A DNA stretch of 64,000 nucleotides, taken from contig OZ257142.1 in NCBI GenBank assembly GCA_965279035.1, positions 32,001 to 96,000 of the forward strand, written 5' to 3'. The notes under the pieces are model-generated. The model had not been told where the DNA came from. It ran no database searches and saw only the letters and a list, made by a program, of their open reading frames with translations. The translations under genes were made by a program, and so were the position numbers. The DNA comes from Bacteroidia bacterium. Its GTDB lineage: Bacteria > Bacteroidota > Bacteroidia > M30B66. Shown one piece after another: positions 1-64,000 of this stretch (positions are counted from its first letter, which is position 1; each line of letters begins with the position of its first letter).

Positions 1-2
1 GT

Positions 3-1388
3 TTAGAACGCAAATCATTAGGTACATTTAATTCCCTCATCATTCGTGGTGCTGTGGATGTTTATGTAAATCAATCGAATGAACCTGGAATTAGTGCTTC
101 AACCGAAGATTTTGGTTCGTTAAACTATGAGGTAAAAAATGGTGCGCTCGAAATTAATGGAGGCGCTCAAGGTCATGTTTATGTGCATGTGCCTTCCTTA
201 TCGGCCATTGAGATTTATGGCAATTCGGATGTATATTCATCTGATACATTAAAAGGAACCGATTTGTTGGTTATAAATTCCGGTTCGGGAGATGCAACGT
301 TGCTGTTGAATTACACCAATGTCGATACGCGCATTAATGGTTCTGCCGATGTAAAACTTTCGGGGAATGCAGAAAACTTAAAAGCCGATGTTACAGGAGC
401 CGGCGATTTACATGCTTACAAGCTATTAGTGAACAATGCAACAATTACTTTGTCGGGAGCTGGAGATGCACAAGTAAACGCTCGAACTTCAATTAAAGGA
501 AAGGTAAGCGGAGCTGGAACACTTTACCATCAAGGAGAACCATCGATAATGGAAGTAGAAGTGACAGGTGCGGGAGAAATAAAAAAATCAAATGCGTTGG
601 TTAATGGTGATACAACACGAATTAAGTTTGGGAATAAGCAGATTATTATTTTAGATGAAGATGGGAAATCGAAAGTGGAGATTGGTGATGATGTGATTGT
701 TGATGGAGAGATTCAAGGGAAAGACAATGAAAAACCTAAGAAAAAAGATCAACCACAAAGTATATGGTCGGGTTTTGAAATGGGTATTAATGGGTACATG
801 AATCCGAACAATAGCTTTAATATGGATAGTGTAAATAGTGGGTATTCCTTAAACTATAACAAATCCATTGCAGTTAATTTTAACTTCTGGGAAGTACATG
901 GACGAATTTTGAAAAACAATATTTACTTCACTACTGGACTTGGCTCTGAGATTAATAATTATCGTTTTGATAAGCATACTCGTCTACTTTCTGATACAAC
1001 TCCAACCATTGCAGTTGTTGAATCAAATAAAGACTATGATAAAAGTAAATTGGTAACTGGTTATTTAAATGCACCACTTTATTTAACGTTTGCTACCAAT
1101 GAATTTAAAAATGGAAAACGATTGAGCATCTCTCCTGGTATCACTGCTGGATGGAAATTCACTTCGTATAACAAGCGCGTTGTAAACGAAAACGGAGATC
1201 GTGAAAAAAGTCATAATCATGATGATTTCAACTTAAATCCATTTCGAGTGAATGCTTCTTTACGTGTGGGTTATGGCTCGTTTATTTTGTATGCGAATTA
1301 TGCATTAACCTCTTTATTTCAGAAAAATGAAGGTCCTAATCTAACTGCTTTTTCTGCTGGAATTCGAGTGGTTGGTTTTGGTAAATAA
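3..1388 (+). CDS. DUF2807 (GIN/head-domain beta-helix) plus C-terminal outer-membrane beta-barrel protein, 5'-truncated by the window edge
   Basis: Frame is open from position 3. Has repeated SGSGDA/TGAGDL/SGAGDA/SGAGTL turns typical of DUF2807, and an amphipathic beta-strand C-terminal half. Confidence 0.75.
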   Translation, partial: LERKSLGTFNSLIIRGAVDVYVNQSNEPGISASTEDFGSLNYEVKNGALEINGGAQGHVYVHVPSLSAIEIYGNSDVYSSDTLKGTDLLVINSGSGDATLLLNYTNVDTRINGSADVKLSGNAENLKADVTGAGDLHAYKLLVNNATITLSGAGDAQVNARTSIKGKVSGAGTLYHQGEPSIMEVEVTGAGEIKKSNALVNGDTTRIKFGNKQIIILDEDGKSKVEIGDDVIVDGEIQGKDNEKPKKKDQPQSIWSGFEMGINGYMNPNNSFNMDSVNSGYSLNYNKSIAVNFNFWEVHGRILKNNIYFTTGLGSEINNYRFDKHTRLLSDTTPTIAVVESNKDYDKSKLVTGYLNAPLYLTFATNEFKNGKRLSISPGITAGWKFTSYNKRVVNENGDREKSHNHDDFNLNPFRVNASLRVGYGSFILYANYALTSLFQKNEGPNLTAFSAGIRVVGFGK

Positions 1389-1419
1389 GTTCACCTGATT
1401 CTCAGAAAGGTGTTTGTGT

Positions 1420-1451
1420 AAGCCCGTTGTCCATTGGATGACGGGCTTTTT
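1420..1451 (+). terminator. Rho-independent terminator
   Basis: AAGCCCGTTGTCCA-T-TGGATGACGGGCTT stem followed by a T run, after the stop at 1388. Confidence 0.8.
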
Positions 1452-1565
1452 ATTTAATCATTTTAGTATCGCTTAAACTTAATTAGGTTAATGACTTCTA
1501 CGAGATCATTAGAATTGATTACCAATTCAACCCTTGTATAAAACAAAGCACTAATTTCGCCAGCT

Positions 1566-1937
1566 ATGCTGAAGATACTTTCTGTGTTTTTTGCTTTTAT
1601 AATTCTAACACCGTCATTATTAAAAATGGCTGTAGTGACGAATTATGTAGTGCAATATGAGCGTTATGCTACTGAGTTGTGCGAAAATCAAGACAAACCG
1701 GAATTAGCTTGTAACGGGAAATGTCAAATGATGAAAGAGCTGAACGAAGCTGAACAAAACGCTCCAGTTGCTCCATCATTACCCGAATTTAAGGTCAAAG
1801 AACAACCTGTTTGTGAATTGAATTCAGCAGCACTTATTTCGTTTTCTGTTGAATTGAAGCAAGAACAACCGCTTTCAAATTTTAAAGGATTACCCGAAGG
1901 TATATTCGGAAATGTGTTTCATCCTCCTTGCTGCTAA
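1566..1937 (+). CDS. Small Cys-rich exported or membrane protein ending in FHPP (DUF2946/CruR-like leader type)
   Basis: N-terminal hydrophobic segment, CENQDKPELACNGKC motif and C-terminal VFHPPCC. A TAATTTCG -7-like box lies just upstream, and the gene precedes mbnP. Confidence 0.6.
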   Translation: MLKILSVFFAFIILTPSLLKMAVVTNYVVQYERYATELCENQDKPELACNGKCQMMKELNEAEQNAPVAPSLPEFKVKEQPVCELNSAALISFSVELKQEQPLSNFKGLPEGIFGNVFHPPCC

Positions 1938-1995
1938 TAGCAATTGAGTTGATTTCTTTTTAAACACATTTTCTAATCTGCAGCTCAATCTAGGA

Positions 1996-2808
1996 ATGGA
2001 TTGGCTGTCACATTTTATACCTATGAAACGTTCATTGAACTATTTCCTTTTTTTCCTTTCTATAACATCCATTTCACTTTCATCCTGTAAAAAAGATGAA
2101 GAAACACAAACGCCTACTCCTACGCCCTCTCCAACTGGTATGTTTAAAGTTGAATTTGAACATGGCTTTGATGGTGCCGAATTCAGTTTTGATACATCCT
2201 ACACCGATGCATCGGGTGATACATTAATCTTTACCAAATTCGATTATTATATTTCCAATGTTAAGTTGACTAAAACCGATGGTACAATTTGGTCTCAGCC
2301 GGATAGTTATTTTTTAATTAAAAGCAATGATGACTTAAGTCGTTTGATTTCTATTTCAAGTGTTCCTGCGGGAGGTTATACCGGAATAACATTTACTGTT
2401 GGAGTAGATTCAACGCATAATGTGAGTGGCGCACAAACAGGTGCATTAAATCCTGCAAATGATATGTTCTGGGCTTGGAATACTGGATATATTTTTATCA
2501 AAGCAGAAGGAACAAGCTCTGCATCAACTATGGGTGGTGTTTTTGAATACCATATTGGTGGCTACCAAACTGCAAATAATACCAATTGTATTCGTACAGT
2601 AAATCTCTCTTTTGGTGGAGGAACTTTAACAATTGCTCCGAATACAGCTCCCCAAATTCATTTATCAATAGATCTTTCCAAGTTGTTTAATGGAACAAAT
2701 AATTTAAGTGTTGCATCGATGCCGATGATTCATATGCCGGGAGCTGATGCTGTTGCTGCTGCTGATCGTTTTAAGGAAGCATTCGAATTTGAACATCTTC
2801 ACGAATAA
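1996..2808 (+). CDS. MbnP-family copper-binding lipoprotein (true start probably ATG 2023)
   Basis: Lipobox-like LSSC, YYISNVKL, GVDS, DMFWAWNTGYIF (WxW motif) and FEYHIGGY. Confidence 0.75.
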   Translation: MDWLSHFIPMKRSLNYFLFFLSITSISLSSCKKDEETQTPTPTPSPTGMFKVEFEHGFDGAEFSFDTSYTDASGDTLIFTKFDYYISNVKLTKTDGTIWSQPDSYFLIKSNDDLSRLISISSVPAGGYTGITFTVGVDSTHNVSGAQTGALNPANDMFWAWNTGYIFIKAEGTSSASTMGGVFEYHIGGYQTANNTNCIRTVNLSFGGGTLTIAPNTAPQIHLSIDLSKLFNGTNNLSVASMPMIHMPGADAVAAADRFKEAFEFEHLHE

Positions 2809-2814
2809 AAAAAT

Positions 2815-2852
2815 TTCTGGAGCTGTTTGATGGAAATTAAATAGCTCCGGAA
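2815..2852 (+). terminator. Intergenic stem-loop (terminator or mRNA stability hairpin)
   Basis: TTCTGGAGCTGTTT ... AAATAGCTCCGGAA inverted repeat. Confidence 0.5.
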
Positions 2853-2867
2853 TCTATACTAGAAGAT

Positions 2868-3794
2868 ATGAGAACCTCTTTTTTTCGATTCGTATGTGCT
2901 GGTTTATTTCTCCTCCTTCAACATAACGTTCGCGCATGTGATGTTTGTGGATGTTCGGCAAGTGGACTATCTGGTGGGATGTTTCCTCAAATACAAAACA
3001 ACCTCTTTGGAATTCGTTATACACCTCAGCATTTTATGCATCCTGCTACAATCGACAATATGAATGGATTGAGTTTGGTGAAAGAAGATCGGTATTATGA
3101 TCAAGAGCTGTTTTTCCGTTGGTATGCTCATAAACGTTTACAGCTTTGGTTTAACGTTCCATTTCGTTTTCACGAACGAATTGAAACGCTTAGAACTACG
3201 CAGATTAAGGGATTGGGAGATGTTTCGGTAAGCGCATTGTACACAGTCATCAACACCAATCAAGATTCTATTCAACGAAATTGGAAACATTTCTGGGTTG
3301 CTGGTGCTGGGTTTTCTTTACCAACAGGAAAGTACCGTCAGCGCGATGAAACATTAAGCACTTTGCCTGCTGGTTTTCAATTGGGAACTGGCTCGTATTC
3401 TACCGTGTTTAACACTGTTTATTTGATTCGTAGAAAACAAGTTGGAATGCAGTTTCAAGCTGATTATAGGATGTACAGTTTGAATGAATCGCAGTTTAAA
3501 AAAGGTGATCAATACAGCTTTCAAAGTCAATTGTTTTATCGTATTCCAATCAAGCATTCCATGTTATTGCCACAAGCTGGAATTCGTTACGAACACTTGA
3601 ATCAAGATTTTGAATTTAACGCATTGCGTCCTCAATCGGGAAGTACTTCTACTTGGACAACTGTTGGTTTAGATTATTATGCAAAGCACTACATGCTGGG
3701 TTGCTCGGTACAAACACCCATTCAACAAACTCTGACATCGGCGCAGCCAACACCGGGAATGCGTTTGAATTTTATGTTCGGATTCATTTGGTGA
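2868..3794 (+). CDS. Outer-membrane beta-barrel transporter with N-terminal CDVCGC metal-binding motif
   Basis: Signal peptide followed by CDVCGC, then GLGDVS, LPTGK and FQLGTGS motifs, and a terminal aromatic residue. Confidence 0.7.
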   Translation: MRTSFFRFVCAGLFLLLQHNVRACDVCGCSASGLSGGMFPQIQNNLFGIRYTPQHFMHPATIDNMNGLSLVKEDRYYDQELFFRWYAHKRLQLWFNVPFRFHERIETLRTTQIKGLGDVSVSALYTVINTNQDSIQRNWKHFWVAGAGFSLPTGKYRQRDETLSTLPAGFQLGTGSYSTVFNTVYLIRRKQVGMQFQADYRMYSLNESQFKKGDQYSFQSQLFYRIPIKHSMLLPQAGIRYEHLNQDFEFNALRPQSGSTSTWTTVGLDYYAKHYMLGCSVQTPIQQTLTSAQPTPGMRLNFMFGFIW

Positions 3795-3813
3795 AACTGT
3801 ACATTCGCTAAAC

Positions 3814-4698
3814 ATGAAACCGGTGTGGAAAGCGCATCTAGCTGTATTGCTAGCGAATGTGATTTATGGTGCTAATTATTCGGTCGCCAAAGAGGTGATG
3901 CCGCGATTTTTTGCCCCATTTGGAATCATTCTTTTACGTGTAACAGGAGCGATTATTTTATTTGCTTTGCTCTTTTTAAGAAAGACAGAACGCATTCGGA
4001 AAGAAGACCGGATGCGTTTTCTTTTATGTGGTTTGACTGGCGTTGCTTGCAATCAATTGTTGTTTTTCAAAGGGCTCAGTTTGACTACACCCATTGAAGC
4101 AGCAATCATTCTTACAGCCAACCCAATTTTAGTTTTAATTGCTGCTGCTCTAATTGCCCGTGAACGCATTACCTCATGGAAGGCATTAGGAATTTTATTA
4201 GGCTTATGCGGAGCATTGATACTTATACTTCAACGACCACAGGCTTCCAATGAAGGAGATAATTTCCTAGGCAATTTGATGATCTTAATGAATGCAGCTT
4301 TTTATGCTGTGTACTTGGTCATTGTTCGTCCATTGATGCAACGCTATCGCGCGAGTACGGTGATGTTATTTGTTTTTCTCTGCGGATGGATTCCCATTTT
4401 ACCCATAGGAATGAGCGAAGTGATGGCTGTTGATTGGCCCCATGTTCCGATGTGGGCTTTTGGTTCCTTAGCATTTATTGTAGTAGGAGCAACGTTTCTA
4501 GCCTACATTCTCAATGCATACGCTCTAGCCACTGTGAGCGCATCGGTGGTGAGCATTTATATTTATATGCAGCCTTTTTTAGCTGCTCTCATCGCTATAG
4601 CTTGGGGAAAGGACCAATTGGATGTTTCGAAAATTATTTCTGCAGCCTTTGTTTTTACTGGAGTTTGGTTGACGAGTCGGCCGCAAAGGGTAAATTAG
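3814..4698 (+). CDS. DMT/EamA family transporter
   Basis: About 10 hydrophobic helices arranged in two EamA repeats. Confidence 0.9.
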   Translation: MKPVWKAHLAVLLANVIYGANYSVAKEVMPRFFAPFGIILLRVTGAIILFALLFLRKTERIRKEDRMRFLLCGLTGVACNQLLFFKGLSLTTPIEAAIILTANPILVLIAAALIARERITSWKALGILLGLCGALILILQRPQASNEGDNFLGNLMILMNAAFYAVYLVIVRPLMQRYRASTVMLFVFLCGWIPILPIGMSEVMAVDWPHVPMWAFGSLAFIVVGATFLAYILNAYALATVSASVVSIYIYMQPFLAALIAIAWGKDQLDVSKIISAAFVFTGVWLTSRPQRVN

Positions 4699-4710
4699 AG
4701 ACCAAAGTCA

Positions 4711-4809
4711 ATGTGTTCACAAAATAGCTAATAAATGAACACATGCGTAATTTTGTCCATTTTTGAATGTACTTTTGACACAAGTTCATTTTTAGCTTAT
4801 TTATTGGAC
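4711..4809. promoter_or_regulatory. Candidate operator array upstream of fic
   Basis: ATGTGTTCA-N16-TGAACACAT perfect inverted repeat (4711-4744), plus two degenerate GT(T/C)CA-N16-TG sites. Confidence 0.45.
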
Positions 4810-4811
4810 AT

Positions 4812-5933
4812 ATGACAAAAGTCAAATTTGATCGGGCAATTCCATATAATGATCTTCAAGACTTACCTCCATCAGACTCAATTTTTGATACTGAGGTTTT
4901 ACTAAAATGGGGAATTACATCGCGTGTATTGGCTGAACTCAATAGGAATTGCTTGCGAATACCTGAACCGAATATGTTAATTAATACAATTTCACTCCAA
5001 GAAGCTCAATCCTCTAGCGCAATTGAAAATATTTTTACAACGGATGATGAATTATTCAAAGCAATATCTGATACGGTTCGAGAATCGAATTCAACACATG
5101 CAACAAAAGAAGTACTAAGATATCGAGAAGCAATGTGGGCTGGATATTTATCTATTAAAGAAAACGGGAAAATTAATTTGAAAACTACGATCGATGTTTT
5201 TCGACAAATTCAAAAATCTAAACAAGGAATTCGCTCAGCACAATCTCAAATCGTAATTAAAAGAGGACAGAGTGAATTAAAACCTGGCGAAATAATATAT
5301 ACACCACCAAGAGGAGAAGGCATTATTGAACAAAAAATGAAGAATCTATTTACCTATTTAAATGATCATAAAAACTATACTCATGATCCACTTTTAAAGA
5401 TGATAATAGGTCATTATCAATTTGAGGCAATACATCCTTTTGTAGATGGGAATGGAAGAACAGGCCGAATTTTAAATCAATTGTATTTAATAAATGAAGG
5501 ACTATTATCGCACCCTGTCTTGTTTTTAAGTAAATATATTTTAGAGAATAAAGATGAATATTATGCTAAGCTTGCGGCTGTTACAATGCGAGGTTCTTGG
5601 AAGCCTTGGATAATGTATATGCTTGATGCAATTCATAAAACTGCCATAATCACAAACCAACGTATTGATGATATATTAAATCAAATGGATGCCACTTATT
5701 TGCATGCAAAAGGCAAAATAAAATGGTATAATTTGGAAATCCATTTCATGATCTTTTCTCAACCCTATATAAAACCCAAACGATTGGGAAGCTTATTAAA
5801 AATTAATAGCCGAACTACTTTAACTAAATATATGAATCAATTAGTTGATGCGGGAATTTTGAGTCCACAATATGATTCAAAAGAAGTGTTCTTTATAAAC
5901 AACGACCTAATTAGAATTCTTCAATCTAAATAA
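4812..5933 (+). CDS. Fic-family protein adenylyltransferase (class II, N-terminal inhibitory helix, C-terminal HTH-like region)
   Basis: Canonical HPFVDGNGRTGR motif; SSAIEN matches the (S/T)xxxE(G/N) inhibitory motif. Confidence 0.9.
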   Translation: MTKVKFDRAIPYNDLQDLPPSDSIFDTEVLLKWGITSRVLAELNRNCLRIPEPNMLINTISLQEAQSSSAIENIFTTDDELFKAISDTVRESNSTHATKEVLRYREAMWAGYLSIKENGKINLKTTIDVFRQIQKSKQGIRSAQSQIVIKRGQSELKPGEIIYTPPRGEGIIEQKMKNLFTYLNDHKNYTHDPLLKMIIGHYQFEAIHPFVDGNGRTGRILNQLYLINEGLLSHPVLFLSKYILENKDEYYAKLAAVTMRGSWKPWIMYMLDAIHKTAIITNQRIDDILNQMDATYLHAKGKIKWYNLEIHFMIFSQPYIKPKRLGSLLKINSRTTLTKYMNQLVDAGILSPQYDSKEVFFINNDLIRILQSK

Positions 5934-5934
5934 A

Positions 5935-7257
5935 TCAACCTTTTCGTCTTGGCTTTCCGTATTTCTCGCGCATTTGTTGGTCACGTGTTTTCCGAACGTT
6001 GACTTTTTTATTTTTCTCTTTCTTTTCATGAAAAGCCGGTCCTGGTTCGTATTTGCTCTTCTTGACTTTAGAGCCTGGCATGTTGATGCGCGGTTGTTCG
6101 TCTAAAGTTAAAACGCTTGATAATTCTACTTCTTCAGGAATAGTTAAACGATCGATTTTCTTTTGCATGAATTCTTCGATGGAAGCAATCATTTCGGCAT
6201 CCTTTTCCATCACAAACGTAATGGCATCGCCTTGTGCATCAGCACGTCCGGTTCGACCAATACGGTGAATGTAATTTTCCATCACATCGGGCACATCGAA
6301 ATTGATTACATGCGAAACGCCAGTAATATCAATCCCTCGAGATAGAATGTCGGTAGCGATAAGGATGCGTTGTTTGCCTTCTGCAAAATTTTCAACTGCT
6401 CGGAAACGTGTGTTTTGTGCTTTGTTAGAGTGAATAATGCCTGCTTCGGTTGGAAATTCTTCCTCGAGGTGAATGAAGAGTTTGTCGGCTAATTTTCGGC
6501 TACCGGCAAATAATAACACCCGATCCATATTTTCTTGGCTGAGCAGGTGATTGAGCAGGTTGAGTTTGGTGTTGTAATTTGGAACTTCGATGATGCTTTG
6601 CTTGATGTTTTCGAGCGGACTACCATTGGGAGCTGCTTCAATGCGAACCGGTGCACGGAAGTAGGTGATAATAAGTGCATCGACATCATCAGAAAGTGTA
6701 GCCGAAAACATGAACGTTTGTCGTTTCGGAGGAAGTACATCGAAAATACGTTCGAGTTGAGGACGGAATCCGAGGCTGAGCATTTCATCTACTTCATCGA
6801 TAACCAAGCGTTTGATGGTTTTGGTTTTCAGTGTTCCATCGAGGGCTAAATCGAGCAATCTTCCGGGTGTGGCAACAAGTATATCAAGTCCTTTGTGGAT
6901 GGCGTCTTTTTGCGTTCGGATATTTGCACCACCATAAACACCTACAGCAATGATGTTCATATAGGTGCTGAGCTTATTGATTTCTTCGACAACCTGAACG
7001 ACCAATTCGCGCGTTGGAACGAGGATAAGCGTTTGAGGAAGTTTGTCTTTGGAGAATTTCCATAAACGCAGGCAAGGCAGTAGATACGCAATGGTTTTTC
7101 CTGTACCAGTTTGAGCCAACCCAACAACATCGTTACCCGCCATCATAGCAGAAAAGGCTCGTTCTTGAATGGGAGTTGGATGCTCAAAACCTAAATCGCA
7201 AAGGGCATTGAAGAGTGGTGTATTGAGGTTTAGATCGGAAAAACTGCTTTTACTCAT
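5935..7257 (-). CDS. DEAD-box ATP-dependent RNA helicase
   Basis: Motifs PTPIQ, AQTGTGKT, PTRELV, DEVD, SAT and HRIGRTGRA. Start moved to ATG 7257 because a TACCTTTG box lies at 7275-7282. Confidence 0.92.
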   Translation of the reverse strand: MSKSSFSDLNLNTPLFNALCDLGFEHPTPIQERAFSAMMAGNDVVGLAQTGTGKTIAYLLPCLRLWKFSKDKLPQTLILVPTRELVVQVVEEINKLSTYMNIIAVGVYGGANIRTQKDAIHKGLDILVATPGRLLDLALDGTLKTKTIKRLVIDEVDEMLSLGFRPQLERIFDVLPPKRQTFMFSATLSDDVDALIITYFRAPVRIEAAPNGSPLENIKQSIIEVPNYNTKLNLLNHLLSQENMDRVLLFAGSRKLADKLFIHLEEEFPTEAGIIHSNKAQNTRFRAVENFAEGKQRILIATDILSRGIDITGVSHVINFDVPDVMENYIHRIGRTGRADAQGDAITFVMEKDAEMIASIEEFMQKKIDRLTIPEEVELSSVLTLDEQPRINMPGSKVKKSKYEPGPAFHEKKEKNKKVNVRKTRDQQMREKYGKPRRKG

Positions 7258-7274
7258 GGTATTTGCTGGGATGG

Positions 7275-7282
7275 CAAAGGTA
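7275..7282 (-). promoter_or_regulatory. Bacteroidota sigma-A -7 element (TAnnTTTG)
   Basis: TACCTTTG on the minus strand, ~17 nt before the helicase ATG. Confidence 0.6.
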
Positions 7283-7607
7283 GTGTAGTTCGACCTCAGC
7301 CCCGACTTTTTCATTGAGATAGAAGAGATTTGAATTAGTGATATAGCTTAAAAGCACTGCCCTAGCTATTCGCTGGTAGTGTCTAAAAAAAGTGTGTATT
7401 GGATTCTCAACTTTAGAGGAGTAAAAATGGTTAATTTATTAATCCGTCCAATCAAAGTTTTTTATATCAGCATTTAGTTTTGGTATTTTACGATCGAAAG
7501 CTTTTCTTGATAAAGCGCTTGTTCAAAAAGGCTTTCCCAAACCTACACCAAGGCTATGGTATATTTGACAAGCTATATACATAGTTGAATCTTAAGCACT
7601 TTTATAA

Positions 7608-7680
7608 GCCTTCGCGGATGCTTCGGCTTGGGTCACGCTTTCGTGTAGCGGGAGCTATTCTCAATTGCTAGCCCCTTCGG
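7608..7680 (-). repeat. GC-rich structured intergenic repeat (related copies at 29656-29746 and 44336-44403)
   Basis: Minus strand reads GAAGGGG..TTGAGAATAGCTCCCGCTACACGAA..GCCGAA..CGAAGGC, resembling GAAGGGG..TTGAGGCGGATAGCCCGCACGAA..GCCGAA..CGAAGGC at 29656. Confidence 0.45.
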
Positions 7681-7710
7681 AGTTTTGCTGGGCATTCTTA
7701 CAAATGCGAA

Positions 7711-9159
7711 TTATTCCACCTTTACCACTTTCTCCACCACAACCACCTCATCACCCTTTAAAATCCGGCAATAGTAAATCCCCGTTGCAAATCCGCTGAG
7801 AGATAAAGTATGTGTTCCCACTGCAGTAAATTGCTTCTGCTGCACCAAGCGCCCGGTTGCATCCAGAAGTTGAGCAGTGTACGCTGAGCCGGCAGTTTCT
7901 AAATCTATCCGCAGCCAGTCAGTTGCCGGATTGGGGTAAATGGTAACTGCATCGGGAAATGGCGCATCTTCGATTCCGACGCCACAGTTGGCAGGATCAA
8001 GACAGCCATCGGCATCCAATTTTACAACCCACGCGTTTTGTCCTCCACAACAAAAGTCATCATCGGCGGCGCCGCTTATTAACAAACCACCATCCTTGGT
8101 TTCAATAAAGTCGAGGAAGAAATCAGCCCAGTTTCCATGATCATACTCTTTCCTCCAAAGCAGATTGCCTAATGAATCTGATTTCATAATGAAACCAGCA
8201 TTGACGGTTGTATTGTTAATTCCAACTGAAACAATTCCTCCATCGGAAACTCTCCTCCCAATATAATTTGTGCTACTGTTCAACGACGGATAAGTTTTGT
8301 TATATAGAACATTTCCTTCCAAGTTCGTCATCACTACTTTTGGTCCTCCGACTTGATATTTATACCCAGAAAAGAGCAATTTATCGGTTCCAAACTGGCT
8401 CATACCTGCTTCAGTAATTTGAGGTATTTGCCATCCGTCTTGCCTTACCCCATTCTCATCAATACGAACTAGATATTCATGCAGTTCATTGATTGCAAAT
8501 GAACTGCCGGAGGTGCCGGAAATTAAATAATCTCCATTATCATAAACAATATTATTTGGAGAGTCCGCAATATCTTCATCAATCAATGCTTCAGCGAGCA
8601 GTTGTCCTTGACTATTTAGCCTTACGAAATAGCCATTCTGAGCCTCTGAATCAAAATATCCCCTAGAGGCCACTAACGCGATGTCCCCGCTTGGAGATTC
8701 AATTAAATCTTGGGGAGTATCGTAGTAAATAGAATCTCTGTGATAATAAGACCAGATTGTGTCCGCTAAATCAGGGCTTATTTTCAAAACAAAAATCTGA
8801 TTTCCTCCGGTTCCTCCCACTTTGCTTCGAGTATTAAATAACAGCAAATTTCCATCAACACTGCTAATCATTGAGCAAAAACCCGAAAAACGTCTAGACA
8901 AATCGTATTTAAAATTGTTCAACACGATGTTTCCTGAATCATCAAATGAATGCGCCCGCTGGAATCCGCCCTCTTCAACAAACAAACTGTATCCCGAACT
9001 TGCGATATAGTACTTACCGCTGTCAAGCTCAACAGCCCTAGATGCGCTGCCTGCTAAATTTGCCGTGTCGTTGTACGTTCTGGCAAATGTTGCGACCTGG
9101 CCTAAACTTGAAAGGCTAAGTATTAAATGAAAAAAAACAACAGCGAGAAAGTTTCTCAT
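7711..9159 (-). CDS. T9SS type-A secreted beta-propeller-like partner protein, cassette 4
   Basis: Signal peptide, repeated DGG/K(S/L)DxxGxLLW blade-like motifs, and CTD IYPNPA...GIYY...KVVKVE. Confidence 0.8.
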   Translation of the reverse strand: MRNFLAVVFFHLILSLSSLGQVATFARTYNDTANLAGSASRAVELDSGKYYIASSGYSLFVEEGGFQRAHSFDDSGNIVLNNFKYDLSRRFSGFCSMISSVDGNLLLFNTRSKVGGTGGNQIFVLKISPDLADTIWSYYHRDSIYYDTPQDLIESPSGDIALVASRGYFDSEAQNGYFVRLNSQGQLLAEALIDEDIADSPNNIVYDNGDYLISGTSGSSFAINELHEYLVRIDENGVRQDGWQIPQITEAGMSQFGTDKLLFSGYKYQVGGPKVVMTNLEGNVLYNKTYPSLNSSTNYIGRRVSDGGIVSVGINNTTVNAGFIMKSDSLGNLLWRKEYDHGNWADFFLDFIETKDGGLLISGAADDDFCCGGQNAWVVKLDADGCLDPANCGVGIEDAPFPDAVTIYPNPATDWLRIDLETAGSAYTAQLLDATGRLVQQKQFTAVGTHTLSLSGFATGIYYCRILKGDEVVVVEKVVKVE

Positions 9160-9635
9160 TATCTGGAAATGATTAGCCGCTGAACGCCCAACACTTCTTT
9201 ATTTTCAGCGTAAATCCGACAGAAGTAAATGCCTGCTGATAAATGGTCCAAGTGGAGATTCTCCGTGTGCTTGATTTCGCGTTTGACGAAGGATCCGCTA
9301 TGCAACGTGCGCCCGGTAATATCAATTATTTGAAAAGTGAGATTGCCAGCTTCAGCGGTACTAATGTTTAGAGTAAATATCCCTTTGTTGGGGTTGGGAT
9401 AAATGTCTACTTCAGTCTTTGCATCTTGTTTTCGTTGCGGTTTTACTTCTGCTCCTGCAAGCCTTGCCCCAGATGGTTCATCTATATAGGGATACCGATG
9501 GTAAATCGTATCGCCCCGAAGCTGCCGCGCGGCCATTGCGTAACTCTGAATACTGGACGGCACGCGGGATAAAAATTCGAGCTGTTGTTTCTGAACAGAA
9601 TCTATTTGCAGCCAGGTAAGGGAATCTTCTATCAT
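9159..9635 (-). CDS. Orphan C-terminal fragment of the giant T9SS protein (helical segment plus CTD, no signal peptide), cassette 4
   Basis: DSLTWLQID..PSSIQSYAMAARQLRGDT..YP..ARLA..IYPNPN aligns to the giant's DSLTWLTID..PSSVQQYALAVLQLRGDT..YP..ARLA..VYPNPN. TAATG overlap with the next gene. Confidence 0.75.
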   Translation of the reverse strand: MIEDSLTWLQIDSVQKQQLEFLSRVPSSIQSYAMAARQLRGDTIYHRYPYIDEPSGARLAGAEVKPQRKQDAKTEVDIYPNPNKGIFTLNISTAEAGNLTFQIIDITGRTLHSGSFVKREIKHTENLHLDHLSAGIYFCRIYAENKEVLGVQRLIISR

Positions 9636-9817
9636 GTCGAGAGTAAGGTAGATATAATCGGCTAGTTCACCTTTACCACTTTCTCCACCACAACCACCTC
9701 ATCACCGTTTAAAACCCGGCAGTAATAGATACCCGTTGCAAGTCCGCTTAGCGATAAAGTATGCGTTCCCACTACAGTAAACTGCTCCTGCTGCACCAAT
9801 CGCCCTGTTGCATCCAG
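9589..9817. repeat. 229-bp perfect direct repeat, copy 1 (copy 2 at 11540-11768)
   Basis: Base-by-base identity read at offset 1951, spanning the partner CTD end, its stop codon and the cassette start. Confidence 0.9.
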
Positions 9818-11110
9818 AAGTTGAGCCGTATACTCTGTGCCAGCAGTTTCCAAATCTATGCGCAGCCAATCAGTTGCTGGGTTGGGATAAATCGTAACAG
9901 CATCGGGGAATGGTGCATCTTCGATTCCTACGCCACAGTTGGCTGGATCTAGGCAACCATCGGCATCGAGTTTTACTACCCAAGCATTTTGTCCGCCACA
10001 GCAAAAATCATCATCAGCAGCCCCACTGATCAATAAGCCACCATCTTTCGTTTCAATAAAGTCGAGAAAGAAATCAGACAAGTTGCCGTGGTCGTATTCT
10101 TTATGCCAAAGCAGATTTCCTAATGAATCAGATTTCATAATGAAACCAGCATTAATTGTGGTCGTATTAATGCCAACTGAAACAACACCACCATCAGAAA
10201 CTTTTCGACCGATATAACTTTCATTGTTAAACAACGAAGTATAAGTCTTATTAAAAATTATATTTCCATCAAGATCGGTCATTACTAGTTTTGGTCCACC
10301 TGCTTGGTATTTATAACCTGAAAAAAGCAATTTATCTGGTCCAAACTGGCTCATTCCACCTTCTGTAATTTGAGATAATTGCCAGCCTTCTTGTCGAATT
10401 CCATTTTCATCAAGTTTTATTAAATACTCATATCCAACGTCACTTGTAAAAGCAATCCCGGCAACACCAGCTATAAGAAATCCCCCGTCGGATGCACTAA
10501 TTATATTCTTTGGGGAATCAGCTATATTTTCATTAATTAAAGTTTCATTGACAAGTTCTCCCAGAGCATTAAGTTTAATAAAATATCCATCGTGGTCTTC
10601 AGTAGTAGTAAAATAATCTCGTGAAGCTATCAATGCAATTTCACCGCTTGTTGTTTCAATTAAATCTTCTGGAGTATCATAATACAATGAGTCATGATGG
10701 TAATATGACCAAAGTGTATCTGTTAAGTCCGGGCTTAGTTTTAATACGAAGATTTGAGTACCACCTGCATCATTAATCCAACTTCGTGTATTGAACAAAA
10801 GAAGATTACCGTCATTGCTTCTTATCATCGAGCAGAAATCGAAAAAGCGCCTTGATGGAACATAACTGAAATTATCTAAGATAATATCGCCAGAATCATC
10901 AAATGAATGAACTCTCTGAAATCCACCATCTTCTACAACCAAACTAAATCCAGAGCTAGAAATATAATAACTGCCGCTATCGAGTTCAACAGGTCTAGAT
11001 GCATTTCCACCAAAATTTGCCGTGTCATTGTAAGTACGGGCAAAAGTTGGCACCTGTGCAATACTAGATATACTTAATAAAGCAAAAAAGTATGCGACAA
11101 ATTCTTTCAT
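9662..11110 (-). CDS. T9SS type-A secreted beta-propeller-like partner protein, cassette 3
   Basis: Close paralog of 7711-9159 with signal peptide and CTD. Confidence 0.8.
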   Translation of the reverse strand: MKEFVAYFFALLSISSIAQVPTFARTYNDTANFGGNASRPVELDSGSYYISSSGFSLVVEDGGFQRVHSFDDSGDIILDNFSYVPSRRFFDFCSMIRSNDGNLLLFNTRSWINDAGGTQIFVLKLSPDLTDTLWSYYHHDSLYYDTPEDLIETTSGEIALIASRDYFTTTEDHDGYFIKLNALGELVNETLINENIADSPKNIISASDGGFLIAGVAGIAFTSDVGYEYLIKLDENGIRQEGWQLSQITEGGMSQFGPDKLLFSGYKYQAGGPKLVMTDLDGNIIFNKTYTSLFNNESYIGRKVSDGGVVSVGINTTTINAGFIMKSDSLGNLLWHKEYDHGNLSDFFLDFIETKDGGLLISGAADDDFCCGGQNAWVVKLDADGCLDPANCGVGIEDAPFPDAVTIYPNPATDWLRIDLETAGTEYTAQLLDATGRLVQQEQFTVVGTHTLSLSGLATGIYYCRVLNGDEVVVVEKVVKVN

Positions 11111-11586
11111 TACTTGGAAATGATAAATCGTTGAACACCCAGCAACTCTTTATTAGAAGTATAAACCCTACAGAAATAAATACCAACTGATAAGTTATCC
11201 AACTGTATATTTTCAATGTATTTGTTTTCCCGTTTCACGAAGGATTCGATATGCAATGTGCGCCCAGTAATATCAACTATTTCAATTGTATGTCCACCTG
11301 TTGTTATGCTAGTCACATTTAGAGAAAATATGCCTTTATTCGGATTTGGATAAATGCCTATTTCAGACTTTACTTGTTTTTTTTGTTGAGGTTCAACTTG
11401 AGTTCCAGCAAGCCTTGCACCAGATGGTACATCAATGTATGGATACCGGTGGTAAATAGTATCTCCCCGGAGTTGCCTAGCTGCCATTGCGTAACTCTGA
11501 ATACTGGACGGCACCCGCGACAAAAATTCGAGTTGCTGCTTCTGAACAGAATCTATTTGCAGCCAGGTAAGGGAATCTTCTATCAT
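11110..11586 (-). CDS. Orphan C-terminal fragment of the giant T9SS protein, cassette 3
   Basis: First ~52 aa identical to 9159-9635, then a divergent CTD. TAATG overlap with the next gene. Confidence 0.75.
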   Translation of the reverse strand: MIEDSLTWLQIDSVQKQQLEFLSRVPSSIQSYAMAARQLRGDTIYHRYPYIDVPSGARLAGTQVEPQQKKQVKSEIGIYPNPNKGIFSLNVTSITTGGHTIEIVDITGRTLHIESFVKRENKYIENIQLDNLSVGIYFCRVYTSNKELLGVQRFIISK

Positions 11587-11768
11587 GTCGAGAGTAAGGT
11601 AGATATAATCGGCTAGTTCACCTTTACCACTTTCTCCACCACAACCACCTCATCACCGTTTAAAACCCGGCAGTAATAGATACCCGTTGCAAGTCCGCTT
11701 AGCGATAAAGTATGCGTTCCCACTACAGTAAACTGCTCCTGCTGCACCAATCGCCCTGTTGCATCCAG
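11540..11768. repeat. 229-bp perfect direct repeat, copy 2
   Basis: Identical to 9589-9817. Confidence 0.9.
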
Positions 11769-13076
11769 CAGTTGAGCGGTATACGATGAGCCGGCAGTTT
11801 CCAAATCTATTTGCAGCCATTCTGTTGCTGGGTTAGGATATATAGTTAATGCATCAGGGAAAGGAGCATCTTCGATTCCTACACCGCAATTGGCAGGGTC
11901 AAGACATCCGTTGGCATCAAGTTTTAGCAGCCATGAGTTCTGACCTCCATCTGCGTTGCTTTGGCTAGCGGAACCGCTTATCAAAAGTCCACCATCAGAG
12001 GTTTCGATAAAATCGCTGAAGTATTCCACAAAGTCGCCTAAGGTATATTTATAATCTTTCTGCCAGAGCAAAATTCCATCGGCGTCTGTTTTCATTATAT
12101 ACCCATTATTGTTTTCAACAAAATCTAGGTTTGTGGCCAATCCCACAGAGACTATCCCCCCATCAGCAACTTTTCTTCCGATGTAGTTGATAGATGAGGA
12201 TCCAGGATAGATGTATGTTTTATTCTGAACTAAATTTCCAGCCGTATCCAAGAGAAGGATCTTTGCTTCCCCATTTGGGTAGGAGTATCCCGATAAAATA
12301 ATCTTGTTTTCATCATATAAACTCATACCACACTCAGTAATCTGAAAATAGTCTTGGCTCCAAAGAATTTGACCTTGACTGCTTATTTTCATAAGAAAAC
12401 CGTGGAGATTTGTTGAATTAGAAGGTCCGCGGGTGCCTCCAATCAAAACAGAACCATCTGCTAGTTGGGCCAAAGACTCCAGGGCCTGAATTTCACGTTC
12501 ACGAATTATCATTTCGCTTACGAATTGCCCCTGCGAATCTAGCCGTATGATTATACCCAGCATAGAGTCGTTTTCGAGTGGGCGTCTTCTTGCTGTAATA
12601 TACACTTCACCGTTGGTGGATTCAAAAATGTCAGCAGTAGTATTAAACGCACTTGAATCTGAATTAAGATAACTCCACAAAGTATCCGATAAATCCGCAC
12701 TTATTTTCTGAACAAAAATGCGGTTCTCTGTGGTATTCCCCAATTTGCTCCTCGTACTTGCCAAAAAAAGATTCTCATTATTACTTTTTATGAGTTTACT
12801 GAAACCCGAATAAGTTCTGTTTAAATCATACTCCATCCTATTTTGAATCAACTCACCTTGTTGATCCACTTGGTAGATTCGCTGGTAACTACCTTGAGAA
12901 AGACTTAATCCTCCACCTGAGGATGCAATAGAATAAACACCATCCGGATACTCAACAGGTCTTGAACTAATGTTAGAAAGATTTAATGTGTCGCGGTAGG
13001 TTTTGTTAAATGTATTTACCTGCGCTAAAAGCGACTGAAAGGAAAAAAGTAAAGCGAGGGCGAACAGTTTTTTCAT
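11613..13076 (-). CDS. T9SS type-A secreted beta-propeller-like partner protein, cassette 2
   Basis: Close paralog of 13576-15036 with signal peptide and CTD. Confidence 0.8.
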   Translation of the reverse strand: MKKLFALALLFSFQSLLAQVNTFNKTYRDTLNLSNISSRPVEYPDGVYSIASSGGGLSLSQGSYQRIYQVDQQGELIQNRMEYDLNRTYSGFSKLIKSNNENLFLASTRSKLGNTTENRIFVQKISADLSDTLWSYLNSDSSAFNTTADIFESTNGEVYITARRRPLENDSMLGIIIRLDSQGQFVSEMIIREREIQALESLAQLADGSVLIGGTRGPSNSTNLHGFLMKISSQGQILWSQDYFQITECGMSLYDENKIILSGYSYPNGEAKILLLDTAGNLVQNKTYIYPGSSSINYIGRKVADGGIVSVGLATNLDFVENNNGYIMKTDADGILLWQKDYKYTLGDFVEYFSDFIETSDGGLLISGSASQSNADGGQNSWLLKLDANGCLDPANCGVGIEDAPFPDALTIYPNPATEWLQIDLETAGSSYTAQLLDATGRLVQQEQFTVVGTHTLSLSGLATGIYYCRVLNGDEVVVVEKVVKVN

Positions 13077-13549
13077 CGCGCCAATGTAATACGTTGCAAA
13101 GCAATTACCCCTTTGTCCTCTCCACGCAATTCAACTAAATACAGCCCATCAACAAGATCTGTGATTTCTATAGATGACCGAATCTGTTTGGCACCACCTG
13201 GGAGCTTTCCAGATTTTAACTGGCGGCCTGTGAGATCAAATATTTTCCATTCAATCTGTTCTTCTTTTTCGAGCGTGAGTTCCAAGGTGAACGTGCCGGA
13301 GTTAGGGTTGGGATAAATCCGCACGACGTTTTTCTGCCCGGTTTTCTTCGGTGTGGGTTTTATCTGTGACGCAAGGCGGGGAGATGTTGTTGATTCAAGG
13401 TCCGGATATCGGTGGTAAATCGTATCACCGCGCAATGAGCGTGCTGCAAGCGCATAACTCTGAATAATTGATTGCTCGCGCGAAAGATTTTCCAGGCGTA
13501 TTACCTGTACAGAGTCCAACTGCATCCAGGAGAGGGTATCTTCTTGCAT
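13073..13549 (-). CDS. Orphan C-terminal fragment of the giant T9SS protein, cassette 2
   Basis: Near-identical, gapless copy (offset 1960) of 15033-15509. ATGA overlap with its partner. Confidence 0.75.
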   Translation of the reverse strand: MQEDTLSWMQLDSVQVIRLENLSREQSIIQSYALAARSLRGDTIYHRYPDLESTTSPRLASQIKPTPKKTGQKNVVRIYPNPNSGTFTLELTLEKEEQIEWKIFDLTGRQLKSGKLPGGAKQIRSSIEITDLVDGLYLVELRGEDKGVIALQRITLAR

Positions 13550-13575
13550 ATCCAGGTAAAGGTCGGTATAATCGG

Positions 13576-15036
13576 CTAGTTCACCTTCACCACTTTCTCC
13601 ACCACAACCACCTCGTCACCCTTTAAAACACGGCAATAGTAAATCCCCGTTGCTAGTCCGCTTAGCGACAAGGTATGCGTTCCCACAACAGTAAACTGTT
13701 CCTGCTGCACCAAACGACCCGTTGCATCCAGCAGTTGACCGGTATACGCTGAGCCGGCTGTTTCCAAATCTATACGTAGCCAGTCGGTTGCCGGGTTCGG
13801 ATAAATAGTAACTGCATCAGGAAACGGCGCATCTTCGATTCCTACTCCGCAATTAGAAGGGTCAAGACAGCCATCGGCATCAAGTTTTAGCAGCCAGGAG
13901 TTCTGACCACCATCTGCGTTGCTTTGGCTAGCGGAACCACTTATCAAAAGGCCACCATCTGAAGTTTCGATGAAATCCGTTAAGTATTCCACAAAGTCGC
14001 CTGAAGTATATTTGTAATTTTTCTGCCAGAGCAAATTTCCATTTGGGTCGGTTTTCATAATATACCCATTATTATTATCAACGAAATCCAGGTTTGTGGC
14101 CAATCCGACCGAAACAATTCCGCCATCAGCAACTTTTCTTCCGATATAATTAATGGCAGAAAATCCCGGATAGACATAGGTTTTATTTTGAACTAAATTT
14201 CCAGAGGTATCTAAAAGAAGCATTTTGACGGTGCCGCTTGTGGTATTGTATCCTGATAAGATAACCTTGCCATCATCATATAAACTCATTCGTCCTTCTG
14301 TGATTTGTGGATAATTAAAATCCCATATAACTTCACCAAAGGAATTCACCTTCATCAGGAACCCTTGAATGTTGCCAGCATCGATTCTACGAGCTCCGCC
14401 GATTAATAGATTGCCATCCGACAATTGAACCAAACTATACGGAGATTGCTTTTTGTATTGCCTAAATACTGCTTGAGTTAAGAATTGACCCTGTGCCGTT
14501 AAATGAATAAAAACAGCAAGCATGGAATCGGAGTCAAAAAATGCTCTGTTTGCTGTGAGATAAACGCTGCCATCCGCAGCCTCTAGTAGATCTTCCGTTG
14601 TATCAAAAAAGGTCGAATCAGAATGAAAATAACTCCACAATGTATCTGATAAGTCGGCACTTATTTTCTGCACAAAAATTCTATTCCCGCCTGTGCTTCC
14701 CGCCAAACTCCTCGTGCTGGCCAAAAAGAGATCATTGCTGTTCGAGTGAATCAGTTGGCTTGCTCCCTGATATCTTCTGGAAATATCATATTCCATTCGA
14801 TTCTGGATCAACTCACCCTGATCATTGACTTGGTAGATGCGTTGGTAACCACCTTCAGCAAGACTCAATCCTCCGCCTGCCGTTGCAATACTGTAAATAC
14901 CTGGAGGGTCCTCTACTGGCCTTGAACTGATGTTGGAAAGGACAAGGGTATCCCTAAACGTTTTGTTGAACGTGTTCACCTGCGCTATTAACGAATGAAA
15001 GGAGACAAGTAAGGCGAAGGAGAAAAGGTTTTTCAT
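13576..15036 (-). CDS. T9SS type-A secreted beta-propeller-like partner protein, cassette 1
   Basis: Signal peptide, blade-like repeats, GCLDPSNC linker and CTD. Confidence 0.8.
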   Translation of the reverse strand: MKNLFSFALLVSFHSLIAQVNTFNKTFRDTLVLSNISSRPVEDPPGIYSIATAGGGLSLAEGGYQRIYQVNDQGELIQNRMEYDISRRYQGASQLIHSNSNDLFLASTRSLAGSTGGNRIFVQKISADLSDTLWSYFHSDSTFFDTTEDLLEAADGSVYLTANRAFFDSDSMLAVFIHLTAQGQFLTQAVFRQYKKQSPYSLVQLSDGNLLIGGARRIDAGNIQGFLMKVNSFGEVIWDFNYPQITEGRMSLYDDGKVILSGYNTTSGTVKMLLLDTSGNLVQNKTYVYPGFSAINYIGRKVADGGIVSVGLATNLDFVDNNNGYIMKTDPNGNLLWQKNYKYTSGDFVEYLTDFIETSDGGLLISGSASQSNADGGQNSWLLKLDADGCLDPSNCGVGIEDAPFPDAVTIYPNPATDWLRIDLETAGSAYTGQLLDATGRLVQQEQFTVVGTHTLSLSGLATGIYYCRVLKGDEVVVVEKVVKVN

Positions 15037-15656
15037 CGCGCCAGTGTAATGCGTTGCACGTCAATTACCCCTTTGTCTTCGCCACGCAATTCAACTAAAT
15101 ACAGCCCATCAACAAGATCTGTGATTTCGATTGCTGAGCGAATCTGTTTTGAGCCACCTGAAAGCGCACCTGATTTTAACTGGCGGCCTGTGAGATCAAA
15201 TATTTTCCATTCAATCTGTTCTTCTTTTTCGAGCGTGAGTTCCAAGGTGAATGAGCCGGAGTTAGGGTTGGGATAAATCCGCACGACGTTTTTCTGCCCG
15301 GTTTTTTTCGGGGTGGGTTTTATCTGTGACGCAAGGCGGGGAGATGTTGTTGATTCAAGGTCCGGATACCGGTGGTAAATCGTATCACCGCGCAATGAGC
15401 GCGCTGCAAGCGCATAACTCTGAATGATCGACTCCTCTTGCGATAATTGCTCCAGTCGTAGCACCTGCAGGGAGTCGAGTTGCATCCAGGAGAGGGTATC
15501 TTCTTGCATATCCAGGTAAAGATCGGTATAATCGGCAAACAGGCTGTCATTGCGTGTGCTGAGCGTCAATGAATCTAACCAGCGTCGGGCATCTGCCAGG
15601 CTATTTGTATTGGTTAATTTAAAGCCCGGCATCTCATCACCGATAAGCATGCTCAC
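15033..15656 (-). CDS. Orphan C-terminal fragment of the giant T9SS protein, cassette 1 (longer, 207 aa)
   Basis: LDSLTLSTRNDSLFADY aligns with the giant's LDSITLSTLDDSLFVDY. No signal peptide; overlaps both neighbours by 4 nt. Confidence 0.75.
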   Translation of the reverse strand: MSMLIGDEMPGFKLTNTNSLADARRWLDSLTLSTRNDSLFADYTDLYLDMQEDTLSWMQLDSLQVLRLEQLSQEESIIQSYALAARSLRGDTIYHRYPDLESTTSPRLASQIKPTPKKTGQKNVVRIYPNPNSGSFTLELTLEKEEQIEWKIFDLTGRQLKSGALSGGSKQIRSAIEITDLVDGLYLVELRGEDKGVIDVQRITLAR

Positions 15657-17119
15657 CGTGCAATAACAACCCTTTCCGTCACACTTTTCCCATCCTTCAA
15701 CGTAAACTTCGCCAGATACAAACCCACCGGCAAATGGCTCACCTGAATTGCTTCCAAGGGAGCAGTTAGTTTTGTGTTCATCACCCGCTGACCTGCAATA
15801 GAAAATAATTCCAGGGCCACCGCTTGCGTTGTGTTTTGCAATTTAAAGCTTAGCCAATCATTGGCAGGGTTGGGGAAAATGGAAACACCAAGTTTATTAG
15901 CTTCCACACTTTCCAAACCAACCCAGCAGTCGGGTTCCAGGCATCCCATTGAATCCAGTTTGACTATCCATAGGTTCTGACCACCAGCTCCTGGGTCAGT
16001 GGCTGAACCATCAATTAAAAGACCTCCATCAGAAGTTTCAAGCACATCAGTGAAAAAGTCTGTATTGGAATTGTAATTATATCTTCGAAACCATTGAAGA
16101 TCTCCAGAATGGTCCGCAAGAGAAATGAAACCGGCGTTATCTGCATCAATCAACCCAATCGAGATGATTTTACCATTGGAATTTCGCCTTGAGTAATATT
16201 GATCTATTCCATCAGCTTCAAAATCGTTTAGTTTATCCCATAATACAATCCCGCTTGTATCGACTTTAATTGTGCGTGTAAAGTGATTTGACAAATTCGA
16301 TGGAGTGCCAGATAGTAAATATTCTCCATTAGAGTATGGTGAAACCCGCAAATTATAATGATTAGGATATTCATTATGATCAATGAGATTTCCTAAAAGA
16401 TTTAATTTATATACTACTCCATCGTATTGGTTGCCATCGGAATATCCGCTACCACCAATATAAATATTGTTGTTGATAAGAGTTGCACTTAGAAAATATA
16501 AGTTAGCACCATTTTCATAGATTTTGAAATCAAGTGAATCACCTTCATTATTTAGTTTTAAAAAGAATCCATCAAATTCATTTGCCTCCAAGCTATCTGG
16601 ATAAACTCTTGAACCAATAATAATTATAGATTGATCAGATTCGGAAATAAGTATATCAGCAATCGCATCAACATAACTATTTTGTGGAAACGTATATTTC
16701 CATATGGTATCCAACTCAGGTGTGAGTTTTGCGATTTCTAAGTTTGCATATGTAACGGAACTAACCAAATTCACATTAACTTTAGAATAGGCTGAAAACA
16801 AATTTATTCCATCCGTTGCAAGTGCACCTGACGGAATATAACGGCCCATTGTATCGTAATTCATTTTACGAAAAACGATTTCTCCATCTTCTGTAATTCT
16901 TGTAACCATATTATACCCTTTTAGACCATCCATACCAAACCCAGAAGATTGTATGAAATAATCTTCGTCTAATAATACTGCTCTTGATGATAACGAGGCA
17001 TAATTTAGAGTATCATTTAATGTAAAACTAAATGTGGTTATTCCTTGAGCAGAACTTTTTAAAAATCCTACATAAATAAAAATGAGAAGAAGAATTAACC
17101 GTAACGTCATTACTTTCAA
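15653..17119 (-). CDS. T9SS type-A secreted beta-propeller-like partner protein adjacent to the giant gene (start TTG 17119 or ATG 17110)
   Basis: Signal peptide; ETSDGGLLIDGSA..GGQNLWIVKLDSMGCLEPDC shared with the cassette partners; CTD IFPNPA. Confidence 0.8.
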   Translation of the reverse strand: MKVMTLRLILLLIFIYVGFLKSSAQGITTFSFTLNDTLNYASLSSRAVLLDEDYFIQSSGFGMDGLKGYNMVTRITEDGEIVFRKMNYDTMGRYIPSGALATDGINLFSAYSKVNVNLVSSVTYANLEIAKLTPELDTIWKYTFPQNSYVDAIADILISESDQSIIIIGSRVYPDSLEANEFDGFFLKLNNEGDSLDFKIYENGANLYFLSATLINNNIYIGGSGYSDGNQYDGVVYKLNLLGNLIDHNEYPNHYNLRVSPYSNGEYLLSGTPSNLSNHFTRTIKVDTSGIVLWDKLNDFEADGIDQYYSRRNSNGKIISIGLIDADNAGFISLADHSGDLQWFRRYNYNSNTDFFTDVLETSDGGLLIDGSATDPGAGGQNLWIVKLDSMGCLEPDCWVGLESVEANKLGVSIFPNPANDWLSFKLQNTTQAVALELFSIAGQRVMNTKLTAPLEAIQVSHLPVGLYLAKFTLKDGKSVTERVVIAR

Positions 17120-20100
17120 TGAATTAATGAAATTTTATGGTGTCCTAAAACTCTTCCATCTTTATCAAGTATGTTAAGTAAGTAAATACCATTGGATAGA
17201 TCATTACACGTTAACTCGATTAATTGATTACGCTCTGTTAGTTGATTTATCTGTCGAATCAAACGACCGGAAAGGTCTACAAGACTTATTATAAGATTTC
17301 CTTCATAGTCATTAACTTGTAGAGTAAATTTACCATCATTGGGATTAGGATAAACACGTGTTAAGATATTTTTACTCTTTCGATTGTATTTTGCTTCATT
17401 AGCCAACCTAGCTGAAGGTGGAAAAGCATTTTCCGGATAATGCTCAATGGTCGTATCACCGCGTAGTTGCAGAACAGCTAATGCATACTGTTGTACAGAC
17501 GAAGGAATAGAGGCCATGTTTCGAATGTCTTCTAATATTGTAGTATCTATGGTAAGCCAAGTAAGGCTATCGCGTAATAAGTTCAGATACATTTTATGGT
17601 AATCAACAAACAAGCTATCATCTAGAGTTGATAAAGTTATGGAATCGAGAACAGCTTCAGCTTGATCCAAGCTGTCGCTACCCAGATAAGTACTGAAAAG
17701 GCTTCTTTCAAAACCGGTACCAAGGCTATCTTTGTATAAGGCAGCCAGCTCATACCATTCATCTCGTTCTAACAAACTTGATTCAATTTTACTAATAGTA
17801 GTTAGCCATTCACCTCGAAAATGATGAGCTGCCCTTTTATAGGTTTCATGTGTTTGAACATAGGCGTTTTCTTTTTGCAATCCAAGCAAGCTGTCACGAG
17901 TAGCTTGATAGTAATTAGTATCTGCTAAGAGAACTCTCAATTCATTCAGTACTTTTTGTGTAGCAGGAAGGTTTAGCAGCATAAAATTGATTAACTCATT
18001 ATTACTAAATAAGTTTTCCAGACGTAAAGCAGTTACAAGCACACTATCGCTTAAAGGTGAATATAATGTTAATACAATTGATAAATCAGCTGAAGATTGA
18101 GTTGTGTCAGAAAGTATACCCAATAGGCTATCGGTTTGCATTCCATCTAAGTTTTCAAGTATTGTTTGCTTTTGTAATTCCATACTATCTGACATGAACT
18201 TAAATTGTCTGCGTTCAGCATTTAGACTGATAATATTAAGAGCTCCAGTTCCAGATGGGCAAGGATTTGACAATCCAGATCCGCAAATAGTTGTTGAGCC
18301 TGACTCAGAAATGGAACTGAATACAGGAGTTTCGACATTAATTGGTCTTGCATAATAATACCAATCTGGTGTTTGATTATTGGGGGCCCATATATGTTTA
18401 ACACCAACACCTTGATCATTAAAAATGTTTCCGGGACGGTATTGTGCAGGACCACAACCAATGCCTTGGTTATTAAATACACCCGACATACTTAACGGAT
18501 TGATATGCCAGTCATAATTATTATTGGTAAAGTCGTTACATTTTAAAAATAAATATGGGTTATTATATTCTGATTGAAAACCACGCTGTAGGTTAGTAAA
18601 ATCGTTACGTTGTATAAGCATATTTATGCCAGAACTTTGAGGCTGAAGACCTCTAGTAATTAGTCCCCAATTATATGGTTCGGCTGAACCAGATCCAATG
18701 AAATTATTTAATTGAACCTTGTTAGCAGTGCGGTAATCATAAAAATAGATACCATATGGATCAGGAATAACAGATGTATTGCCATCGGAATCTGGTATGT
18801 TAAAATCGTTATTGATATAATTATCACCACGAGCATTCTCAGAATATATTCCCATTCGACAATTGTCAAACAAAGACCCTGAACTATAAACATTATACCC
18901 GATTGATGTATTTGTAACTCGGGTAATAATTCCACGGGTTAATCCAATAAATCGGTTCCGAAGCGCATTATCGGCATTCAGATCAGATTGGTCGTCATTA
19001 TTTGGATTAGTTGAAAGAACTCTGACTTGTGCATCATACAAGGCAATTCCTTGAGTTCTGTCGTGAGACAGAAATGGGTATTCAGTGGTGGTACAACTTT
19101 CTTTTATTGAAAAGTCTCCATCATTTAGAAAAATATTATCTCTAAATATAACACCTTTTATTTCCCATGCAGATACAAACATTTGTGAGGCCAACCAGTA
19201 ATTTGTTTGACTATCGAAATAATCAGGATTTTTCAAATGATCATCGCAAATGAATAAACAGTTGGTGAATTTACTTATACTTGGAAAAGTATAAGGATGA
19301 AAAGATACTGACCGCCAGTTGTTCCTGAAAGTACTATTGGATGCTACTACAATTCCTCCTGTTACCCCCCCATACATATTGTCACCTGCATCACTCATAA
19401 AAATACCTTCTTCAGCATTTTCTATTACTGCATGATTTTTCATTTCAACTACACCTTGAACAGTATTTGCTAATGTTCCTTGTGGCTGCGAAGCAATACC
19501 CATTAATCTAATTCCTCTCCACATAGTACAGGAACTAGTTAGAGTTCCGCCATCTAAAATCAGTTTACCCCCAGGCTGAATAAGTATCATAGCATCATCA
19601 GGAAATTCTACTTTACAAGTTATAGTTAACGTGCGTCCTGGATAGACAATTATATCATTGTAAACTCTAATATCAAGTTCCCAAGTTTCGTTCATATTTA
19701 TACCAATAGGAGTACTAGAATAAGGACAATCGTCTATAAAGCGTTTCAAATTAGTAATAGATGCTGCTTTATGAATTTTTCCAACTTGATTAGGTGAATA
19801 ATATAAGTAACTCTGATAATTACCGCCCATCACATTATTAGTTGTCCTTGTATAACATGGGTCATTAGGATCATTTATATAAGGATCAACAACTAATGCA
19901 CCAGGTGGACATCCTGAAGGATGAACTATTTGTCCATGAGGGCAATTCAGATCATTTCCATCAATTACTCCAAATAAATCTAGTAACCCATCAAAATCAG
20001 AATCTTGATCTTCGATAGTACAATAAATTCCATTTTGATATAAATGTACTAAGTCTAACATGTGAGCAATTTCATGTGCAACATGTCTAGTGAAAGCCCA

Positions 20101-23100
20101 TACAAAACCTTCAAGTCCATTTAATTGATATGATTCAAAAGCTTTTCTAGAAAATGCATACATTGGATCATTTTGATTGCAAGATGGAGGTGTGGCATTA
20201 CCATATGCACCGCCAACATTATTAACTAAAAAGTAATTAAAGTCATCTTCTATTTCGCATCCAAACTCAGCAATAGCTTGTTGGTAGAGATTTAAACGAA
20301 GATTAGAACTTGAGTAATCAGCATTAAATTGTGTATTTGTTACAGGCATAAATAGAATTCGTTCAATATAAAAATCAATTCGTGCTGAATTCAATTCATT
20401 AATTGGAAGTATAATTGGATCTGACGGATTTCCATTTCCAGTAAAAAGCGATTTTATTGACCATGCTTGATTTGTTTCAAAAACTTGTCGAATTGCATTA
20501 ATATGGCTAGGAATATCCTCAAAATTCCCAGGTAAATTCGGAGCGGAATTTTGCACAACTATAACATTAATTCCAATTCTTTTGATAGGAATAAATGTAC
20601 TTGAATTGTCACTAGGCTGATAGAATTTAAATTTGTAATAACGTTCGCTGTTTTCTGGAAATACATATGAGGGATCATTAATATATTGAGAACAACCTCC
20701 ACATGCTAAACGGTCGGTTGCCATATAGTTACAAACAACGGTGTTGCTCTCTGTAGATTGAGTTGGAAGTGAAATTTTTGACTCACAACCTGTATTTTCA
20801 GTTATGACAGCATTAATTGTATCTCCTAAAACAGCATTATTTAATATTAAAATACTGTCTTTCCCAACATAAAGTAATTGATTGTTTAGACTAAATTGAT
20901 ATGATTTCTGATTAGGTGAGAATCTTACTACTTGAGCTTTTTGCAAAAATGTATCAACTCCGGTTACATAAGAAGGAGTAAGAAAACACTTACCAACCAA
21001 ATTTAATATAGTAGGAAAAGAATTAATGCTTGTTACCGCTTGAACATTTCCAATTGTGCTATTTCCTGAATAGGTGCCATTGCCTTTATCTTTCCATTGG
21101 CTGCCATCCCAGATGGTAATTTTCGCATCAACAGGGTTAGAACTATAGCACGGATTATTACTCCAACCCAATTTGGCATTTGTTGTTCCTGTTCCTGCTG
21201 TGCGGTCTAATTTCCAATAACCACAACGATTTACAAAACCTAATGTGGAATCTTTGCTCGATCTTGAATAGTTGCTGTTTGGGTCTGTTCCAAAATATGA
21301 AGCTTTAAACGTTGTGTTGCTTGAAACTGAATCGATACTTATTGGTGCATACTGCCCTCCACCACCAGTCGGAAATGTAAATTCGGTGATTCCCATTTTG
21401 CTGATTGCTCCTTCTACATAGGAAGAATCACTGCCTTGTGATGCGATGGCAAAATATTCGAGAAACAGCGAATTGGTATCACTTATTTGTACAATGCCTT
21501 TGCTTAGATTGAGCGCACTTAGAATATGAAGAGGGACATCGATGATAAGCTGCCCATTGGGCTTTTCAACGTTTAATGTTGCCATTGAAAAATCATTAAA
21601 GGTGCCCGTAGATTCAATGTGTTGGTCATCCTCTCCAACAAATCGCATAGCACTCCCTTGATTTAAATCGGGAGATGTGCTGCCTCTGAATTCAAGGTTT
21701 TTGTAAATATCAGAACTACCATCACTTGCTGTCATCACTTTTCCATCACCTGTACATTCGATAATTAAATCATCCCAAAATTGATTGTTAGAAGCATCAT
21801 AATTTAAAAGGAAATACCCATCCGAACTGGTTTTAAAATGAGCCTTTCCATAAAACACCATGCTTCCACCACCTTGATCATAGCCACTTCCGGTTTTGTG
21901 TAATAGGGTATTTCCGTGATAAAAACCTCCATTGGTTACGATGGATGGAAGTTCCACGTTAAGTGGTCCTTGAATTTGACATTGACTCAATACAAGGCGC
22001 GAATTATCCGTTCCTGTAAAAGTTATGCTATCTGTATTGGTTGATCGAAAACCCAATAGATCCAATTCGGAATTTGCAAATGATGTAGTATAAATAGTTC
22101 CGCTACTGCCTTGTTTTATCATACCCAATACAACCAAACCACCCGTACAATTTAAATTAATATTTCCTTGAACGATATTGGTATCGGTTGAATATTCCCC
22201 TAATGCTATACGTCCAGCAGATGAGCTAATTTTTAAATCACCACCAATTGATAAAAATCCATTGCTTGCAATATCGATGGAGCCCTCATCAGTATTAATC
22301 AAGCTGAGATCGGAACGAAATGAGCAAGAATCGTCTAATGCAGTTAAAAAGGAACCAGTGCCAGAATTGGTTAACGAAAACGGAGCGTTGGTTATAATTG
22401 GTCCGAAACGAGGCTGATTTGATTCCGGTCCTATTTTAACAAAACTGGTTGAATCATTGAATGTTGAATTGCCTATGTAAATGGATTGAGCTGAGCAATT
22501 TACTTTAGAGTTAAATATACTACCTTGATCAATATAGAGGGAATTACCTTTTTGATTATCATCCATTTGGATAGATAAGGAATCATCTAGCGTAACTCCA
22601 CGAAACCTTAATTCACCAACAAACCAACCAGTCTCAGAAAGACTTATTGGGGCTCCAGAATGAAAATGAGCATTTCGTGTAAACTCAAGTGCATTTGCTC
22701 CATTGTTCCCAATGAGAACTGGAGCATAAAAATCGACCGATGCCGAATCAGCGCCATCGCAGAAATAGATGGACGAATTTGACTTCATATCGATTCGGCA
22801 AAATCCATTGATCTGTGTGTTAACAGAGTTATGAGCAAAGTGAAAAACTCCAGGATTTAAATATACACCATCATAAGAAATTATTTGTAAACTATCTTGA
22901 AAGGTATCGGGTGCATCATAACCAAAATACAAATCGGCAGCACCTTCATTTGAAATCTTCAATGATTTTTCAAACGTGTTTCCACCGCAATAACTTGGAG
23001 AACTGCTACTAACGGCAATTGAGCTTGCTTTTTTAAAAACACAATTTGAAATAGTAGAAGTCCCAATTAATGCTAAAATAGTGACATCCAATTGTGAATT

Positions 23101-23448
23101 CGTTAATTGAATAGATTGATAAGTTAATGGTCCAGTTATTTGAAGATCTCCATGTTTAATGCTTGCTTCATTCATGGCAAACCGGCCATTGATTGTCAAA
23201 AGATATCCTCCTAAATCGAGTTCAGCACCACTCGTTAGTATTATTGTATAACAATAGGTATTTCCGGATAATACTGGTTTATTGCTAGAGGAATGAATAT
23301 AAATTGTATCTGCCCAACTGGGTGATGAAGGGCTCCAATTAGCAGCAGTACTCCAATTTGTGCTAACAGTACCTGTCCACGTTCTTGACGACGCAAAAGC
23401 ACATTGGTTCAAAATTAAAATGAATAGCAGGAGAAGGAAATTTTTCAT
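17116..23448 (-). CDS. Giant T9SS-secreted multidomain protein: beta-helix-like N-terminus, metzincin (M43/pappalysin-like) domain, right-handed beta-helix, helical segment, CTD
   Basis: Signal peptide from ATG 23448 (MKNFLLLLFILILNQCAFA), HEIAHMLDLVH at 20044-20076, Met-turn-like NNVMGG, and VYPNPN...GIYLL CTD. Confidence 0.75.
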   Translation of the reverse strand: MKNFLLLLFILILNQCAFASSRTWTGTVSTNWSTAANWSPSSPSWADTIYIHSSSNKPVLSGNTYCYTIILTSGAELDLGGYLLTINGRFAMNEASIKHGDLQITGPLTYQSIQLTNSQLDVTILALIGTSTISNCVFKKASSIAVSSSSPSYCGGNTFEKSLKISNEGAADLYFGYDAPDTFQDSLQIISYDGVYLNPGVFHFAHNSVNTQINGFCRIDMKSNSSIYFCDGADSASVDFYAPVLIGNNGANALEFTRNAHFHSGAPISLSETGWFVGELRFRGVTLDDSLSIQMDDNQKGNSLYIDQGSIFNSKVNCSAQSIYIGNSTFNDSTSFVKIGPESNQPRFGPIITNAPFSLTNSGTGSFLTALDDSCSFRSDLSLINTDEGSIDIASNGFLSIGGDLKISSSAGRIALGEYSTDTNIVQGNINLNCTGGLVVLGMIKQGSSGTIYTTSFANSELDLLGFRSTNTDSITFTGTDNSRLVLSQCQIQGPLNVELPSIVTNGGFYHGNTLLHKTGSGYDQGGGSMVFYGKAHFKTSSDGYFLLNYDASNNQFWDDLIIECTGDGKVMTASDGSSDIYKNLEFRGSTSPDLNQGSAMRFVGEDDQHIESTGTFNDFSMATLNVEKPNGQLIIDVPLHILSALNLSKGIVQISDTNSLFLEYFAIASQGSDSSYVEGAISKMGITEFTFPTGGGGQYAPISIDSVSSNTTFKASYFGTDPNSNYSRSSKDSTLGFVNRCGYWKLDRTAGTGTTNAKLGWSNNPCYSSNPVDAKITIWDGSQWKDKGNGTYSGNSTIGNVQAVTSINSFPTILNLVGKCFLTPSYVTGVDTFLQKAQVVRFSPNQKSYQFSLNNQLLYVGKDSILILNNAVLGDTINAVITENTGCESKISLPTQSTESNTVVCNYMATDRLACGGCSQYINDPSYVFPENSERYYKFKFYQPSDNSSTFIPIKRIGINVIVVQNSAPNLPGNFEDIPSHINAIRQVFETNQAWSIKSLFTGNGNPSDPIILPINELNSARIDFYIERILFMPVTNTQFNADYSSSNLRLNLYQQAIAEFGCEIEDDFNYFLVNNVGGAYGNATPPSCNQNDPMYAFSRKAFESYQLNGLEGFVWAFTRHVAHEIAHMLDLVHLYQNGIYCTIEDQDSDFDGLLDLFGVIDGNDLNCPHGQIVHPSGCPPGALVVDPYINDPNDPCYTRTTNNVMGGNYQSYLYYSPNQVGKIHKAASITNLKRFIDDCPYSSTPIGINMNETWELDIRVYNDIIVYPGRTLTITCKVEFPDDAMILIQPGGKLILDGGTLTSSCTMWRGIRLMGIASQPQGTLANTVQGVVEMKNHAVIENAEEGIFMSDAGDNMYGGVTGGIVVASNSTFRNNWRSVSFHPYTFPSISKFTNCLFICDDHLKNPDYFDSQTNYWLASQMFVSAWEIKGVIFRDNIFLNDGDFSIKESCTTTEYPFLSHDRTQGIALYDAQVRVLSTNPNNDDQSDLNADNALRNRFIGLTRGIITRVTNTSIGYNVYSSGSLFDNCRMGIYSENARGDNYINNDFNIPDSDGNTSVIPDPYGIYFYDYRTANKVQLNNFIGSGSAEPYNWGLITRGLQPQSSGINMLIQRNDFTNLQRGFQSEYNNPYLFLKCNDFTNNNYDWHINPLSMSGVFNNQGIGCGPAQYRPGNIFNDQGVGVKHIWAPNNQTPDWYYYARPINVETPVFSSISESGSTTICGSGLSNPCPSGTGALNIISLNAERRQFKFMSDSMELQKQTILENLDGMQTDSLLGILSDTTQSSADLSIVLTLYSPLSDSVLVTALRLENLFSNNELINFMLLNLPATQKVLNELRVLLADTNYYQATRDSLLGLQKENAYVQTHETYKRAAHHFRGEWLTTISKIESSLLERDEWYELAALYKDSLGTGFERSLFSTYLGSDSLDQAEAVLDSITLSTLDDSLFVDYHKMYLNLLRDSLTWLTIDTTILEDIRNMASIPSSVQQYALAVLQLRGDTTIEHYPENAFPPSARLANEAKYNRKSKNILTRVYPNPNDGKFTLQVNDYEGNLIISLVDLSGRLIRQINQLTERNQLIELTCNDLSNGIYLLNILDKDGRVLGHHKISLIH

Positions 23449-23483
23449 GGGATAATTTTTTTGAAATAATGGATATGGAATTT

Positions 23484-23924
23484 TCAATATGCTTTGCCTG
23501 AATAATGAGCTACAATTGTTCCCGCAGCATTTTTTGCATCAATGCTTAAAAAACAATCTCGTCGGTTTACCCAATTACCAATTCCGGCAGAGCAAATGAT
23601 TCCTTTACGCTTGAACCATATGATAGATGAAATAATGCTAAGACTATTAAAAGAAAAGGATTGATCATAAAAATCAGATCCATTGAGTGAGCTTCCTAAT
23701 CTAATTTGTATGGTCGAAATATTGGAAGTATCAGCTACTTCGAAAGCCAAGGTCTTGGTTTCGGTTACAATCAACGAATCGCCACCAAACGAGGAAGAAA
23801 CAGTGGCTGTATCTGTAGTCATCAAGGGCGTCTTCACATGTATTCTAGAGATTGAATTCGGTTGTGCAGCAAGTGTGAATGCGGATAAACAGGCGAAGAG
23901 ATAAAGAATAGATACTTTATTCAT
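23484..23924 (-). CDS. Small exported hypothetical protein, first gene of the T9SS locus
   Basis: Signal peptide, 146 aa, beta-rich, abuts the giant gene. Confidence 0.6.
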   Translation of the reverse strand: MNKVSILYLFACLSAFTLAAQPNSISRIHVKTPLMTTDTATVSSSFGGDSLIVTETKTLAFEVADTSNISTIQIRLGSSLNGSDFYDQSFSFNSLSIISSIIWFKRKGIICSAGIGNWVNRRDCFLSIDAKNAAGTIVAHYSGKAY

Positions 23925-24196
23925 GTGGCGATATTTTAAAATAGTTAAACTAAATAAAGCAACAATTTTCGCAAAAGCAAGCTAACGAGATTAAAATTCC
24001 AGCGAGAGAAGAAAATTTAACATTTGGGAAATTTATATAATATCATTTCGTAGTAATATCAGACTATACAGCTATGTTGCTTTTTAAATGCTCCTCATTT
24101 TTTAACATTCTATCTTTTTAAGTTAGAACTACATCACTATTTCAATCATATTAATTGAGATACCATTCTGCTTTTTACTATGTATCTAATTGCAAA

Positions 24197-24331
24197 ATCT
24201 AGCATGTGCGATTAATTGCCTCGGACTGAAGTCCGAGGGTGCGGAAGTTAGAGATCAGCAATCTGTTTGAGTTTATATTAATCGGATCTAGCATGTTTGA
24301 CACGTAGCCTCGTACTTTAGTCCGAGAGTGC
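24197..24331 (+). repeat. Two degenerate 46-nt direct repeats with REP-like palindromes
   Basis: ATCTAGCATGT..GCCTCGGACTGAAGTCCGAGGGTGC (24197-24242) and ATCTAGCATGT..GTAGCCTCGTACTTTAGTCCGAGAGTGC (24286-24331). Confidence 0.65.
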
Positions 24332-24472
24332 TAGAGAAGAATGCTGCTTTGGAGTAAGGTGTTGCGAAAGCGATAGAGCCAAATGCCGTGCATGGGCGAT
24401 AGCGCGGTGCCATTGAAAATGTAGCTTTGCGGAATTTTAAATGGCATTCGCCCCAATCTATTGATTCTTGAT

Positions 24473-25471
24473 TTATAAGGAATCGCGTAGTTGGTCGATT
24501 TTTTTCAATTGGGCTTTGAAGAATTGATTGCGGATTTTTTCTGCCATGCCGCTAATTTGGATTGATTTCCGTTTCAAGTTATCCATCCATTGCAAGTGTT
24601 GTTTGTTGAAGGCTTCGTTGCGGGTGAGGATGGAGTTGAAGGTGTTGTAGCCAATGGAGGAAATAGCACTTTCGCCGGTACTCACATAAATGGAGTTATT
24701 CCCAATCATTAAATCGCAGAGATACACTTGCAGCACAGCGCCTGTATTTGCGCCATTGTAGCCAATTTTTTGTCCGGTTTCGGTTTGGCGGGCAATGCGA
24801 CGAATGAGTTCTTCCATTTGGTCGATTACAGTCAAAGCCGCGTCCTTGTTGACAAAGAATCCCGCATCCCAATAGAATTTGATTTGTTGCAAGGTGCTTT
24901 CGATGGTTTCGTCGGTCCAGATTTCGGTTCCCGGAATTTCGGCATAATGCTGATAAAGACCTTTTAGTAGTTCGGTATCGAAATACTCTTCTACTGAAAA
25001 TGGGAAATGAGCGCTTTCGAATTCGGGAATATTGAGGATGGATTTCATCCAATAGAGCAACTTAAAGGTAGTCAGTTCTGGAAAGCCGAAATGGTAAAAC
25101 ATGGGAATGTCTTCGGCGGCATAATGGAAATCGGGATTTGAATGTTTGCGGAAGGATTTGAGTTGATCGCTTAGTGTTTGCAGGTAATTGCGAAACTGAT
25201 CGAGGCTTTGATCGAGCGGATTGAATTGAAAAGTAACCACATCGGGCACTTCGTTGTTGAGTGCTTCGAGCGGAATGCTGTAATGCAAACAAATCTTCAC
25301 GGTTTCGTCGAGCGTGATGGCTGTTTCGCAACGCAATCGTCTGTAGGCCCCATCCTGACTGATTTCCAGAATGTCCATAAGATCGCGCGCCAGGTTCACT
25401 TGACCGGGAACCAATGTCTTAAGTAATGCAATAAAACGTTGCTGATGAAAAATGCGGGTTTTGTTTGGCAT
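24473..25471 (-). CDS. Bacteroidota HTH-domain (XRE-like) putative transcriptional regulator
   Basis: N-terminal LARDLMDILEISQDGAYRRLRCETAITLDE helix-turn-helix pattern. Confidence 0.65.
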   Translation of the reverse strand: MPNKTRIFHQQRFIALLKTLVPGQVNLARDLMDILEISQDGAYRRLRCETAITLDETVKICLHYSIPLEALNNEVPDVVTFQFNPLDQSLDQFRNYLQTLSDQLKSFRKHSNPDFHYAAEDIPMFYHFGFPELTTFKLLYWMKSILNIPEFESAHFPFSVEEYFDTELLKGLYQHYAEIPGTEIWTDETIESTLQQIKFYWDAGFFVNKDAALTVIDQMEELIRRIARQTETGQKIGYNGANTGAVLQVYLCDLMIGNNSIYVSTGESAISSIGYNTFNSILTRNEAFNKQHLQWMDNLKRKSIQISGMAEKIRNQFFKAQLKKIDQLRDSL

Positions 25472-25685
25472 AATTCCGTAAGTGTGTTGCTTTTGATTTG
25501 TGTGAAATGCGTAAATGTCAAATTTAATTTGAAAATAATACTAAATCAAGTGTAAAATTGGATCTGTAAAGTGCAAGGAATTATTAATTATTAATAGAAG
25601 CGCGAATGCGTTGGTGAATATCCGTAGAAATGAGGTGTTAAACTGCTGCAACTTTGTCTCAACAAAAAACCAAAAACTCAATCTT

Positions 25686-26813
25686 ATGAAACGTCTGACA
25701 CTTTCCCTTATCTTTTTTCTTGCTACTTCATTTTCTCTTTTAGTAGCACAAACATCACGTCCACTTTTAGCTGTTGGCGAAATTGATGCAAACGATGCAC
25801 TTCTTGGAAATGGCTATTCCACCTTATCAGAAATGGCGATGCGTAAAATGGAGCGTATTGGAACGTATGAAATCTTGGATCAATACGACATGAATTTCTT
25901 AGCGAAACGTGATGATATTAATTTGACCGGTTGTTATTCGAAAATCTGCTTGACTGAGATTGGAACGAAACTGCATGTAGATAAAATGTTGACTGGTAGT
26001 ATCCGCACAGTAGGCGACAACATCACTGTGAACTTCCGGATTTTGGATGTAAAAACAGGAGCGATTGAGCGTTCACATACGAATGATTTCTTGAAAATAA
26101 ATGCTGAATACCGCAACATGATTGAAATTACCATTGATGAAATGATGGGAAATCCGGTGGATGAAGAAATCAAGAAAAAACTCACACTAAAAAACGATTT
26201 CGATAATACCGTGAATAACCCGTATCAATTGCGTTTGCGTACTGATGGACCACGCATGGGATTTACCATGTTCACTGGAGAAACTGCATCAATTTTAGGC
26301 TCAACCCGCAATAAAGGTGGATTTGAAGCGGAGCCGATGATGTTTCAATTTGGGTATCAATTCGAAAAACAATATTTGAATGAAGGAAATTTTCAGGCAT
26401 TGTTTGAATTTATTCCGATGATGACTGGATTAGATCAAGGCCTTTTTATTCCAAGTATTACAGTAATGAATGGTTTGCGTAATAATAAAAACGGATGGGA
26501 ATTCGCATTCGGACCAACCTTTTCGGTGGTAACAAAAAGTCAGGGATATTATACTGCCGACACACATACTTGGACCATCCTAAATGATAGTTTACAAACT
26601 CCTGAAAATGCAGATGTCATTACTCGCCTAGATAGTCGTGGTGATGCAGCTATACAAGCCGGATTTATTTTCGCATTCGGAAAAACATTTAAATCAGGAA
26701 AATTAAATATCCCAGTAAATGCCTTTTTGATTCCGAATAATAAAGGCTTGCGTTTCGGAGTGTCGTTCGGATTTAATGCACGTGATCGTTATGCGTATAG
26801 TGCGGTAAAATAA
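25686..26813 (+). CDS. Exported protein, N-terminal CsgG/DUF2380-like alpha/beta domain plus C-terminal beta-rich domain
   Basis: Signal peptide from ATG 25686; C...CLTEIGTKLHVDKMLTGSI...RILDVKTG pattern. Confidence 0.55.
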   Translation: MKRLTLSLIFFLATSFSLLVAQTSRPLLAVGEIDANDALLGNGYSTLSEMAMRKMERIGTYEILDQYDMNFLAKRDDINLTGCYSKICLTEIGTKLHVDKMLTGSIRTVGDNITVNFRILDVKTGAIERSHTNDFLKINAEYRNMIEITIDEMMGNPVDEEIKKKLTLKNDFDNTVNNPYQLRLRTDGPRMGFTMFTGETASILGSTRNKGGFEAEPMMFQFGYQFEKQYLNEGNFQALFEFIPMMTGLDQGLFIPSITVMNGLRNNKNGWEFAFGPTFSVVTKSQGYYTADTHTWTILNDSLQTPENADVITRLDSRGDAAIQAGFIFAFGKTFKSGKLNIPVNAFLIPNNKGLRFGVSFGFNARDRYAYSAVK

Positions 26814-26843
26814 TTGTCAGCAACGAGTCCTCTTGATTGGGGC

Positions 26844-26877
26844 AAACGCTCGGAGAGAAATCTTCGGGCGTTTTTTT
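26844..26877 (+). terminator. Rho-independent terminator
   Basis: AAACGCTCGGAGA-GAAA-TCTTCGGGCGTTTTTTT. Confidence 0.8.
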
Positions 26878-26947
26878 ATTGAATTTAATTCAGATGAAAT
26901 GATGAAATATTTTGCAATCTTAAAACTGAAATTCTTTTAGGGAATTA

Positions 26948-27868
26948 TTATTTGTTTGTATAAACAGAATCAATTAAGCCTTGAATTTTAGAAGTAAAAA
27001 GTGCGGCTCCATCGACACTCAAATGATCTACATTAAAAAAATGATGCTCTTTAAATGAAGTGTCGGATTGTGCATTTAAATAATGAATACCGTATTTTTT
27101 TTGAAGATGATGAATAAAGTTAAGCTTATCTTTTTCAACTCGTGGATCTAATTCATTTGTATAGTATTTATAGCAAGGAGCTGTAACAAGAATGGGTTCA
27201 ATATTTTTATCTTTTAATGTTTTAATTAATGATTCAATTTCGGAACGAATAAAAAATGTTTCGCCAAATCGAATGCTGTTTTTTATATCTGAATTAAATG
27301 AATTTACTTTTTTAAGTCCGTATTCTTTGGTCATTGCTGAATAATCTGTCTTAACAGCACCATCACTCCATCCTTTATCGAATTTATATTGTTCATTATT
27401 ATAAATTAAATTAAGTGCTAAATTGGGATTGTACACATAAAAGAAAAATGAAAATCGCTGTTTATAATAGTTTCTATTATGCAGATTTATACCATAGTAA
27501 TTGTAATAGAAAAAATCACGGTCTTCGATGAATCCCCAATAAAGAGAAGGATAATCGATACTAATAATGACGTATTTGAGTTTTTTTAATTTAGGAAGAA
27601 AATGTAGAATGATTTCTTTATCATATAAAATAGATTGCGCTCCGTAGGCAATATTATAAGCATTGTTTTTAAATGCTGAGGGTTTAATTCCCATAGATGC
27701 ATGAGAATTTCCAACAACTAAAATTTCAATTTCTCCTGCATTTTGAGTGACATCATTTTTCTTAGCGAGGTATCCGCTATGAAGATGACGCGTTAAATAT
27801 TCGAGTGTTCCGTAACATACCATTAATGGTAATAAGAAAAGAAAGCATTTAAGTAGATACAATTTCAT
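26948..27868 (-). CDS. SGNH/DltD-like partner of MBOAT acyltransferase
   Basis: N-terminal TM, VVGNSH and FFNVDHLS motifs, directly downstream of the MBOAT gene. Confidence 0.7.
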   Translation of the reverse strand: MKLYLLKCFLFLLPLMVCYGTLEYLTRHLHSGYLAKKNDVTQNAGEIEILVVGNSHASMGIKPSAFKNNAYNIAYGAQSILYDKEIILHFLPKLKKLKYVIISIDYPSLYWGFIEDRDFFYYNYYGINLHNRNYYKQRFSFFFYVYNPNLALNLIYNNEQYKFDKGWSDGAVKTDYSAMTKEYGLKKVNSFNSDIKNSIRFGETFFIRSEIESLIKTLKDKNIEPILVTAPCYKYYTNELDPRVEKDKLNFIHHLQKKYGIHYLNAQSDTSFKEHHFFNVDHLSVDGAALFTSKIQGLIDSVYTNK

Positions 27869-27871
27869 TGT

Positions 27872-29338
27872 TCAAAATTGAAAGTAAATGAATTGCTGTT
27901 CTTTTCCAGAAAAGAAAAACACCATAATAATGATCACATAATAAATTGACCAACGAAGTACTCTTGGAAATTTTAAACCCAGGTTTGCAATCGCATAATG
28001 TTGTTCTCTTCCAATCCATTCTAAAATCATGAAAATAATTAATAGGATGAAAATGGGTGGTGATTTTTCATATTCCTTCATGTAGGGTATTTCGGGAAGA
28101 TGAGGAACTGTAAAAAGCGATTTGCTAAAAATGCTTGAGATATAGTCGATGGCTTGTTTTACTCCATTAGCACGAAAGAATATCCAAGCAAACGTTGTTA
28201 AACTAAAGGTGAGAATCATGGAAAAAAGATCTCGAATTCCAGGAATTAATTTGCCCATGGACACGCTATCCAAATTATTTCGATTGGTATTAAATAATAT
28301 GGAAGGCATGATGTAAAGTGCATTTAAAAATCCCCAAATAATAAAATTCCAACTGGCTCCATGCCAAAATCCGCTTACTAAGAAAATGATAAATGTATTT
28401 CTCACTTTCATCCACGTACCGCCCTTGCTGCCGCCAAGAGGAATGTAGAGATAATCACGAAACCATGAGGAAAGCGAAATATGCCATCTGCGCCAGAATT
28501 CGGCAATGTCGCGAGAGAAATATGGGAATGAGAAGTTTCTTAATAAATCAATTCCAAATAGTTTGGCTGTTCCGAGCGCGATATCTGAATATCCCGAAAA
28601 GTCGCCATATATCTGAAAGGCAAATAATACTGCTCCCAACACATGTGTGCTACCTGAATAATCGGAAGAATTATTAAAAATCAAATTAACAAACGTGGCA
28701 CATTGATCGGCAATAACTACCTTTTTGAAAAGTCCCCAAATAATTTGACGTAAGCCATCGACCGCTTTTGAATAATCGAATATTCTTTTTTTCTGAATTT
28801 GAGGTAATAAATGCGTTGCTCGTTCGATTGGACCAGCAACGAGCAAAGGGAAAAAACTCACGAAAACAGAATAATCGATGAAGTTTTTTTCCGCTTTTAT
28901 TTTATTGTTATAAATATCAATGACGTAGGATAAACCATGAAAAGTATAGAAGGAAATTCCAACGGGGAGAATGACGTTAAGTGTCCAAATATCGACATGA
29001 AAACCAATTGCAGAAACGGCACTGGCGAATGAAGAAGCAAAAAAGTTGAAGTATTTAAAAACTCCTAAAAAACCAAGATTAACTGTAACGCTGAGCCAAA
29101 ACCAAAACTTTTTCCAGTGTTGATTCTTTGCGTCGGACATTTTAAGTCCGGTAAAATAATCGAGAAGAGTGGAGAAGATTAATAAAAACAGAAAGCGCCA
29201 ATCCCAGCATGCATAAAAGAAATAGCTGGAAATAAGTAATAAAATATTTTGTAGTTTAAGACTTCTATTAGTAACAAACCAATAGAGAACGAAGACAAGA
29301 GGAAGAAAAAGTAAAAAATTGAATGAGTTAAAAAGCAT
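27872..29338 (-). CDS. MBOAT family O-acyltransferase (AlgI/PatA/DltB-like)
   Basis: MLFNS, LPVGISFYTF, DFSGYSDIA, FWRRWHISLSSWFRDYLYIPLGG, GFWHGA and FIYFQF motifs. Confidence 0.93.
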   Translation of the reverse strand: MLFNSFNFLLFLPLVFVLYWFVTNRSLKLQNILLLISSYFFYACWDWRFLFLLIFSTLLDYFTGLKMSDAKNQHWKKFWFWLSVTVNLGFLGVFKYFNFFASSFASAVSAIGFHVDIWTLNVILPVGISFYTFHGLSYVIDIYNNKIKAEKNFIDYSVFVSFFPLLVAGPIERATHLLPQIQKKRIFDYSKAVDGLRQIIWGLFKKVVIADQCATFVNLIFNNSSDYSGSTHVLGAVLFAFQIYGDFSGYSDIALGTAKLFGIDLLRNFSFPYFSRDIAEFWRRWHISLSSWFRDYLYIPLGGSKGGTWMKVRNTFIIFLVSGFWHGASWNFIIWGFLNALYIMPSILFNTNRNNLDSVSMGKLIPGIRDLFSMILTFSLTTFAWIFFRANGVKQAIDYISSIFSKSLFTVPHLPEIPYMKEYEKSPPIFILLIIFMILEWIGREQHYAIANLGLKFPRVLRWSIYYVIIIMVFFFSGKEQQFIYFQF

Positions 29339-29655
29339 TCTTGTTTTGATTTTTATTGATGTTCAATTCCATGATTTTCAAGTCACCGAATCCAAGGAAT
29401 CTGATTTAATAAAATCAGAAAACCGCTTCAATACAGGCAAATATATATAAATTGAGTGAATGAGTATTTTGACAATTGCAGAATTGGATGAATGAATGTA
29501 GAAATGAAATTTCAAATAAAATCATGTGGTGAATTCTGCTTGAATTTGCTTTCGAACTCATTGAATTAAATTTCTACAAAAAGAAATGCTGAATTTATTT
29601 AGGTGATTGGGTTATAAACGAAATGTTTCGAGTTAACAACCAATGGCTTAGCGTT

Positions 29656-29746
29656 GAAGGGGTTTACGGTTGAGGCGGATAGCCCGCACGAAGGATGTTC
29701 CGATAGCTATCGGAATTTGCCGAAAACGCGGCCGAAGGCAAGCCCC
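29656..29746 (+). repeat. Structured intergenic repeat containing an 18-bp perfect palindrome
   Basis: GGGGTTT...AAGCCCC closing stem, TTCCGATAGCTATCGGAA at 29698-29715, and a core shared with 44344-44372. Confidence 0.6.
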
Positions 29747-29840
29747 AAATTGAAAATATTCGTTGAAATTAAACGATGAAATAGGCGTTTACAAAAGCTG
29801 TTTCATCACTTGGATGGTTCAATAAACTATATTCGCTTCA

Positions 29841-32249
29841 ATGAAATTCAGGCTACTTTTATTAACCCTATTTCTTGCTAATTTCCTAACTGCACAAACT
29901 AACATTCGAGGTGTTGTGCGTGATGTGGATCTGAATAGACCACTTGCCTTTGTAAGCATTGTAGTAAAAGGTTTTCCGCAAGCTACTGCCATGACCGATA
30001 TTGACGGTCAATTTACCATAGCCTTACCCAATGACTTACCGGCGGTTTTGCATTTTACGTATGTTGGTTATTTGTCGACCGAAATTCGATTAGACAGCGA
30101 TTCTGATAAGAAGCTACTTGTTGAAATGAAATCTTCGGCGCAGCAAATTCGAGTGTTTGAAGTGAAAGCGGGAGAAAATCCTGCACATCGAATTATTCGT
30201 CAAACCTGGAAACGACATGATGAGCATGATCCTGAGAAATTGGAATCGTATCGCTGTGAGACATATAATAAATTGGTTTTATCGGGTAGGCCGGACACTT
30301 CGTTTGTAGCAAAAAAAGAGGAAGAAAAAAATAAAGTAAAACGTTACGATAGTTTATTTAAAGAGAAACATTTATTTCTGATTGAATCGTCGAATGAGCG
30401 TCTTTTCAAAAATGGGAAAGTGAAAGAAAATGTGATTGGTTCGCGGGTTTCGGGTGTGAAAGAAGCATCTGTTTTTATGCTGGCTTTGCAATTTCAACCT
30501 TTTAGTTTTTATGCCCCATTTATAGAAATTAATGGACAACAATTATTAAATCCAATTAGTAAAAACAGTGAAGCTGTGTATTCATTTAGTTTGGAAGACA
30601 CTTTATTTACTGGCAAGGACAGCATTTACGTAATTCGATTTCAGCCCAAGAAAAATGCAACAATTGAAGGGCTGAAGGGACTGTTGTATATATCTGCACC
30701 TGATTATGCAATTCAAAATGTAATTGCAGAACCAGCAAGTAAATCCAATACGTTACAACTTCGAGTTCAGCAACAATATACACGATTGGCGAATGGAACT
30801 TGGTTTCCTGAACAGCTTAATACAGATATGATTTTTTTAACGGTGAATTTGACCGGATATAAAATGTTTGGAGAAAGTAGGACGTATATAAGCAAGGCAG
30901 AAATCAACCCGAAACTATCGTCCAAATTGTTTGATGAAGTGGAATTGGAAGTGTCAAAAAACTCATCGGATAAAACAGAAGCTTATTGGGAAACGGTTCG
31001 CATTGAGGATTTAAGTGAGCGCGAACAACGAACATATTATTTTCTTGATAGCATTTCGCGCGCTGATAATTTAGCACCAAAGTTCAAAGCGATTGAAGCC
31101 TATGTTCGAGGTTATATTCCGATACGTTGGTTTGATTTGGAAATCAATCGGATTTTACGATTTAACAATCATGAAGGATTACGTTTGGGCGCTGGTGGAA
31201 TTACCAATGATAAATTATCGCGGTATTTTGGAATTGGTGGTTTCATGGCGTATGGCTTAAAGGACAAACAAACGAAATATGGAGCCGAAGGACGATTTTA
31301 TTTATATCCACGAAGAGAATTGGAGTTAAGACTCATGTATTCGAACGATGTTTGGGAAGCAGGAACGCCACAATTTGTGAATGATCGACGGCCTCAACGA
31401 ACTGAAACAATTAGGCAAGTATTGGTTCGTAACATGGATTGGGAAGAACGAAGTGAAGTCAATATCGGTTGGCGTTGGTTGAAGTATTTGCGCACGGATT
31501 TGCAATTAAGAGAAACGCATTCAACTCCAAAATATGAGTATCAATTTAGCGATTTACCTATGTATTCGCGCTTTAGTTGGCTCGAACAGAGTGTTTCGTT
31601 TACCTATTGTTACAAGGAAAAATTTTTCCGAAACGGGAAACTAAAAATCTCACTCGGTGGAAAATCACCCACCTTCCGATTCATGATAACGAATGCGAAA
31701 GATTTGAGCTATGGTGGAAAATTAAATTACCAACGAGCCGATTTGCGCATGGATTATTCTTTTCAATGGAGAAGAATTGGGAAGACTTGGTTACAATGTT
31801 CGGGCGGAATGGTGAATGGTCAAGTTCCATATTCACGACTATTTAATGGGAAAGGAAATCTGTCGGGAAATGCTGATTTGAGAGCGGCTTCGATGAATTG
31901 TTTTGAAACGATGCTGATGAATCAATTCACTAGCGATCGATTTGCCGCCCTATTTATTCAACATGATTTAGGATCTTTTTTCCACATAGGTCAATTTAAA
32001 CCAAGTTTTATGTTGGTTCAAAATACGATGTTTGGCAGTCTTGGAAAGACGAATGCGCTTAATCAGAACTATGTATCTGTTATAGCACCTAGTAAAGGAT
32101 ATTTTGAAAGCGGAATTTTGCTAAATAACCTTGTCACCTATAATACTGGCGGTTATGGTCTAGGAACTTTTTACCGATATGGTGTGTATGCAGATAAAGA
32201 TTGGAAGAAAAATATTACCCTTAAAATCAGCTTATCGATTTTACTTTAA
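29841..32249 (+). CDS. DUF5686 outer-membrane protein with N-terminal carboxypeptidase-regulatory-like domain
   Basis: TDIDGQF..FTYVGY, ENPAHRIIR, FNNHEGLRLG and YFESG motifs; TATATTCG box upstream. Confidence 0.8.
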   Translation: MKFRLLLLTLFLANFLTAQTNIRGVVRDVDLNRPLAFVSIVVKGFPQATAMTDIDGQFTIALPNDLPAVLHFTYVGYLSTEIRLDSDSDKKLLVEMKSSAQQIRVFEVKAGENPAHRIIRQTWKRHDEHDPEKLESYRCETYNKLVLSGRPDTSFVAKKEEEKNKVKRYDSLFKEKHLFLIESSNERLFKNGKVKENVIGSRVSGVKEASVFMLALQFQPFSFYAPFIEINGQQLLNPISKNSEAVYSFSLEDTLFTGKDSIYVIRFQPKKNATIEGLKGLLYISAPDYAIQNVIAEPASKSNTLQLRVQQQYTRLANGTWFPEQLNTDMIFLTVNLTGYKMFGESRTYISKAEINPKLSSKLFDEVELEVSKNSSDKTEAYWETVRIEDLSEREQRTYYFLDSISRADNLAPKFKAIEAYVRGYIPIRWFDLEINRILRFNNHEGLRLGAGGITNDKLSRYFGIGGFMAYGLKDKQTKYGAEGRFYLYPRRELELRLMYSNDVWEAGTPQFVNDRRPQRTETIRQVLVRNMDWEERSEVNIGWRWLKYLRTDLQLRETHSTPKYEYQFSDLPMYSRFSWLEQSVSFTYCYKEKFFRNGKLKISLGGKSPTFRFMITNAKDLSYGGKLNYQRADLRMDYSFQWRRIGKTWLQCSGGMVNGQVPYSRLFNGKGNLSGNADLRAASMNCFETMLMNQFTSDRFAALFIQHDLGSFFHIGQFKPSFMLVQNTMFGSLGKTNALNQNYVSVIAPSKGYFESGILLNNLVTYNTGGYGLGTFYRYGVYADKDWKKNITLKISLSILL

Positions 32250-32250
32250 T

Positions 32251-32718
32251 TCAATCTTTCCTTAGTTGATCTTGCTCTGTACGAACCCGATTTAAGGCAT
32301 CTTCCACATGGCGAGTTGCATCAAAAACACTCGCAATTACTTCTACAATAATTCCTTTTTTATCGATTACGAATGTAATTCTACCATGAACAAATCCCAA
32401 TGTTTTTGAGATGCTGTAGAGTATTCGTAAGTCGCCTTCGTCACTTAATAGTGGAAACGGAAGTTCGTTTTTAGCAGCAAAGTGCGCATGCGAAATAACA
32501 CCATCGGCACTCACACCAATCACTTCTGTATCGAGCGATTGGAAATGATCATAATGATCGCGAAAGCAACATGCTTCAAGTGTACAAACGGGGGAGAAGT
32601 CCTTTGGATAAAAGAATAGGACTACATTTTTCTTTCCTTTGTAGTCGCTTAATCGAATAGCCCTTTCGTTTTGATCGGGCATTTCAAAATCGGGTGCAAT
32701 CTCGCCAGCTTTAAGCAT
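32251..32718 (-). CDS. bcp: Peroxiredoxin, BCP/PrxQ family
   Basis: APDF, FFYPKDFSPVCTLEAC, GVSAD and FPLLSD motifs; start taken at MLKAGE. Confidence 0.88.
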   Translation of the reverse strand: MLKAGEIAPDFEMPDQNERAIRLSDYKGKKNVVLFFYPKDFSPVCTLEACCFRDHYDHFQSLDTEVIGVSADGVISHAHFAAKNELPFPLLSDEGDLRILYSISKTLGFVHGRITFVIDKKGIIVEVIASVFDATRHVEDALNRVRTEQDQLRKD

Positions 32719-32803
32719 TGAAAGTGTTTGCACAAATAAACTGTAAAAAAAATGAATGGTGAAGCAGGATACGATGAAGTTTTTCCACACGTTTGTTGAT
32801 AGT

Positions 32804-34153
32804 ATGAAAAATCGCCTGGTTTTATTCCTGATTTTCTGTTTAAATCTTATTTATTCTATTTCATTAATTGCCCAAACTCCTGAAGCAGAGCCTCGTCAAC
32901 TCGATTTCGGTACTGTGAATGAAGCCAGTTATTTGAAATCCTACCTTGTAATAAAAAACACTGGAAACAAAGCATTGGTCTTATTACGTGCTGATGCGCC
33001 TAAAGAATTTAGCATTTCGGCTGGAAGAAAAATAATTCCTGCAGGCGATACTGTTCATCTTTCGTTTACAATCAGCCCAACAAAAGCTGGACGTTTTGCT
33101 GCAAAAATAAATTTATACCATAATGGAAGTCCCGACCCTTATGTGATAAATGTAAAGGGCGATCTTAAAAAGCTACTGTCAAAAGACTTAGCAGCCTGTG
33201 TCAATTTTGATCCGAAAATGGGATATGCATCAACAGGAGCCACAATTCCTCTGATAGCAAAACACACAAGTCGGTTCCTCGATGCGCGTACAGGTAAAAT
33301 TATTCCTGAGGCAAGCATTTTATATGTTTCCCAATTGAGTCGCGAGAAATCAGAACGCCATACCACAACCGGTGAATTGATTAGTTCTGTGCCCATTGGT
33401 CCGTATGCATTAGTTGTTTCAGCACCGGGATATGAAACCTTGATGGCAGAAAAATACATTTCGATGAGTGGTGGAACGGAGACCTATCAACTTTCTCCGA
33501 TAAAAATTGTTGAACCCGTATTGAAAGATACATTGGTTGAAAAAACACCAATTCCTGAAATTGTTTCTACCGAAAACAAAGTGCTCGACGAACGAATTTA
33601 CAAGCCCAATAATGTTGTGTTTCTCATTGATGTTTCTGGATCGATGAAAGAACCAGATAAACTTCCCTTGTTGAAACGTTCTATTGCTACTTTATTAGAA
33701 CCCATTCGTCCGATTGATAAAATCACTATTGTTACTTATGGAACCGAAGCTCGTATTGCTGTTCCAACGGTAAATGGCACACAGAAAAAAAAGGTAATGG
33801 ATGTGGTTGACACCTTAAATGCAGGTGGTGTAACAGCAGGCAGCAAAGGTTTGCAAATGGCGTATGATTTAGCGAATGAACATTTTATTGAAGGAGGAAA
33901 TAATCAAATCATTTTAGCAACAGATGGTGCTTTTAGAGTAAGTGGAAAAGATCGCAAAATGATTAAATCATCCTCCGAAAATGGAACTAAAAAATTGATT
34001 CTTTCAGTGATTGCATTTGGAGATAAGGAAGATGCGATTGGGATGTTGGATAGTTTATCAAAACTCGGTGGAGGCAGTATGATTGAAGTAAAGAATTCAT
34101 CGCAAGCTGAGGGTGCATTGTTGGAAGAAATTAAACAACGTTCGAAAAAATAA
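32804..34153 (+). CDS. Exported DUF1573/Ig-like plus VWA domain protein (YfbK-like VWA)
   Basis: Signal peptide from ATG 32804, DFG..KNTG, MIDAS motif DVSGSM and IILATDG. Confidence 0.8.
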   Translation: MKNRLVLFLIFCLNLIYSISLIAQTPEAEPRQLDFGTVNEASYLKSYLVIKNTGNKALVLLRADAPKEFSISAGRKIIPAGDTVHLSFTISPTKAGRFAAKINLYHNGSPDPYVINVKGDLKKLLSKDLAACVNFDPKMGYASTGATIPLIAKHTSRFLDARTGKIIPEASILYVSQLSREKSERHTTTGELISSVPIGPYALVVSAPGYETLMAEKYISMSGGTETYQLSPIKIVEPVLKDTLVEKTPIPEIVSTENKVLDERIYKPNNVVFLIDVSGSMKEPDKLPLLKRSIATLLEPIRPIDKITIVTYGTEARIAVPTVNGTQKKKVMDVVDTLNAGGVTAGSKGLQMAYDLANEHFIEGGNNQIILATDGAFRVSGKDRKMIKSSSENGTKKLILSVIAFGDKEDAIGMLDSLSKLGGGSMIEVKNSSQAEGALLEEIKQRSKK

Positions 34154-34189
34154 TTCATTCGATTTAGTATGAATTCCATGAATTAAACC

Positions 34190-34768
34190 ATGAAAAGTAG
34201 ATTCTTAATACTGTTCTGTTTCGTCATTTTTTATGCATGTAGCCAACGTAAACTAAGGGATGTGCGCAAGCTAAACTGGTACGAAATTGTTACTGAAGCA
34301 CAAGGGAAAACCATTCGGGTTATCATTCCTACGAATGAGTTTGAAAAATGGAAGTTGAGTTTTGCTGAGGTAGAAAAAGAATTGAAAGAACATGTAAATA
34401 TTCAGATCCAATTGGAGCCGATTTCGAATGAACTTTTGTTGGATTCATTAAGAAAAACGAATGCGTCTCTTATTCTCATTCGTGGAAAGCAGCTTGAACA
34501 AGCATTAAGAGAAAATTTTTTGATGGGCCCTTTCGATCGATTATTACCAATCGCTAAAAAGATAGATACGGATGCGGATGTGTTTAGAAAATCGGAAGGA
34601 GTTTCTTCGCAAGGATTTGCTGTTCCTATTGAAAACAATCTCTTAGTTTCATTGCCAAAAGCATTTTTTGCTATTCCTAATAATGCCACATCACAGGCAG
34701 CTGCTTTATTAATTCTGGAATCAATGCTTGAAAAAGAAATGGAATTGGATTCGATGTCGATTCAGTAA
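34190..34768 (+). CDS. Lipoprotein, shortened YnjB-like solute-binding protein homolog
   Basis: Lipobox FYAC; WYEIVTEAQGKT, GPFDRLLP and FFAIPNNA..AAA motifs. Confidence 0.5.
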   Translation: MKSRFLILFCFVIFYACSQRKLRDVRKLNWYEIVTEAQGKTIRVIIPTNEFEKWKLSFAEVEKELKEHVNIQIQLEPISNELLLDSLRKTNASLILIRGKQLEQALRENFLMGPFDRLLPIAKKIDTDADVFRKSEGVSSQGFAVPIENNLLVSLPKAFFAIPNNATSQAAALLILESMLEKEMELDSMSIQ

Positions 34769-34799
34769 AAATTTAACTACTTCAATTTATTTCATAAAA

Positions 34800-34828
34800 A
34801 AATCCTCCTCTTTTGAAGAGGAGGATTT
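34800..34828. terminator. Bidirectional terminator between convergent genes
   Basis: AAATCCTCCTCTT-TTG-AAGAGGAGGATTT perfect stem flanked by A/T runs. Confidence 0.85.
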
Positions 34829-34850
34829 AAATTATGATTGCTGATTCGAT

Positions 34851-35654
34851 TTATTTTTCGAGAGCTAATGGATTTGCCAGATTTGAATATCCTTTTAAAT
34901 CCATTTTGATAGAACCCACGAGAACCTCTGCTTGTAAACGAACTGGAATTCGATTTAAATCATCGCTTACCCAAAGTGTTAGATCGTCTTCTTCTTTAAA
35001 CACACGTCCTTGTTGAATAAGTGGATGGATTTTGATGCAACGAATTTTTCCAGCTCGGGTATGTATAGTTTCTCGTCCGATGAGTTTGATTTTCATAGGG
35101 AAAACTTCTTCATCGAAAAATGTTTGGATTGTAATGATATCGCCCATTTTAACTCCATCTAGATTCATATTTCGGGCGTAATAAAATGCTGATAAAATAT
35201 CGTGTGTTGATGAAGGCACGGTAAATACTTTTCCGGGTGTGCTTCTTCCAGCATCAGAACCTTCGCGTTTAACGTTTACTGTCTTAAGAGTTTGATTGAA
35301 TTTATAATCTTGATTGATAATAAAACCGCCTTCATCAACGCGTCGAAGAAATAATTGAGGAAGCAATGTTTCTTCATCTATAAAAGAATCATATCGATCG
35401 CGAACTCGATAAAACCATTCAAAGGCACTTCTCGAATTTCCTGTTCCTACAAGATGAAATGTATTGGTTTTATTAAATTTTAAACTGTCTTGCGTGATGG
35501 TTACTGTTGCATCGCCGGCATCAACAAGCCCGTAATGAACTCGGTATGACAGCACTTCACCGCGTTTAAAAGCCCTGTTTGCTGGAGCTTTGATTGCTTG
35601 GGCAGAAACAGGGCCGATGAAAAAAATGCTTAGAAAAAACAGACTGCTTTTCAT
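34851..35654 (-). CDS. DUF3108 domain protein
   Basis: GEVLSYRVHYGLVDAG, DILSAFYYAR and WVSDDLNRIPV motifs. Confidence 0.85.
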   Translation of the reverse strand: MKSSLFFLSIFFIGPVSAQAIKAPANRAFKRGEVLSYRVHYGLVDAGDATVTITQDSLKFNKTNTFHLVGTGNSRSAFEWFYRVRDRYDSFIDEETLLPQLFLRRVDEGGFIINQDYKFNQTLKTVNVKREGSDAGRSTPGKVFTVPSSTHDILSAFYYARNMNLDGVKMGDIITIQTFFDEEVFPMKIKLIGRETIHTRAGKIRCIKIHPLIQQGRVFKEEDDLTLWVSDDLNRIPVRLQAEVLVGSIKMDLKGYSNLANPLALEK

Positions 35655-35699
35655 AGGATGAATTTCTTGTCTGCCTTTCAAACGCTATGCCACCCGATT

Positions 35700-36422
35700 T
35701 TATTGGGTTTTAAGCAAGTGTGAAGAAAATTCTTTTTCAAAAGCAGACAGAAATACCGCTTTCACTTTATCCAATTGAATTGAATTATCGGGTGATTCTT
35801 TTTCCAAACTTGTAACAGCTTTATCATCAATGCCACAGGGAATAATGTGATTGAAAAAAGAGAGATCATTGTTCACATTGAGTGCAATTCCATGCATCGT
35901 AATCCAGCGACTACATTTCACACCCATCGCGCAGATTTTACGAGCATTTATTTTATCTGCATCAATCCAAACACCTGTAAATCCAGGATAGCGACCTGCT
36001 TCAACTCCAAAAACGGATAACGTTTGTATGACGGTTTCTTCTAATTTTCTCAAATAGAGATGAATATCAGTGAAGAAATTTTCGAGATCGAGCAATGGAT
36101 AAACAACCAATTGTCCTGGTCCATGATGCGTAATATCACCACCACGGTTTATCTTATAAAAGGACGCATTAATTTTTTTTAGTTCTTCTTCTGAAAGCAA
36201 TAGATTTTCTTCTTTGCCGCTTTTACCTAAGGTATAAACGGGCGGATGCTCACAAAGAATAATATAATTAGGGACTGAGATGGGAAGTATCGAATCACGA
36301 TTTTCTTTTTTCAGTGCCTGTAATTCAGCAAACATTTTTTCCTGAAAATCCCAAGCTTCTTGATATCCAATGAGACCAAGGTCGATGACAGAAACGGCGC
36401 GATTAGGCTGTGAATAGGTCAT
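35700..36422 (-). CDS. lipB: Lipoyl(octanoyl) transferase
   Basis: EHPPVYTLG, RGGDITHHGPGQ, KICAMG, HGIALN and PCGI motifs. Confidence 0.95.
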   Translation of the reverse strand: MTYSQPNRAVSVIDLGLIGYQEAWDFQEKMFAELQALKKENRDSILPISVPNYIILCEHPPVYTLGKSGKEENLLLSEEELKKINASFYKINRGGDITHHGPGQLVVYPLLDLENFFTDIHLYLRKLEETVIQTLSVFGVEAGRYPGFTGVWIDADKINARKICAMGVKCSRWITMHGIALNVNNDLSFFNHIIPCGIDDKAVTSLEKESPDNSIQLDKVKAVFLSAFEKEFSSHLLKTQ

Positions 36423-37402
36423 TGAAGATTCGACAATTCACTTTTTAATCGATTGATGACGTTAATTTCAATTGCATCTACATTGCGTTCAACGGAGGCA
36501 AACCAGCTAATCCAATCTCCAAGATTTATCCACCAAATCATACGTTGCAAAGGACTTTCGCCTTTTGATCGCAACTCGATTGTTTTACCTGCAAGGTTGT
36601 ATATGATGCTTTTGCATATATCGATACGTTTAGCTGTGCGATAGTATTCATCGTCGTTGCGCAAGAATATGGCAGCAATTTTTGGAGCCTTATCTACCCA
36701 GCCAACCAATTCGTTATGATTCATTTCGGGAACTACCTGATGCCAGCAAAGCATTTTTGCGTTTTCGTTCAGTTGTTGGCGAAAACGTATAGCAACACCT
36801 TCGTATCCAACACTTGTATATATGACTGGAAGGCTGTATGAAATAGCTCGTGCAATGGATTCGGCTTCATGCTGAATGGCTTGTTCATTCTTTTCGATGA
36901 GGTCGATTCCGAGTGAAATTTCAGCTAAGAGACCGGAAGCAATTTCGTAATGTTCTAAAATACCACAAAGTTGAGTGAGAGACAAACCCAAACAAGCACG
37001 AGGTGGATTTCCACCTGGAATTACAATCGCATCTAGTTGATGATTTTTAGCTTGCTGTAAAACTTCGCCTCCCGATGTAACACATACAATCATAGCTTTC
37101 TGTGCGATTGCGGCTTGCATAGCTTGTAATGTTTCTTCGGTATTTCCTGAATAGGAAGAAATAATAACAAGTGTTTCTGGACCAACCCAAGCAGGAATTG
37201 AATAATCTTTTGATACCTGAACTGGAATGGAAGATTGAGGAGCGCATAATTCAGCAACAATACTTCCGCCGATTCCGGAACCACCTAAACCACTTATTAA
37301 AACAGAACTTGCTTTTCGTGGAAGTGGTTTTAATTGTTGTGTTCTAAAGATGTTTAATGCGTCACGAACTTGTTGAGGAAATCCGGCAATGAGGTCTTTC
37401 AT
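36419..37402 (-). CDS. Bifunctional phosphoglucose/phosphomannose isomerase
   Basis: GLGGSGIGG, SYSGNTEET, ENAK and PEMNHNE motifs. Confidence 0.92.
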   Translation of the reverse strand: MKDLIAGFPQQVRDALNIFRTQQLKPLPRKASSVLISGLGGSGIGGSIVAELCAPQSSIPVQVSKDYSIPAWVGPETLVIISSYSGNTEETLQAMQAAIAQKAMIVCVTSGGEVLQQAKNHQLDAIVIPGGNPPRACLGLSLTQLCGILEHYEIASGLLAEISLGIDLIEKNEQAIQHEAESIARAISYSLPVIYTSVGYEGVAIRFRQQLNENAKMLCWHQVVPEMNHNELVGWVDKAPKIAAIFLRNDDEYYRTAKRIDICKSIIYNLAGKTIELRSKGESPLQRMIWWINLGDWISWFASVERNVDAIEINVINRLKSELSNLQ

Positions 37403-37645
37403 TCTTAAAAATTATCGGGAGGCTAAAATACGTGGTATTTGAGAATTGCTATCTGAAAATGCTTACAGAATTCTCAGATACCGATTTGTTTCAATTTAAA
37501 ACCAGAAAAAAGACTCTAAGCTAGAACCGATTAGATGAAATTAATGTGCTGATACTCTTTCTGTTGAGATTAAATTAATCTATGTGTTGTAACCAAATAA
37601 CGTGTTTAAGACACTTATATGCAAACGCTCTAAAAACCATAAATT

Positions 37646-37978
37646 ATGAAAACGATTCTTTCTCTCCTTGTAATAAGCTTTTTCAGTTTGTCAAACGTTC
37701 AAGCTGGTTCAAACGACGATAAAAAAACCAATCGTCTAAAAAAAGAAGTTCGAAAAGAATTGAGTCAATTGTTTAATCAACACAGTCAAGATCGACCAAC
37801 ACATAAAGGATCTGTCATCGCACTAGTGAAAGTAGATTCTGAAGGCAAAGGTTCGGTTTTAGAAATGGATTCCGAAGACAATCAACTTCAATCATATGTA
37901 AAGAAGCAAGTTGAAAGTCGAAATTTCCAAAACTTAAAAAATGAAACCATTCGATTAGTGGTTGATTTCAGAAATTAA
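37646..37978 (+). CDS. Small exported hypothetical protein (possibly TonB-C-like fold)
   Basis: Signal peptide, own terminator, VKVDSEGKG beta-hairpin pattern. Confidence 0.55.
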   Translation: MKTILSLLVISFFSLSNVQAGSNDDKKTNRLKKEVRKELSQLFNQHSQDRPTHKGSVIALVKVDSEGKGSVLEMDSEDNQLQSYVKKQVESRNFQNLKNETIRLVVDFRN

Positions 37979-38006
37979 ATACTCTCGTTCTTTATAAATC
38001 CACGTC

Positions 38007-38039
38007 AAAGCCATCCTCCAAAAGAGGGTGGCTTTTTTT
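38007..38039 (+). terminator. Rho-independent terminator
   Basis: AAAGCCATCCTC-CAAAA-GAGGGTGGCTTTTTTT. Confidence 0.85.
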
Positions 38040-38139
38040 GTTTTGATTAATAGAGTAATGTGAAATTGAATTCCAGCAGCCTGATTTACAGGCACATTTA
38101 AATTGATAGGAATATATTTTTCTGTGTAGGTTCTTTTCC

Positions 38140-38147
38140 TACTTTTG
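38140..38147 (+). promoter_or_regulatory. -7 promoter element of the atp operon
   Basis: TACTTTTG matches TAnnTTTG, 26 nt before the atpB ATG. Confidence 0.6.
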
Positions 38148-38173
38148 CACCGCGATTAAAGACCTCTTCTTTC

Positions 38174-39406
38174 ATGGCTAGAAGCTACAGTAATTCTTTC
38201 CTCTTTTCCCTGCTTTGTTCATCATTGACTTTGGTGTTTTCTCTGTCATTTCAGCCATTGGCTGCTAATTCAGAAGAACATGAAACTTCAGCCCAAGTTG
38301 CCGATTCAGGCATGATTCACCAGCATTCAATTGCTGTTGGAGAAAGTAGTATGGCAGAAGCTGAGCATCATGTAGAAACTGAGCATGCTCAAACACACGC
38401 CTTTGACCCTGGTCATATGATAACTGAGCATATCAGTGATGCGCATGATTGGCATTTATGGGGACATACTCATGTTCCACTTCCAGTAATTCTATACACA
38501 GATAAAGGACTAGAGGTTTTTTCTTCTGCTAATTTCCGTAGTCATGGTGAACATGGTTTGAATGACTATACAGGAAAACACTACACATATCGTTTAGTTG
38601 ACGAAGAAGTACAAGTTTTGAATGCTGATGGGGTTATTGATGAAGCTGCGACAGCAGGTATTTTAGATATATCCATTACGAAGAATGTACTTACCATGTT
38701 CATCGTTTTCGGATTGATGTTGTTCTTGTTTATTTCTGTAGCAGGTGCATATAAAAAACGTCAAGGTCAAGCACCAAAAGGTTTACAAAGTTTTATTGAG
38801 CCTATCATCATGTTTGTTCGTGATGATTTAGCTAAACCGAGTATTGGGAAGAAGTACGAGAAGTTTATGCCGTATTTGCTTACAGTATTCTTCTTCATTT
38901 GGATTGCTAATCTATTAGGTTTGATTCCTGTTTTACCAGGTGGTGCAAACATGACGGGTAACATTGCCATTACATTAACATTGGCAGTATTTAGTTTCAT
39001 CATTACTACCATTAATGGAAACAAACATTACTGGGGACACATCTTTGCGATGCCAGGTGTTCCTGTTTGGGTATTGTTTCTTTTAACACCAATTGAAATT
39101 TTAGGTGTATTCCTTCGTCCTTTTGTATTGATGATCCGACTTTTCGCGAACATCACTGCAGGACATATTATCGCATTGGCATTCTTCAGTTTGATTTTCA
39201 TCTTCGGTAAAGGAGGAGAATCGGTTGGAGCAGGTGTTGGTGTTGGTGTAGCAAGCTGGCTATTCACCGTATTTATGATGTTCCTTGAGTTGTTAGTTGC
39301 TTTCCTTCAGGCTTATGTATTTACGCTGCTTTCGGCTATCTACTTTGGTTCTGCTGTGGAAGAAACTCATCATCACGATGAACACGAATTGGAACACGCT
39401 CATTAA
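38174..39406 (+). CDS. atpB: F0F1 ATP synthase subunit a
   Basis: PKGLQSFIE, NLLGLIP, IRLFANITAGH and LQAYVFTLL motifs. Confidence 0.96.
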   Translation: MARSYSNSFLFSLLCSSLTLVFSLSFQPLAANSEEHETSAQVADSGMIHQHSIAVGESSMAEAEHHVETEHAQTHAFDPGHMITEHISDAHDWHLWGHTHVPLPVILYTDKGLEVFSSANFRSHGEHGLNDYTGKHYTYRLVDEEVQVLNADGVIDEAATAGILDISITKNVLTMFIVFGLMLFLFISVAGAYKKRQGQAPKGLQSFIEPIIMFVRDDLAKPSIGKKYEKFMPYLLTVFFFIWIANLLGLIPVLPGGANMTGNIAITLTLAVFSFIITTINGNKHYWGHIFAMPGVPVWVLFLLTPIEILGVFLRPFVLMIRLFANITAGHIIALAFFSLIFIFGKGGESVGAGVGVGVASWLFTVFMMFLELLVAFLQAYVFTLLSAIYFGSAVEETHHHDEHELEHAH

Positions 39407-39441
39407 TTCTTGAATTTTTCTAATCCTTATATCTCAATTTT

Positions 39442-39693
39442 ATGAACGCAATTCTTTTGGAAGCTGGAAACCTAGGACTTGGTTACGGTGTTGCGGCTCT
39501 TGGTGCTGGTGTTGCAGCTCTTGGTGCTGGTGTTGGTATTGGCCGCATTGGTGGTAGCGCATTGGAATCAATCGCTCGTCAGCCAGAGGCTGCAGGTGAT
39601 ATCCGTGCTAACATGATTCTTACAGCTGCTCTTGTTGAAGGTGCTGCCTTCTTCGCGATGGTTGTTGGTCTACTTGTGACTTTCAAAGCATAA
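39442..39693 (+). CDS. atpE: F0F1 ATP synthase subunit c
   Basis: GAGVGIG, ARQPE and ALVE carboxylate. Confidence 0.96.
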   Translation: MNAILLEAGNLGLGYGVAALGAGVAALGAGVGIGRIGGSALESIARQPEAAGDIRANMILTAALVEGAAFFAMVVGLLVTFKA

Positions 39694-39709
39694 GTAGTTT
39701 CAGAAAATT

Positions 39710-39746
39710 AACCTGTCGGAAGCGGTTGGCTATCTGACAGGTTTTT
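39710..39746 (+). terminator. Stem-loop after atpE (partial terminator or stabiliser)
   Basis: AACCTGTCGGA...TCTGACAGGTT followed by TTT. Confidence 0.6.
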
Positions 39747-39773
39747 CAAAACGAAATTCAAAACACACGATAT

Positions 39774-40268
39774 ATGAAATTAGTCACCCCCGATTTTGGT
39801 TTGGTCATTTGGATGACCTTGACCTTTTTGACGGTGCTTTTTCTCTTGAGTAAATTCGCTTGGAAGCCGATTCTTAAAATGATCAGCGAACGCGAAAAAA
39901 CCATCGAAGATGCTTTACTCAGCGCTGAAAAGGCAAAACAAGAAATGGCTCGCTTAACTGCTAACAACGAAGCATTATTACGTGAAGCTCGTTCGGAGCG
40001 TGATGCGATGTTGAAAGAAGCGCGCGATACAAAAGATCAAATAATTAATGAAGCACGTTCAAGAGCAACAGTTGAAGCTGAACGCTTAATTGCAATTGCT
40101 CGTGAATCAATCAATAATGAGAAAATGGCTGCTGTTACCGAATTGAAAAATCAGGTTGCACAACTTTCTCTTCAAGTGGCTGAAAAGCTGGTAAAACAGC
40201 AATTATCAACTGATGAGAAACAGAAAGAGCTTGCCAATACCTTGATCTCAGAACTGAAATTGAACTGA
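39774..40268 (+). CDS. atpF: F0F1 ATP synthase subunit b
   Basis: PDFGL, TM helix, FAWKPI and coiled coil. Confidence 0.95.
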   Translation: MKLVTPDFGLVIWMTLTFLTVLFLLSKFAWKPILKMISEREKTIEDALLSAEKAKQEMARLTANNEALLREARSERDAMLKEARDTKDQIINEARSRATVEAERLIAIARESINNEKMAAVTELKNQVAQLSLQVAEKLVKQQLSTDEKQKELANTLISELKLN

Positions 40269-40275
40269 TCGAACC

Positions 40276-40836
40276 ATGCAGGACTCGAAAGCAGGCATAC
40301 GATACGCGAAGTCTCTCTTCCATTTAGCGCAAGAACGCAATGAAATTGAGGCTGTAAGTGCTGATATGGCACTAATCGACAAGACCATTCACGAAAACCC
40401 GGAACTTCGTTCGATGCTAAAAAGCCCGATTATCAAGTCGGACAAAAAAGCTTCGATCATGCGTGCAATATTCACTGCACATATTGGAACGACTACCGCT
40501 GCATTTCTTGAACTTATCATCAAGAAGCGTCGTGAAATGTTTATGGATTCGATTGCCCGTCAGTTTGTAATCCTTCATTTGGAAAACAACGGAATTGAAG
40601 AAGCTGTTTTAACCACTGCATTTAAAGTGGATGATAGTTTCCGTCAACGTATATTGGATTTGGTGATTAAGCATTCTAAGAACGACAAAGTTGTTTTGGA
40701 AGAGCGCATCGATCCAAGCATCATCGGAGGATTTGTTCTCCGTTTTGGTGACAACCAAATAGACACTAGCGTGGAGCGTGACATTGAGTTGTTGCGCCGC
40801 GAATTTGAAAAGAACCTTTACGTAAAAGAGTATTGA
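40276..40836 (+). CDS. atpH: F1 ATP synthase subunit delta
   Basis: RYAKSL and DPSIIGGF motifs; operon position. Confidence 0.95.
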
Positions 40837-40873
40837 AAACCGTGGCGAAAGTCACACCCTCATAACACGAACA

Positions 40874-42457
40874 ATGGCTGAAATCAAACCCGCAGAAGTA
40901 TCTGCCATCCTGAAACAACAGCTGTCTGGTTTTACCACCGACGTGCAACTCGAAGAAGTGGGAACTGTTCTCCAAGTAGGAGACGGTATTGCCCGCATCT
41001 ACGGTCTTAACAATGTTCAAGCAGGAGAGCTTGTTGAATTCCCTAGCGGACTTCAAGGCATCGTATTGAACTTAGAAGAAGATAACGTAGGAGCTGTATT
41101 GCTGGGTAGTTCCAACAACATTAAAGAAGGAGACGTTGTAAAACGTACTCGCCGTATTGCTTCCATCAATGTTGGTGAAGGCATGCTTGGTCGCGTAGTA
41201 AATACACTAGGTGAACCAATCGACGGGAAAGGACCAATCAAAGGCGAACTTCTTGAAATGCCTCTAGAGCGCAAAGCTCCTGGGGTAATTTATCGTCAGC
41301 CGGTTACTGAACCACTTCAAACAGGTATCAAAGCGATTGATGCGATGATTCCAATTGGACGTGGTCAGCGTGAGTTGGTTATCGGTGACCGTCAGACTGG
41401 TAAAACAGCTGTGTGTATCGATACCATCATCAACCAAAAAGAATTCTACGAAGCAGGTGAGCCAGTATTCTGTATTTATGTTGCGATTGGACAAAAAGGT
41501 TCGACCGTTGCGAACATTGTGAAAACATTGGAAGAAAACGGCGCGATGGCATACACCGTGATCGTTTCTGCAACAGCTTCTGATCCTGCTCCAATGCAAT
41601 TCTACGCTCCATTTGCAGGTGTTGCAATTGGTGAGTACTTCCGCGATACAGGTCGTCCGGCATTGATCATTTACGATGATCTTTCTAAACAAGCTGTAGC
41701 TTACCGTGAGGTTTCTCTTCTACTTCGTCGTCCACCAGGACGTGAGGCATATCCAGGAGACGTATTCTACCTTCACAGTCGCTTACTTGAGCGTGCTGCA
41801 AAAATCAATGCTTCCGATTCTATCGCGCAGCAAATGAATGACCTTCCTCCTTCTCTTCAAGGAAAAGTAAAAGGTGGTGGTTCATTAACAGCACTTCCAA
41901 TTATCGAAACCCAAGCGGGTGACGTTTCTGCATACATCCCAACGAACGTAATTTCTATTACCGACGGACAGATTTTCTTGGAGTCGAACTTGTTTAATGC
42001 AGGTGTTCGTCCGGCAATTAACGTAGGTATTTCGGTATCACGTGTTGGAGGTAATGCGCAGATTAAGTCGATGAAGAAAGTGGCTGGTACCTTGAAACTT
42101 GACCAAGCGCAGTTCCGCGAATTGGAAGCGTTTGCTAAGTTCGGTTCTGACCTCGATGCAGCTACTAAATCTGTATTGGATAAAGGTTCCCGTAACGTGG
42201 AAATCTTGAAACAACCTCAGTACACTCCATTTAAAGTAGAAGAGCAAGTTGCGATCATTTTCGCTGGAGTAAAAGGACTTCTTCGTCCAGTTCCAGTGAA
42301 TAAAGTTCGTGAGTTTGAAACTGACTACTTAGCTATATTGAACACGCAGCATAAAGATGTATTAAATGCATTGAAAGCTGGGAAATTCGATGATAGCTTA
42401 ACAGATGTATTGACTAAAGTAGCCAACGATTTGGCAGCTCGTTATACCAAGAATTAA
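40874..42457 (+). CDS. atpA: F1 ATP synthase subunit alpha
   Basis: GDRQTGKT and [21 protein letters not shown] motifs. Confidence 0.98.
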
Positions 42458-42475
42458 TCATTCAAAACCGGTCCG

Positions 42476-43363
42476 ATGGCCAATCTTAAAGAAGTCCGTA
42501 ACCGGATTGTTTCGGTAACTTCCACGATGCAGATTACGAGTGCCATGAAAATGGTATCGGCTGCAAAGTTACGCCGGGCGCAAGATGCTATTGTGCAGAT
42601 GCGTCCGTATGCGGAGAAGCTGAAAGATATCCTGGGTAACCTCAGCGGAAGTGTTGACGCAAGTGAAGGCGGCGCATATTCTGTTGAGCGTGATCCGAAA
42701 AAAGTTCTGATCATTTTGATCACGTCGAATCGTGGTTTGGCTGGAGCATTTAATACGAACGTATTGAAGATTGCTCGTCAGTTGATCACCGGTAAATATG
42801 CTGCTCAATTTGCTGCAGGAAACGTATCGTTTCTATGTATCGGAAAGAAAGCAAGCGATTACGTAACACGTAATAAATTCAACTTATATAGTTCGCACAA
42901 CGAATTATTCGAACGTTTAACATTCGATCGTGTATCGCCTGTTGCACAACGTGTAATGGATGCATTTGAGAATAAAGAATTTGATCGTGTTGAATTGGCT
43001 TATAATCGTTTCCGTAATGCAGCGGTTCAAGTTCCTACAGAAGAGCAATATTTACCTGTTGTTCGCACAGAGGATGCTGGAACTAACAAAAAGAACGCAG
43101 CTATCGATTATATTTTCGAGCCAGATAAAGCGACTATTGTTAACGAGTTGATTCCGAAATCGTTGAAGATTCAAATCTATAAAGCCATCCTCGACTCACA
43201 CGCAGCTGAGCATGGTGCACGTATGACGGCGATGAACAAAGCAACTGACAACGCACGTGATTTGATCAAAGAATTGAAATTGAGCTACAACAAAGCACGT
43301 CAAGCGGCTATTACCAACGAAATCTTGGAGATTGTTGGTGGAGCAGAAGCGCTGAACGGCTAA
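42476..43363 (+). CDS. atpG: F1 ATP synthase subunit gamma
   Basis: ITSAMKMVSAAK, RMTAM and RQAAITNEILE motifs. Confidence 0.98.
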   Translation: MANLKEVRNRIVSVTSTMQITSAMKMVSAAKLRRAQDAIVQMRPYAEKLKDILGNLSGSVDASEGGAYSVERDPKKVLIILITSNRGLAGAFNTNVLKIARQLITGKYAAQFAAGNVSFLCIGKKASDYVTRNKFNLYSSHNELFERLTFDRVSPVAQRVMDAFENKEFDRVELAYNRFRNAAVQVPTEEQYLPVVRTEDAGTNKKNAAIDYIFEPDKATIVNELIPKSLKIQIYKAILDSHAAEHGARMTAMNKATDNARDLIKELKLSYNKARQAAITNEILEIVGGAEALNG

Positions 43364-43386
43364 GCATCAATCAAAACTAAATTGAG

Positions 43387-43419
43387 AACGCATCTTCTGA
43401 AAAGGGGATGCGTTTTTTT
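43387..43419 (+). terminator. atp operon terminator
   Basis: AACGCATCTTCT-GAAA-AGGGGATGCGTTTTTTT. Confidence 0.85.
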
Positions 43420-43894
43420 ATTGGGGTTTTAGCTTTTGAATTCGGGTTAAATATTCTAAGTCTATTTGGTCTTTGCTACGATTTGTTGCTTTCTTGGCAA
43501 TTATCAAATGATTGAGATGAAGAAATCTAACGTGAAGTTCATCATTGAACTCAATAATTGAGGCGCTTTTATAACACTCATCGAAAGTCGAGTCTTCCAA
43601 TCCAAGAATTTGAGTCATAAAGTCTATTTCGATTCCGGCTGCATAGAAGCTAGTCCAGCCGGGAATGAATTGCATTGTTTCAATCTCTTCAAAATCTCCG
43701 TATCCTAGTTGAAAGAAAGCACTTCTCAAATTCTTTCGATTTATGAGCGTATCCTCTATCCAAACATCTAAGTCGTCGGTGCTGCGATTATATCCATGAA
43801 ATCTGACTGCTACCCCACCGACCAAAATATATCGAACATTGAAATGATTGAGAGTGCTCCAGAAATCCAAAAGCCCTTGATCCATCGCATCCAT
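43418..43894 (-). CDS. Nucleotidyltransferase-fold protein
   Basis: YILVGGVAV..HG..RSTDDLD and K...RSKDQID motifs. Confidence 0.75.
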   Translation of the reverse strand: MDAMDQGLLDFWSTLNHFNVRYILVGGVAVRFHGYNRSTDDLDVWIEDTLINRKNLRSAFFQLGYGDFEEIETMQFIPGWTSFYAAGIEIDFMTQILGLEDSTFDECYKSASIIEFNDELHVRFLHLNHLIIAKKATNRSKDQIDLEYLTRIQKLKPQ

Positions 43895-43901
43895 AGCCCT
43901 G

Positions 43902-44111
43902 TTACTTTTTAATAAGAGCTTTCTTAAACATACGCTCTCTCCGAATCATTTGTGTAAATAACATAAGCTTTTCTAAGGGCGGGCGATTCATATCACGGAG
44001 TAGGCGATCATCTTCTGATTCATGAACAAATCCTGCACGCTTTGAGTTATCAGGATTGTAGGGAACCTGAAAATCATTTGCCTGATTGCTTGATGTTGGA
44101 TCGTCGAACAT
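43902..44111 (-). CDS. Small hypothetical protein upstream of the nucleotidyltransferase (candidate antitoxin-like partner)
   Basis: ATG 44111, ~69 aa, helical C-terminus, ends 7 nt before the NTase start. Confidence 0.5.
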   Translation of the reverse strand: MFDDPTSSNQANDFQVPYNPDNSKRAGFVHESEDDRLLRDMNRPPLEKLMLFTQMIRRERMFKKALIKK

Positions 44112-44200
44112 GATGGTACAAATTACGAAATAATATGTACTTAAACGAATTAGTGGGTTTCTCATTAGAAGAGAAATCGAACTAGATTAGAAAAAGCACG

Positions 44201-44258
44201 TTGACCTCACCCCTTACCTTCTCTGCCTCATAGTGCTCCCTTTGGGAAGGAGAGGGGA
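44201..44258 (+). repeat. Solo degenerate copy of the leuS-insertion terminal palindromic repeat
   Basis: TTGACCTCACCCCTTACCTTCTCT...GGAGAGGGGA versus TGACCTCACCCCTAGCCCCTCTCC...GGAGAGGGG at 48101. Confidence 0.75.
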
Positions 44259-44335
44259 AGGATTCTCTGATGATTTTTTGAATGCGACGAATAAACTTTA
44301 TATCGTAGTGTTAACTAAATATTCATTCTTAGAAA

Positions 44336-44403
44336 AAGCGGCAACGATTGAGTGGATTGCCCGGACGAAGGAGGACAAGGAGCGAAAGCGTGTTCGTCCG
44401 CCC
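44336..44403 (+). repeat. Structured intergenic repeat (same family as 29656-29746)
   Basis: ACGATTGAGTGGATTGCCCGGACGAAGGA versus ACGGTTGAGGCGGATAGCCCGCACGAAGGA; CGGACGAA...TTCGTCCG stem. Confidence 0.6.
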
Positions 44404-44409
44404 AAAAAA

Positions 44410-45114
44410 CTATACTTCTGTTGTTCGGATTTCGGCTGTAAACTGCTCTATTGTCTGAGCATTTTCTATATCATGTGGGCCAATAGCCGTGCGGCAAAGT
44501 TTGGATAGATATGCACCTGATTGGAGCGCTAGTCCAAAGTCGCGGGCGAGAGATCGGATATAGGTTCCTTTGGTACATTCTACCCGGAAATCGACTTCGG
44601 GTAAGGCAATTCGGGTGATTTCGAATGCGGTGATTTCGATGCTGGAAGTTTTCATCTTCACATCTTTCCCAGCGCGAGCTAATTCATAAGCACGTTCGCC
44701 ATCGATTTTCTTTGCAGAGAAAACTGGAGGTTCTTGGTCGTGTATGCCGATGAAGTTTTTTGCTACTTCATGGATCATTTCCTCCGTAATGTGGGATGTG
44801 GGAAAATGTTGATCTACTTCCTTTTCTAAATCGAAGGAAACGGTAGTCCCGCCGAGCGTAAACGTGCCAGTATATGTTTTAGGTAAGCCCTGAAATGTGT
44901 CGATTTGCTTGGTGAATTTGCCGGTGCAAATTAGCATCAAGCCAGTAGCCAATGGATCGAGTGTGCCAGCATGTCCAACTTTTATCGACATCCGTTTTAG
45001 CTTATAATGCTTTTCGATGGCAAAACGAACTTTATTAACGAGGTCGAAAGAAGTCCAGCCGAGTGGTTTATCGAAAAGAAGAAGTTTCCCAGCGTGGAAA
45101 GGGGATTCGCTCAT
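44410..45114 (-). CDS. truB: tRNA pseudouridine(55) synthase
   Basis: [22 protein letters not shown] and [11 protein letters not shown] motifs; start overlaps the uppP stop. Confidence 0.96.
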
Positions 45115-45902
45115 ACAACAGAAAGATTGACTCCTGCAGCGAGCAGAATTAGAATGATAGCGCCCACTACAATGCGATACCAACCAAAAAGACGAAATCC
45201 GTGTTTAGTTAGGAACCCGATAAAGAAGCGGATAGCCAATAAAGCAACGATGAATGCTACCACATTCCCGAAAAGAAGAATGCTCAAATTATCGGTTATG
45301 ACAGTTGGATCGCCTTTGAGGAAAACCTTGAGCAGTTTATATCCGGATGCTGCAGCCATGGTAGGAACTGCAAGGAAAAAAGAAAATTCTGCGGCTGTTT
45401 TACGCGAAAGTCCTTGAGTCATTCCTCCAATGATAGTTGCCGCCGAACGCGAAACCCCTGGAATTAGAGCAATACACTGGAAAAGCCCAATAAATAATGC
45501 TGATTGATTGGTGACTTGTGTAGGTGAATCTTCGGTTTTAAACCAGTTATCGACGAACAGTAAAGCAACACCACCAATTAAAAGGGTGATTCCTACAACT
45601 AATGGACTTTCGAGCATGAAATCGATGGCATCACCTGCCAATAATCCAATGATTGCAGCGGGGAAAAATGCGATTCCTAGTTTGATGTAAAAAGGAATGT
45701 CTTGAAGAAAACGTTTCCAATAAAGAAGGAGAACCGAGAGAATGGCTCCAAACTGAATGTTTACGGTAAAGAGCTTCACGAATTCGTCGGAATCCATGCC
45801 GAGCAAAGCCTGAGTAATGACCATGTGACCAGTAGAGGACACGGGTAAAAACTCAGTTAGTCCTTCCACCACCGCGATGATGAAGGCTTCCAGAATAGTC
45901 AT
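45111..45902 (-). CDS. uppP: Undecaprenyl-diphosphate phosphatase
   Basis: [14 protein letters not shown] and PGVSRS motifs. Confidence 0.96.
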
Positions 45903-45908
45903 CCGGAA

Positions 45909-46154
45909 TTAGTTTTTGGGTTTGTAGAGAATAGCGAACACTTCGATTGCAAAACCAATCAGAACTACGATTGGTGCAACAGTGATACGTTGTGTATTAA
46001 AAATTTCGGGGTTAAAGACATTAGGATCTTTAGAACCTCCGCCAACCATGAGCAGGAAACCAACGAGAATTACTAGAATTCCTGCAAGCATGATTTTATA
46101 ATTCATCGGGCTGAATGCAAACCCTTTCTGATTGTTGTCTTTTTCGGTGCTCAT
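45909..46154 (-). CDS. DUF3098 family membrane protein
   Basis: Two TM segments, NYKIML..GF..M..G..FN..RITVAP; sits in the usual ftsX-uppP context. Confidence 0.85.
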   Translation of the reverse strand: MSTEKDNNQKGFAFSPMNYKIMLAGILVILVGFLLMVGGGSKDPNVFNPEIFNTQRITVAPIVVLIGFAIEVFAILYKPKN

Positions 46155-46163
46155 CTGTAAGGC

Positions 46164-47039
46164 TTAATACAGTGAATCTGTTTTGAGATGCAAGTATTTT
46201 CGGACTGCAAAGAAAGTACAAATCCACGACAATCCGATACCTCCCAAAAGTATCCCTCCGGCTAAAATACCAAGTAAGTTAAAGTCGCGCAGAGGCTTGA
46301 GTTCAGGGATTTGTTGTTCTCCTAAATACAGCATTCCTGCTAATAAGTGAATGGCTAAAATTCCACCAGCAAAACCTTGAATGAAACTAGCTCGAAGAAA
46401 TGGTCCACGAATAAATCCTCGAGTGGCGCCAACAAGCTGCATGGTTCGAATGAGCAGTCGCTTGGAGTATATGGAAAGTCGGATAGTATTGTTAATTAGC
46501 GTTACCGCGATAAATGTTAGAATAGCTGAGAAAGCCAAGAAGAACCAACTCAATTTGCGCATATTATCGATGATTTGGTTGATTAGATTTCTAGGATAAT
46601 CAACCTGAGCAACAAGCGGATTTGTCAGCCATTCTTTTTCAATCTTTTGGAAATCACTTTCGTTCGTGAAATTCACTTTAAATCGCACATCGATTGAAGC
46701 AGGAAGCGGATTGTATCCAAGGAAATCGACAAATTCTTCCCCCAAATCTTTCTGAAATTCATCTGCAGCTTGAGCACGCGTGATAAAGGTGGTCGATTTT
46801 ACGTATGGTTGTGTATCAAGCTCTTGTTTGAATGCAAGGATTTGAGCATCGTCAACTGAATCGCGAAAGAAAACCGAAACCTGAAACGATTCCCGTGTGG
46901 TGTCGGAAAGTTTTTTGGCATCGACGAGGAGTAGTCCGAGCAAACCGAGCATGAACAATACCATGGCGATGCTCACCACAGAAGTGATGTAAGAGGCGCG
47001 AATTCGACGGCGGTTGAACTGATTTTCGTTACTGGACAT
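46164..47039 (-). CDS. ftsX: Cell division permease-like protein FtsX
   Basis: GYNPLP, INNTIRLSIYSKR and MQLVGAT motifs; TATATTTG box at 47058-47065 supports the ATG 47039 start. Confidence 0.92.
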   Translation of the reverse strand: MSSNENQFNRRRIRASYITSVVSIAMVLFMLGLLGLLLVDAKKLSDTTRESFQVSVFFRDSVDDAQILAFKQELDTQPYVKSTTFITRAQAADEFQKDLGEEFVDFLGYNPLPASIDVRFKVNFTNESDFQKIEKEWLTNPLVAQVDYPRNLINQIIDNMRKLSWFFLAFSAILTFIAVTLINNTIRLSIYSKRLLIRTMQLVGATRGFIRGPFLRASFIQGFAGGILAIHLLAGMLYLGEQQIPELKPLRDFNLLGILAGGILLGGIGLSWICTFFAVRKYLHLKTDSLY

Positions 47040-47219
47040 GAACTTGGAAACAAAGGCCAAATATACAGATGCAAAAGGCGAACTGAATGGGTGTTTTGGT
47101 CATCTTTCAACAGGATGATGAACAGAAAATGTGGACAAGTGTGAGGAATTGAACTTGTAACAAAGATTCGCCTGTGCTTTTGTAACTTCGCCGCTTCATT
47201 AAAATACCCCGATTCCCTG

Positions 47220-50200
47220 ATGGAGCCGAATTTCCGCGCGATTGAAAAAAAGTGGCAACAAACCTGGAAAGATGAGAAGCGTTATAAGACGAACATCGAT
47301 CTTTCTAAGCCCAAGTATTATGTGCTCGATATGTTTCCTTACCCATCGGGTGCTGGATTACATGTTGGACATCCGCTCGGATATATCGCATCAGATATCG
47401 TTTCGCGTTACAAGCGTCTGAAAGGATTTAATGTATTGCACCCTATGGGCTTTGATGCCTTTGGTTTACCTGCTGAGCAGTATGCTATTCAAACAGGTCG
47501 ACACCCAGCCGATACGACTGCCGAAAACATTGCTCGCTATAAAGAACAGCTAGGAAACATTGGCTTTTGTTACGATTGGGACAGAGAAGTTATTACTTCA
47601 GATCCAAGCTATCACAAATGGACACAATGGATTTTTCTTCAATTGTTTGGATGTTGGTTCAATTTAGAAAGCCAGAAAGCAGAAGACATTTCCAAGCTTG
47701 AAGCATTGTTTGCCAAAGGAGGAAGTGCTGCTGCAAAAGGAGCTTGCGGAGAACATGCCCCATTTAGTGCTGCAGAATGGAATGCCATGAACGAAGCTGA
47801 TAAGCGTGGAATTTTAATGCAGTATCGTTTGGCTTACCAAGATTTTAGCACCGTGAACTGGTGTGAAGCTTTGGGAACTGTATTGGCAAATGATGAAGTG
47901 AAAGATGGCTTGAGTGAACGTGGCGGACATCCCGTTGAAAAACGTCGGATGCGTCAATGGTTTTTACGCATTACAGCCTATGCTGAACGATTACTCAACG
48001 ATTTGGAGACACTCGAGTGGACCGATTCGATGAAGGAAATGCAGCGTAACTGGATTGGGAAATCGGAAGGAGCAAGTATTCGTTTTGAAGTTGCATCCGA
48101 TGACCTCACCCCTAGCCCCTCTCCGCGGGAGAGGGGGATGGATTCCGGTGTTGTTTCAGAGCCCGGGGTTGAATACCATCATGCAAACTCAAGTCAATGG
48201 AAACTTTTAATTCCACGTGCTAAGGAGATGAGGTCGAATATGACTGAATCTGAAAAAGCACTTTGGGAAGCACTTAGGAATTCTGCGATTGGATTGAAAT
48301 TCAGAAGGCAACATATTATTGATCAATTCATTGTTGATTTTGTTTGTCTTTCAAAAATGCTCGTTGTTGAAATTGATGGTAAAATTCATGACAATCAGAA
48401 GGAGTATGATGAAGGTAGAACAGCTGAATTAAATCGTTTAGGATTTGAAGTGATTCGTTTTGAAAATGAGGAGCTTGCAGAAAATCTTAGTGTTGTAGTT
48501 GATAAAATAAAATCAATCTGCGAATCTCGCCCTACAAGTACAATTGGAAATGACGCAATTTCAGTTGTAGAAGAATCTCAAGAAGAATACACTGCATCTC
48601 TCCCCTCTCCCCGAGGAGAGGGGTCGGGGGTGAGGTCAACAATGACCGATAAAACCAAAGTATCCCAAAATAAAAACGCAATTGATAGCAATCTCGAAAA
48701 TTCTCTCCCCTCTCCTCGAGGAGAGGGGCCGGGGCTGAGGTCAAAACACATTATTGAAGTCTTCACCACTCGTCCCGATACTATTTTTGGTGTTAGCTTT
48801 TTAACCCTTGCGCCCGAGCATGAATTGGTGTCGGTAATTACTACTGACGCGCAACGCGATGCTGTAAATGCCTATGTTGAAGTAGCTAAAAATAGAAGTG
48901 AACGTGAACGCATGGCTGATGTAAAACGCATCAGCGGGGAATTCACCGGAGCGTATGTTCTTCATCCATTTACAGGAGCTAAAATTCCGGTTTGGGTGGG
49001 CGATTATGTGTTGGCAGGATATGGAACCGGAGCGGTGATGGCTGTTCCTGCTGGCGATCAACGCGACTGGGATTTTGCAAAACATTTCAACCTTCCTATT
49101 CCTGTAATAAACGAAGGCGTTGATATTTCGGAAGCTGCTAATCCTACCAAGGAAGCAAAGATGATAAATTCTGATTTCCTCAATGGATTAACTGGATACG
49201 AAGCCTTGAAGAAAGCCATTGCTATTATTGAGGAACGAGGATTTGGAAAAGGAAAAGTGAATTATCGCTTGCGAGATGCTGGATTTAGTCGCCAACGCTA
49301 TTGGGGAGAGCCTTTCCCTATTGTGTATCGCGATGGTGTTGCTTATCCGCTTGCTGAAAACGAATTGCCTTTGGAATTGCCTGTGATGGCCGATTTCAAA
49401 CCGACTGGACAGCCCGAAAGTCCTTTGACCAAAGTGCCAGAATGGGTGAATGTACCGTCTGGAACACGTGAAACGGATACTATGCCGGGTTATGCAGGTT
49501 CTTCTTGGTATTTCTTGCGTTATATGGATCCGCAAAACAACACACGTTTTGTAGGAAGAGAAGCGGAAGAATATTGGCAAGATGTGGATTTATACATTGG
49601 CGGAACAGAGCATGCTGTTGGACATTTATTGTATGCACGTTTCTGGCAAAAATTCTTGTTTGATCGTGGGGAAGTGAGTAAAAACGAGCCATTCCGCAAA
49701 TTGATTAATCAAGGGATGATTTTGGGGCGTTCGAATTTTGTTTATCAGATAGTAGGTACATCCAAGTTCATTTCGAAAGATATGCTCGACGAATTCAAGG
49801 ATGAAAAAATCCTGCAAACGCACGTGGATGTGAACATAGTGCAGAATGATTTATTGAACCTCAACTCATTTAAAGCTTGGCGAGATGAAAATGCTCAAGC
49901 TGAATTTGTCTTGAATGCAGAAGGCAATTATGTGTGCGGTGTCGAGGTCGAGAAAATGTCGAAGTCGAAGTACAATGTGGTAAATCCTGACGATATCATC
50001 AATGATTACGGTGCGGATACCTTGCGATTATATGAGATGTTTTTGGGACCATTGGAGCAATTCAAACCATGGAATACCAATGGAATTGAAGGTGTTTATC
50101 GCTTCTTGAAAAAGTTGTGGAATTTGTACTTCGATGTGAATGGGCAGGTGAAACTAAGTGATGAAGCGCCAACAGAATCGGAGTTGCGCACCCTACATAA

Positions 50201-50636
50201 AACCATTCGTAAAGTAGAAGAAGACATTGAAAAATTCTCCTTCAATACTTCGGTGAGTGTGTTTATGATTTGTGTAAATGAACTAAGCGAACAAAAGTGT
50301 CGCAAACGCTCGATCCTTAAGGATTTAAGTATCATTATCGCACCCTATGCTCCTCACATGGCTGAAGAGTTATGGCAAGCTTGCGGTGGAGCTGGATCGG
50401 TTGTAGATGCTCAATTTCCGAAATGGAATGAGAGTTTCATCAAAGAAAGCTCGATCGCTTATCCAGTTGCATTCAATGGAAAAGTACGTTACCAAATTCA
50501 GGTAGCTGCCGATATGCCACAGGCTGAAGTACAAGCCTTAGCTTTAAGTCACGAAGATGCGGCTAAATGGTTACCTGAAGGCGGACCTAAGAAAGTGATA
50601 GTTGTTCCAGGAAGAATGGTAAACGTGGTGATTTAA
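47220..50636 (+). CDS. leuS: Leucine--tRNA ligase with an in-frame DUF559 insertion
   Basis: [31 protein letters not shown] and KMSKS motifs; ~214 extra residues between WIGKSEG..FEV and [10 protein letters not shown]. Confidence 0.96.
48101..48743 (+). mobile_element. Putative selfish element: DUF559 (Vsr-like) endonuclease flanked by palindromic inverted repeats, in frame inside leuS
   Basis: Left repeat 48101-48136, inverted right repeats 48597-48638 and 48702-48743. Core reads [46 protein letters not shown]. Confidence 0.75.
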
Positions 50637-50638
50637 AC

Positions 50639-53629
50639 TTACCGAACAATCAACTTCTTTTGAACTTTTGAGCCATTGATGAGCGTTGCATCAACTAGAT
50701 ACATTCCGCTCGACAAGGATTGAATGTCGAACTGTTGAAGCACATTTGTATCGCCCGATTTACGAAGAAGCACTCTTCCAGAGATATCGCTGATTCGGAT
50801 TTCCTTCGCTTTCGATGGCAATAAAACACGAACACTTGTTGCAGCTGGATTAGGATAGATTTCTAATTCAGCTGTTTCATTTTGTGGTATAGTTAAAACA
50901 ATATCTTCAGCTATGGTATTCAGCGTGGTATTGGTTACAACCGGCTCGTTGAAATCGAAATATATGAGTGCTGTATTTTGGAATTCCGTTCCCGGATTGG
51001 TCGCATTTGCTTGGCGTTTCACTCTAAATGCAATCCAACCATGTGATTCGGGTTCATTGCTAAGCGAATCTGCCAAATTGATGTTAGGGAAAACGAAACG
51101 AATGAGATTGCCTTGACGGATTTCGGTTTGGTACGAATGACTAGCTGCCATCACCTGAAGCGAATTCAAATCGAAAAGAGAAGAAAGCGTGTCTTCCACG
51201 TAAATATTATCGGCGGGAGCGGTTCCTGTGTTTTGAAATTCAATAAGGAACTGAAAATCTTCTACCGCTGCACTTATCAACCCTTGCTCCCCTTGCCCTG
51301 CTGGATTCACATTTTTACGATTCGGATCGAAACTTCCAATTACCATACAATTCATATCGAAATGATTATTGTCGGAATCATCATCTTGAAGTAGTGGAAT
51401 GATTTCTCCATAAGAATGTAAAGCGTGTCCAACATATCCTGGATCTGGAGGCAAATCAACCCAAGTTCTGAAATAAGCGCTCTGTCCTGGATTGAGATCT
51501 ACTTGCCAAGTACAGGTATCACCATTTATTCCTAAGATAGTTACTTCATCCTCCGTTCCAGAGTAATGCCCTTCTGCACCATCAATCCACAAAGTATCAC
51601 TTATGACATGACGATAAATGAAACTGATAGGTAGATTCCCAACATTCTGAACGATGGATGGAACATAACTCGTATGTCCTGGAACTAATTGAGCACATCC
51701 GCCAAATACAATAGCAGCATCGTACACAGGAGCAGTAATCGTATCTCCGAAATTAATTCCGTTAATGATTTGGTTGAATGCTGTTGGGTTGACTAAAAGA
51801 GTATCCTCACAGAGTGTTCCCATCAAAGGATGATTAAAGCTGCTTTGATAAATATGTTGTGGACCAGGAGGAATACGTAACGTGTAATTCCCTATTGAAT
51901 CAGTCAATGCCATTCGATCAAATTCAGGAGAATAAACCATGACTGAAGAAACGGTAAGCTCATTGGTGTCCAACAAGCAATCTGCGTCAGCATCAAAGAA
52001 AACGGTACCATTTATCACAGCACAGCTATCGAAATTATTGATAATCGAAGGATAAAAAACTGTGCAATGTTGGTCGTTATCGTAAACACGTAAATTAAAA
52101 TTCTGTGCTGGAGAATTAAAAACACCTGTTGAAGTATCTGATACGCCTGCAATTCCCCAGTCGTAATGCAAAGAATCCAATCCTGGGAAACTGTAAATTG
52201 CAAATCCATCATCCTCTCCTGGGCAACTTACATCGCGCATTTGAACAATAGGAATGGATTGCCCTAGTGTATTTGTAGTAGGTAATAAGCGAGGAATCAC
52301 ATGCAATGTGTCTCTGAAATTGCACCCTGAAATAGTCATGGAATGCACTTCATAATCGCCGTATTGCGAAATGGTATAAGGTCCAGAACCATTAAAAACT
52401 TGATTATTTGCTAGGTTGGTCCATTCGGATAATTGAATTGGATAATTGGTTTGATTTTCGGGGTCGAGTGTTAGCGGATCGCCACAATAGAGGAACGTAT
52501 CAGCAGGAATTACAAAATTAACGTCTTGAACAGGATAGAAATAGCTGATAGAATCGACACAGGTACCTATTGTTCCTGCAAGACTAATGGTTGTGCTATG
52601 TTGAGGAATGTAATTGAAAAAATACGAAGTATCACTTTGTAGAACACCATCTACATACCAACGATAGTCGTCAAAACCAGTTGTTGAGTAGCAAGAAATA
52701 GGTGTTGTTGGATGACAATAGGGTGTTGTTGGCGGCTCGGGCAATACGAGGTAAATAGGGTTTTCGCAATTCGGGTCGTAAATGGCGAAATTATCGAATA
52801 GATAGCGCGATTGAAAAGTCACATCATGTGTTCCTGAATAATGAATGGAATCGAGCGGACTAAAACTTCCAACCATCAACCATTCTTCTCCATGTCCAAT
52901 AATATCTTGTTCAACAGTAAGTCCTGTATCTGAAATAATTTGTCCGACAGGAGTGACAGAAGTGGGTGTAATGGTATCAACAGGAACATTGGTATAAGAA
53001 CCTGCCCAATTAGGAGGATTAGGACTTAAATAAACACCTAATTGATCTTGCCAAACATTGGCTGTTGTTAGTTCTCCACTTGGATGAGCTGCAGCAACAG
53101 TGTAGCGTAAATGATAGGTTTTTCCATGCATTAGTGGGCGCGCCAATTTCACATACATGTATTCACGCAAATCATTGTGAGAAGTATTGCCGTAGGTAGT
53201 TTTAAGAATTAGTGCTCCGCTTATCACCACTCCATGAATGGCCGCATACGAAGTATTTACAGTAGAACCTACTAAAGGAACATTGCAACGCCAAGAGGCG
53301 GTATGTCCAAAATCAACATAAGCTTCGTAATTCCAACCGCTTGGTTGAGTAATTTGTGCTTGTCCAGTTGACCAACCGGAGCCAAAGTTTCCAAACGTAT
53401 GATATGAACTGGCGGAACAAGTTGGATTAGAACCGGAAAAGATAAAACCATTCAAATTTCCACTTGGAACTAAATTATAAGGACCATTAAATGACCAGCC
53501 TGCATTGGTTCCACTCTGTGCACCAGTTGGACTAATGGTTATATCGTCGTTGTAGTTTACTTGGGCTCGAAGTGTTCCAATACAAACAAAAAGAATCCAA
53601 ATAATATTTTTAACTGCTTTCATTTTCAA
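50639..53629 (-). CDS. T9SS type-A secreted multidomain protein with DUF7619-like Ig domain
   Basis: Signal peptide, GSFDPNRK, FQNTGT and IYFDFNEPVVTN motifs, and IYPNPA CTD. Confidence 0.82.
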   Translation of the reverse strand: MKMKAVKNIIWILFVCIGTLRAQVNYNDDITISPTGAQSGTNAGWSFNGPYNLVPSGNLNGFIFSGSNPTCSASSYHTFGNFGSGWSTGQAQITQPSGWNYEAYVDFGHTASWRCNVPLVGSTVNTSYAAIHGVVISGALILKTTYGNTSHNDLREYMYVKLARPLMHGKTYHLRYTVAAAHPSGELTTANVWQDQLGVYLSPNPPNWAGSYTNVPVDTITPTSVTPVGQIISDTGLTVEQDIIGHGEEWLMVGSFSPLDSIHYSGTHDVTFQSRYLFDNFAIYDPNCENPIYLVLPEPPTTPYCHPTTPISCYSTTGFDDYRWYVDGVLQSDTSYFFNYIPQHSTTISLAGTIGTCVDSISYFYPVQDVNFVIPADTFLYCGDPLTLDPENQTNYPIQLSEWTNLANNQVFNGSGPYTISQYGDYEVHSMTISGCNFRDTLHVIPRLLPTTNTLGQSIPIVQMRDVSCPGEDDGFAIYSFPGLDSLHYDWGIAGVSDTSTGVFNSPAQNFNLRVYDNDQHCTVFYPSIINNFDSCAVINGTVFFDADADCLLDTNELTVSSVMVYSPEFDRMALTDSIGNYTLRIPPGPQHIYQSSFNHPLMGTLCEDTLLVNPTAFNQIINGINFGDTITAPVYDAAIVFGGCAQLVPGHTSYVPSIVQNVGNLPISFIYRHVISDTLWIDGAEGHYSGTEDEVTILGINGDTCTWQVDLNPGQSAYFRTWVDLPPDPGYVGHALHSYGEIIPLLQDDDSDNNHFDMNCMVIGSFDPNRKNVNPAGQGEQGLISAAVEDFQFLIEFQNTGTAPADNIYVEDTLSSLFDLNSLQVMAASHSYQTEIRQGNLIRFVFPNINLADSLSNEPESHGWIAFRVKRQANATNPGTEFQNTALIYFDFNEPVVTNTTLNTIAEDIVLTIPQNETAELEIYPNPAATSVRVLLPSKAKEIRISDISGRVLLRKSGDTNVLQQFDIQSLSSGMYLVDATLINGSKVQKKLIVR

Positions 53630-53703
53630 ATATATCGTTAAAATTTTTAAATCTCCAACGTGAGTTTATTAAAATACATCCTCACTAAGTGAATCAGATT
53701 GAA

Positions 53704-54549
53704 TTATTGATTATTGACAATTAATTTCTGACGACTAGTTTTTCCATCATTTCCAATAAATGTAGCGATGTAAATTCCATTGACTTGATCAGAAATATCG
53801 ACTAAAGAAATGCGTTGTCCAGCCTGCTGTTTTATCGATTGAATTGTTCGTCCAGAGATATCTGCAACTTGTAAAATTCCAGCCGAGTTTGGAAGATAGA
53901 TATTAAATCGTCCTTGCGAAGGGTTTGGATATACTGGTATTTCAGATCGTTCCAAATCTAATGTTGATGCTGTTCCTTGCAAGGCAAGTTGATCGACAGT
54001 ATATGTAGAATTAAGAGAAACTGAAATGTCGGCAAATGAAATAAGAATGCGAGCTGTATCTGGGATTGAACCATTTGCAAAAGCTATTGGATATGAAAAA
54101 TAAGTATATTCAGATAATGGCTCTGTCAATTGAATAACAGATCCTCCAATGATATCACTTGAATCTCCCGCAACATTCCATAAATTAATTGCTGATAGAA
54201 TTTGAACCGTATCTTGATCAGGATTGTTTTTATGCCAACCAGAAAAGTAATACGGCTTTTCGGTTAATGGAATAGTAATTTGCATAAAACTACCGTAAGG
54301 ATCGCCAAAAGCAGCAGGAGGAATAATTAAACTTGCAGCAAAACTACCCATATGAGCATCTGTCGATTTAATAATATTGGGAGGATCACTAAAGATTGCT
54401 TGCAATGCATTACTTGTGAACCAGTTTGAAGGTTGCTCATATTCTCCTGATAGAACTTCCCAATTTTCAAAATCCTCCGACCAAATTGTTTGTGCTGGAG
54501 CATTAAAAACGATCATTAAAAGCAGAATAGATATAGCTATATTTTTCAT
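53704..54549 (-). CDS. T9SS type-A secreted protein with a putative carbohydrate-binding (PCMD-like) domain
   Basis: Signal peptide from ATG 54549, FENW..P..W..N and KSTDAHMG motifs, and VYPNPS CTD. Confidence 0.7.
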   Translation of the reverse strand: MKNIAISILLLMIVFNAPAQTIWSEDFENWEVLSGEYEQPSNWFTSNALQAIFSDPPNIIKSTDAHMGSFAASLIIPPAAFGDPYGSFMQITIPLTEKPYYFSGWHKNNPDQDTVQILSAINLWNVAGDSSDIIGGSVIQLTEPLSEYTYFSYPIAFANGSIPDTARILISFADISVSLNSTYTVDQLALQGTASTLDLERSEIPVYPNPSQGRFNIYLPNSAGILQVADISGRTIQSIKQQAGQRISLVDISDQVNGIYIATFIGNDGKTSRQKLIVNNQ

Positions 54550-54579
54550 TATGAAGCATTTTGACAAAACTAAAGAATT

Positions 54580-55755
54580 TTATTTTGGATTTTCCAATCC
54601 ACCAGTAAAGAGAATAGCACCCGTTTGTTTATCACGAATAAGGAACAGAAAAGGTCGATCGGCTCTGAATTGTGGAATTTCGATATGATGCCTTTCTATG
54701 CTAGATTCAGTTACCATCATTACAACAGTAACCGCCGCTGCTTCAGTTCCCTTTTCATTTACTTCAACAAATGCTTTTTGAATTATTCGGCTGATTTCTA
54801 ATGGTGTTTTGTCTTTGGTCATCTTAGAAAAATCGGCACGATTAAATGGCGCATTCATTCCCATCTGCATCAATACATCTTTAAGTTCGTAAGAAGTTTC
54901 GAGTTTGAATTTTGGTAGCCAGAGCTCAACTTCCTGACTTTTTAAAGACCGCATGTTTTTAACTAGTTCTTTCGAATCTATCTCCTTTAACAATTGCTTT
55001 AACGAACTTCCTCTTTTAGGTAATAGAACAATCATGCTTAAATCATCGCCAGAATATGGAAGTTCAATGGCTTGATAACCGTCAAATTGAGCATACTTAA
55101 AATCATCTTTCGCATACATTAAACTGCACGCTGAAGTGCTTTTGTTGCTTTGATAAAATTGGGCAACCTGTGTATTCTCCTTATCAAAGGTTTTCACCCA
55201 ATCACCTTTGAAATAAATGGCGTTCGTTAAAATCAACTTTACTAAAGGAGTTATATCACCGGGTTCGAGCACTTTGGGGATTTTTCCATTGGTGTTTTTG
55301 GATGCCCAATCGTTAATGGGTTTTTCACTCGTTAATGGATAAACTTCAGCATTATAATATTTCTTCGTTATGGCTAAATAATCTGGATGAAGCTTCAAAC
55401 GATTCCATAAGGCATTTGCTACTGCTAATTTGACTTTCCCCTTTGCATTGATTTCAGCCATTCGTTTGCTCATCATTAAAAAGCCCTCATGAGTTAAGCC
55501 TTTTGGATAATGCATCACCTTTTCCATTTCAGAAGCAGTTAGTCCGCTCGCTCCTGCATAGGTCATGGCAAGAGCTGCGCTTAAACTATAAGGAGAGCAA
55601 AAAAGATTAGCTCCAGGTTTATACAGCTGTTGAGTTAATTCAAGGCTGTGACGATTGAGAGCTGAAACGAGCTGCTCTTGCGCCGATTGAATGGATGATT
55701 GAGCAAAGCTGGTTATGGTCAGCATGAGTGCCGACAGAAAAGAAAACGCTTTCAT
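54580..55755 (-). CDS. Serpin (serine protease inhibitor)
   Basis: SPYSL, NAIYFKGDW, LPKFK, VNEKGTEAAAVT hinge and FRADRPFLFLI; signal peptide from ATG 55755. Confidence 0.93.
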   Translation of the reverse strand: MKAFSFLSALMLTITSFAQSSIQSAQEQLVSALNRHSLELTQQLYKPGANLFCSPYSLSAALAMTYAGASGLTASEMEKVMHYPKGLTHEGFLMMSKRMAEINAKGKVKLAVANALWNRLKLHPDYLAITKKYYNAEVYPLTSEKPINDWASKNTNGKIPKVLEPGDITPLVKLILTNAIYFKGDWVKTFDKENTQVAQFYQSNKSTSACSLMYAKDDFKYAQFDGYQAIELPYSGDDLSMIVLLPKRGSSLKQLLKEIDSKELVKNMRSLKSQEVELWLPKFKLETSYELKDVLMQMGMNAPFNRADFSKMTKDKTPLEISRIIQKAFVEVNEKGTEAAAVTVVMMVTESSIERHHIEIPQFRADRPFLFLIRDKQTGAILFTGGLENPK

Positions 55756-55843
55756 TATGGGAGGATTTTTTTGCCTTATGCGAATTGGAAATAGAAGTTC
55801 AAACATGTCCAAAAAGATTTCAGATAATCGGTAATTTGCGAGC

Positions 55844-56497
55844 ATGTTGGAATCAGCTACTAAACATACAGTTGCTATTGCAGATGACCATGCACTATTT
55901 GCAGATGGAATAGCATCCATGCTTTCGACACTTCCCAATGTTCAAATTAATGAACGATTTAGCGACGGAAAGCAGCTATGCGATTGGTTACGACACAATC
56001 GTGTTGATTTGGTTTTGATGGATTTTCAAATGCCTGTAATGGATGGCTTACAAGCGATGAAAGTTATTCAAGAAACACATCCCGAAATAAAGGTGCTTAT
56101 GTTGAGCATGCACGGAAATCCTTTATTGGTGCAAGAAGCAATGAAGTTAGGTGCGAGAGGATTTTTGATGAAATCGGCTGATAAAGAAGAGTTCCAATTA
56201 GCTGTGCAGAAAATATTAGCTGGTGGAAAGTATTTTTCAAGTGAATTGATGGAGAAGATACTTTCTAAACATTCTACTGAATCATCCAACCCAGGAGAAA
56301 CGCAACTTACAGAACGAGAAATTGAAATTGTTCGAGAAGTTGCAGCAGGATTATCGAGTCAGGAAATTGCTGATAAGCTATTCATAAGTGTTAGAACGGT
56401 TGAAACGCACCGTAAGAATATCATGAGCAAGCTCGATGTGAAGAATATGGCAGGTTTGGTGCGATTTGCCTTAGTAAACGGACTTATCTCGAATTAA
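55844..56497 (+). CDS. NarL/LuxR-family response regulator
   Basis: ADDH, LMD, LTERE and TVETHRKNIMSKL motifs. Confidence 0.93.
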   Translation: MLESATKHTVAIADDHALFADGIASMLSTLPNVQINERFSDGKQLCDWLRHNRVDLVLMDFQMPVMDGLQAMKVIQETHPEIKVLMLSMHGNPLLVQEAMKLGARGFLMKSADKEEFQLAVQKILAGGKYFSSELMEKILSKHSTESSNPGETQLTEREIEIVREVAAGLSSQEIADKLFISVRTVETHRKNIMSKLDVKNMAGLVRFALVNGLISN

Positions 56498-58364
56498 ACG
56501 GAACTTTTACTGTACATAGCAATCCTCCTTCTGGAGCAGTTTCCCAACGTAGTTCACCCGAAATACTTTCAATTCGACTTTGAATATTTCGCATTCCCAT
56601 TCCACCCGATGAGCTCAATTCTAGGCCTTTCCCGTTATCCTCGGCAACGAGTAAAACATGCTCTTTTGTACGATAAAGCTGAAGACTGAATTTAGTCATA
56701 CCGGAATGCTTAATCGCATTGGCAATTAATTCTTGAGCTACCCGAAAAAGGGCAATTTCAACTTCTTCGGAAAGTCGCGCTTCTAGAGCAAACGATTCAA
56801 ATTCTCCATCGATTGAAGTACCCGAAAAACTACGTTCACACAATTCTTGAAGAGCTGCTTTCAAGCCCATTCGTTGCAATGTTACAGGCATCAACAAATG
56901 AGAAATATTTCTTGCTTCATCCAATGTTTCAGATAAAATTGCGAGCGATTCTCCAGAAGCATTTTCGTGTTGTTGCAATCTAATTTTTAAGGCACTCAGT
57001 TTCTGTCCGAGACTATCGTGCATTTCTTTTCCAATGCGTTTTCTTTCTTCTTCCTGAGCAAATAATATAGCCCGCAAACCTTCCTGTTGTTGCTTACTTC
57101 TTTCCTCAGATAATCGAATTTGCTGAATCAAGCGCATCCTTCTTGACCAAACATAGCTTGCTCCTAATCCAACAAGTATGAGCAAACTCAAGATGAAAAT
57201 AGTCTTGCGTGATGAAGAAACCGCTTCCTCACTAACCTCCAACTCTAAGGAACGAATGGCCTGCAACTGTTTTAATTCTTTGAGTTCTGCTTCTTTTTGC
57301 GTGGTTTGATAAAGTGCATCCCATTGAGCAGATCGGTCGGCCAAATCTGATTGAAAAATCTCTTGTTGTAACAGGGCTTCTTTCGACCGATAAGTTGCGG
57401 CTTCTTTGTAATTCCCAGTTTTTTCGAACGCATCCGCCAGGTTACGATAAGCGCGCATCAACTCTGGACGATCATTAATTCGCAGACAAATGGTTGAAAC
57501 CTGCTTGGCTAATTGAATGGCTTCGTGTAGCTGGTTTTCTTTAATGAGCACATTAGCCAAGTTATTCATGATAAGCACACAAGAAGCACTATCCTGCACC
57601 TGACTTACTAATTGAAACGCCATCCGGTGAGCATTTTCAGCTTCTTTGAGTTTTCCTAAAGTGGATAATAATCCGCCATAATTATCTAAGGTGCTAGCAA
57701 GGTTTATTGTGTCTTGTTCTGAACGCGCTATATCGAGCGCTCGCAGGTAGGCTTTTTCGGCAGAAGGATATTTTTGAGAGAGTTCGAATGCTGCAGCAAG
57801 TATGTTCAAGGTTCGGCCAACAAAGGTGTTGAGCCCTAGTTTTGTATAGAGTTTTACACTTCGTTCAAGATAGGGAATTGCTTCATTTGAACGTCCCATA
57901 TCGTTAAACAACATTCCAATATTTTGTGACACACGCGCTTGGATGCGTTCACTTTTCAAACTATCCGCCAGGTGCATGGCTTTCATAAAAGCAGGCAAAG
58001 CCATGGAATAAAGTCCCTGCTTGCGATAAATTAACCCGAAGTTGTTGTGAATATTGGCAATTCCGGGAATAAAATGCGCTTTTTGGTAATAGACCAATGC
58101 GGTGTCGTAATAATGTCCCGACAGGTTGAAATTTCCTTGATCATCGTAAATCGCCCCAAAAAGGGAGTAAACCGAACCAATGTAGCGTGAAAACGTGTCT
58201 TTCTTAGCCAGCTGCATGGCTTGATGTGCTATCCTTTCAGCTGTTTGAGGATCGTTGAATTTGATTCGCATGGTTGAGTCGACCAGCTTACGAACTTGAA
58301 GTGTATCGTTTGCCCTGAGCGAATGAAATGTGAAAAGAAAAGCTAGCGTTAGCAGTCGAATCAT
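56484..58364 (-). CDS. TPR-repeat sensor histidine kinase (HisKA_3)
   Basis: Periplasmic TPRs, a TM segment, EEERKRIGKEMHD, ELIANAIKH and DNGKG motifs. Confidence 0.92.
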   Translation of the reverse strand: MIRLLTLAFLFTFHSLRANDTLQVRKLVDSTMRIKFNDPQTAERIAHQAMQLAKKDTFSRYIGSVYSLFGAIYDDQGNFNLSGHYYDTALVYYQKAHFIPGIANIHNNFGLIYRKQGLYSMALPAFMKAMHLADSLKSERIQARVSQNIGMLFNDMGRSNEAIPYLERSVKLYTKLGLNTFVGRTLNILAAAFELSQKYPSAEKAYLRALDIARSEQDTINLASTLDNYGGLLSTLGKLKEAENAHRMAFQLVSQVQDSASCVLIMNNLANVLIKENQLHEAIQLAKQVSTICLRINDRPELMRAYRNLADAFEKTGNYKEAATYRSKEALLQQEIFQSDLADRSAQWDALYQTTQKEAELKELKQLQAIRSLELEVSEEAVSSSRKTIFILSLLILVGLGASYVWSRRMRLIQQIRLSEERSKQQQEGLRAILFAQEEERKRIGKEMHDSLGQKLSALKIRLQQHENASGESLAILSETLDEARNISHLLMPVTLQRMGLKAALQELCERSFSGTSIDGEFESFALEARLSEEVEIALFRVAQELIANAIKHSGMTKFSLQLYRTKEHVLLVAEDNGKGLELSSSGGMGMRNIQSRIESISGELRWETAPEGGLLCTVKVPFNSR

Positions 58365-58426
58365 GAAGTATTATGAGCAGGACTAAATTGAGAAAAATGC
58401 TCTGATGAAAAACGATATTGCTTCTG

Positions 58427-58456
58427 AATACGTGAAAATACGTAGACGAAACACGC
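58427..58456. promoter_or_regulatory. Candidate response-regulator binding repeats
   Basis: AATACGT at 58427 and 58437 (10-bp period), and a degenerate AACACGC at 58450. Confidence 0.4.
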
Positions 58457-58608
58457 AATCACAGGTAGAAATAGGAATTCGTACTGGGTGAATTTTGCAT
58501 TAACGGACTCATCGATTCAAATTCATCACATCAGCCGCCTTCGTGAGCCAGCCTGCTGTCCGTTCAGTCTGAAAAGTTCACGTTGGCGGTTTGTAAAACA
58601 AACGGACA

Positions 58609-59598
58609 ATGAAAAAATTAGTATCAGTAATCTTCCTTGGATTGATTTCATTGGGGATGCAAGCACAAGACAATATCAACGAATGGGTTGATGGGAAAAA
58701 GCTTTGGGTTGGATGTATAGAAAAGCCTAAACCTAAAATTTACAAACTCGATTTACGGGATGATGGAGGAGGAATTTTGCCTTATTATCCTGCACTTAAG
58801 ATTAAAAAACTTGCATTGATTAGTTTTTATGTAGCCGATGAAGAATTTACAACGAATCGAAGAAAATCGGTTTACAGCTACAATGTGGGAAATTATCGTG
58901 TTACTGAAACGCAACGTAAATCGGATGTTTATAGCACTGATGCAGGTTTTGTGAGAAAGCTAACACAATCGATGTATGATATTTATGTGACTTCTGCCAA
59001 AGAAGAATTGAAGAAAAACGGTCTTGAGCTTTTGGAATTGAATGAGTTATTTGCTCAAAATCCAGAAGCGGAGCAGATTTACAAGAACTTCAATCCAGAC
59101 GTTTCAGGCATTGGGAAAAGTCTGGCGGATTTTGGATCCTTTTTAACCGAAAGTGCCAGCGATTATAAAGATGGAAACATTGCCAGCGTGGATGGATATC
59201 GCATCTTTCCTACCGACTATTTTGATGATTATAAATGCAAACAATCCTTTGGAGTTCTAGCTAAGCAATTAGGAGTTGATGCTGTTGTAGTGAGTTTAGT
59301 AACGATTACGAATGAAAAGGGAAAATCGGTAAGTGTGAAGAGTGCTGGCAGTTTTGTTTTTGGTCCGAACCCAGTTGCAAAGCAGGATAAAAAATATGTT
59401 GGATTAGCAGGTGCAGGATATAATGAAGGATTCTTGTATTGGGGAATTCAGTTTAAACATCCCGATGGCGTTCCATTTTTGAAGATGAAAAAGGGAGAAA
59501 TTACGTCCTTTAGTTTGGATGGATTTGATCGACTGATAGATTTATCACTTAATGCAAGCTTAGGAAAGATTTGGGAAAGCTCTCAAATGAAAAAATAG
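58609..59598 (+). CDS. Exported hypothetical protein
   Basis: Signal peptide, 329 aa, own terminator. Confidence 0.7.
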   Translation: MKKLVSVIFLGLISLGMQAQDNINEWVDGKKLWVGCIEKPKPKIYKLDLRDDGGGILPYYPALKIKKLALISFYVADEEFTTNRRKSVYSYNVGNYRVTETQRKSDVYSTDAGFVRKLTQSMYDIYVTSAKEELKKNGLELLELNELFAQNPEAEQIYKNFNPDVSGIGKSLADFGSFLTESASDYKDGNIASVDGYRIFPTDYFDDYKCKQSFGVLAKQLGVDAVVVSLVTITNEKGKSVSVKSAGSFVFGPNPVAKQDKKYVGLAGAGYNEGFLYWGIQFKHPDGVPFLKMKKGEITSFSLDGFDRLIDLSLNASLGKIWESSQMKK

Positions 59599-59604
59599 CA
59601 ATAA

Positions 59605-59636
59605 AAAAGGGCAGTACCGATAAGTGCTGCCCTTTT
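59605..59636 (+). terminator. Rho-independent terminator
   Basis: AAAAGGGCAGTAC-CGATAA-GTGCTGCCCTTTT. Confidence 0.8.
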
Positions 59637-59879
59637 CAAACATTTTAATCAATTTAACCATTTTGTTAGGATCAAACCTAGCTTGAATTGCACATCGGTG
59701 ATATGCCTAAAATCAATTGAAACTTGATGCTATGTTAGCATTTTGAGAGCCGCTTTCATTAGGATTGAGTTCTCTCTCTGTTGAAGGATTTGCTGGATAA
59801 TGAGTTTAATATCCGTTTATTCCTAATGTTAACGAAGTCATGATAGCATTCTCTAATAAGGAACAAGATGTTTAAGCTT

Positions 59880-62282
59880 TTACTTTCCTCGAACGACTTT
59901 TTTTCTACACGAATCAATTTGCAAAACATACACTCCTGCCGCGAAAGCACTAAAATCGATTATTTGAGTTGATGTATTTCCTAATTGTGAACGAATTAAT
60001 GCTCCATTGGAAGCAAAAACTTGAATCAAGTATTCTGATACAGGATACTTAAAACTAACGAAATCGGTTGTTGGATTAGGAGAGATAATTAAATCGTCAC
60101 AAGTAAAAACTGAGGGTTTATATGTCTTACAATTTGTTGTATCCCGACAACCATTTAAGGTAATAATTGCAGCAAATTGACCTTCTCCAGATGGGAAATA
60201 AGAGGCAGAATCGGCACTTAATATTGGAGCATTATTACTGCAATTTATCCATTGAATAGTTTCAAAAGATCCAAATGCAAAAATTGATGAATCAGCTGTT
60301 AATACTGTGGCTGATGGTGCTTCAAAATTGACATTTATGGTAAGTAAACTATCACATCCTTTTGAATTTGTTAATGTTTGAATGTACTCGCCACCTTCAT
60401 TGTATGTAATAGAATTAATCGTTACAGGAATACACGTATTAACATCAACGGTAGCAGAACTTGAGTTAATTCTTGTGAAATTAATGGTAAGTAAACTGTC
60501 GCAACCAACCGAACTAATAAGTGATTGATTGTAAAGTCCGCTTGAATTGAAGGTTTGGTTGTTTATAACAAGAGGATCGCAGCTTTGAATGATTAATTCT
60601 GCAGAAACAGCTTGACTTAACTGGAGATCAAGCCGGGAAACGCTATCACAACCGAATTCTGTTTGGAAGAATTCAAAATAACTACCTGATTCGGAGTATT
60701 CCTGTCCATTCCATACATAGCTGGAATCACAGTGGGTAACTGTTTCCTTTTCGATCACAAGAGGACAGTTTCCATATTTTGCCATATAACCACATGTACT
60801 TCCAGTACCATTGCTGAATATGGTATAATCAGGTGAAGCAGGACTAAAGTTTGCTTCACTTGGGGTATATCCAACGCAGTAAATAGTGTTGTTATCAGAA
60901 GAAATTGTAATTCCACTGAAATATGCTGGTGAGCCGGGACTATTGACAATTTGTTTCACCCAGCGATGGCCACCTTGCGCATCTAATGACCATAAATAAG
61001 ATGTAAAAGTTGGAAATGCAGAAATTGAATCGATTGCTGCACCAGGATTGAAATCGCATGAACCAGACAAACCTGAAATGTATATATTATTCGATTGATC
61101 TGATTCCAGATTCCAAGACCCATTCACGAATCCAAAGGTATTGGTTGGAACATGGGCAACCCATATAAAATCGCCATTAGAATTATTTTTCGAAACAAAG
61201 TGATTGACCGAAACATTCGGTGTATTACAAGTAATGGTATAGAAAGAAGCTTCATTCATATCTACATCCAAACTGCCATCGAACTGCCCAGCAATTAATA
61301 AATCATCCGAATCATCAACTTGGATTGAATTCACAATATAACCTGTTTGAGAATCTAATTTTTTAGCCCAAATCAAGTTGCCACTTGAATTCAACTTAAC
61401 TATAACCGCGAAATAGCTTGCGTTTGTAGCTGTTTTCACAAGATCATAAATCGAACTGCCCGGATCAGCATCTATGGATTGACCAGAAGAACAAATGGAC
61501 GCATATAAATTTCCGTTACTATCATAACTCACATCGGTGCAAAAATCCTCTTCAGGTGTTCCGAAAACATGAAATGAGAGCAGATTGCCCGTTGAAGAAA
61601 ATTCAGCAACAAATCCATCATTTGCTCCTTGAGTCACATATGTTGAATCAGTTAAAATAAATGAATTCAAAAAGGATCCGCAGATTGCGACATTCCCATT
61701 TGGACTGATTGAAGTGTTATAAATTGTTCTTACGCCTAATCCATCCAATTGTCTAACCCAAACAGGTATTCCAGAAGTGTCGTATTTTGCTAATAAAATG
61801 CTGCTATTCCCTATACCTGAAAGGGTTGAGATGCTTGAATCTTGAAAATTGCTACCATGAAAAGTTGCCGTTGAACCAAACACATCGGAAACATATAAAT
61901 GACCTGAGCCATCGTATTCGATTTCTCCTCCAGAACTAAATATCGTTGAACCATTAGGCCCTAAATAGGAAATATTATTGGCCCAAATTAAATTACCGAT
62001 GGAGTTTGTTTTAGTTAAGATAAGGTCAGTCTGTCCAGGATAAAGAAAACTAACATTTACTGGGTTGAAAAAGCAATCATAATTAAAGTTTGACGAACCT
62101 AATCCAGTTGAATACAAATTGTTGTTTTCATCGCTTTTGCAACTATTTACTAATTGGATATTATTTCCTGTAATTTCATTAACCCACTGGCATTCGGGCG
62201 CCTGTGCTATTGCCAATTTGAACGTCATCAACAGACTTGCAAATAACAAATATAGGGTTTTGAAGTTTCTGCACATATTCAT
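59880..62282 (-). CDS. T9SS type-A secreted SBBP-like beta-propeller protein with three GCDS Ig-like repeats
   Basis: Signal peptide, K.dssG..iW blade repeats, GCDS x3 and ISPNPT CTD. Confidence 0.8.
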   Translation of the reverse strand: MNMCRNFKTLYLLFASLLMTFKLAIAQAPECQWVNEITGNNIQLVNSCKSDENNNLYSTGLGSSNFNYDCFFNPVNVSFLYPGQTDLILTKTNSIGNLIWANNISYLGPNGSTIFSSGGEIEYDGSGHLYVSDVFGSTATFHGSNFQDSSISTLSGIGNSSILLAKYDTSGIPVWVRQLDGLGVRTIYNTSISPNGNVAICGSFLNSFILTDSTYVTQGANDGFVAEFSSTGNLLSFHVFGTPEEDFCTDVSYDSNGNLYASICSSGQSIDADPGSSIYDLVKTATNASYFAVIVKLNSSGNLIWAKKLDSQTGYIVNSIQVDDSDDLLIAGQFDGSLDVDMNEASFYTITCNTPNVSVNHFVSKNNSNGDFIWVAHVPTNTFGFVNGSWNLESDQSNNIYISGLSGSCDFNPGAAIDSISAFPTFTSYLWSLDAQGGHRWVKQIVNSPGSPAYFSGITISSDNNTIYCVGYTPSEANFSPASPDYTIFSNGTGSTCGYMAKYGNCPLVIEKETVTHCDSSYVWNGQEYSESGSYFEFFQTEFGCDSVSRLDLQLSQAVSAELIIQSCDPLVINNQTFNSSGLYNQSLISSVGCDSLLTINFTRINSSSATVDVNTCIPVTINSITYNEGGEYIQTLTNSKGCDSLLTINVNFEAPSATVLTADSSIFAFGSFETIQWINCSNNAPILSADSASYFPSGEGQFAAIITLNGCRDTTNCKTYKPSVFTCDDLIISPNPTTDFVSFKYPVSEYLIQVFASNGALIRSQLGNTSTQIIDFSAFAAGVYVLQIDSCRKKVVRGK

Positions 62283-62429
62283 GCACTCAATATAGATATT
62301 AATCTGAATTAAAGTATCGAATTAGTTCAAGTTCTTCTATTATACTACAAGTGAAGTCAATTCAATTTATGCATTTTTTGACACTTGATTAATGTTGAAC
62401 AATCTTGACAACCAACTTCATACAATGAA

Positions 62430-62473
62430 AAGCAGACTCTTGAATGATGTTTAAATCAATCAAGAATCTGCTT
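62430..62473 (-). terminator. Stem-loop downstream of fumC
   Basis: AAGCAGACTCTTGA...TCAAGAATCTGCTT imperfect inverted repeat, with an A run on its left. Confidence 0.45.
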
Positions 62474-62582
62474 AATGGGTATAAAACGTTTTGCTTTAAT
62501 TACTCGAAGCTGTTCGTTTGTTATTACACAAACAACCTGAGTTTTTTTGCTTAAGTTAAATATCAAGTTTAAAATATCCGGT

Positions 62583-63968
62583 TTACACCATTTTCTTAGG
62601 ATCAACCCAAGCAGTGAATTGCTCATCGGTAAGCAATCCTAATTCAATGGAAACTTGACGTAACGTTTTACCTTGTTTATGAGCCGTTTTCGCAATCTTA
62701 GCCGCGTTTTCGTAGCCAATATGCGTGTTTAAAGCAGTCACCAACATGAGAGAATTCTCTAAATGTTGTTGGATTTGCGGAAGGTTTGGTTCAATTCCCA
62801 CAGCACATTTATCGTTAAACGAAACACATGCATCACCAAGCAAACGAGCACTTTGCAAAACGTTTGCAGCGATGAGTGGTTTGAATACATTCAATTCGAA
62901 GTGGCCAGTAGCTCCACCTATAGAAGTAGCTACATCATTGCCCATCACCTGAGCACAAACCATAGTAAGCGCTTCGGGTTGTGTTGGGTTTACTTTCCCT
63001 GGCATGATAGAAGATCCTGGCTCGTTGTCAGGAATGATGATTTCACCAATTCCCGAACGCGGACCAGAGCTGAGCATACGCACATCATTCGCTACTTTCA
63101 TCAAGGCAACAGCAGCACGTTTCAAAGCACCTGACAATTCCACCATCGCATCGTGAGCAGCCAATGCTTCGAATTTGTTAGGCGCCGTAACGAAAGGATA
63201 ACCGGTAGATTCAGCGATTTTCTGTGCTACCAACACATCGTATCCTTTTGGAGTATTCAAGCCTGTTCCTACAGCCGTTCCACCTAAAGCCAATTCCTTC
63301 ACCATTTCCAATGCATTCTTAACGGCACGGATTGAATTAGTCAACTGTTGCGCATAACCGCTAAATTCTTGTCCTAAGGTCAATGGTGTAGCATCCATGA
63401 AATGCGTACGTCCAGTTTTTACAATGTCTTTGAAATCATCAGATTTCTTCACCAAAGTATTACGTAGTTTTTCCATCCCCGGAATAGTCACCTCAACCGC
63501 TTGTGTATAAGCTGCAATGTGCATGGCAGTAGGGAAAGTATCGTTACTCGACTGACTTTTATTCACATCGTCGTTCGGGTGAAGTACTTTTTGATCGTCG
63601 GTCAATTGTCCTCCACTTAACACATGTGCGCGGTAAGCAATCACCTCATTCACATTCATGTTACTTTGCGTTCCCGAACCAGTTTGCCAGATAACCAATG
63701 GAAACTGATCATCGAGTTTATGCGCAAGAATCTCATCGCATACTTTTCCGATAAGGTCACATTTATCCGCGCTTAACACACCTAAATCGCGGTTTGCTTG
63801 GGCTGCGGCTTTTTTCAGATGGGCAAAAGCATAAATAATTTCCTTCGGCATACTTGCTTCAGGACCAATTTTGAAATTGTTGCGAGAACGCTCTGTTTGT
63901 GCGCCCCAGTATTTATCAGCAGGAACCTGAACGGCTCCCATCGTGTCGTGTTCGGTACGAAATGACAT
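62583..63968 (-). CDS. fumC: Class II fumarate hydratase
   Basis: [25 protein letters not shown] and [11 protein letters not shown] motifs. Confidence 0.97.
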
Positions 63969-64000
63969 GGTGTTTGAATTAGGATGGTTAAAGCTGTTTC

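Follow-up and report, generated by a model that had tools for sequence, protein, structure and literature searches.

The operon and its giant gene

The window (the whole stretch of DNA analysed, 64,000 nucleotides) carries eleven intact open reading frames between positions 7711 and 23924, all on the minus strand, in the order small gene, giant (G0), partner P0 and then four cassettes, CT1/P1, CT2/P2, CT3/P3 and CT4/P4. Neighbouring frames of the array overlap or sit 26 nt apart, and the cassette unit, taken from a DY motif to the partner stop, measures 1960, 1963, 1951 and 1951 bp. All 11 frames, with their order, strand and 1951–1963 bp period, lie where an earlier sequence-only reading had placed them. 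Matches to PF18962/TIGR04183 are above cut-off in the giant, in P0–P4 and in CT1–4, each, in keeping with the earlier description of giant and partners as type IX cargo. In order of transcription the features are:

23484..23924, minus strand: small exported protein gene, 146 aa, first in the operon; no family
17116..23487, minus strand: G0, the giant type IX cargo, 2123 aa when started at TTG or 2110 aa at the ATG at 23448
21088..21390, minus strand: conserved block, about aa 700–800 of G0; identity peak among giants with different passengers
19708..20640, minus strand: Pappalysin/M43-like metzincin domain, zinc motif at about 20044–20076
18268..19707, minus strand: predicted right-handed parallel beta-helix, pectin-lyase-like fold (aa 1440–1740 modelled)
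17461..18234, minus strand: predicted 14-helix domain, aa 1752–2009 (structure model)
15653..17119, minus strand: cognate partner P0, with signal peptide, propeller and sorting signal; 30–32% to P1–4
15033..15656, minus strand: stump CT1, a frame of 207 aa whose GTG start overlaps the stop of P0; giant homology from about codon 17
13576..15036, minus strand: orphan partner P1, predicted 7-bladed beta-propeller (pLDDT 83, pTM 0.85)
13073..13575, minus strand: stump CT2, ORF from ATG 13549; homology begins at the base after the P1 stop
11613..13076, minus strand: orphan partner P2, 74% to P1
11540..11770 (ends approximate), minus strand: 229-bp exact repeat (longest common substring 229) spanning the P2 end, the junction and the CT3 start
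11110..11612, minus strand: stump CT3, same junction as CT2
9662..11110, minus strand: orphan partner P3, 51–52% to P1/2
9159..9661, minus strand: stump CT4, 76% to CT3
7711..9159, minus strand: orphan partner P4, last gene of the array, 75% to P3

All cassettes are present at single-copy read depth. The contigs unique to P4, to P2, to P1 and to the giant carry 0 other letters and stand at flank depth in 4/4 runs (743, 708, 745 and 748, respectively, in run X1, with the flank at 794), the runs coming from 2 samples of 1 study, possibly the source of the assembly. Because of these uniform letters at flank depth a mixture of strain variants, which the sequence-only reading had raised against its own proposal, is excluded as the origin of the array; the order of the cassettes rests on the source assembly, and the depth-check contigs cover the array in pieces. 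The proteins of the array are also recorded on a contig of 4,200,666 bases. A second, diverged CT3/P3-like copy occurs in the same runs. The 30 loose letters at 11580 match only the stretch of this copy equivalent to 11581–11610, and cluster look-ups at 90% returned no full-length giant member for it. Promoter and terminator scans gave hits at chance (58 versus 57.4 and 11 versus 11.8, respectively).

The small exported protein had no family match in a domain search; its homologues (28–36%) precede stalk-bearing giants at five other loci (L081, L090, L092, L093 and L098), and the small gene is also found ahead of giants without a protease. G0 itself consists, in order, of a signal peptide, a stalk, the conserved block, the metzincin, the beta-helix, the helical domain and the sorting signal, the signal peptides of giant and partners being called by eye from the sequence. 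The conserved block is 57–80% identical to its counterparts in P0005, P0006, P0007, P0009 and P0123, versus 17–45% in most other bins, and the paralogue P0004 follows G0 at 86–99% up to aa 800 and then drops to 17–39%. This block between stalk and passenger is likely to serve as the 5' recombination anchor.

The metzincin domain bears the zinc motif HEIAHMLDLVH, with Asp at the Gly position of HExxHxxGxxH, and a Met-turn-like NNVMG. A 5-sequence profile of the domain has mirolysin as its best match (E 0.0025), and PF05572 matches 4/5 members, the G0 domain alone scoring 13 bits, under the cut-off of 23. The best structural match of the beta-helix is AlgG (Z 18.2, rmsd 3.4, 227 aligned; many ties), and the fold is like that of glycan lyases, tailspikes and adhesins. 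With Foldseek the C-terminal module of the giant had no match at E <= 0.001, nor was a toxin fold or conserved hydrophobic hairpin seen in it, the module being covered by Foldseek and its beta-helix by a wide structural search. A colicin-type pore former was considered and set aside as unsupported (top 19-residue hydropathy 1.42 in the giant and <1.5 in 29/30 rows). A PDB sequence search with the whole giant recovered a sorting-signal match only. The passengers of the giants are hydrolases, one of which, in L087, looks glycosidase-like by eye.

Stumps and partners

The sequence-only reading held that CT1–4 copy the tail of the giant. This did not hold up: protein identity to G0 is 34–37%, and the longest exact DNA matches are 13, 13, 9 and 10 nt. 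CT-like tails of other full-length giants match the CTs better than G0 does (up to 66%), namely P0007 over the whole CT (40–46%) and P0123/P0083 (66%) and P0129 (65%) over the helical part, so that full-length homologues with such tails, as the earlier reading had envisaged, do exist. By their sequences, CT1–4 are stumps of different, lost giants and not copies of G0.

Of the 14-helix domain the stumps retain no more than the last 3–4 helices, followed by the type IX sorting signal, and they are therefore not toxin tips. Since they have neither a signal peptide nor a complete domain, they are presumably not exported effectors either. CT1 and CT2 are 92% identical, and CT3 is 41% identical to both. 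The stumps vary less than the adjoining partners: the 92% between CT1 and CT2 compares with 71% between the adjoining propellers, and the first 66 codons of CT3 and CT4 differ by 18 synonymous changes and 1 non-synonymous change, with the adjoining propellers at 74%. Neutral decay, which the earlier reading had set against its proposal, is not the pattern of the CT frames in the window (dN/dS 0.14 and 0.16).

The variable unit of the array is the partner propeller and not the CT. Matches to the propeller fold are generic (best CylK, TM 0.71, 18% identity; weak neighbours include lectins), and for this reason a function drawn from them was rejected. Atlas matches, beside these, are unnamed clusters at 0.87–0.91. 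Top-face loops of the propeller are more variable than bottom-face loops (identity 0.26 versus 0.39, 17 sequences, p 2e-6), a contrast not significant within the window (P1/P2 p 0.23, P3/P4 p 0.15), and no conserved repeated sugar-binding motif was found on the top face. The dN/dS is 0.03–0.16 in the sorting signals of P1–4 and 0.11 in the P1/P2 propeller; such low values may date from a time when the pieces sat on intact giants.

Recurrence, pairing and signs of recombination

Stump-partner cassettes occur at ten other loci (L001, L002, L004, L005, L006, L007, L083, L084, L089 and L099), and a fragment plus partner lies downstream of a full-length giant in the window, L005, L007, L083 and L099. 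The tail profile matched in 5/24, 9/400, 2/3, 9/146 and 3/24 genomes, from four non-overlapping orders, and the cassettes occur across four or more orders of Bacteroidia. The array is thus recurrent, and the earlier view that recombination shaped it is supported. A scan with a pattern from the window-only tail alignment confirmed 0/22 candidates in genome contigs and 0/68 in viral contigs, and a metagenome scan with the tail pattern confirmed 2/33. The search of representatives listed 44 proteins and missed known relatives such as P0007, so that absences from it mean little. Among the propeller loci, 16 of 40 were inspected, and the distant ones of these showed no tail or giant match.

Tails of the stump types are carried by full-length giants in other genomes. 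The L004 stump is 69% identical to the L008 giant over the helical part and 85% over the sorting signal. That of L001 equals the tail of P0130 at 126/127 residues past the ARALRGDT region and at 30/54 before it. L005 reads small gene, stalk, other passenger, other partner, partner-signal remnant, stump, P, and is by its sequence a heterotypic displacement. This locus, together with stump types found on full-length giants elsewhere, favours the earlier suggestion that the array records successive replacements. G002, an incomplete MAG whose giant may be unassembled, carries 4 P genes along with 2 stumps, and its two tail matches are short frames; at two of its loci partners are placed behind a new leader.

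P directly follows 14/15 long frames found through the tail profile. Giants of the SBBP type are followed by a different partner (2/2) and those of the P0005 type by a third (2/2), making three giant module types and three partner families among the loci. The pairing is not strict: in L101–L103 the tails, and in L006 the stump, stand ahead of a member of another partner family. Tail and partner divergence are correlated (Mantel rho 0.58, 13 pairs), a figure confounded by kinship.

P also stands behind eight giants that lack an intact zinc motif (L087, L088, L099 and L106–L110). Because P goes with the beta-helix/helical module whether the protease is there or not, a role as protease inhibitor, one of those named by the sequence-only reading, is improbable. 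The model here would be Tannerella forsythia, where pairs of protease and inhibitor genes are known and where the KLIKK proteases, as described in the cited reports, leave by type IX and join near-identical C-terminal domains to differing catalytic domains (PMC4404884, PMC9890683). The likeness lies in this, in a pappalysin-family member (mirolysin, which the domain of the giant resembles) and in a dedicated neighbouring partner. The potempins are described as lipoproteins of 98–132 residues encoded upstream (PMC9890683), unlike P, which lies downstream, is a propeller of 480 residues and carries a type IX signal itself. A dedicated inhibitor of this kind is extremely improbable.

Alternatively, P might act at the surface as a lectin or as the head of an adhesin, by itself or docked onto the giant, the same history then serving to widen the range of bound particles, algae or prey, or to vary the surface against phage. 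This would suit a protein that bears both a signal peptide and a type IX signal, the lectins among its weak structural neighbours, the glycan-binding fold of the beta-helix and the hydrolase passengers. A stand-alone lectin leaves unexplained why P stands after one module in 14/15 loci, with overlapping stop and start; an obligate subunit leaves unexplained the retention of P1–4, which share just 30–32% with P0 and whose stumps share 34–37% with the resident giant. That no conserved repeated sugar-binding motif was seen on the top face also counts against it. We consider this use of the array somewhat unlikely.

Partner sorting signals are 87–99% identical within a genome, versus 40–74% for the propellers, and the likeness extends to unrelated partner families (85% in L002, 71% in L098). 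The sorting-signal DNA is homogenised within genomes and likely serves as a recombination handle. The same junction recurs inside arrays (window x3, L002 x2, L083 x2, L004/L006), and between loci the breakpoints differ, with no fixed motif. The 229-bp repeat, which has its second exact copy where P3 ends and CT4 starts (about 9590–9820), reads as a recent recombination or conversion tract. At TGA-stop junctions a start codon overlaps the stop in the stump frame (4/4 independent cases), an outcome that random frames would give in about 1 of 81 cases; at the remaining 4 independent junctions starts lie at +4 to +30.

Such near-identical signal DNA, spread over a large gene family, could by itself drive unequal crossing-over, and stumps and extra partners would then be transient debris with no selected role. 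The homogenised signals point this way, and so does the decay seen at several loci: the stump is frameshifted in L002 and only 36 aa long in L079, stump and P are both broken in L080, P is split in L083, and of some cassettes in L004, L005 and L006 the signal is all that is left. Arrays are also rare, with the tail in just 9/400 genomes. Against it, 4/4 stumps and 4/4 orphan partners are intact in the window, the P1–P3 signals with their array-specific junction have diverged (dS 0.22–0.73) under a dN/dS of 0.03–0.16, the TGA junctions keep their in-frame starts, and partners at two G002 loci stand behind a new leader. A mere by-product is in our view unlikely.

Stump arms match the preceding giant tail at 81% over 527 bp in L083, 91% over 782 bp in L089 and 83% over 850 bp in L099, and by sequence these are long enough for recombination, that is, reloading onto the giant. 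No such arm to the resident giant exists in the window (longest 9–13 nt) or in L007 (10 nt). Tail swapping by recombination, as first proposed, could take place at those three loci and not for CT1–4; within a single species no fusion event was seen. The related proposal, that the CT is a polymorphic effector tip swapped onto the giant with its cognate partner as in CdiA/Rhs orphans, draws on the layout, on these arms and on the one apparent crossover at the ARALRGDT region (L001 versus P0130). It is very unlikely: the supposed business end is a partial helical domain plus a signal that, as described for type IX cargo, is cleaved on export (PMC5053529), the breakpoints vary by locus, and the CTs are less variable than the partners.

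Proposed displacement, possible immunity and known systems

We propose, with a probability of roughly 0.45, that the operon is a giant with its own propeller partner followed by four partner alleles, each behind the stump of a different giant, which arose by sequential displacement, the old partners being kept as would-be neutralisers of related giants from neighbouring cells. The genetic history within this proposal (mosaic giants, displacement and cassette shuffling) is itself quite probable. Stalk, conserved block, variable passenger, beta-helix, helical domain and sorting signal make up each giant as a mosaic, and every C-terminal module type has its own partner family behind it. An incoming giant-partner module would find its anchor in homology to either the conserved block or the helical tail, its 3' end joining within the tail of the old giant, most of which would be deleted, leaving stump and old partner behind. 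Partner sorting-signal DNA and stump would then act as homology blocks through which cassettes are duplicated, converted and replaced, patterns seen in the arrays, and cassettes could be reloaded where a stump matches the resident giant (L083, L089 and L099, not the window). Stump frames presumably persist as recombination arms and as translation couplers for the next partner.

The immunity-like role, in which the partner, at the cell surface, would use its variable top face to bind the beta-helix/helical module, is tentative, at a little under even odds. Immunity proteins are usually intracellular or periplasmic; P differs in being itself type IX cargo, which we count against the role. The glycan-related beta-helix and hydrolase passengers fit foraging equally well. 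It is possible, though doubtful, that the whole forms a type IX polymorphic antagonism system, in which stalked giants, their passengers exchangeable, attack neighbours through the beta-helix/helical module, surface propellers in expressed arrays confer immunity, sorting-signal DNA is the universal handle and stumps are couplers or reloading arms. If the partner is an immunity protein, immunity would act outside the cell. Arrays of orphan cassettes count as a hallmark of interbacterial conflict; here both proteins of the pair leave the cell, by type IX export. The loci supply testable cognate pairs for a common, little-studied gene couple of free-living Bacteroidia, and sorting-signal DNA homogenised within genomes and common to unrelated cargo suggests a general route for shuffling Bacteroidota surface proteins.

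We found no published description of type IX stump-partner arrays in the literature searched, and they are apparently an undescribed variant of orphan-immunity arrays. The sequence-only reading had pointed to CdiA, Rhs and MafB, and the repeated fragment and partner downstream of a full-length gene do agree. As reported, orphans of cdiA-CT/cdiI and rhs-CT/rhsI are fragments with variable upstream homology, each followed by its partner, some without homology to the resident gene, and recombinational reloading is possible (PMC3150448, PMC3967940). The likeness fails at the fragment, which in those systems is described as a complete toxin domain after a fixed VENN motif, with mutually unrelated partners (PMC3150448, PMC3967940); here it is an incomplete structural tail with unfixed breakpoints, and the partners are for the most part alleles from a single propeller family.

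The type VII immunity genes esaG and tipC are described as tandem non-identical paralogues in which conserved blocks (gene end plus intergenic region) surround variable centres, gained and lost by recombination and retained in strains without the toxin (PMC9484751). They guard against proven toxins; the conserved blocks here, known from sequence, are the type IX signal and a giant-gene stump. In the type VI arrays of Vibrio cholerae, according to the cited account, a new module replaces the effector and pushes the old partner, sometimes with the effector 3' end, downstream, homology-facilitated illegitimate recombination is proposed, and retained partners resemble the cognate partners of other strains (PMC5361080). 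The likeness to our locus is the proposed sequential displacement with retained partners. As in the type VI and type VII orphan arrays, the retained partners here resemble cognate partners elsewhere and are under purifying selection, the case of partners without an effector being one incomplete genome. Unlike the type VI arrays, the present ones use type IX export, have export signals on both proteins and no known toxin domain, and carry a stump ahead of every retained partner, with sorting-signal DNA as the common handle.

Array layout and integrity

The array reads from 23924 to 7711 on the minus strand.

Genes of the array in order of transcription
Minus strand, first gene: small exported gene, 146 aa
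17116..23487, minus strand: giant type IX surface-protein gene, 2123 aa
15653..17119, minus strand: P0, cognate partner of the giant, 488 aa
Minus strand, each ahead of one partner: stumps CT1, CT2, CT3 and CT4 (C-terminal fragments of giant genes), 207, 158, 158 and 158 aa
Minus strand, one per stump: orphan partners P1–P4, 482–487 aa each

Neighbouring genes overlap or are separated by 26 nt, and the stump-partner cassettes measure 1960, 1963, 1951 and 1951 bp, in agreement with the period of 1951–1963 bp proposed in the sequence-only reading. A type IX type A signal ends 10 of the 11 array proteins. Sequence unique to P4, P2, P1 and the giant occurs with zero differences and at flank-level depth in four of four public runs (from two samples of one study, possibly the array's own source), and the array proteins are on record within one contig of 4,200,666 bases. 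The array is therefore the content of one genome, and a mis-assembly of strain variants is not borne out, although no single contig from the public runs bridges it entirely.

In a 24-genome Bacteroidia family that also contains the closest partner genes, 4 of 5 genomes carry an orthologue 73–77% identical to the flanking helicase. A Fic-family gene (4812–5933; GC 0.32 in bin 5001–6000) adjoins this DEAD-box helicase. Upstream of the operon, on the same strand, a 332-aa gene (24473–25471) without Pfam or NCBIfam match appears, by eye, to be a regulator with a helix-turn-helix at its N-terminus. Short imperfect repeats occur ahead of the operon at 24210–24410; since several other contigs end or loop there, this element is present elsewhere in the genome. 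The leucyl-tRNA synthetase (47220–50636) carries an in-frame insertion of a DUF559 (endonuclease-like) domain at residues about 333–434.

Stumps, partners and the giant

The stumps are neither the resident giant's tail (its helical end plus sorting signal) nor a toxin tip. Far from copying the giant's last 160–200 residues, as had been proposed, CT1–4 are only 34–37% identical to them. Tails of their type do occur, as anticipated, on full-length or long giants elsewhere (P0007, 40–46%; P0083/P0123, 66%; P0129, 65%, helical part), which they fit better. CT1 and CT2 are 92% identical, CT3 and CT4 76%, and the two types 41–44%. Exact DNA matches to the giant run to 9–13 nt at most, too little for homologous recombination. 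The stumps also differ from the giant's tail in GC3 (0.34–0.49 vs. 0.24). CT2–4 start mid-helix at the first base past the upstream stop, with an identical junction in all three, and CT1 about 20 residues earlier; 3–4 of 14 helices are retained, without a signal peptide. The stumps bear the mark of purifying selection (dN/dS 0.14 and 0.16; over codons 1–66 of CT3/CT4, 18 synonymous vs. 1 non-synonymous change), perhaps a legacy of intact donor giants. The public runs also contain, at comparable depth, a second, diverged CT3/P3-like copy (of 9801–11580) that differs at the end of the partner signal.

The partner is the variable unit of the cassettes. P1 is predicted to be a seven-bladed propeller of 27 strands (pLDDT 83, pTM 0.85). 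Propeller identity is 71% for P1/P2, 74% for P3/P4, 44–47% between the two pairs and, against P0, about 30%, with blades 3–4 the most variable in P1/P2 (44–45%). Among 17 family sequences, top-face loops (faces assigned from strand order) are more variable than the bottom face (identity 0.26 vs. 0.39, p 2e-6), a difference not significant inside the two close pairs. The sorting signals of P1–4 are 87–95% identical; within one genome such signals are 87–99% identical regardless of propeller clade, and are common to unrelated partner families. An exact 229-bp repeat at the P2/CT3 and P3/CT4 junctions is the trace of a recent exchange. The P0 signal (15653–15920) is itself a swapped piece, judging from its GC3 (0.47 vs. 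0.24 in the P0 propeller) and its 58–63% protein identity to signals of the L002 and L079 partners. TAnnTTTG, the Bacteroidota -7 promoter consensus, occurs where P1, P2 and P3 encode their signals (13772, 11809 and 9858, minus strand) and is altered in P4, the only partner without a cassette behind it; a count of seven in 17.3 kb is close to chance expectation, and a -33 element was looked for and not found.

The giant is a mosaic. A probable pappalysin-like metzincin occupies residues 950–1260, with mirolysin as its best solved match (E 0.0025), and the model of residues 1440–2035 (pLDDT 81, pTM 0.56) has a parallel beta-helix and then 14 helices. Structures resembling the beta-helix, many of them tied in score (Z up to 18.2), are pectin-lyase-like lyases, tailspikes and adhesins; the helical part, hardly reached by the wide structure search, gave no significant match. 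Relatives combine the same parts differently: P0004 is 86–99% identical through residue 800 and beyond that unrelated except for a distant tail, P0005/6 and P0009/10 join the giant's stalk to other passengers, and P0002 and P0123 carry its metzincin-to-tail half behind other N-termini. Identity among these mosaics peaks at residues 700–800 (57–80%), which we infer to be the boundary where passengers are swapped. P0004 (2162 aa), recorded on a contig equal in length to the array's and at similar read depth, joins this stalk to another passenger and tail, and in the public runs the upstream region, small gene and stalk (21240–24400) occur a second time at similar depth.

Recurrence and partner choice

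Type IX stump-partner arrays are real and recurrent. Tail-profile matches were found in 5 of 24 genomes of the window's likely family, which makes up the entire order, in 9 of 400 sampled Bacteroidia, and in 2/3, 9/146 and 3/24 genomes of three further groups; by the match lists they span four orders. The proposed layout recurs at several loci.

Cassette-bearing loci in other genomes (P, propeller partner; CT, stump)
L083: giant-P-CT-P-CT-P(split)
L099: small gene-giant-P-CT-P
L007: giant tail-P-CT-P
L089: tail-P-CT-P
L084: CT-P-CT-other partner
L002: other propeller-CT-P-CT(frameshifted)
L004: P-P-CT-P
L006: P-CT-other partner
L005: giant of another type-its partner-remnant-CT-P
L001: lone CT-P

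At L008 and at most loci in the 146-genome order, giant and P occur without a stump. Stumps range from 36 to about 390 residues, so that a fixed boundary motif is lacking. L004 (9690–9940) and L006 (9700–9940), two loci of one genome, share a short signal-peptide leader at their start, joined to the final 45 codons of a giant tail of P0007/P0084 type, with different P alleles behind it. Other giant types own tandem partner alleles too: three, one of them split, behind an SBBP giant (L090, 7034–11391), and two behind a P0004-type tail (L098, 12967–15143), the second with a P1–4-type signal.

The tail profile picked up 15 long frames, of which 14 have P directly behind them and one (L103) another family; eight giants without an intact zinc motif still precede P (L087, L088, L099, L106–L110). 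P thus tracks the beta-helix/helical module rather than the protease, and is probably no protease inhibitor. Second and third partner families stand behind SBBP-passenger (2/2) and P0005-type giants (2/2). Tail and propeller similarity are correlated (rho 0.58, 13 pairs), as kinship alone can yield. The incomplete genome G002 holds four P genes and two stumps, with the same short leader at two P loci and no long tail-bearing frame found with the queries used.

Proposed displacement and comparison with known systems

We propose that giant-partner modules would be displaced one after another, the old partners being retained in an immunity-like role; overall we put this at roughly 45%. Of its parts, the sequential history is quite probable, and immunity-like function is somewhat less than an even bet. 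Tight cognate pairing and retention without a cognate giant are traits of immunity genes. A stand-alone lectin would account for the retention only, and an obligate subunit for the pairing only. The immunity-like reading is weakened by the lack of any toxin fold found in the giant, the glycan type of its beta-helix, the hydrolase passengers and the decayed cassettes at several loci. Of the two routes first envisaged, a record of successive replacements is favoured, but swapping of the resident giant's tail by CT1–4 is not, given the 9–13-nt matches.

Reloading onto a resident giant looks feasible at L083, L089 and L099, where stump and preceding tail share 81% DNA identity over 527 bp, 91% over 782 bp and 83% over 850 bp, respectively. 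Past the conserved ARALRGDT region the L001 stump and the P0130 tail agree at 126/127 residues, but before it at 30/54, suggesting a crossover there. Intact stump frames may aid translation of the next partner: the stump start codon overlaps the stop at 4/4 independent TGA-stop junctions (+4 to +30 at the other four), and the stumps of L079, L080 and L002 (the last at a contig end), none of which has a visible intact P behind it, are broken.

Type IX-linked polymorphic toxin domains are mentioned in passing in 10.64898/2026.09.22.753552 and PMC12419801, whose available portions mention neither the giant-partner pair nor these arrays. The literature searched, supplements being outside its scope, held no description of them, in keeping with the initial impression of an undescribed system. 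The layout matches that of cdiA/rhs orphans (PMC3150448), but a CdiA-type orphan is a complete variable toxin domain, which the stumps are not. In their proposed working the arrays would resemble the displacement arrays of V. cholerae (PMC5361080) and esaG/tipC strings (PMC9484751).

Follow-up and report, generated by a model that had tools for sequence, protein, structure and literature searches.

At the locus, a tightly packed row of genes on the minus strand consists of a 146-aa ORF, a giant gene, its partner P0, and four cassettes that each combine an orphan tail ORF (CT) with a P gene. It lies within the window, i.e. the whole 64-kb stretch of DNA analyzed here from a 4.2-Mb genome. The 146-aa ORF (23484-23924) is located 5′ of the giant and overlaps its start by 4 nt; it has no Pfam or NCBIfam family match and is kept in the related loci L002 and L006. 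The giant, or main gene (17116-23487), encodes a 2123-aa T9SS cargo protein whose last ~165 aa consist of a helical pre-CTD region, which contains an LRGDT motif, and behind it a type A sorting domain. The main gene is paired with the propeller gene P0 (15653-17119; 488 aa), whose start overlaps the giant stop by 4 nt. Each CT is a copy of the final 158-207 aa of the giant, and each P is a beta-propeller of ~485 aa (482-488 aa). The first cassette contains CT1 (15033-15656; 207 aa, type A), with a GTG start overlapping the P0 stop, and P1 (13576-15036; 486 aa, type A); the second contains CT2 (13073-13549; 158 aa, type A) and P2 (11613-13076; 487 aa), which has a type A body and shares its final 155 nt with P3. 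They are followed by CT3 (11110-11586; 158 aa) and P3 (9662-11110; 482 aa), both of type B, and by CT4 (9159-9635; 158 aa, type B) and the terminal copy P4 (7711-9159; 482 aa). Predicted promoters and terminators between positions 7000 and 25000 are as frequent as in shuffled sequences (59 versus 55.8, and 11 versus 12.6, respectively).

A T9SS sorting domain is common to the giant, P0 and all CT and P proteins. The C-terminal domain Por_Secre_tail was detected by Pfam in 7 of 9 proteins and by NCBIfam (TIGR04183) in 7 of 8, namely in the giant, P0, CT1, P1, CT2, P3 and CT4. Judged by eye, hydrophobic N-terminal leaders are present on the giant and on P0-P4, but not on CT1-CT4. In the CT tails, Por_Secre_tail/TIGR04183 is the sole domain detected by Pfam and NCBIfam, without any toxin domain, and about 77 aa precede it. 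Purifying selection acts on the orphan CT ORFs (dN/dS ~0.15) and also on the P genes. The structural model of P3 consists of a beta-propeller and an Ig-like CTD; a fold search with this model returned generic beta-propellers only (CylK, rhamnose-glucuronate lyase, sialidases, lectins and BamB, with PorZ at rank 21), so that no function for P3 follows from it. The complex prediction for P3 (residues 20-482) and CT3 reached a score of 0.01 against a mark of 0.32, a value that counts neither for nor against binding.

The three internal junctions of the array, J1 to J3 after P1 to P3, are identical (3/3). According to the initial annotation, the G of the terminal TAG at 13576, 11613 and 9662 is at the same time the first base of the alanine codon of an ADY motif, and this could be confirmed: the 15-mer AACTAGCCGATTATA occurs on the minus strand at 13567-13581 (J1, AACTAG followed by CCGATTATA), 11604-11618 and 9653-9667 with 0 mismatches each, and the window holds no extra copy even if up to 2 mismatches are allowed. 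Its chance expectation is 0.15, and three copies were reached in 0 of 100 shuffles. The CT side of the junction has an internal counterpart in CT1, where GCCGATTATA is read from 15536 (15527-15536) with TTT before it; the nine codons in front of the Met of CT2-CT4 spell ADYTDLYLD or ADYIYLTLD. Both outer boundaries differ from the internal ones: P0 meets CT1 (J0) 40 codons 5′ of the ADY alanine, and P4 ends with GTGGAATAA, running into unique flank.

The two divergent cassette types recognized earlier correspond to cassettes 1 and 2 (type A) and cassettes 3 and 4 (type B). All five units (the main one and four cassettes, 1951-1963 nt each) align along their whole length, with an overall DNA identity of 0.75-0.78 for units of the same type and 0.56-0.57 for A against B. 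Within-type dS is 0.31-0.80, with CT3 and CT4, both of type B, at 0.80; between A and B, pS is 0.71-0.75, at or near saturation. Over most of the length of P, pS is 0.6-0.9 even within a type, i.e. synonymous sites are saturated, and it drops to 0.34-0.6 in the last ~90 codons. For the pair P2/P3 it is 0.00 over the final ~50 codons versus 0.5-1.0 elsewhere. J2 and J3 are embedded in a perfectly identical tract of 229 nt (155 nt from P, then the G, then 73 nt from CT), whose copies are found at 11540-11768 (G at 11613) and 9589-9817 (G at 9662); its flanks show 29 mismatches in the adjoining 145 nt upstream and 43 in the adjoining 227 nt downstream. Exact matches of 26-156 nt among P1-P4 represent a substrate for recombination; between the giant tail and CT1-4, the longest exact match is 9-13 nt. 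Past the stop, types A and B agree without a mismatch for exactly 10 nt (GCCGATTATA), and identity then falls to ~67% (33 mismatches in 100 nt).

A repeated junction could also be produced by an assembly in which repeats were mis-joined. The 3′ ends of the P genes do repeat, with up to 156 identical nt, and short-read contigs break there. Yet the cassettes differ by 22-44% overall, with intact ORFs in each, and their unique parts are covered without differences in four runs from two samples of one study; in each of the four runs, a 1580-nt contig bridges J1. As the assembly may have been built from these runs, they are not independent evidence. The same architecture, however, recurs in other assemblies, and we consider an artefact scarcely credible.

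For the shared breakpoint, the initial annotation had left the choice between a specific recombination site and one ancestral junction reused in the array; our results favor the latter and speak against the former. As a site-specific system comparable to an integron or shufflon, the array would require that the 15-mer, or the boundary between P stop and ADY, is recognized by a recombinase encoded elsewhere. The identity of the 15-mer at three boundaries, one of them between two divergent cassette types, is what such a site would look like, and the search for the enzyme was confined to the 64-kb window. There, in agreement with the annotation, no recombinase, integrase or transposase family was matched by any of the 35 ORFs ≥150 aa that lie outside the array, nor by the 8 array proteins. 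The boundary itself lacks an inverted repeat or structure: in the region 7400-17800 the single inverted repeat is inside P0 and none is at any junction, while the predicted folding of 81 nt around each junction is not beyond that of shuffles (z = 0.04, 0.42 and 0.42). Moreover, all cassettes are paralogs of one unit instead of unrelated cargo, and the first boundary of the same array (P0/CT1) is 40 codons away.

Related loci in other Bacteroidota bear directly on this question. The test named in the initial annotation was the position of the ADY breakpoint in independent arrays, and these positions are scattered across ~75 codons on the CT side, so that the site-specific reading fails. Relative to the ADY alanine, the breakpoints are at codon -40 for J0, about -26 to -34 for L046/L047, 0 for J1-3 of the window, about +12 for L048, about +15 to +17 for L003/L004, and about +32 for L005. 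At least six breakpoint classes are thus resolvable in the window and eight loci (including L003/L004, L005, L046/L047 and L048). L002 is ambiguous; 128 nt separate its P-remnant stop from recognizable CT, and the alignment scores are close to those of shuffles (z = 0.80 for the window, 0.57 for L045). With other boundaries used by independent arrays, we regard a dedicated recombination site as highly improbable. Within an array, on the other hand, the junction is repeated: junctions a and b of L048 are identical (2/2), as are the joins of L003 and L004 (2/2). Together with the end-to-end homology of the cassettes and the 229-nt tract at J2/J3, this argues for one ancestral junction that was reused.

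Our preferred reading, to which we assign a probability of roughly 85%, is that the three identical junctions go back to a single ancestral illegitimate join, which unequal crossing-over multiplied and gene conversion kept uniform; the cassettes would share their junction nucleotide as descendants of one duplication boundary that homologous recombination copied. In this scenario, the stop codon of some P gene would have been joined illegitimately to the ADY alanine, ~165 codons before the end of the giant frame, an event that created the repeat unit of CT plus P. Unequal homologous crossing-over between units would then have multiplied it, so that every internal boundary inherits the same join. 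Later, the copies may have diverged to types A and B, with the central part of P diverging further, while repeated gene conversion, for which the conserved 3′ end of P (coding for the T9SS sorting domain) served as anchor, presumably kept the junction region alike; its latest event would have included J2 and J3. A dedicated site or recombinase would be unnecessary. We infer this order of events, and RecA-type recombination as the agent. Conversion is demonstrated for J2/J3 only. As synonymous sites between A and B are saturated, the nine untranslated nt behind the stop should have drifted unless they were converted or constrained, an observation that counts against this account.

The P side of the joins deserves separate mention. 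In five of the seven junction classes the P-side breakpoint is the stop codon, and in three of those five the following start overlaps it. Random illegitimate joins do not predict such a preference, which likewise is a point against the account given above. Breakpoints at or just past the stop probably reflect selection for co-transcription and translational coupling.

What remains to be weighed is homology-facilitated import. According to this model, a foreign type B main tail with its P replaced the interior of a type A cassette that already carried the junction, by crossovers in the conserved P 3′ end and in the 10-nt identity GCCGATTATA at the orphan start; the junction would still derive from one event, but the B cassettes would not have diverged in place. 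The abrupt end of A/B identity 10 nt past the stop is compatible with it, given that a sharp edge at the orphan start also fits the import of a type B block via a microhomology crossover. Furthermore, type B is known elsewhere as the tail of a main gene: CT3 and the main-gene tail of L043 share 79.6% protein identity and 78-80% DNA identity, compared with 77.2% between CT3 and its neighbor CT4. The history of the array hence includes exchange beyond duplication in place. L043 is also a mosaic of both B cassettes, its CT being nearer to cassette 3 and its P start nearer to cassette 4, which implies that blocks were exchanged. On the other hand, the crossover would have to hit the first 10 nt of the orphan and nowhere else in CT, L043 has GCAAATTAT instead of GCCGATTAT at the place of the crossover, and both B cassettes (CT dS of 0.80) carry the junction, so that an extra duplication is needed anyway. 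We therefore judge import to be unlikely as the origin of the B cassettes, and retain the single illegitimate join with subsequent crossing-over and conversion.

Across genomes, tail types switch between the main gene and orphan positions; on a tree built with a quick method, the main/orphan label requires 10 changes. The L003 orphan, for instance, is 79% identical to the main tail of L006, and the main tail of the window is 53% identical to the 154-aa ORF P0017. The pre-CTD family is small, as a search of 1.84 billion representative proteins gave only 49 matches with E ≤ 1e-3; at E ≤ 1e-10, 16 of 23 library matches of the pre-CTD profile are short ORFs, with matches starting at varied profile positions. 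A word-index search with CT4 found CT4 and CT3 only (2 of 26 candidates), and a search for longer proteins carrying CT3 spanned lengths of 278-2000 aa only. A second giant is encoded in the same genome (P0054) and was considered as a carrier of the type B tail, but it ends in a different kind of tail.

Ordinary tandem gene arrays evolve by unequal crossing-over and gene conversion, i.e. by concerted evolution. The present array resembles them in its identical internal junctions, differing first and last boundaries, mosaic identity, and a recent identical tract over two boundaries; it differs in that the start of the unit lies within a reading frame, and the gene fragment so formed is kept as an ORF under purifying selection. 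Integrons, which require an integrase and attC hairpins and carry unrelated cargo, likewise line up cassettes head to tail with a recurring boundary, but neither integrase, hairpins nor unrelated cargo were seen in the 64-kb window. In silent-cassette conversion (pilE/pilS, vlsE), the variable part of an expressed gene likewise recurs as partial copies behind that gene; here, the partial copies have their own starts and complete partner genes, and no usable identity to the expressed gene. Another array of T9SS cargo genes in Bacteroidota is that of the KLIKK proteases of Tannerella forsythia (Ksiazek et al. 2015, PMC4404884; PMC9890683), where, as far as these accounts extend, each gene has a nearly identical C-terminal sorting domain and a small neighboring ORF. 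In those descriptions, the paired ORFs (potempins) are located upstream and encode lipoprotein inhibitors, and fragments of a giant gene do not figure.

The closest likeness may be to the orphan modules cdiA-CT/cdiI and rhs-CT/rhsI, which lie 3′ of CDI and Rhs toxin genes, in the form outlined by Poole et al. 2011 (PMC3150448) and Koskiniemi et al. 2014 (PMC3967940). In both cases, to the extent covered by these sources, one or more 3′ fragments, every one with its own partner gene, lie behind the gene for a very large secreted protein and the partner of that gene; the fragments retain some conserved sequence 5′ of the variable part, and a module that is orphan in one genome forms the main-gene tail in another. 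The differences are considerable. Secretion here is by T9SS as opposed to T5SS or T6SS, and the partner is a secreted beta-propeller of ~485 aa as opposed to the small cytoplasmic immunity protein portrayed there. The variable C-terminus leaves no room for a toxin, consisting of ~77 helical aa and the sorting domain. T9SS normally removes the sorting domain. The orphans of this locus possess start codons, frequently in overlap with the stop of the gene before them; Rhs/CDI orphans, by contrast, are described as usually devoid of initiation signals (PMC3967940, PMC3150448). Main and orphan sequences share at most 13 nt of identity here, too little for switching by homologous recombination; the figure reported for Salmonella is 522 bp at 95% (PMC3967940).

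The repeated junction itself is ordinary: any tandem array shows such junctions, and new recombination machinery is unneeded. More interesting is the array, in which C-terminal fragments of a giant, each with a propeller gene, are retained as intact, selected ORFs. So far, the dynamics of orphan modules are known from toxin systems (PMC3150448, PMC3967940), and our literature searches yielded no counterpart for T9SS cargo. By analogy, we tentatively raise the possibility that the locus corresponds to the CDI/Rhs orphan arrays, but with T9SS secretion and no toxin: the giant, as a surface or secreted protein, would have an exchangeable module of a tail and its cognate propeller, with intact spares kept downstream as translated, selected genes that might change places between orphan and main positions over evolutionary time through homologous recombination. 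If so, the system would allow a cell-surface complex to vary, for instance to counter phages, predators or antibodies, and the small CT proteins, which contain a sorting domain and, judged by eye, no signal peptide, would have a function of their own. Should the modules be functional spares, the principle of orphan cassettes would extend beyond toxins, and it would raise the question of which role a sorting-domain protein without a signal peptide may play.

The array consists of 11 minus-strand ORFs arranged head to tail: a 146-aa ORF (23924-23484), the giant of 2123 aa (23487-17116), its beta-propeller partner P0 (17119-15653), and four cassettes, each composed of an orphan copy (CT) of the giant's C-terminal tail and a further partner gene (P), i.e. 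CT1 (15656-15033) and P1 (15036-13576), CT2 (13549-13073) and P2 (13076-11613), CT3 (11586-11110) and P3 (11110-9662), and CT4 (9635-9159) and P4 (9159-7711). Stops and starts of neighbouring ORFs overlap by 1-4 nt, except for a gap of 26 nt at the boundaries behind P1, P2 and P3 (J1-J3). The giant, P0, CT1, P1, CT2, P3 and CT4 match the T9SS type A sorting domain (Pfam PF18962 in seven of nine proteins scanned; TIGR04183 in seven of eight); P2, CT3 and P4 are close paralogues of the proteins scanned. CT1-CT4 correspond to the giant's final 165-207 residues and share with them a pre-CTD region that bears an invariant LRGDT motif and, behind it, the sorting domain. The model of P3 (pLDDT 81.2, pTM 0.75) predicts an all-beta propeller and then a beta-sandwich, and its PDB matches are generic propellers. 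For the giant, the sorting domain is the sole Pfam or NCBIfam family matched; an HExxH-like motif (HEIAH) was spotted by eye in its middle part. The array is surrounded by chromosomal housekeeping genes, including ATP synthase, leucyl-tRNA synthetase and fumarase. The synthetase ORF (47220-50636, 1138 aa) carries the endonuclease-like DUF559 at residues 333-434, between synthetase parts, and in the region 50639-55938 a serpin gene (54580-55938) adjoins two more genes for proteins with a T9SS sorting domain, at 53704-54567 and at 50639-53629; the second of these also carries DUF7619.

On the minus strand, P1, P2 and P3 all end in ...AAGGTGAACTAG|CCGATTATA..., P4 terminates in ...AAGGTGGAATAA followed by unique sequence, and TTTGCCGATTATACC lies inside CT1, at 15536. 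The string AACTAGCCGATTATA occurs three times without mismatch on the minus strand of the 64-kb window (9653-9667, 11604-11618 and 13567-13581), and no further match appears there when up to two mismatches are allowed; shuffled sequences contain 0.15 matches on average, and none of 100 shuffles attains three. The initial annotation was accurate as to coordinates, the exact threefold match, the P4 end and the internal CT1 copy. It proposed either a specific recombination site or one ancestral junction reused for every later insertion, and stated that the window encodes no recombinase. The latter statement holds among the 35 window ORFs of at least 150 aa, none of which matches a recombinase, integrase or transposase family. 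The DNA folding energies of 81 nt around each junction are not better than those of shuffles (z 0.04, 0.42, 0.42), and the sole inverted repeat in 7400-17800 (at least 12 nt, within 200 nt) is inside P0, with none at the junctions.

When the array is cut at the junction, units of 1951-1963 nt result, which align end to end with each other and with the equivalent main unit (giant tail plus P0). Overall identity is 0.78 between units 1 and 2 (type A), 0.75 between units 3 and 4 (type B), 0.56-0.57 between the types, and 0.42-0.44 between any unit and the main unit. It reaches its minimum in mid-P (0.37-0.65) and its maximum over the final ~300 nt of that gene (units 1-4: 0.75-1.00). Saturation of synonymous differences extends across most of P even within one type (pS 0.6-0.9); over the last ~90 codons pS falls to 0.34-0.6 with pN of just 0.01-0.08, and between P2 and P3 pS is 0.00 over the last ~50 codons. 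The most divergent part is formed by the central propeller blades (codons ~161-240, e.g. 14556-14317 in P1), with a pN of 0.23-0.37 for pairs of one type and 0.46-0.56 across types, versus 0.01-0.08 in the sorting domain; across genomes, too, the P sorting domain is far more conserved than the P body. By ungapped extension outward from the junction G, J2 and J3 lie within a perfectly identical tract of 229 nt, made up of the G itself, 155 nt on the P side and 73 nt on the CT side. Past its edges, the adjoining 145 nt upstream contain 29 mismatches and the adjoining 227 nt downstream 43. J1 and J2 differ at 16 of 150 nt upstream; downstream, the first mismatch is at +10, and 33 occur in 100 nt. 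Judged from these comparisons, the cassettes are old paralogues and their junction region is young. Exact matches among P1-P4 extend over 26-156 nt, which is enough for homologous recombination; the longest between the giant's tail and the orphans is at most 13 nt.

In four sequencing runs (X1-X4), contigs that are 90-97% like P3 plus CT3 cover window positions 9801-11580, pass into dissimilar sequence at both ends, and have a depth about equal to that of the window's own contigs; the summed depth over this span is ~1.5-2 times that of neighbouring spans. The 30 nt of a variant contig beyond 11580 are absent from the window. The unlike ends and the raised depth therefore indicate a further type B-like CT-P copy in the sample.

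The P alignment, searched against one genome per species, yielded 42 loci, and a 69-column pre-CTD alignment, searched against metagenomes, added another 6. According to tblastn and stop-to-stop translations, several Bacteroidota assemblies share the architecture: giant tail - P - CT - P in locus L005, P - P - CT - P in L003, P - P remnant - CT - unrelated propeller in L004 of the same MAG, P end - CT - P - CT in L048, P end - spacer - CT - P in L046/L047, and giant ... P remnant - CT - P in L002. Only giant - P is found within the stretches examined of L006, L007 and L043. In L045 (5983-7970), a CT - P pair stands by itself, preceded by ~400 nt of non-coding DNA; neither a giant nor a P occurs within 6 kb upstream, and the CT and the L002 orphan are 80% identical. 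The junction recurs within an array: the P-stop/CT boundary is identical at both joins of L048, and one boundary is common to L003 and L004. On the CT side, the breakpoint varies from array to array. Counted from the alanine of the Ala-Asp-Tyr (ADY) at J1-J3, which is position 0, it lies at -40 codons at the P0/CT1 boundary (J0), at about -26 to -34 in L046/L047, about +12 in L048, about +15 to +17 in L003/L004, and about +32 in L005; in L002, the 128-nt stretch past the stop aligns no better than shuffles. Among 1.84 billion representatives, 49 proteins matched a pre-CTD HMM at E<=1e-3; 23 of them did so at E<=1e-10, and 16 of these 23 are shorter than 260 aa. Their matches start at profile positions 1 to 21, those of three weaker short proteins (P0025, P0026, P0030) at 26-38, and the N-termini of 20 retrieved sequences are correspondingly varied. 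Such scatter across independent arrays is what the initial annotation had said would refute a site-specific event, and site-specific recombination is not supported as the origin of the junction.

Support falls instead on the second proposal, in view of the whole-length paralogy, the 229-nt identical tract and the repetition of the junction within other arrays: very probably (about 85%), one ancestral junction was propagated and homogenised by homologous recombination. A single illegitimate join between sequences sharing no more than 1 nt would have fused a P stop to the ADY alanine; unequal crossing-over between units would then have spread it, and gene conversion anchored in the conserved 3' end of P would have kept the copies alike. 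The last codons of P read GTG GAA TAA in P4, GTG GAG TAG in L046/L047 and GTG AAC TAG at the junctions. Two last-codon substitutions suffice, and no filler DNA has to be invoked. What the single join does not itself explain is the sharp end of identity between types A and B 10 nt past the stop, nor does it alone account for the clustering of P-side breakpoints at the stop across independent arrays. These comprise start/stop overlaps (J0, L003/L004, L005) and direct joins (J1-J3, L048), and L046/L047 retain ~25 nt of native-looking flank after the P stop. We infer that a downstream copy would be expressed only if the duplication ends before the operon's terminator and leaves a coupled start. 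As posed, the junction is that of an ordinary tandem array.

With some exceptions, the orphan tails show no decay. CT1 and CT2 differ with dS 0.31 and dN/dS 0.14, and CT3 and CT4, which preserve the sorting-domain motifs, with dS 0.80 and dN/dS 0.16. All four have a start codon and an intact frame, as do the orphans of L003, L004 and L005. The exceptions are the second L048 orphan, split across two frames near a contig end, the L002 orphan, which has no recognisable N-part, and the variant copy in the runs, which lacks one base at 11377. By eye, no signal peptide was seen in the CT ORFs; it is therefore difficult to picture them as T9SS cargo. The L004 orphan (11656-12096) shares its N-part and junction with the L003 orphan, and its sorting domain resembles that of the unrelated propeller just downstream (12084-13505), which suggests exchange between sorting-domain coding ends. 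In P0019 (85 aa), the CT N-part with the LRGDT region is joined straight to P-type last residues (...KIVKVN), and the protein looks as though a deletion had removed what lay between CT and the P end.

Across genomes, main and orphan positions evidently interchange. CT3 has more in common with the L043 main-gene tail (79.6% identity) than with CT4 (77.2%), and the giants of L043 and the window are 45% identical overall; L043 is nearer to cassette 3 in CT and to cassette 4 where P begins. The L006 main tail and the L003 orphan are 79% identical, the nearest relative of CT1 and CT2 is a partial giant (P0004, 54%), and that of the window's own main tail is a 154-aa ORF (P0017, 53%). A maximum-likelihood tree was built by a quick method from 35 tails, of which 34 bore a label (23 orphan, 11 main; library proteins by length alone, long being assumed main and short orphan). 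On it, the label needs 10 changes, against a mean of 9.4 for shuffled labels, and at least 7 are forced by branches with SH-aLRT of at least 95. Since main gene and orphans share no usable identity in the window's genome, switching is not poised there. A second giant paralogue (P0054, 2162 aa) lies outside the window on the same 4.2-Mb contig; its 78% identity covers 37% of the query, in the N-terminal part, whereas its middle differs and its tail has no LRGDT region.

The interchange follows the pattern described for Rhs, in which orphan sequences of one serotype sit in the main gene of another (Koskiniemi et al., PMC3967940). The locus works like CDI/Rhs orphan arrays (PMC3150448, PMC3967940) but fails their defining features: it has neither toxin domain nor small immunity gene, its orphans have their own start codons, and its secretion route is T9SS. 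Nor is the array integron-like. The KLIKK proteases form a T9SS gene array with shared, nearly identical sorting domains (PMC4404884), and allelic exchange in T9SS surface proteins is known in P. gingivalis (PMC5266723). Full-text searches of the openly accessible literature found no description of orphan tail cassettes behind T9SS cargo. The junction itself is ordinary; the locus around it is of moderate interest, as a new form of the orphan-module theme.

Follow-up and report, generated by a model that had tools for sequence, protein, structure and literature searches.

The leuS gene of the window, that is, of the whole 64-kb stretch of DNA analysed here, encodes a leucyl-tRNA synthetase (LeuRS) carrying an in-frame cassette, in which GC-rich hairpin repeats enclose a small DUF559 nuclease reading frame and which contains no stop codons. 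From comparison with related sequences we put the probability at roughly 0.55 that this is a non-splicing, homing-type selfish cassette, which would persist and spread while being translated as a tethered extra domain of LeuRS. An earlier sequence-only reading had proposed a non-splicing selfish unit living in loops of essential genes. Recurrence in other genes, an empty allele, ends conserved at the DNA level, conflict between trees and the lack of splicing signals support that proposal, whereas the co-divergence of the cassette with leuS in its own clade speaks against it.

Anatomy of the leuS cassette

The features are as follows.

47220..50636, + strand: leuS, leucyl-tRNA synthetase, 1138 aa, a single open frame across the insert
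48101..48743, + strand: cassette, in frame in leuS; 642 nt (48101-48742 or 48102-48743), 214 codons
48104..48136, - strand: left end, inverted triplex motif, read as an 11-residue peptide; 9-bp hairpin, -10 kcal/mol; on the + strand, third-strand complement 48104-48112, 3-nt linker, pyrimidine arm 48116-48124, loop GCG, purine arm 48128-48136
48189..48527, + strand: DUF559 / Vsr-like PD-(D/E)XK nuclease domain without its own stop codon; Pfam match 48216-48521
48602..48635, + strand: right end, copy 1, translated to a 13-residue peptide; pyrimidine arm 48602-48610, loop CCGA, purine arm 48615-48623, linker TC, G-rich third strand 48626-48635
48639..48701, + strand: spacer separating the right-end copies, 21 residues; belongs to a 105-nt duplicated unit (family D1, spacing 105)
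48707..48740, + strand: right end, copy 2, outermost, translated to a 13-residue peptide; pyrimidine arm 48707-48715, loop TCGA, purine arm 48720-48728, linker CC, third strand 48731-48740

The reference for the insert size was L005, the closest relative (91% nucleotide identity), whose allele is cassette-free. The gap against it is exactly 642 columns, or 214 codons; the insertion is in frame, as had been claimed, but one nucleotide shorter than the 643 nt given earlier. The leuS flanks are 80–100% identical per 30 nt on both sides, and the loop alone is unalignable. The site is an 8-residue loop of LeuRS after ...RF, leading into the CP1 editing domain, and the nuclease is situated between the catalytic and editing domains. 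Invariant host residues adjoin the insert, F289 on one side and T517 R518 P519 D520 T521 on the other. The HVGH (HIGH-type) and KMSKS motifs of LeuRS are both present and invariant in alignment A1, the dN/dS of the host gene is 0.02–0.04, and in five of five relatives' genomes the only strong LeuRS match is a cassette-bearing leuS. The GC content of the DUF559 region is 0.32–0.35, compared with 0.40–0.49 in leuS.

The PF04480 profile matches LeuRS residues 333–434 with E=3.8e-35 and 120.5 bits (cut-off 20.6), covering profile positions 6–108 of 109, and the translation contains the DF...VEIDG..H residues; the domain is intact, as the sequence-only reading had it. Its motifs are D, E.DG..H, RRQH and RF.N. 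The D...E.DG..H residues, which we take to be catalytic, are kept in almost all LeuRS-borne copies (D in 127/128, E in 128/128, D in 126/128, H in 126/128), and the nuclease dN/dS is 0.09. The nuclease residues are under purifying selection, and the intact domain may be active. AF2 pLDDT is 66–87 for the nuclease and below 50 for residues 295–320 and 454–508. The domain matches PDB entry 3hrl (E=6.5e-19) and has marginal similarity (E=0.069) to the structure 3r3p of I-Bth0305I, which is described as a Vsr-fold homing endonuclease (PMC3239194; Taylor et al. 2011). At E<=0.001 some 61,000 representative proteins contain DUF559; for a Caulobacter member, one paper gives genetic evidence of DNA damage in vivo (PMC12907096).

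The inverted repeats noticed earlier at the cassette ends are real, the arms 48101-48143 / 48596-48638 (43 nt) being 77% complementary and the arms 48101-48138 / 48706-48743 (38 nt) 76%. However, the right end is present in two copies (48597-48639 and 48702-48744, 93% alike), and each end is a three-part triplex motif, which is more than a hairpin. The 11-residue peptide quoted for the left end and LPSPRGEG(S/P)G(V/L)RS for the right end both appear in the translation. The hairpin pattern has one match in the 64 kb, and the purine-arm-plus-third-strand pattern has three, all within the insert; neither has any in 100 shuffles. Apart from a 7-nt stutter, Tandem Repeats Finder reported no array.

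All three ends in the window have the class II pattern of the BoxC/PIT/TMECO repeats, that is, a pyrimidine arm, a loop, a purine arm, a linker and a mirror third strand, with G*G, A*A and T*A as the mirror rule; Table 1 of PMC4666352 served for the comparison. The mirror third strand is present in 156/348 hairpin rows, versus 1/348 controls, and covaries with stem variants; among 99 motifs near 65 DUF559 cores, 77 have the third strand pointing outward. On the other hand, the folding energy of the single-end 9-bp hairpins (about -10 kcal/mol) is unremarkable against shuffles (z from -1.3 to -1.9); the case for end structure is built on conservation and covariation. The left and right loops are complementary at 0.50 within one cassette and at 0.31 between cassettes, with 2 of 5000 permutations as high (18 loci). 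This effect is real but modest, and no argument is built on it. The ends are more aptly described as triplex motifs of the BoxC/TMECO type, each of them local, than as a single long-range stem.

Of 40 occupied loci, 24 have the hairpin at both ends and 30 at one end at least. For the left end the reading frame is 2 at 26 loci and 0 at four; for the right end it is 0 at 17 loci, 2 at six and 1 at one. Synonymous divergence (pS) of the linkers, 0.41 and 0.20, is below that of the nuclease core, 0.67 and 0.35, while linker dN/dS is higher, 0.45–0.48. These comparisons indicate that the ends are conserved at the level of DNA across three reading frames, and not as a peptide; the concern that the repeats might be conserved only as protein is not borne out.

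Recurrence, empty alleles and phylogeny

In a search with LeuRS residues 270–530, the best 120 of 3190 matches all have PF04480 inside LeuRS, and in the 111 of these 120 that retain both anchor motifs the insert is located between WIGKS... and ...TTRPDT. The same cassette occupies the same loop in more than 100 Bacteroidota LeuRS. The suggestion that other housekeeping genes harbour the same unit proved right: it is found in frame in UvrC, MetH (up to three cassettes in one protein), HsdR, Acs and at a second LeuRS site, and also in MetRS, an IleRS-like ligase, a GHMP kinase, PriA, a UvrD-like helicase and PurL; the unrelated host proteins number over a dozen. Free-standing DUF559 genes have hairpins of the same kind on their flanks, and nuclease-free triplex motifs are read in frame within two further proteins, a MeaB-mutase fusion and a Res helicase. 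The cassette-bearing proteins are annotated inconsistently, sometimes as "DUF559 domain-containing protein" instead of the host enzyme.

Empty alleles, anticipated among relatives, do exist: the LeuRS of L005, 97.3% identical in its body, is cassette-free and nested among occupied relatives. Empty-type and occupied contigs were found together in sludge and lake runs. In six of the 16 intermediate alleles the loop contains triplex motifs but no nuclease, and two lake runs from one study contain relatives with length variants of the right-end spacer. The loop also takes unrelated small repeats, so tolerance alone explains part of the site occupancy. No fixed insertion point was found within the loop, the junctions varying by 1–6 residues on the left and 0–9 on the right, and no target-site duplication was seen at the cassette. 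The varying junction positions are not predicted by a single fixed cleavage-and-repair site.

Tested on the alignment of 107 cassettes, the host topology is rejected. When FastTree host nodes are taken at >=0.99, the loss of log-likelihood (dlnL) is 366 (p-AU 4.7e-5); with FastTree nodes at >=0.95 it is 861, and with IQ-TREE nodes at >=95 it is 857 (p 1.7e-36). Host clade H1 contains two distant cassette lineages (dlnL 51.3, p 0.004). The cassette and host trees conflict (AU p<=0.004), which in these alignments argues for a horizontal component. At the same time, for 40 chosen rows, whose groups were picked after the mixing of cassette types had been seen, the cassette tree mostly tracks the host clades, with seven changes against a minimum of five. 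Mapped on the DUF559 tree, LeuRS-site cassettes are separated from those of all other contexts by three changes, the shuffled mean being 21.6 and the minimum 17; by this measure the cassettes form host-site-specific lineages.

Within the clade of the window, cassette and leuS diverge together, and their synonymous divergence is similar. We found no pairs in which the cassette is far more alike than the host, and thus no recent transfer between lineages is documented. The possibility raised at the outset, of an insertion fixed and co-diverging with leuS, accordingly holds in part. Presence or absence of the cassette can be explained by as few as four changes on the 158-row host tree, a sample biased towards occupied genes.

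Alternative explanations and a possible mechanism

An explanation that we consider rather improbable, although it fares best among the rivals, makes the triplex-motif repeats a primary family of the REP/MITE type, with DUF559 as a helper nuclease, as RAYTs are for REPINs. The nuclease would then act on motifs genome-wide and not on empty leuS, and the leuS site would be incidental. The motif GGAGAGGG-N2-5-GGGTGAGG is present in 84 of 301 Bacteroidota genomes, in up to 76 copies. DUF559 is found in 69 of these 84 genomes compared with 76 of the 217 motif-free ones (odds ratio 8.5, Fisher p 1e-13), a figure that ignores phylogeny and genome size and is partly circular, each cassette bringing two motifs. 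Moreover, 15 of the 84 motif-bearing genomes, one of them with 21 copies, have no DUF559 at E<=1e-10. The hairpin-flanked free-standing genes and the nuclease-free motifs in the two hosts named above agree with a helper role, as does the position of a TMECO about 170–200 nt past the stop codon of E. coli ycjD, a DUF559 gene. For the genome as a whole, the evidence comes from relatives and from run depth: in the organism's own runs the depth rises from 171 to 1030–2374 over the cassette ends, which points to further copies elsewhere in the genome, whereas in the five relatives the strict hairpin is nearly confined to leuS. We know of no strand-transfer chemistry in PD-(D/E)XK nucleases, and the host-site-specific lineages are not predicted by a helper acting throughout the genome. 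This explanation is compatible with the homing-type reading and does not exclude it.

Somewhat less probable still is an old domesticated accessory domain of LeuRS serving the host, for instance a nuclease for repair or defence, tethered to the enzyme, or a module that binds nucleic acids, inherited vertically and occasionally lost. Strong purifying selection on DUF559, the co-divergence with leuS in the window's clade, the clustering of presence on the host tree in four changes and the location in the sole leuS of all five relatives are what such a domain would yield. Against it stand cassettes with the same DNA ends that are free-standing or lie in over a dozen unrelated proteins, as many as three per protein; conservation of the ends at the DNA level in three frames, where synonymous change is reduced; rejection of the host tree by the cassette tree; the empty allele nested among occupied ones; and the hairpin-only remnants.

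It is very improbable that pairing of the long-range inverted repeat, in single-stranded DNA or in mRNA, leads to skipping or excision of the cassette and thereby to an ordinary LeuRS. The stem does form in a single-strand folding model (when 48090-48755 is folded as RNA, the left end pairs with the outermost right end; the energy is -227 kcal/mol and z is -8.3 relative to 20 shuffles), but there is no sign of the cassette looped out of DNA or RNA, although rare excised forms would escape the X1 contigs. All 128 full copies examined are open and in frame with their ends used in stop-free frames only, which indicates selection on translation through the insert, and, according to PMC4666352, RNA cannot form the purine-motif triplex. 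The sole RNA run, X24, yielded short contigs from a relative, with 95% identity over 48165-48415; its joints with sides shorter than 30 nt are most likely other repeat copies, and the run bears on neither transcription nor excision here. Rfam, intron families included, yields nothing at the gathering score, the best match being whalefall-1 with 19.4 bits against 37.

The cassette was also considered as an intein and rejected, as it has no Hint-domain blocks and no C/S/T after the insert. The residue in that position is K (I in relatives), in agreement with the earlier remark that splice residues are missing, and no Hint or intein family is among the seven Pfam families at E<=0.01.

For the homing-type selfish cassette, the following course may be proposed. 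The pyrimidine and purine arms contain no stop in the frames used and encode linkers rich in P/S/G/E/R, which AF2 predicts to be disordered; the nuclease would fold independently, and LeuRS would stay functional. The nuclease probably introduces breaks or nicks into alleles that have no cassette, or into DNA with triplex motifs, and recombinational repair from a cassette-bearing allele would copy the cassette into the same site beside the invariant host motif, in the manner of homing endonuclease genes. Recombination or slippage between two identical hairpins would probably delete the nuclease, leaving solo triplex motifs, and tandem duplication may yield extra copies of an end, as in the window. 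Almost every copy keeps its catalytic residues. This is not what the decay phase of a classical homing cycle looks like, and a domain useful to the host would show it too; the cassette sample was gathered by similarity, which favours intact copies.

More tentatively, this could represent a third route beside introns and inteins, a homing nuclease that is translated through. In this scheme, which we hold to be possible but not the likelier outcome, the triplex ends would serve both as a DNA signal or substrate, for the nuclease and for recombination, and as stop-free disordered linkers usable in more than one frame, the BoxC/PIT/TMECO repeats would be footprints or non-autonomous relatives of the cassettes, and DUF559 would be their nuclease. 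If the homing-type reading is true, a selfish nuclease gene can inhabit essential genes without splicing, harmless as an extra protein domain, and many oversized LeuRS, MetH, MetRS, UvrC and restriction-enzyme genes in Bacteroidota are explained; two orphans, DUF559 and the BoxC/PIT/TMECO repeats, would acquire a function and a partner enzyme. The cassette sites are naturally tested permissive positions for domain insertion in host enzymes. Should the nuclease be site- or structure-specific, it would be a candidate tool enzyme.

Comparison with known systems

We found no published description of a DUF559 cassette in LeuRS or of a homing DUF559 element, subscription journals and supplements being outside the search. 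For ycjD or DUF559 together with intrastrand triplexes or boxC, the search turned up only Holder et al. (2015, PMC4666352), where "endonuclease", "Bacteroidetes" and "open reading frame" are not mentioned.

Homing endonuclease genes in inteins and group I introns (among them the Vsr-fold "EDxHD" enzyme I-Bth0305I) are similar in several respects. They too are small nuclease genes situated by invariant motifs of conserved, often essential genes; they are patchy among close relatives, form single-site lineages and have a phylogeny departing from that of the host; and their nuclease fold is related to Vsr. The leuS cassette differs from them in that there is no intron or intein, the insert being read through in the protein and not removed. 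Moreover, it has conserved triplex-motif DNA ends, which homing elements lack.

Rickettsia palindromic elements, covered in a review of intragenic MITE-like repeats (PMC10969869), are likewise short palindromic repeats found in frame in unrelated housekeeping genes and translated in tolerated places. They carry no enzyme, whereas the leuS repeats bracket a conserved nuclease gene; the word "endonuclease" is absent from the review. They also belong to another phylum, and the leuS repeats, being pyrimidine/purine triplex motifs, are of a different sequence class. The nuclease-free motifs fit this pattern of short in-frame palindromic repeats, but the full cassette does not, since it carries a gene.

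The REPIN/RAYT system also features a low-copy nuclease-type gene flanked by inverted copies of a hairpin repeat dispersed in the genome. However, RAYTs are HUH/Y1 transposases and are located between genes, not in frame inside them, whereas DUF559 is a PD-(D/E)XK nuclease. As the sole domain in the cassette is DUF559, with no HUH/Y1 transposase, membership in this system was rejected.

The BoxC/PIT/TMECO triplex repeats, known since the 1990s and still unexplained, have the same architecture as the leuS motifs and nearly the same sequence: a 9-nt pyrimidine arm, a 3–4-nt loop, a purine arm, a 2–3-nt linker and a G-rich reverse-Hoogsteen strand mirroring the purine arm. Holder et al. (2015, PMC4666352) describe them as G/C-rich class II intrastrand triplex motifs linked with genomic rearrangement and as intergenic repeats of unknown function in Enterobacteria and Cyanobacteria. 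Unlike these intergenic repeats, the leuS motifs are intragenic and translated, and form an inverted pair around a nuclease gene.

The insert in leuS and its nuclease

The leuS gene is a single long open frame, and its product is leucyl-tRNA synthetase (LeuRS) with catalytic, editing and anticodon-binding domains (Pfam). The sequence-only reading had placed a complete DUF559 domain in frame inside this enzyme, and both the open frame and the Pfam match (PF04480, E=3.8e-35; score 120.5 bits, cut-off 20.6) bear this out. The interval between the anchors WIGKS and TTRPDT, with the loop leading into the CP1 editing domain, has 233 residues in the window and contains DUF559, versus 19 residues in the cassette-free LeuRS of relatives.

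Features of the window gene
47220–50636 (+): leuS, 1138 aa
48101/2–48742/3 (+): the cassette, a DUF559 frame between triplex-motif ends
aa 333–434 of the leuS product: complete DUF559 domain
48601–48637 and 48706–48742: weak Rfam matches of the two right-end copies

The window gene is 90.9% identical across 2775 nt to the cassette-free leuS of the closest relative (L005, a Flavobacteriales MAG). The gaps in this alignment total exactly 642 columns, or 214 codons, with no others; hence the in-frame insertion stands as originally described, while its length is corrected from 643 to 642 nt. The flanks are 80–100% identical in each 30-nt bin on both sides, and the unalignable part is limited to about 45 nt of the loop itself. 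In an independent assembly of the organism's own runs the insert is present at a depth equal to that of its flanks. The GC content is 0.32–0.35 in the DUF559 core versus 0.40–0.49 in leuS. An AlphaFold2 model (72-sequence alignment, mean pLDDT 82.3) reproduces both the body of LeuRS and the inserted domain (pLDDT 66–87 for the latter), the translated ends (aa 295–320 and 454–508) being below 50.

Against the solved DUF559 protein 3hrl the domain scores E=6.5e-19; against I-Bth0305I (3r3p), a homing endonuclease with the Vsr fold, E is only 0.069. The residues D, E, D and H of the D...E.DG..H pattern are kept in 127, 128, 126 and 126 of 128 LeuRS-borne copies (mean identity near 45%), a set collected through similarity searching and so biased towards intact copies; W, RRQH and RF.N are likewise kept.

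The cassette ends

The inverted repeats noted at the outset are present: one pair of arms spans 43 nt at 77% complementarity, the other 38 nt at 76%. The right end occurs twice, at a spacing of 105 nt, the copies being 93% alike. The core end patterns have no match elsewhere in the 64 kb, and none in 100 shuffles.

Parts of a cassette end
Hairpin: 9-nt pyrimidine arm CCCCTCTCC, loop of 3–4 nt, complementary purine arm GGAGAGGGG
Linker: 2–3 nt, between the purine arm and the third strand
Third strand: G-rich, GGGGTGAGG or a close variant, mirroring the purine arm

At the left end this arrangement appears as its reverse complement, and both third strands therefore face outward. The outward orientation is seen in 77 of 99 motifs near 65 DUF559 cores. 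A mirror third strand (at least 88% allowed triads) accompanies 156 of 348 perfect pyrimidine/purine hairpin rows, taken from all fetched loci with every hairpin counted on both strands, versus 1 of 348 random segments. Moreover, the third strand covaries with the stem: lineages differing in the stem differ likewise in the third strand.

The same architecture, in nearly identical letters, is found in the E. coli TMECO repeats, earlier named BoxC and then PIT elements (Holder et al. 2015, PMC4666352, Table 1). That paper describes them as class II purine-motif intrastrand triplexes, formed in vitro and impossible in RNA, that lie between genes, have no known function and are tied to rearrangement. 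By every sequence feature tested, the cassette ends belong to this class.

Among the 40 occupied leuS loci, 24 have the hairpin at both ends and 30 at one end at least. Translation of the left end uses frame 2 at 26 loci and frame 0 at four, giving LTPNPSP or PHPQPLS; the right end is read in frame 0 (17 loci), frame 2 (six) or frame 1 (one), giving GEGxGVR or RGxGGEV. Compared with two occupied relatives (L001 and L004), the window linkers show dN/dS of 0.45–0.48, above the nuclease core, and synonymous differences of 0.41 and 0.20, below the 0.67 and 0.35 of the core. The hairpins, the multiple frames and the lowered synonymous difference indicate conservation of DNA rather than of peptide. 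Conservation at the protein level only, which the sequence-only reading had named as evidence against itself, is thus not what is seen, as the ends are kept in three frames.

Both right ends weakly match the whalefall-1 RNA (RF01762; 19.4 and 16.8 bits, gathering score 37; Rfam), and that metagenomic "RNA motif" and the DNA repeat of the cassette may be one and the same. In two lake runs from a single study (X15, X23), close relatives carry a shorter variant between the right-end copies (window 48665–48730), with 16 nt in place of 64.

Distribution and history

A search of LeuRS-sized proteins with aa 270–530 gave 3190 matches; in each of the best 120, PF04480 accompanies LeuRS domains, and the source names range over Chitinophagales, Flavobacteriales, Cyclobacteriaceae, Pedobacter and Flavobacterium. 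From species genomes we retrieved 79 leuS loci, a sample skewed to occupied genes because one of the six search peptides lies inside the insert. Both anchors are present in 75 of them. With the window gene, the 76 intervals comprise 40 occupied, 16 intermediate (25–44 residues) and 20 short ones. Six intermediate alleles have nuclease-free triplex motifs, and the other ten have other small repeats or hairpins. Unrelated small inserts are seen in six loci (L025, L038, L057, L065, L072, L075), with heptamer tandem repeats in L072 and L075, a duplicated 27-nt unit in L057 and a 19-bp perfect stem in L065. Judged from these alleles, the loop before TTRPDT either attracts insertions in general or tolerates them. 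The genomes of five relatives have a single strong LeuRS match and one to five DUF559 matches each, the best always in leuS, to which the strict hairpin is nearly confined.

DUF559 is found at E<=1e-10 in 145 of 301 sampled Bacteroidota genomes. Of the 352 matches, 150 were listed, and 46 of these lie in open frames of 373–1484 aa. The survey of other housekeeping genes proposed by the sequence-only reading yielded Pfam-confirmed in-frame cassettes in UvrC, MetH (three loci), a type I HsdR (one locus; by translation, L107 and L110 have the same HsdR), acetyl-CoA synthetase and a second LeuRS site. Searching with a profile of 20 cores retrieved 4272 longer proteins (E<=1e-10). Among the best 120, some of them from Ignavibacteriales, MetH predominates; MetRS, LeuRS, an IleRS-like ligase, GHMP kinase, RecG/PriA/UvrD-type helicases, HsdR/M/S and PurL are also represented, together with others. 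Three copies lie inside a single MetH, while several proteins, a MetRS and a GHMP kinase among them, hold two. Across the whole library, 60,953 representatives of the family were counted (E<=0.001). Free-standing DUF559 genes (121–162 aa) have hairpins of the cassette type just beyond start and stop.

Several further arrangements were observed. In L106, the LeuRS cassette occupies the second site and not the CP1 loop, its nuclease being closest to a CP1-site cassette. Paired nuclease-free motifs lie in frame in a MeaB–methylmalonyl-CoA mutase fusion (L123, G003:C80, 1008–1115) and, within a Res-type restriction helicase, in the stretch that separates the helicase lobes (L125, G001:C1, 1058–1144). 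In three near-identical HsdR genes (L105, L107, L110; G131:C1:1928956–1929366) the right-end unit is tandemly amplified three- to sixfold at 78-nt spacing, in varying copy number, all units being translated (TYPSTTGRGAGGEGNTPGP...). In E. coli K-12, ycjD (b1289, DUF559) has a TMECO/BoxC motif about 170–200 nt past its stop (L122, NC_000913.3 1349500–1352500; 1706–1726 (-)), on the ycjD strand and oriented like the cassette right end; upstream of ycjD, no second motif with at most three mismatches was found.

The LeuRS body of L005 is 97.3% identical to that of the window, versus 95.7, 94.6 and 92.1% for occupied relatives; hence an empty allele is nested among occupied ones, as the proposed alignment of relatives was meant to reveal. 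The L005 loop cannot be derived from the window loop by a simple deletion. In sludge and lake metagenomes occupied relatives co-occur with empty-type loops, weak evidence as it comes from contigs and short sides. Cassette cores (107 rows, from 128 minus near-duplicates and gappy rows) reject the host topology with FastTree host nodes of at least 0.99 (dlnL 366, p-AU 4.7e-5) or 0.95 (dlnL 861) and with IQ-TREE nodes of SH-aLRT at least 95 (dlnL 857, p 1.7e-36). Host clade H1 (SH-aLRT 99; 40 rows) holds two distant cassette lineages; forcing them together gives dlnL 51.3 and p 0.004 in the AU test, and for H0 p is only 0.034, both groups having been picked after mixed cassette types were seen in them. 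In a tree of 135 DUF559 cores, the LeuRS site is separated from all other contexts by three changes (shuffled mean 21.6); MetH and HsdR cassettes also cluster, and the second-site LeuRS cassette nests next to a first-site one. The insert adjoins invariant residues in LeuRS and, by translation, lies directly ahead of strongly conserved motifs in other hosts.

On the other hand, four changes suffice for cassette presence on the host tree (158 rows), and the 40-row cassette tree mainly follows host clades (seven changes, minimum five). In the window's clade, synonymous divergence is similar in cassette and host, so a fixed insert co-diverging with leuS, the outcome named beforehand as adverse, holds as to co-divergence but not as to fixation, L005 being empty. 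No pair with cassettes much more alike than their hosts, and no target-site duplication at the insert, was found. Junction positions vary within the LeuRS loop. The overall pattern is one of prolonged vertical inheritance, interrupted now and then by replacement, by loss and by transfer among alleles of the same site.

Proposed mechanism and known systems

We favour a homing-type reading, with a probability of about 0.55. The predicted nuclease would nick or break cassette-free alleles or triplex-motif DNA, and the cassette would be copied in by repair off an occupied allele. The insert is probably harmless to LeuRS, since its ends are stop-free in the used frames and code for disordered linkers. 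Exchange between two identical hairpins would delete the nuclease, leaving solo motifs.

Alternatively, the triplex-motif repeats might be the principal element and DUF559 a helper to them, which we consider rather unlikely. Of 301 genomes, 84 have the motif, and DUF559 is present in 69 of these (odds ratio 8.5, p 1e-13, no phylogenetic correction), an association that is partly circular. Contigs of the organism's own assembly break at the end motifs (window 48094–48135 and 48598–48765), where depth is 6–14 times that of the gene; hence the genome has further motif copies outside the window, none being found elsewhere within the 64 kb. That the insert is a domain serving the host is improbable: selection (dN/dS 0.09 in the nuclease core versus 0.02–0.04 in leuS) is compatible with it, but the DNA-level ends and the many hosts do not fit. 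Looping-out of the cassette, for which a folding model is the one point in favour, is very improbable.

No paper joining DUF559 with triplex repeats or in-frame insertion was found in a search of the openly accessible literature. Under the homing-type reading, the cassette would by analogy work like homing endonuclease genes. However, their defining carrier is an intron or intein, and neither surrounds the cassette, which agrees with the initial description of a non-splicing unit. Rickettsia palindromic elements, as described in PMC10969869, are also translated in frame, but the cassette, unlike them, carries an enzyme. It connects two widespread, unexplained features, and this connection is directly testable.
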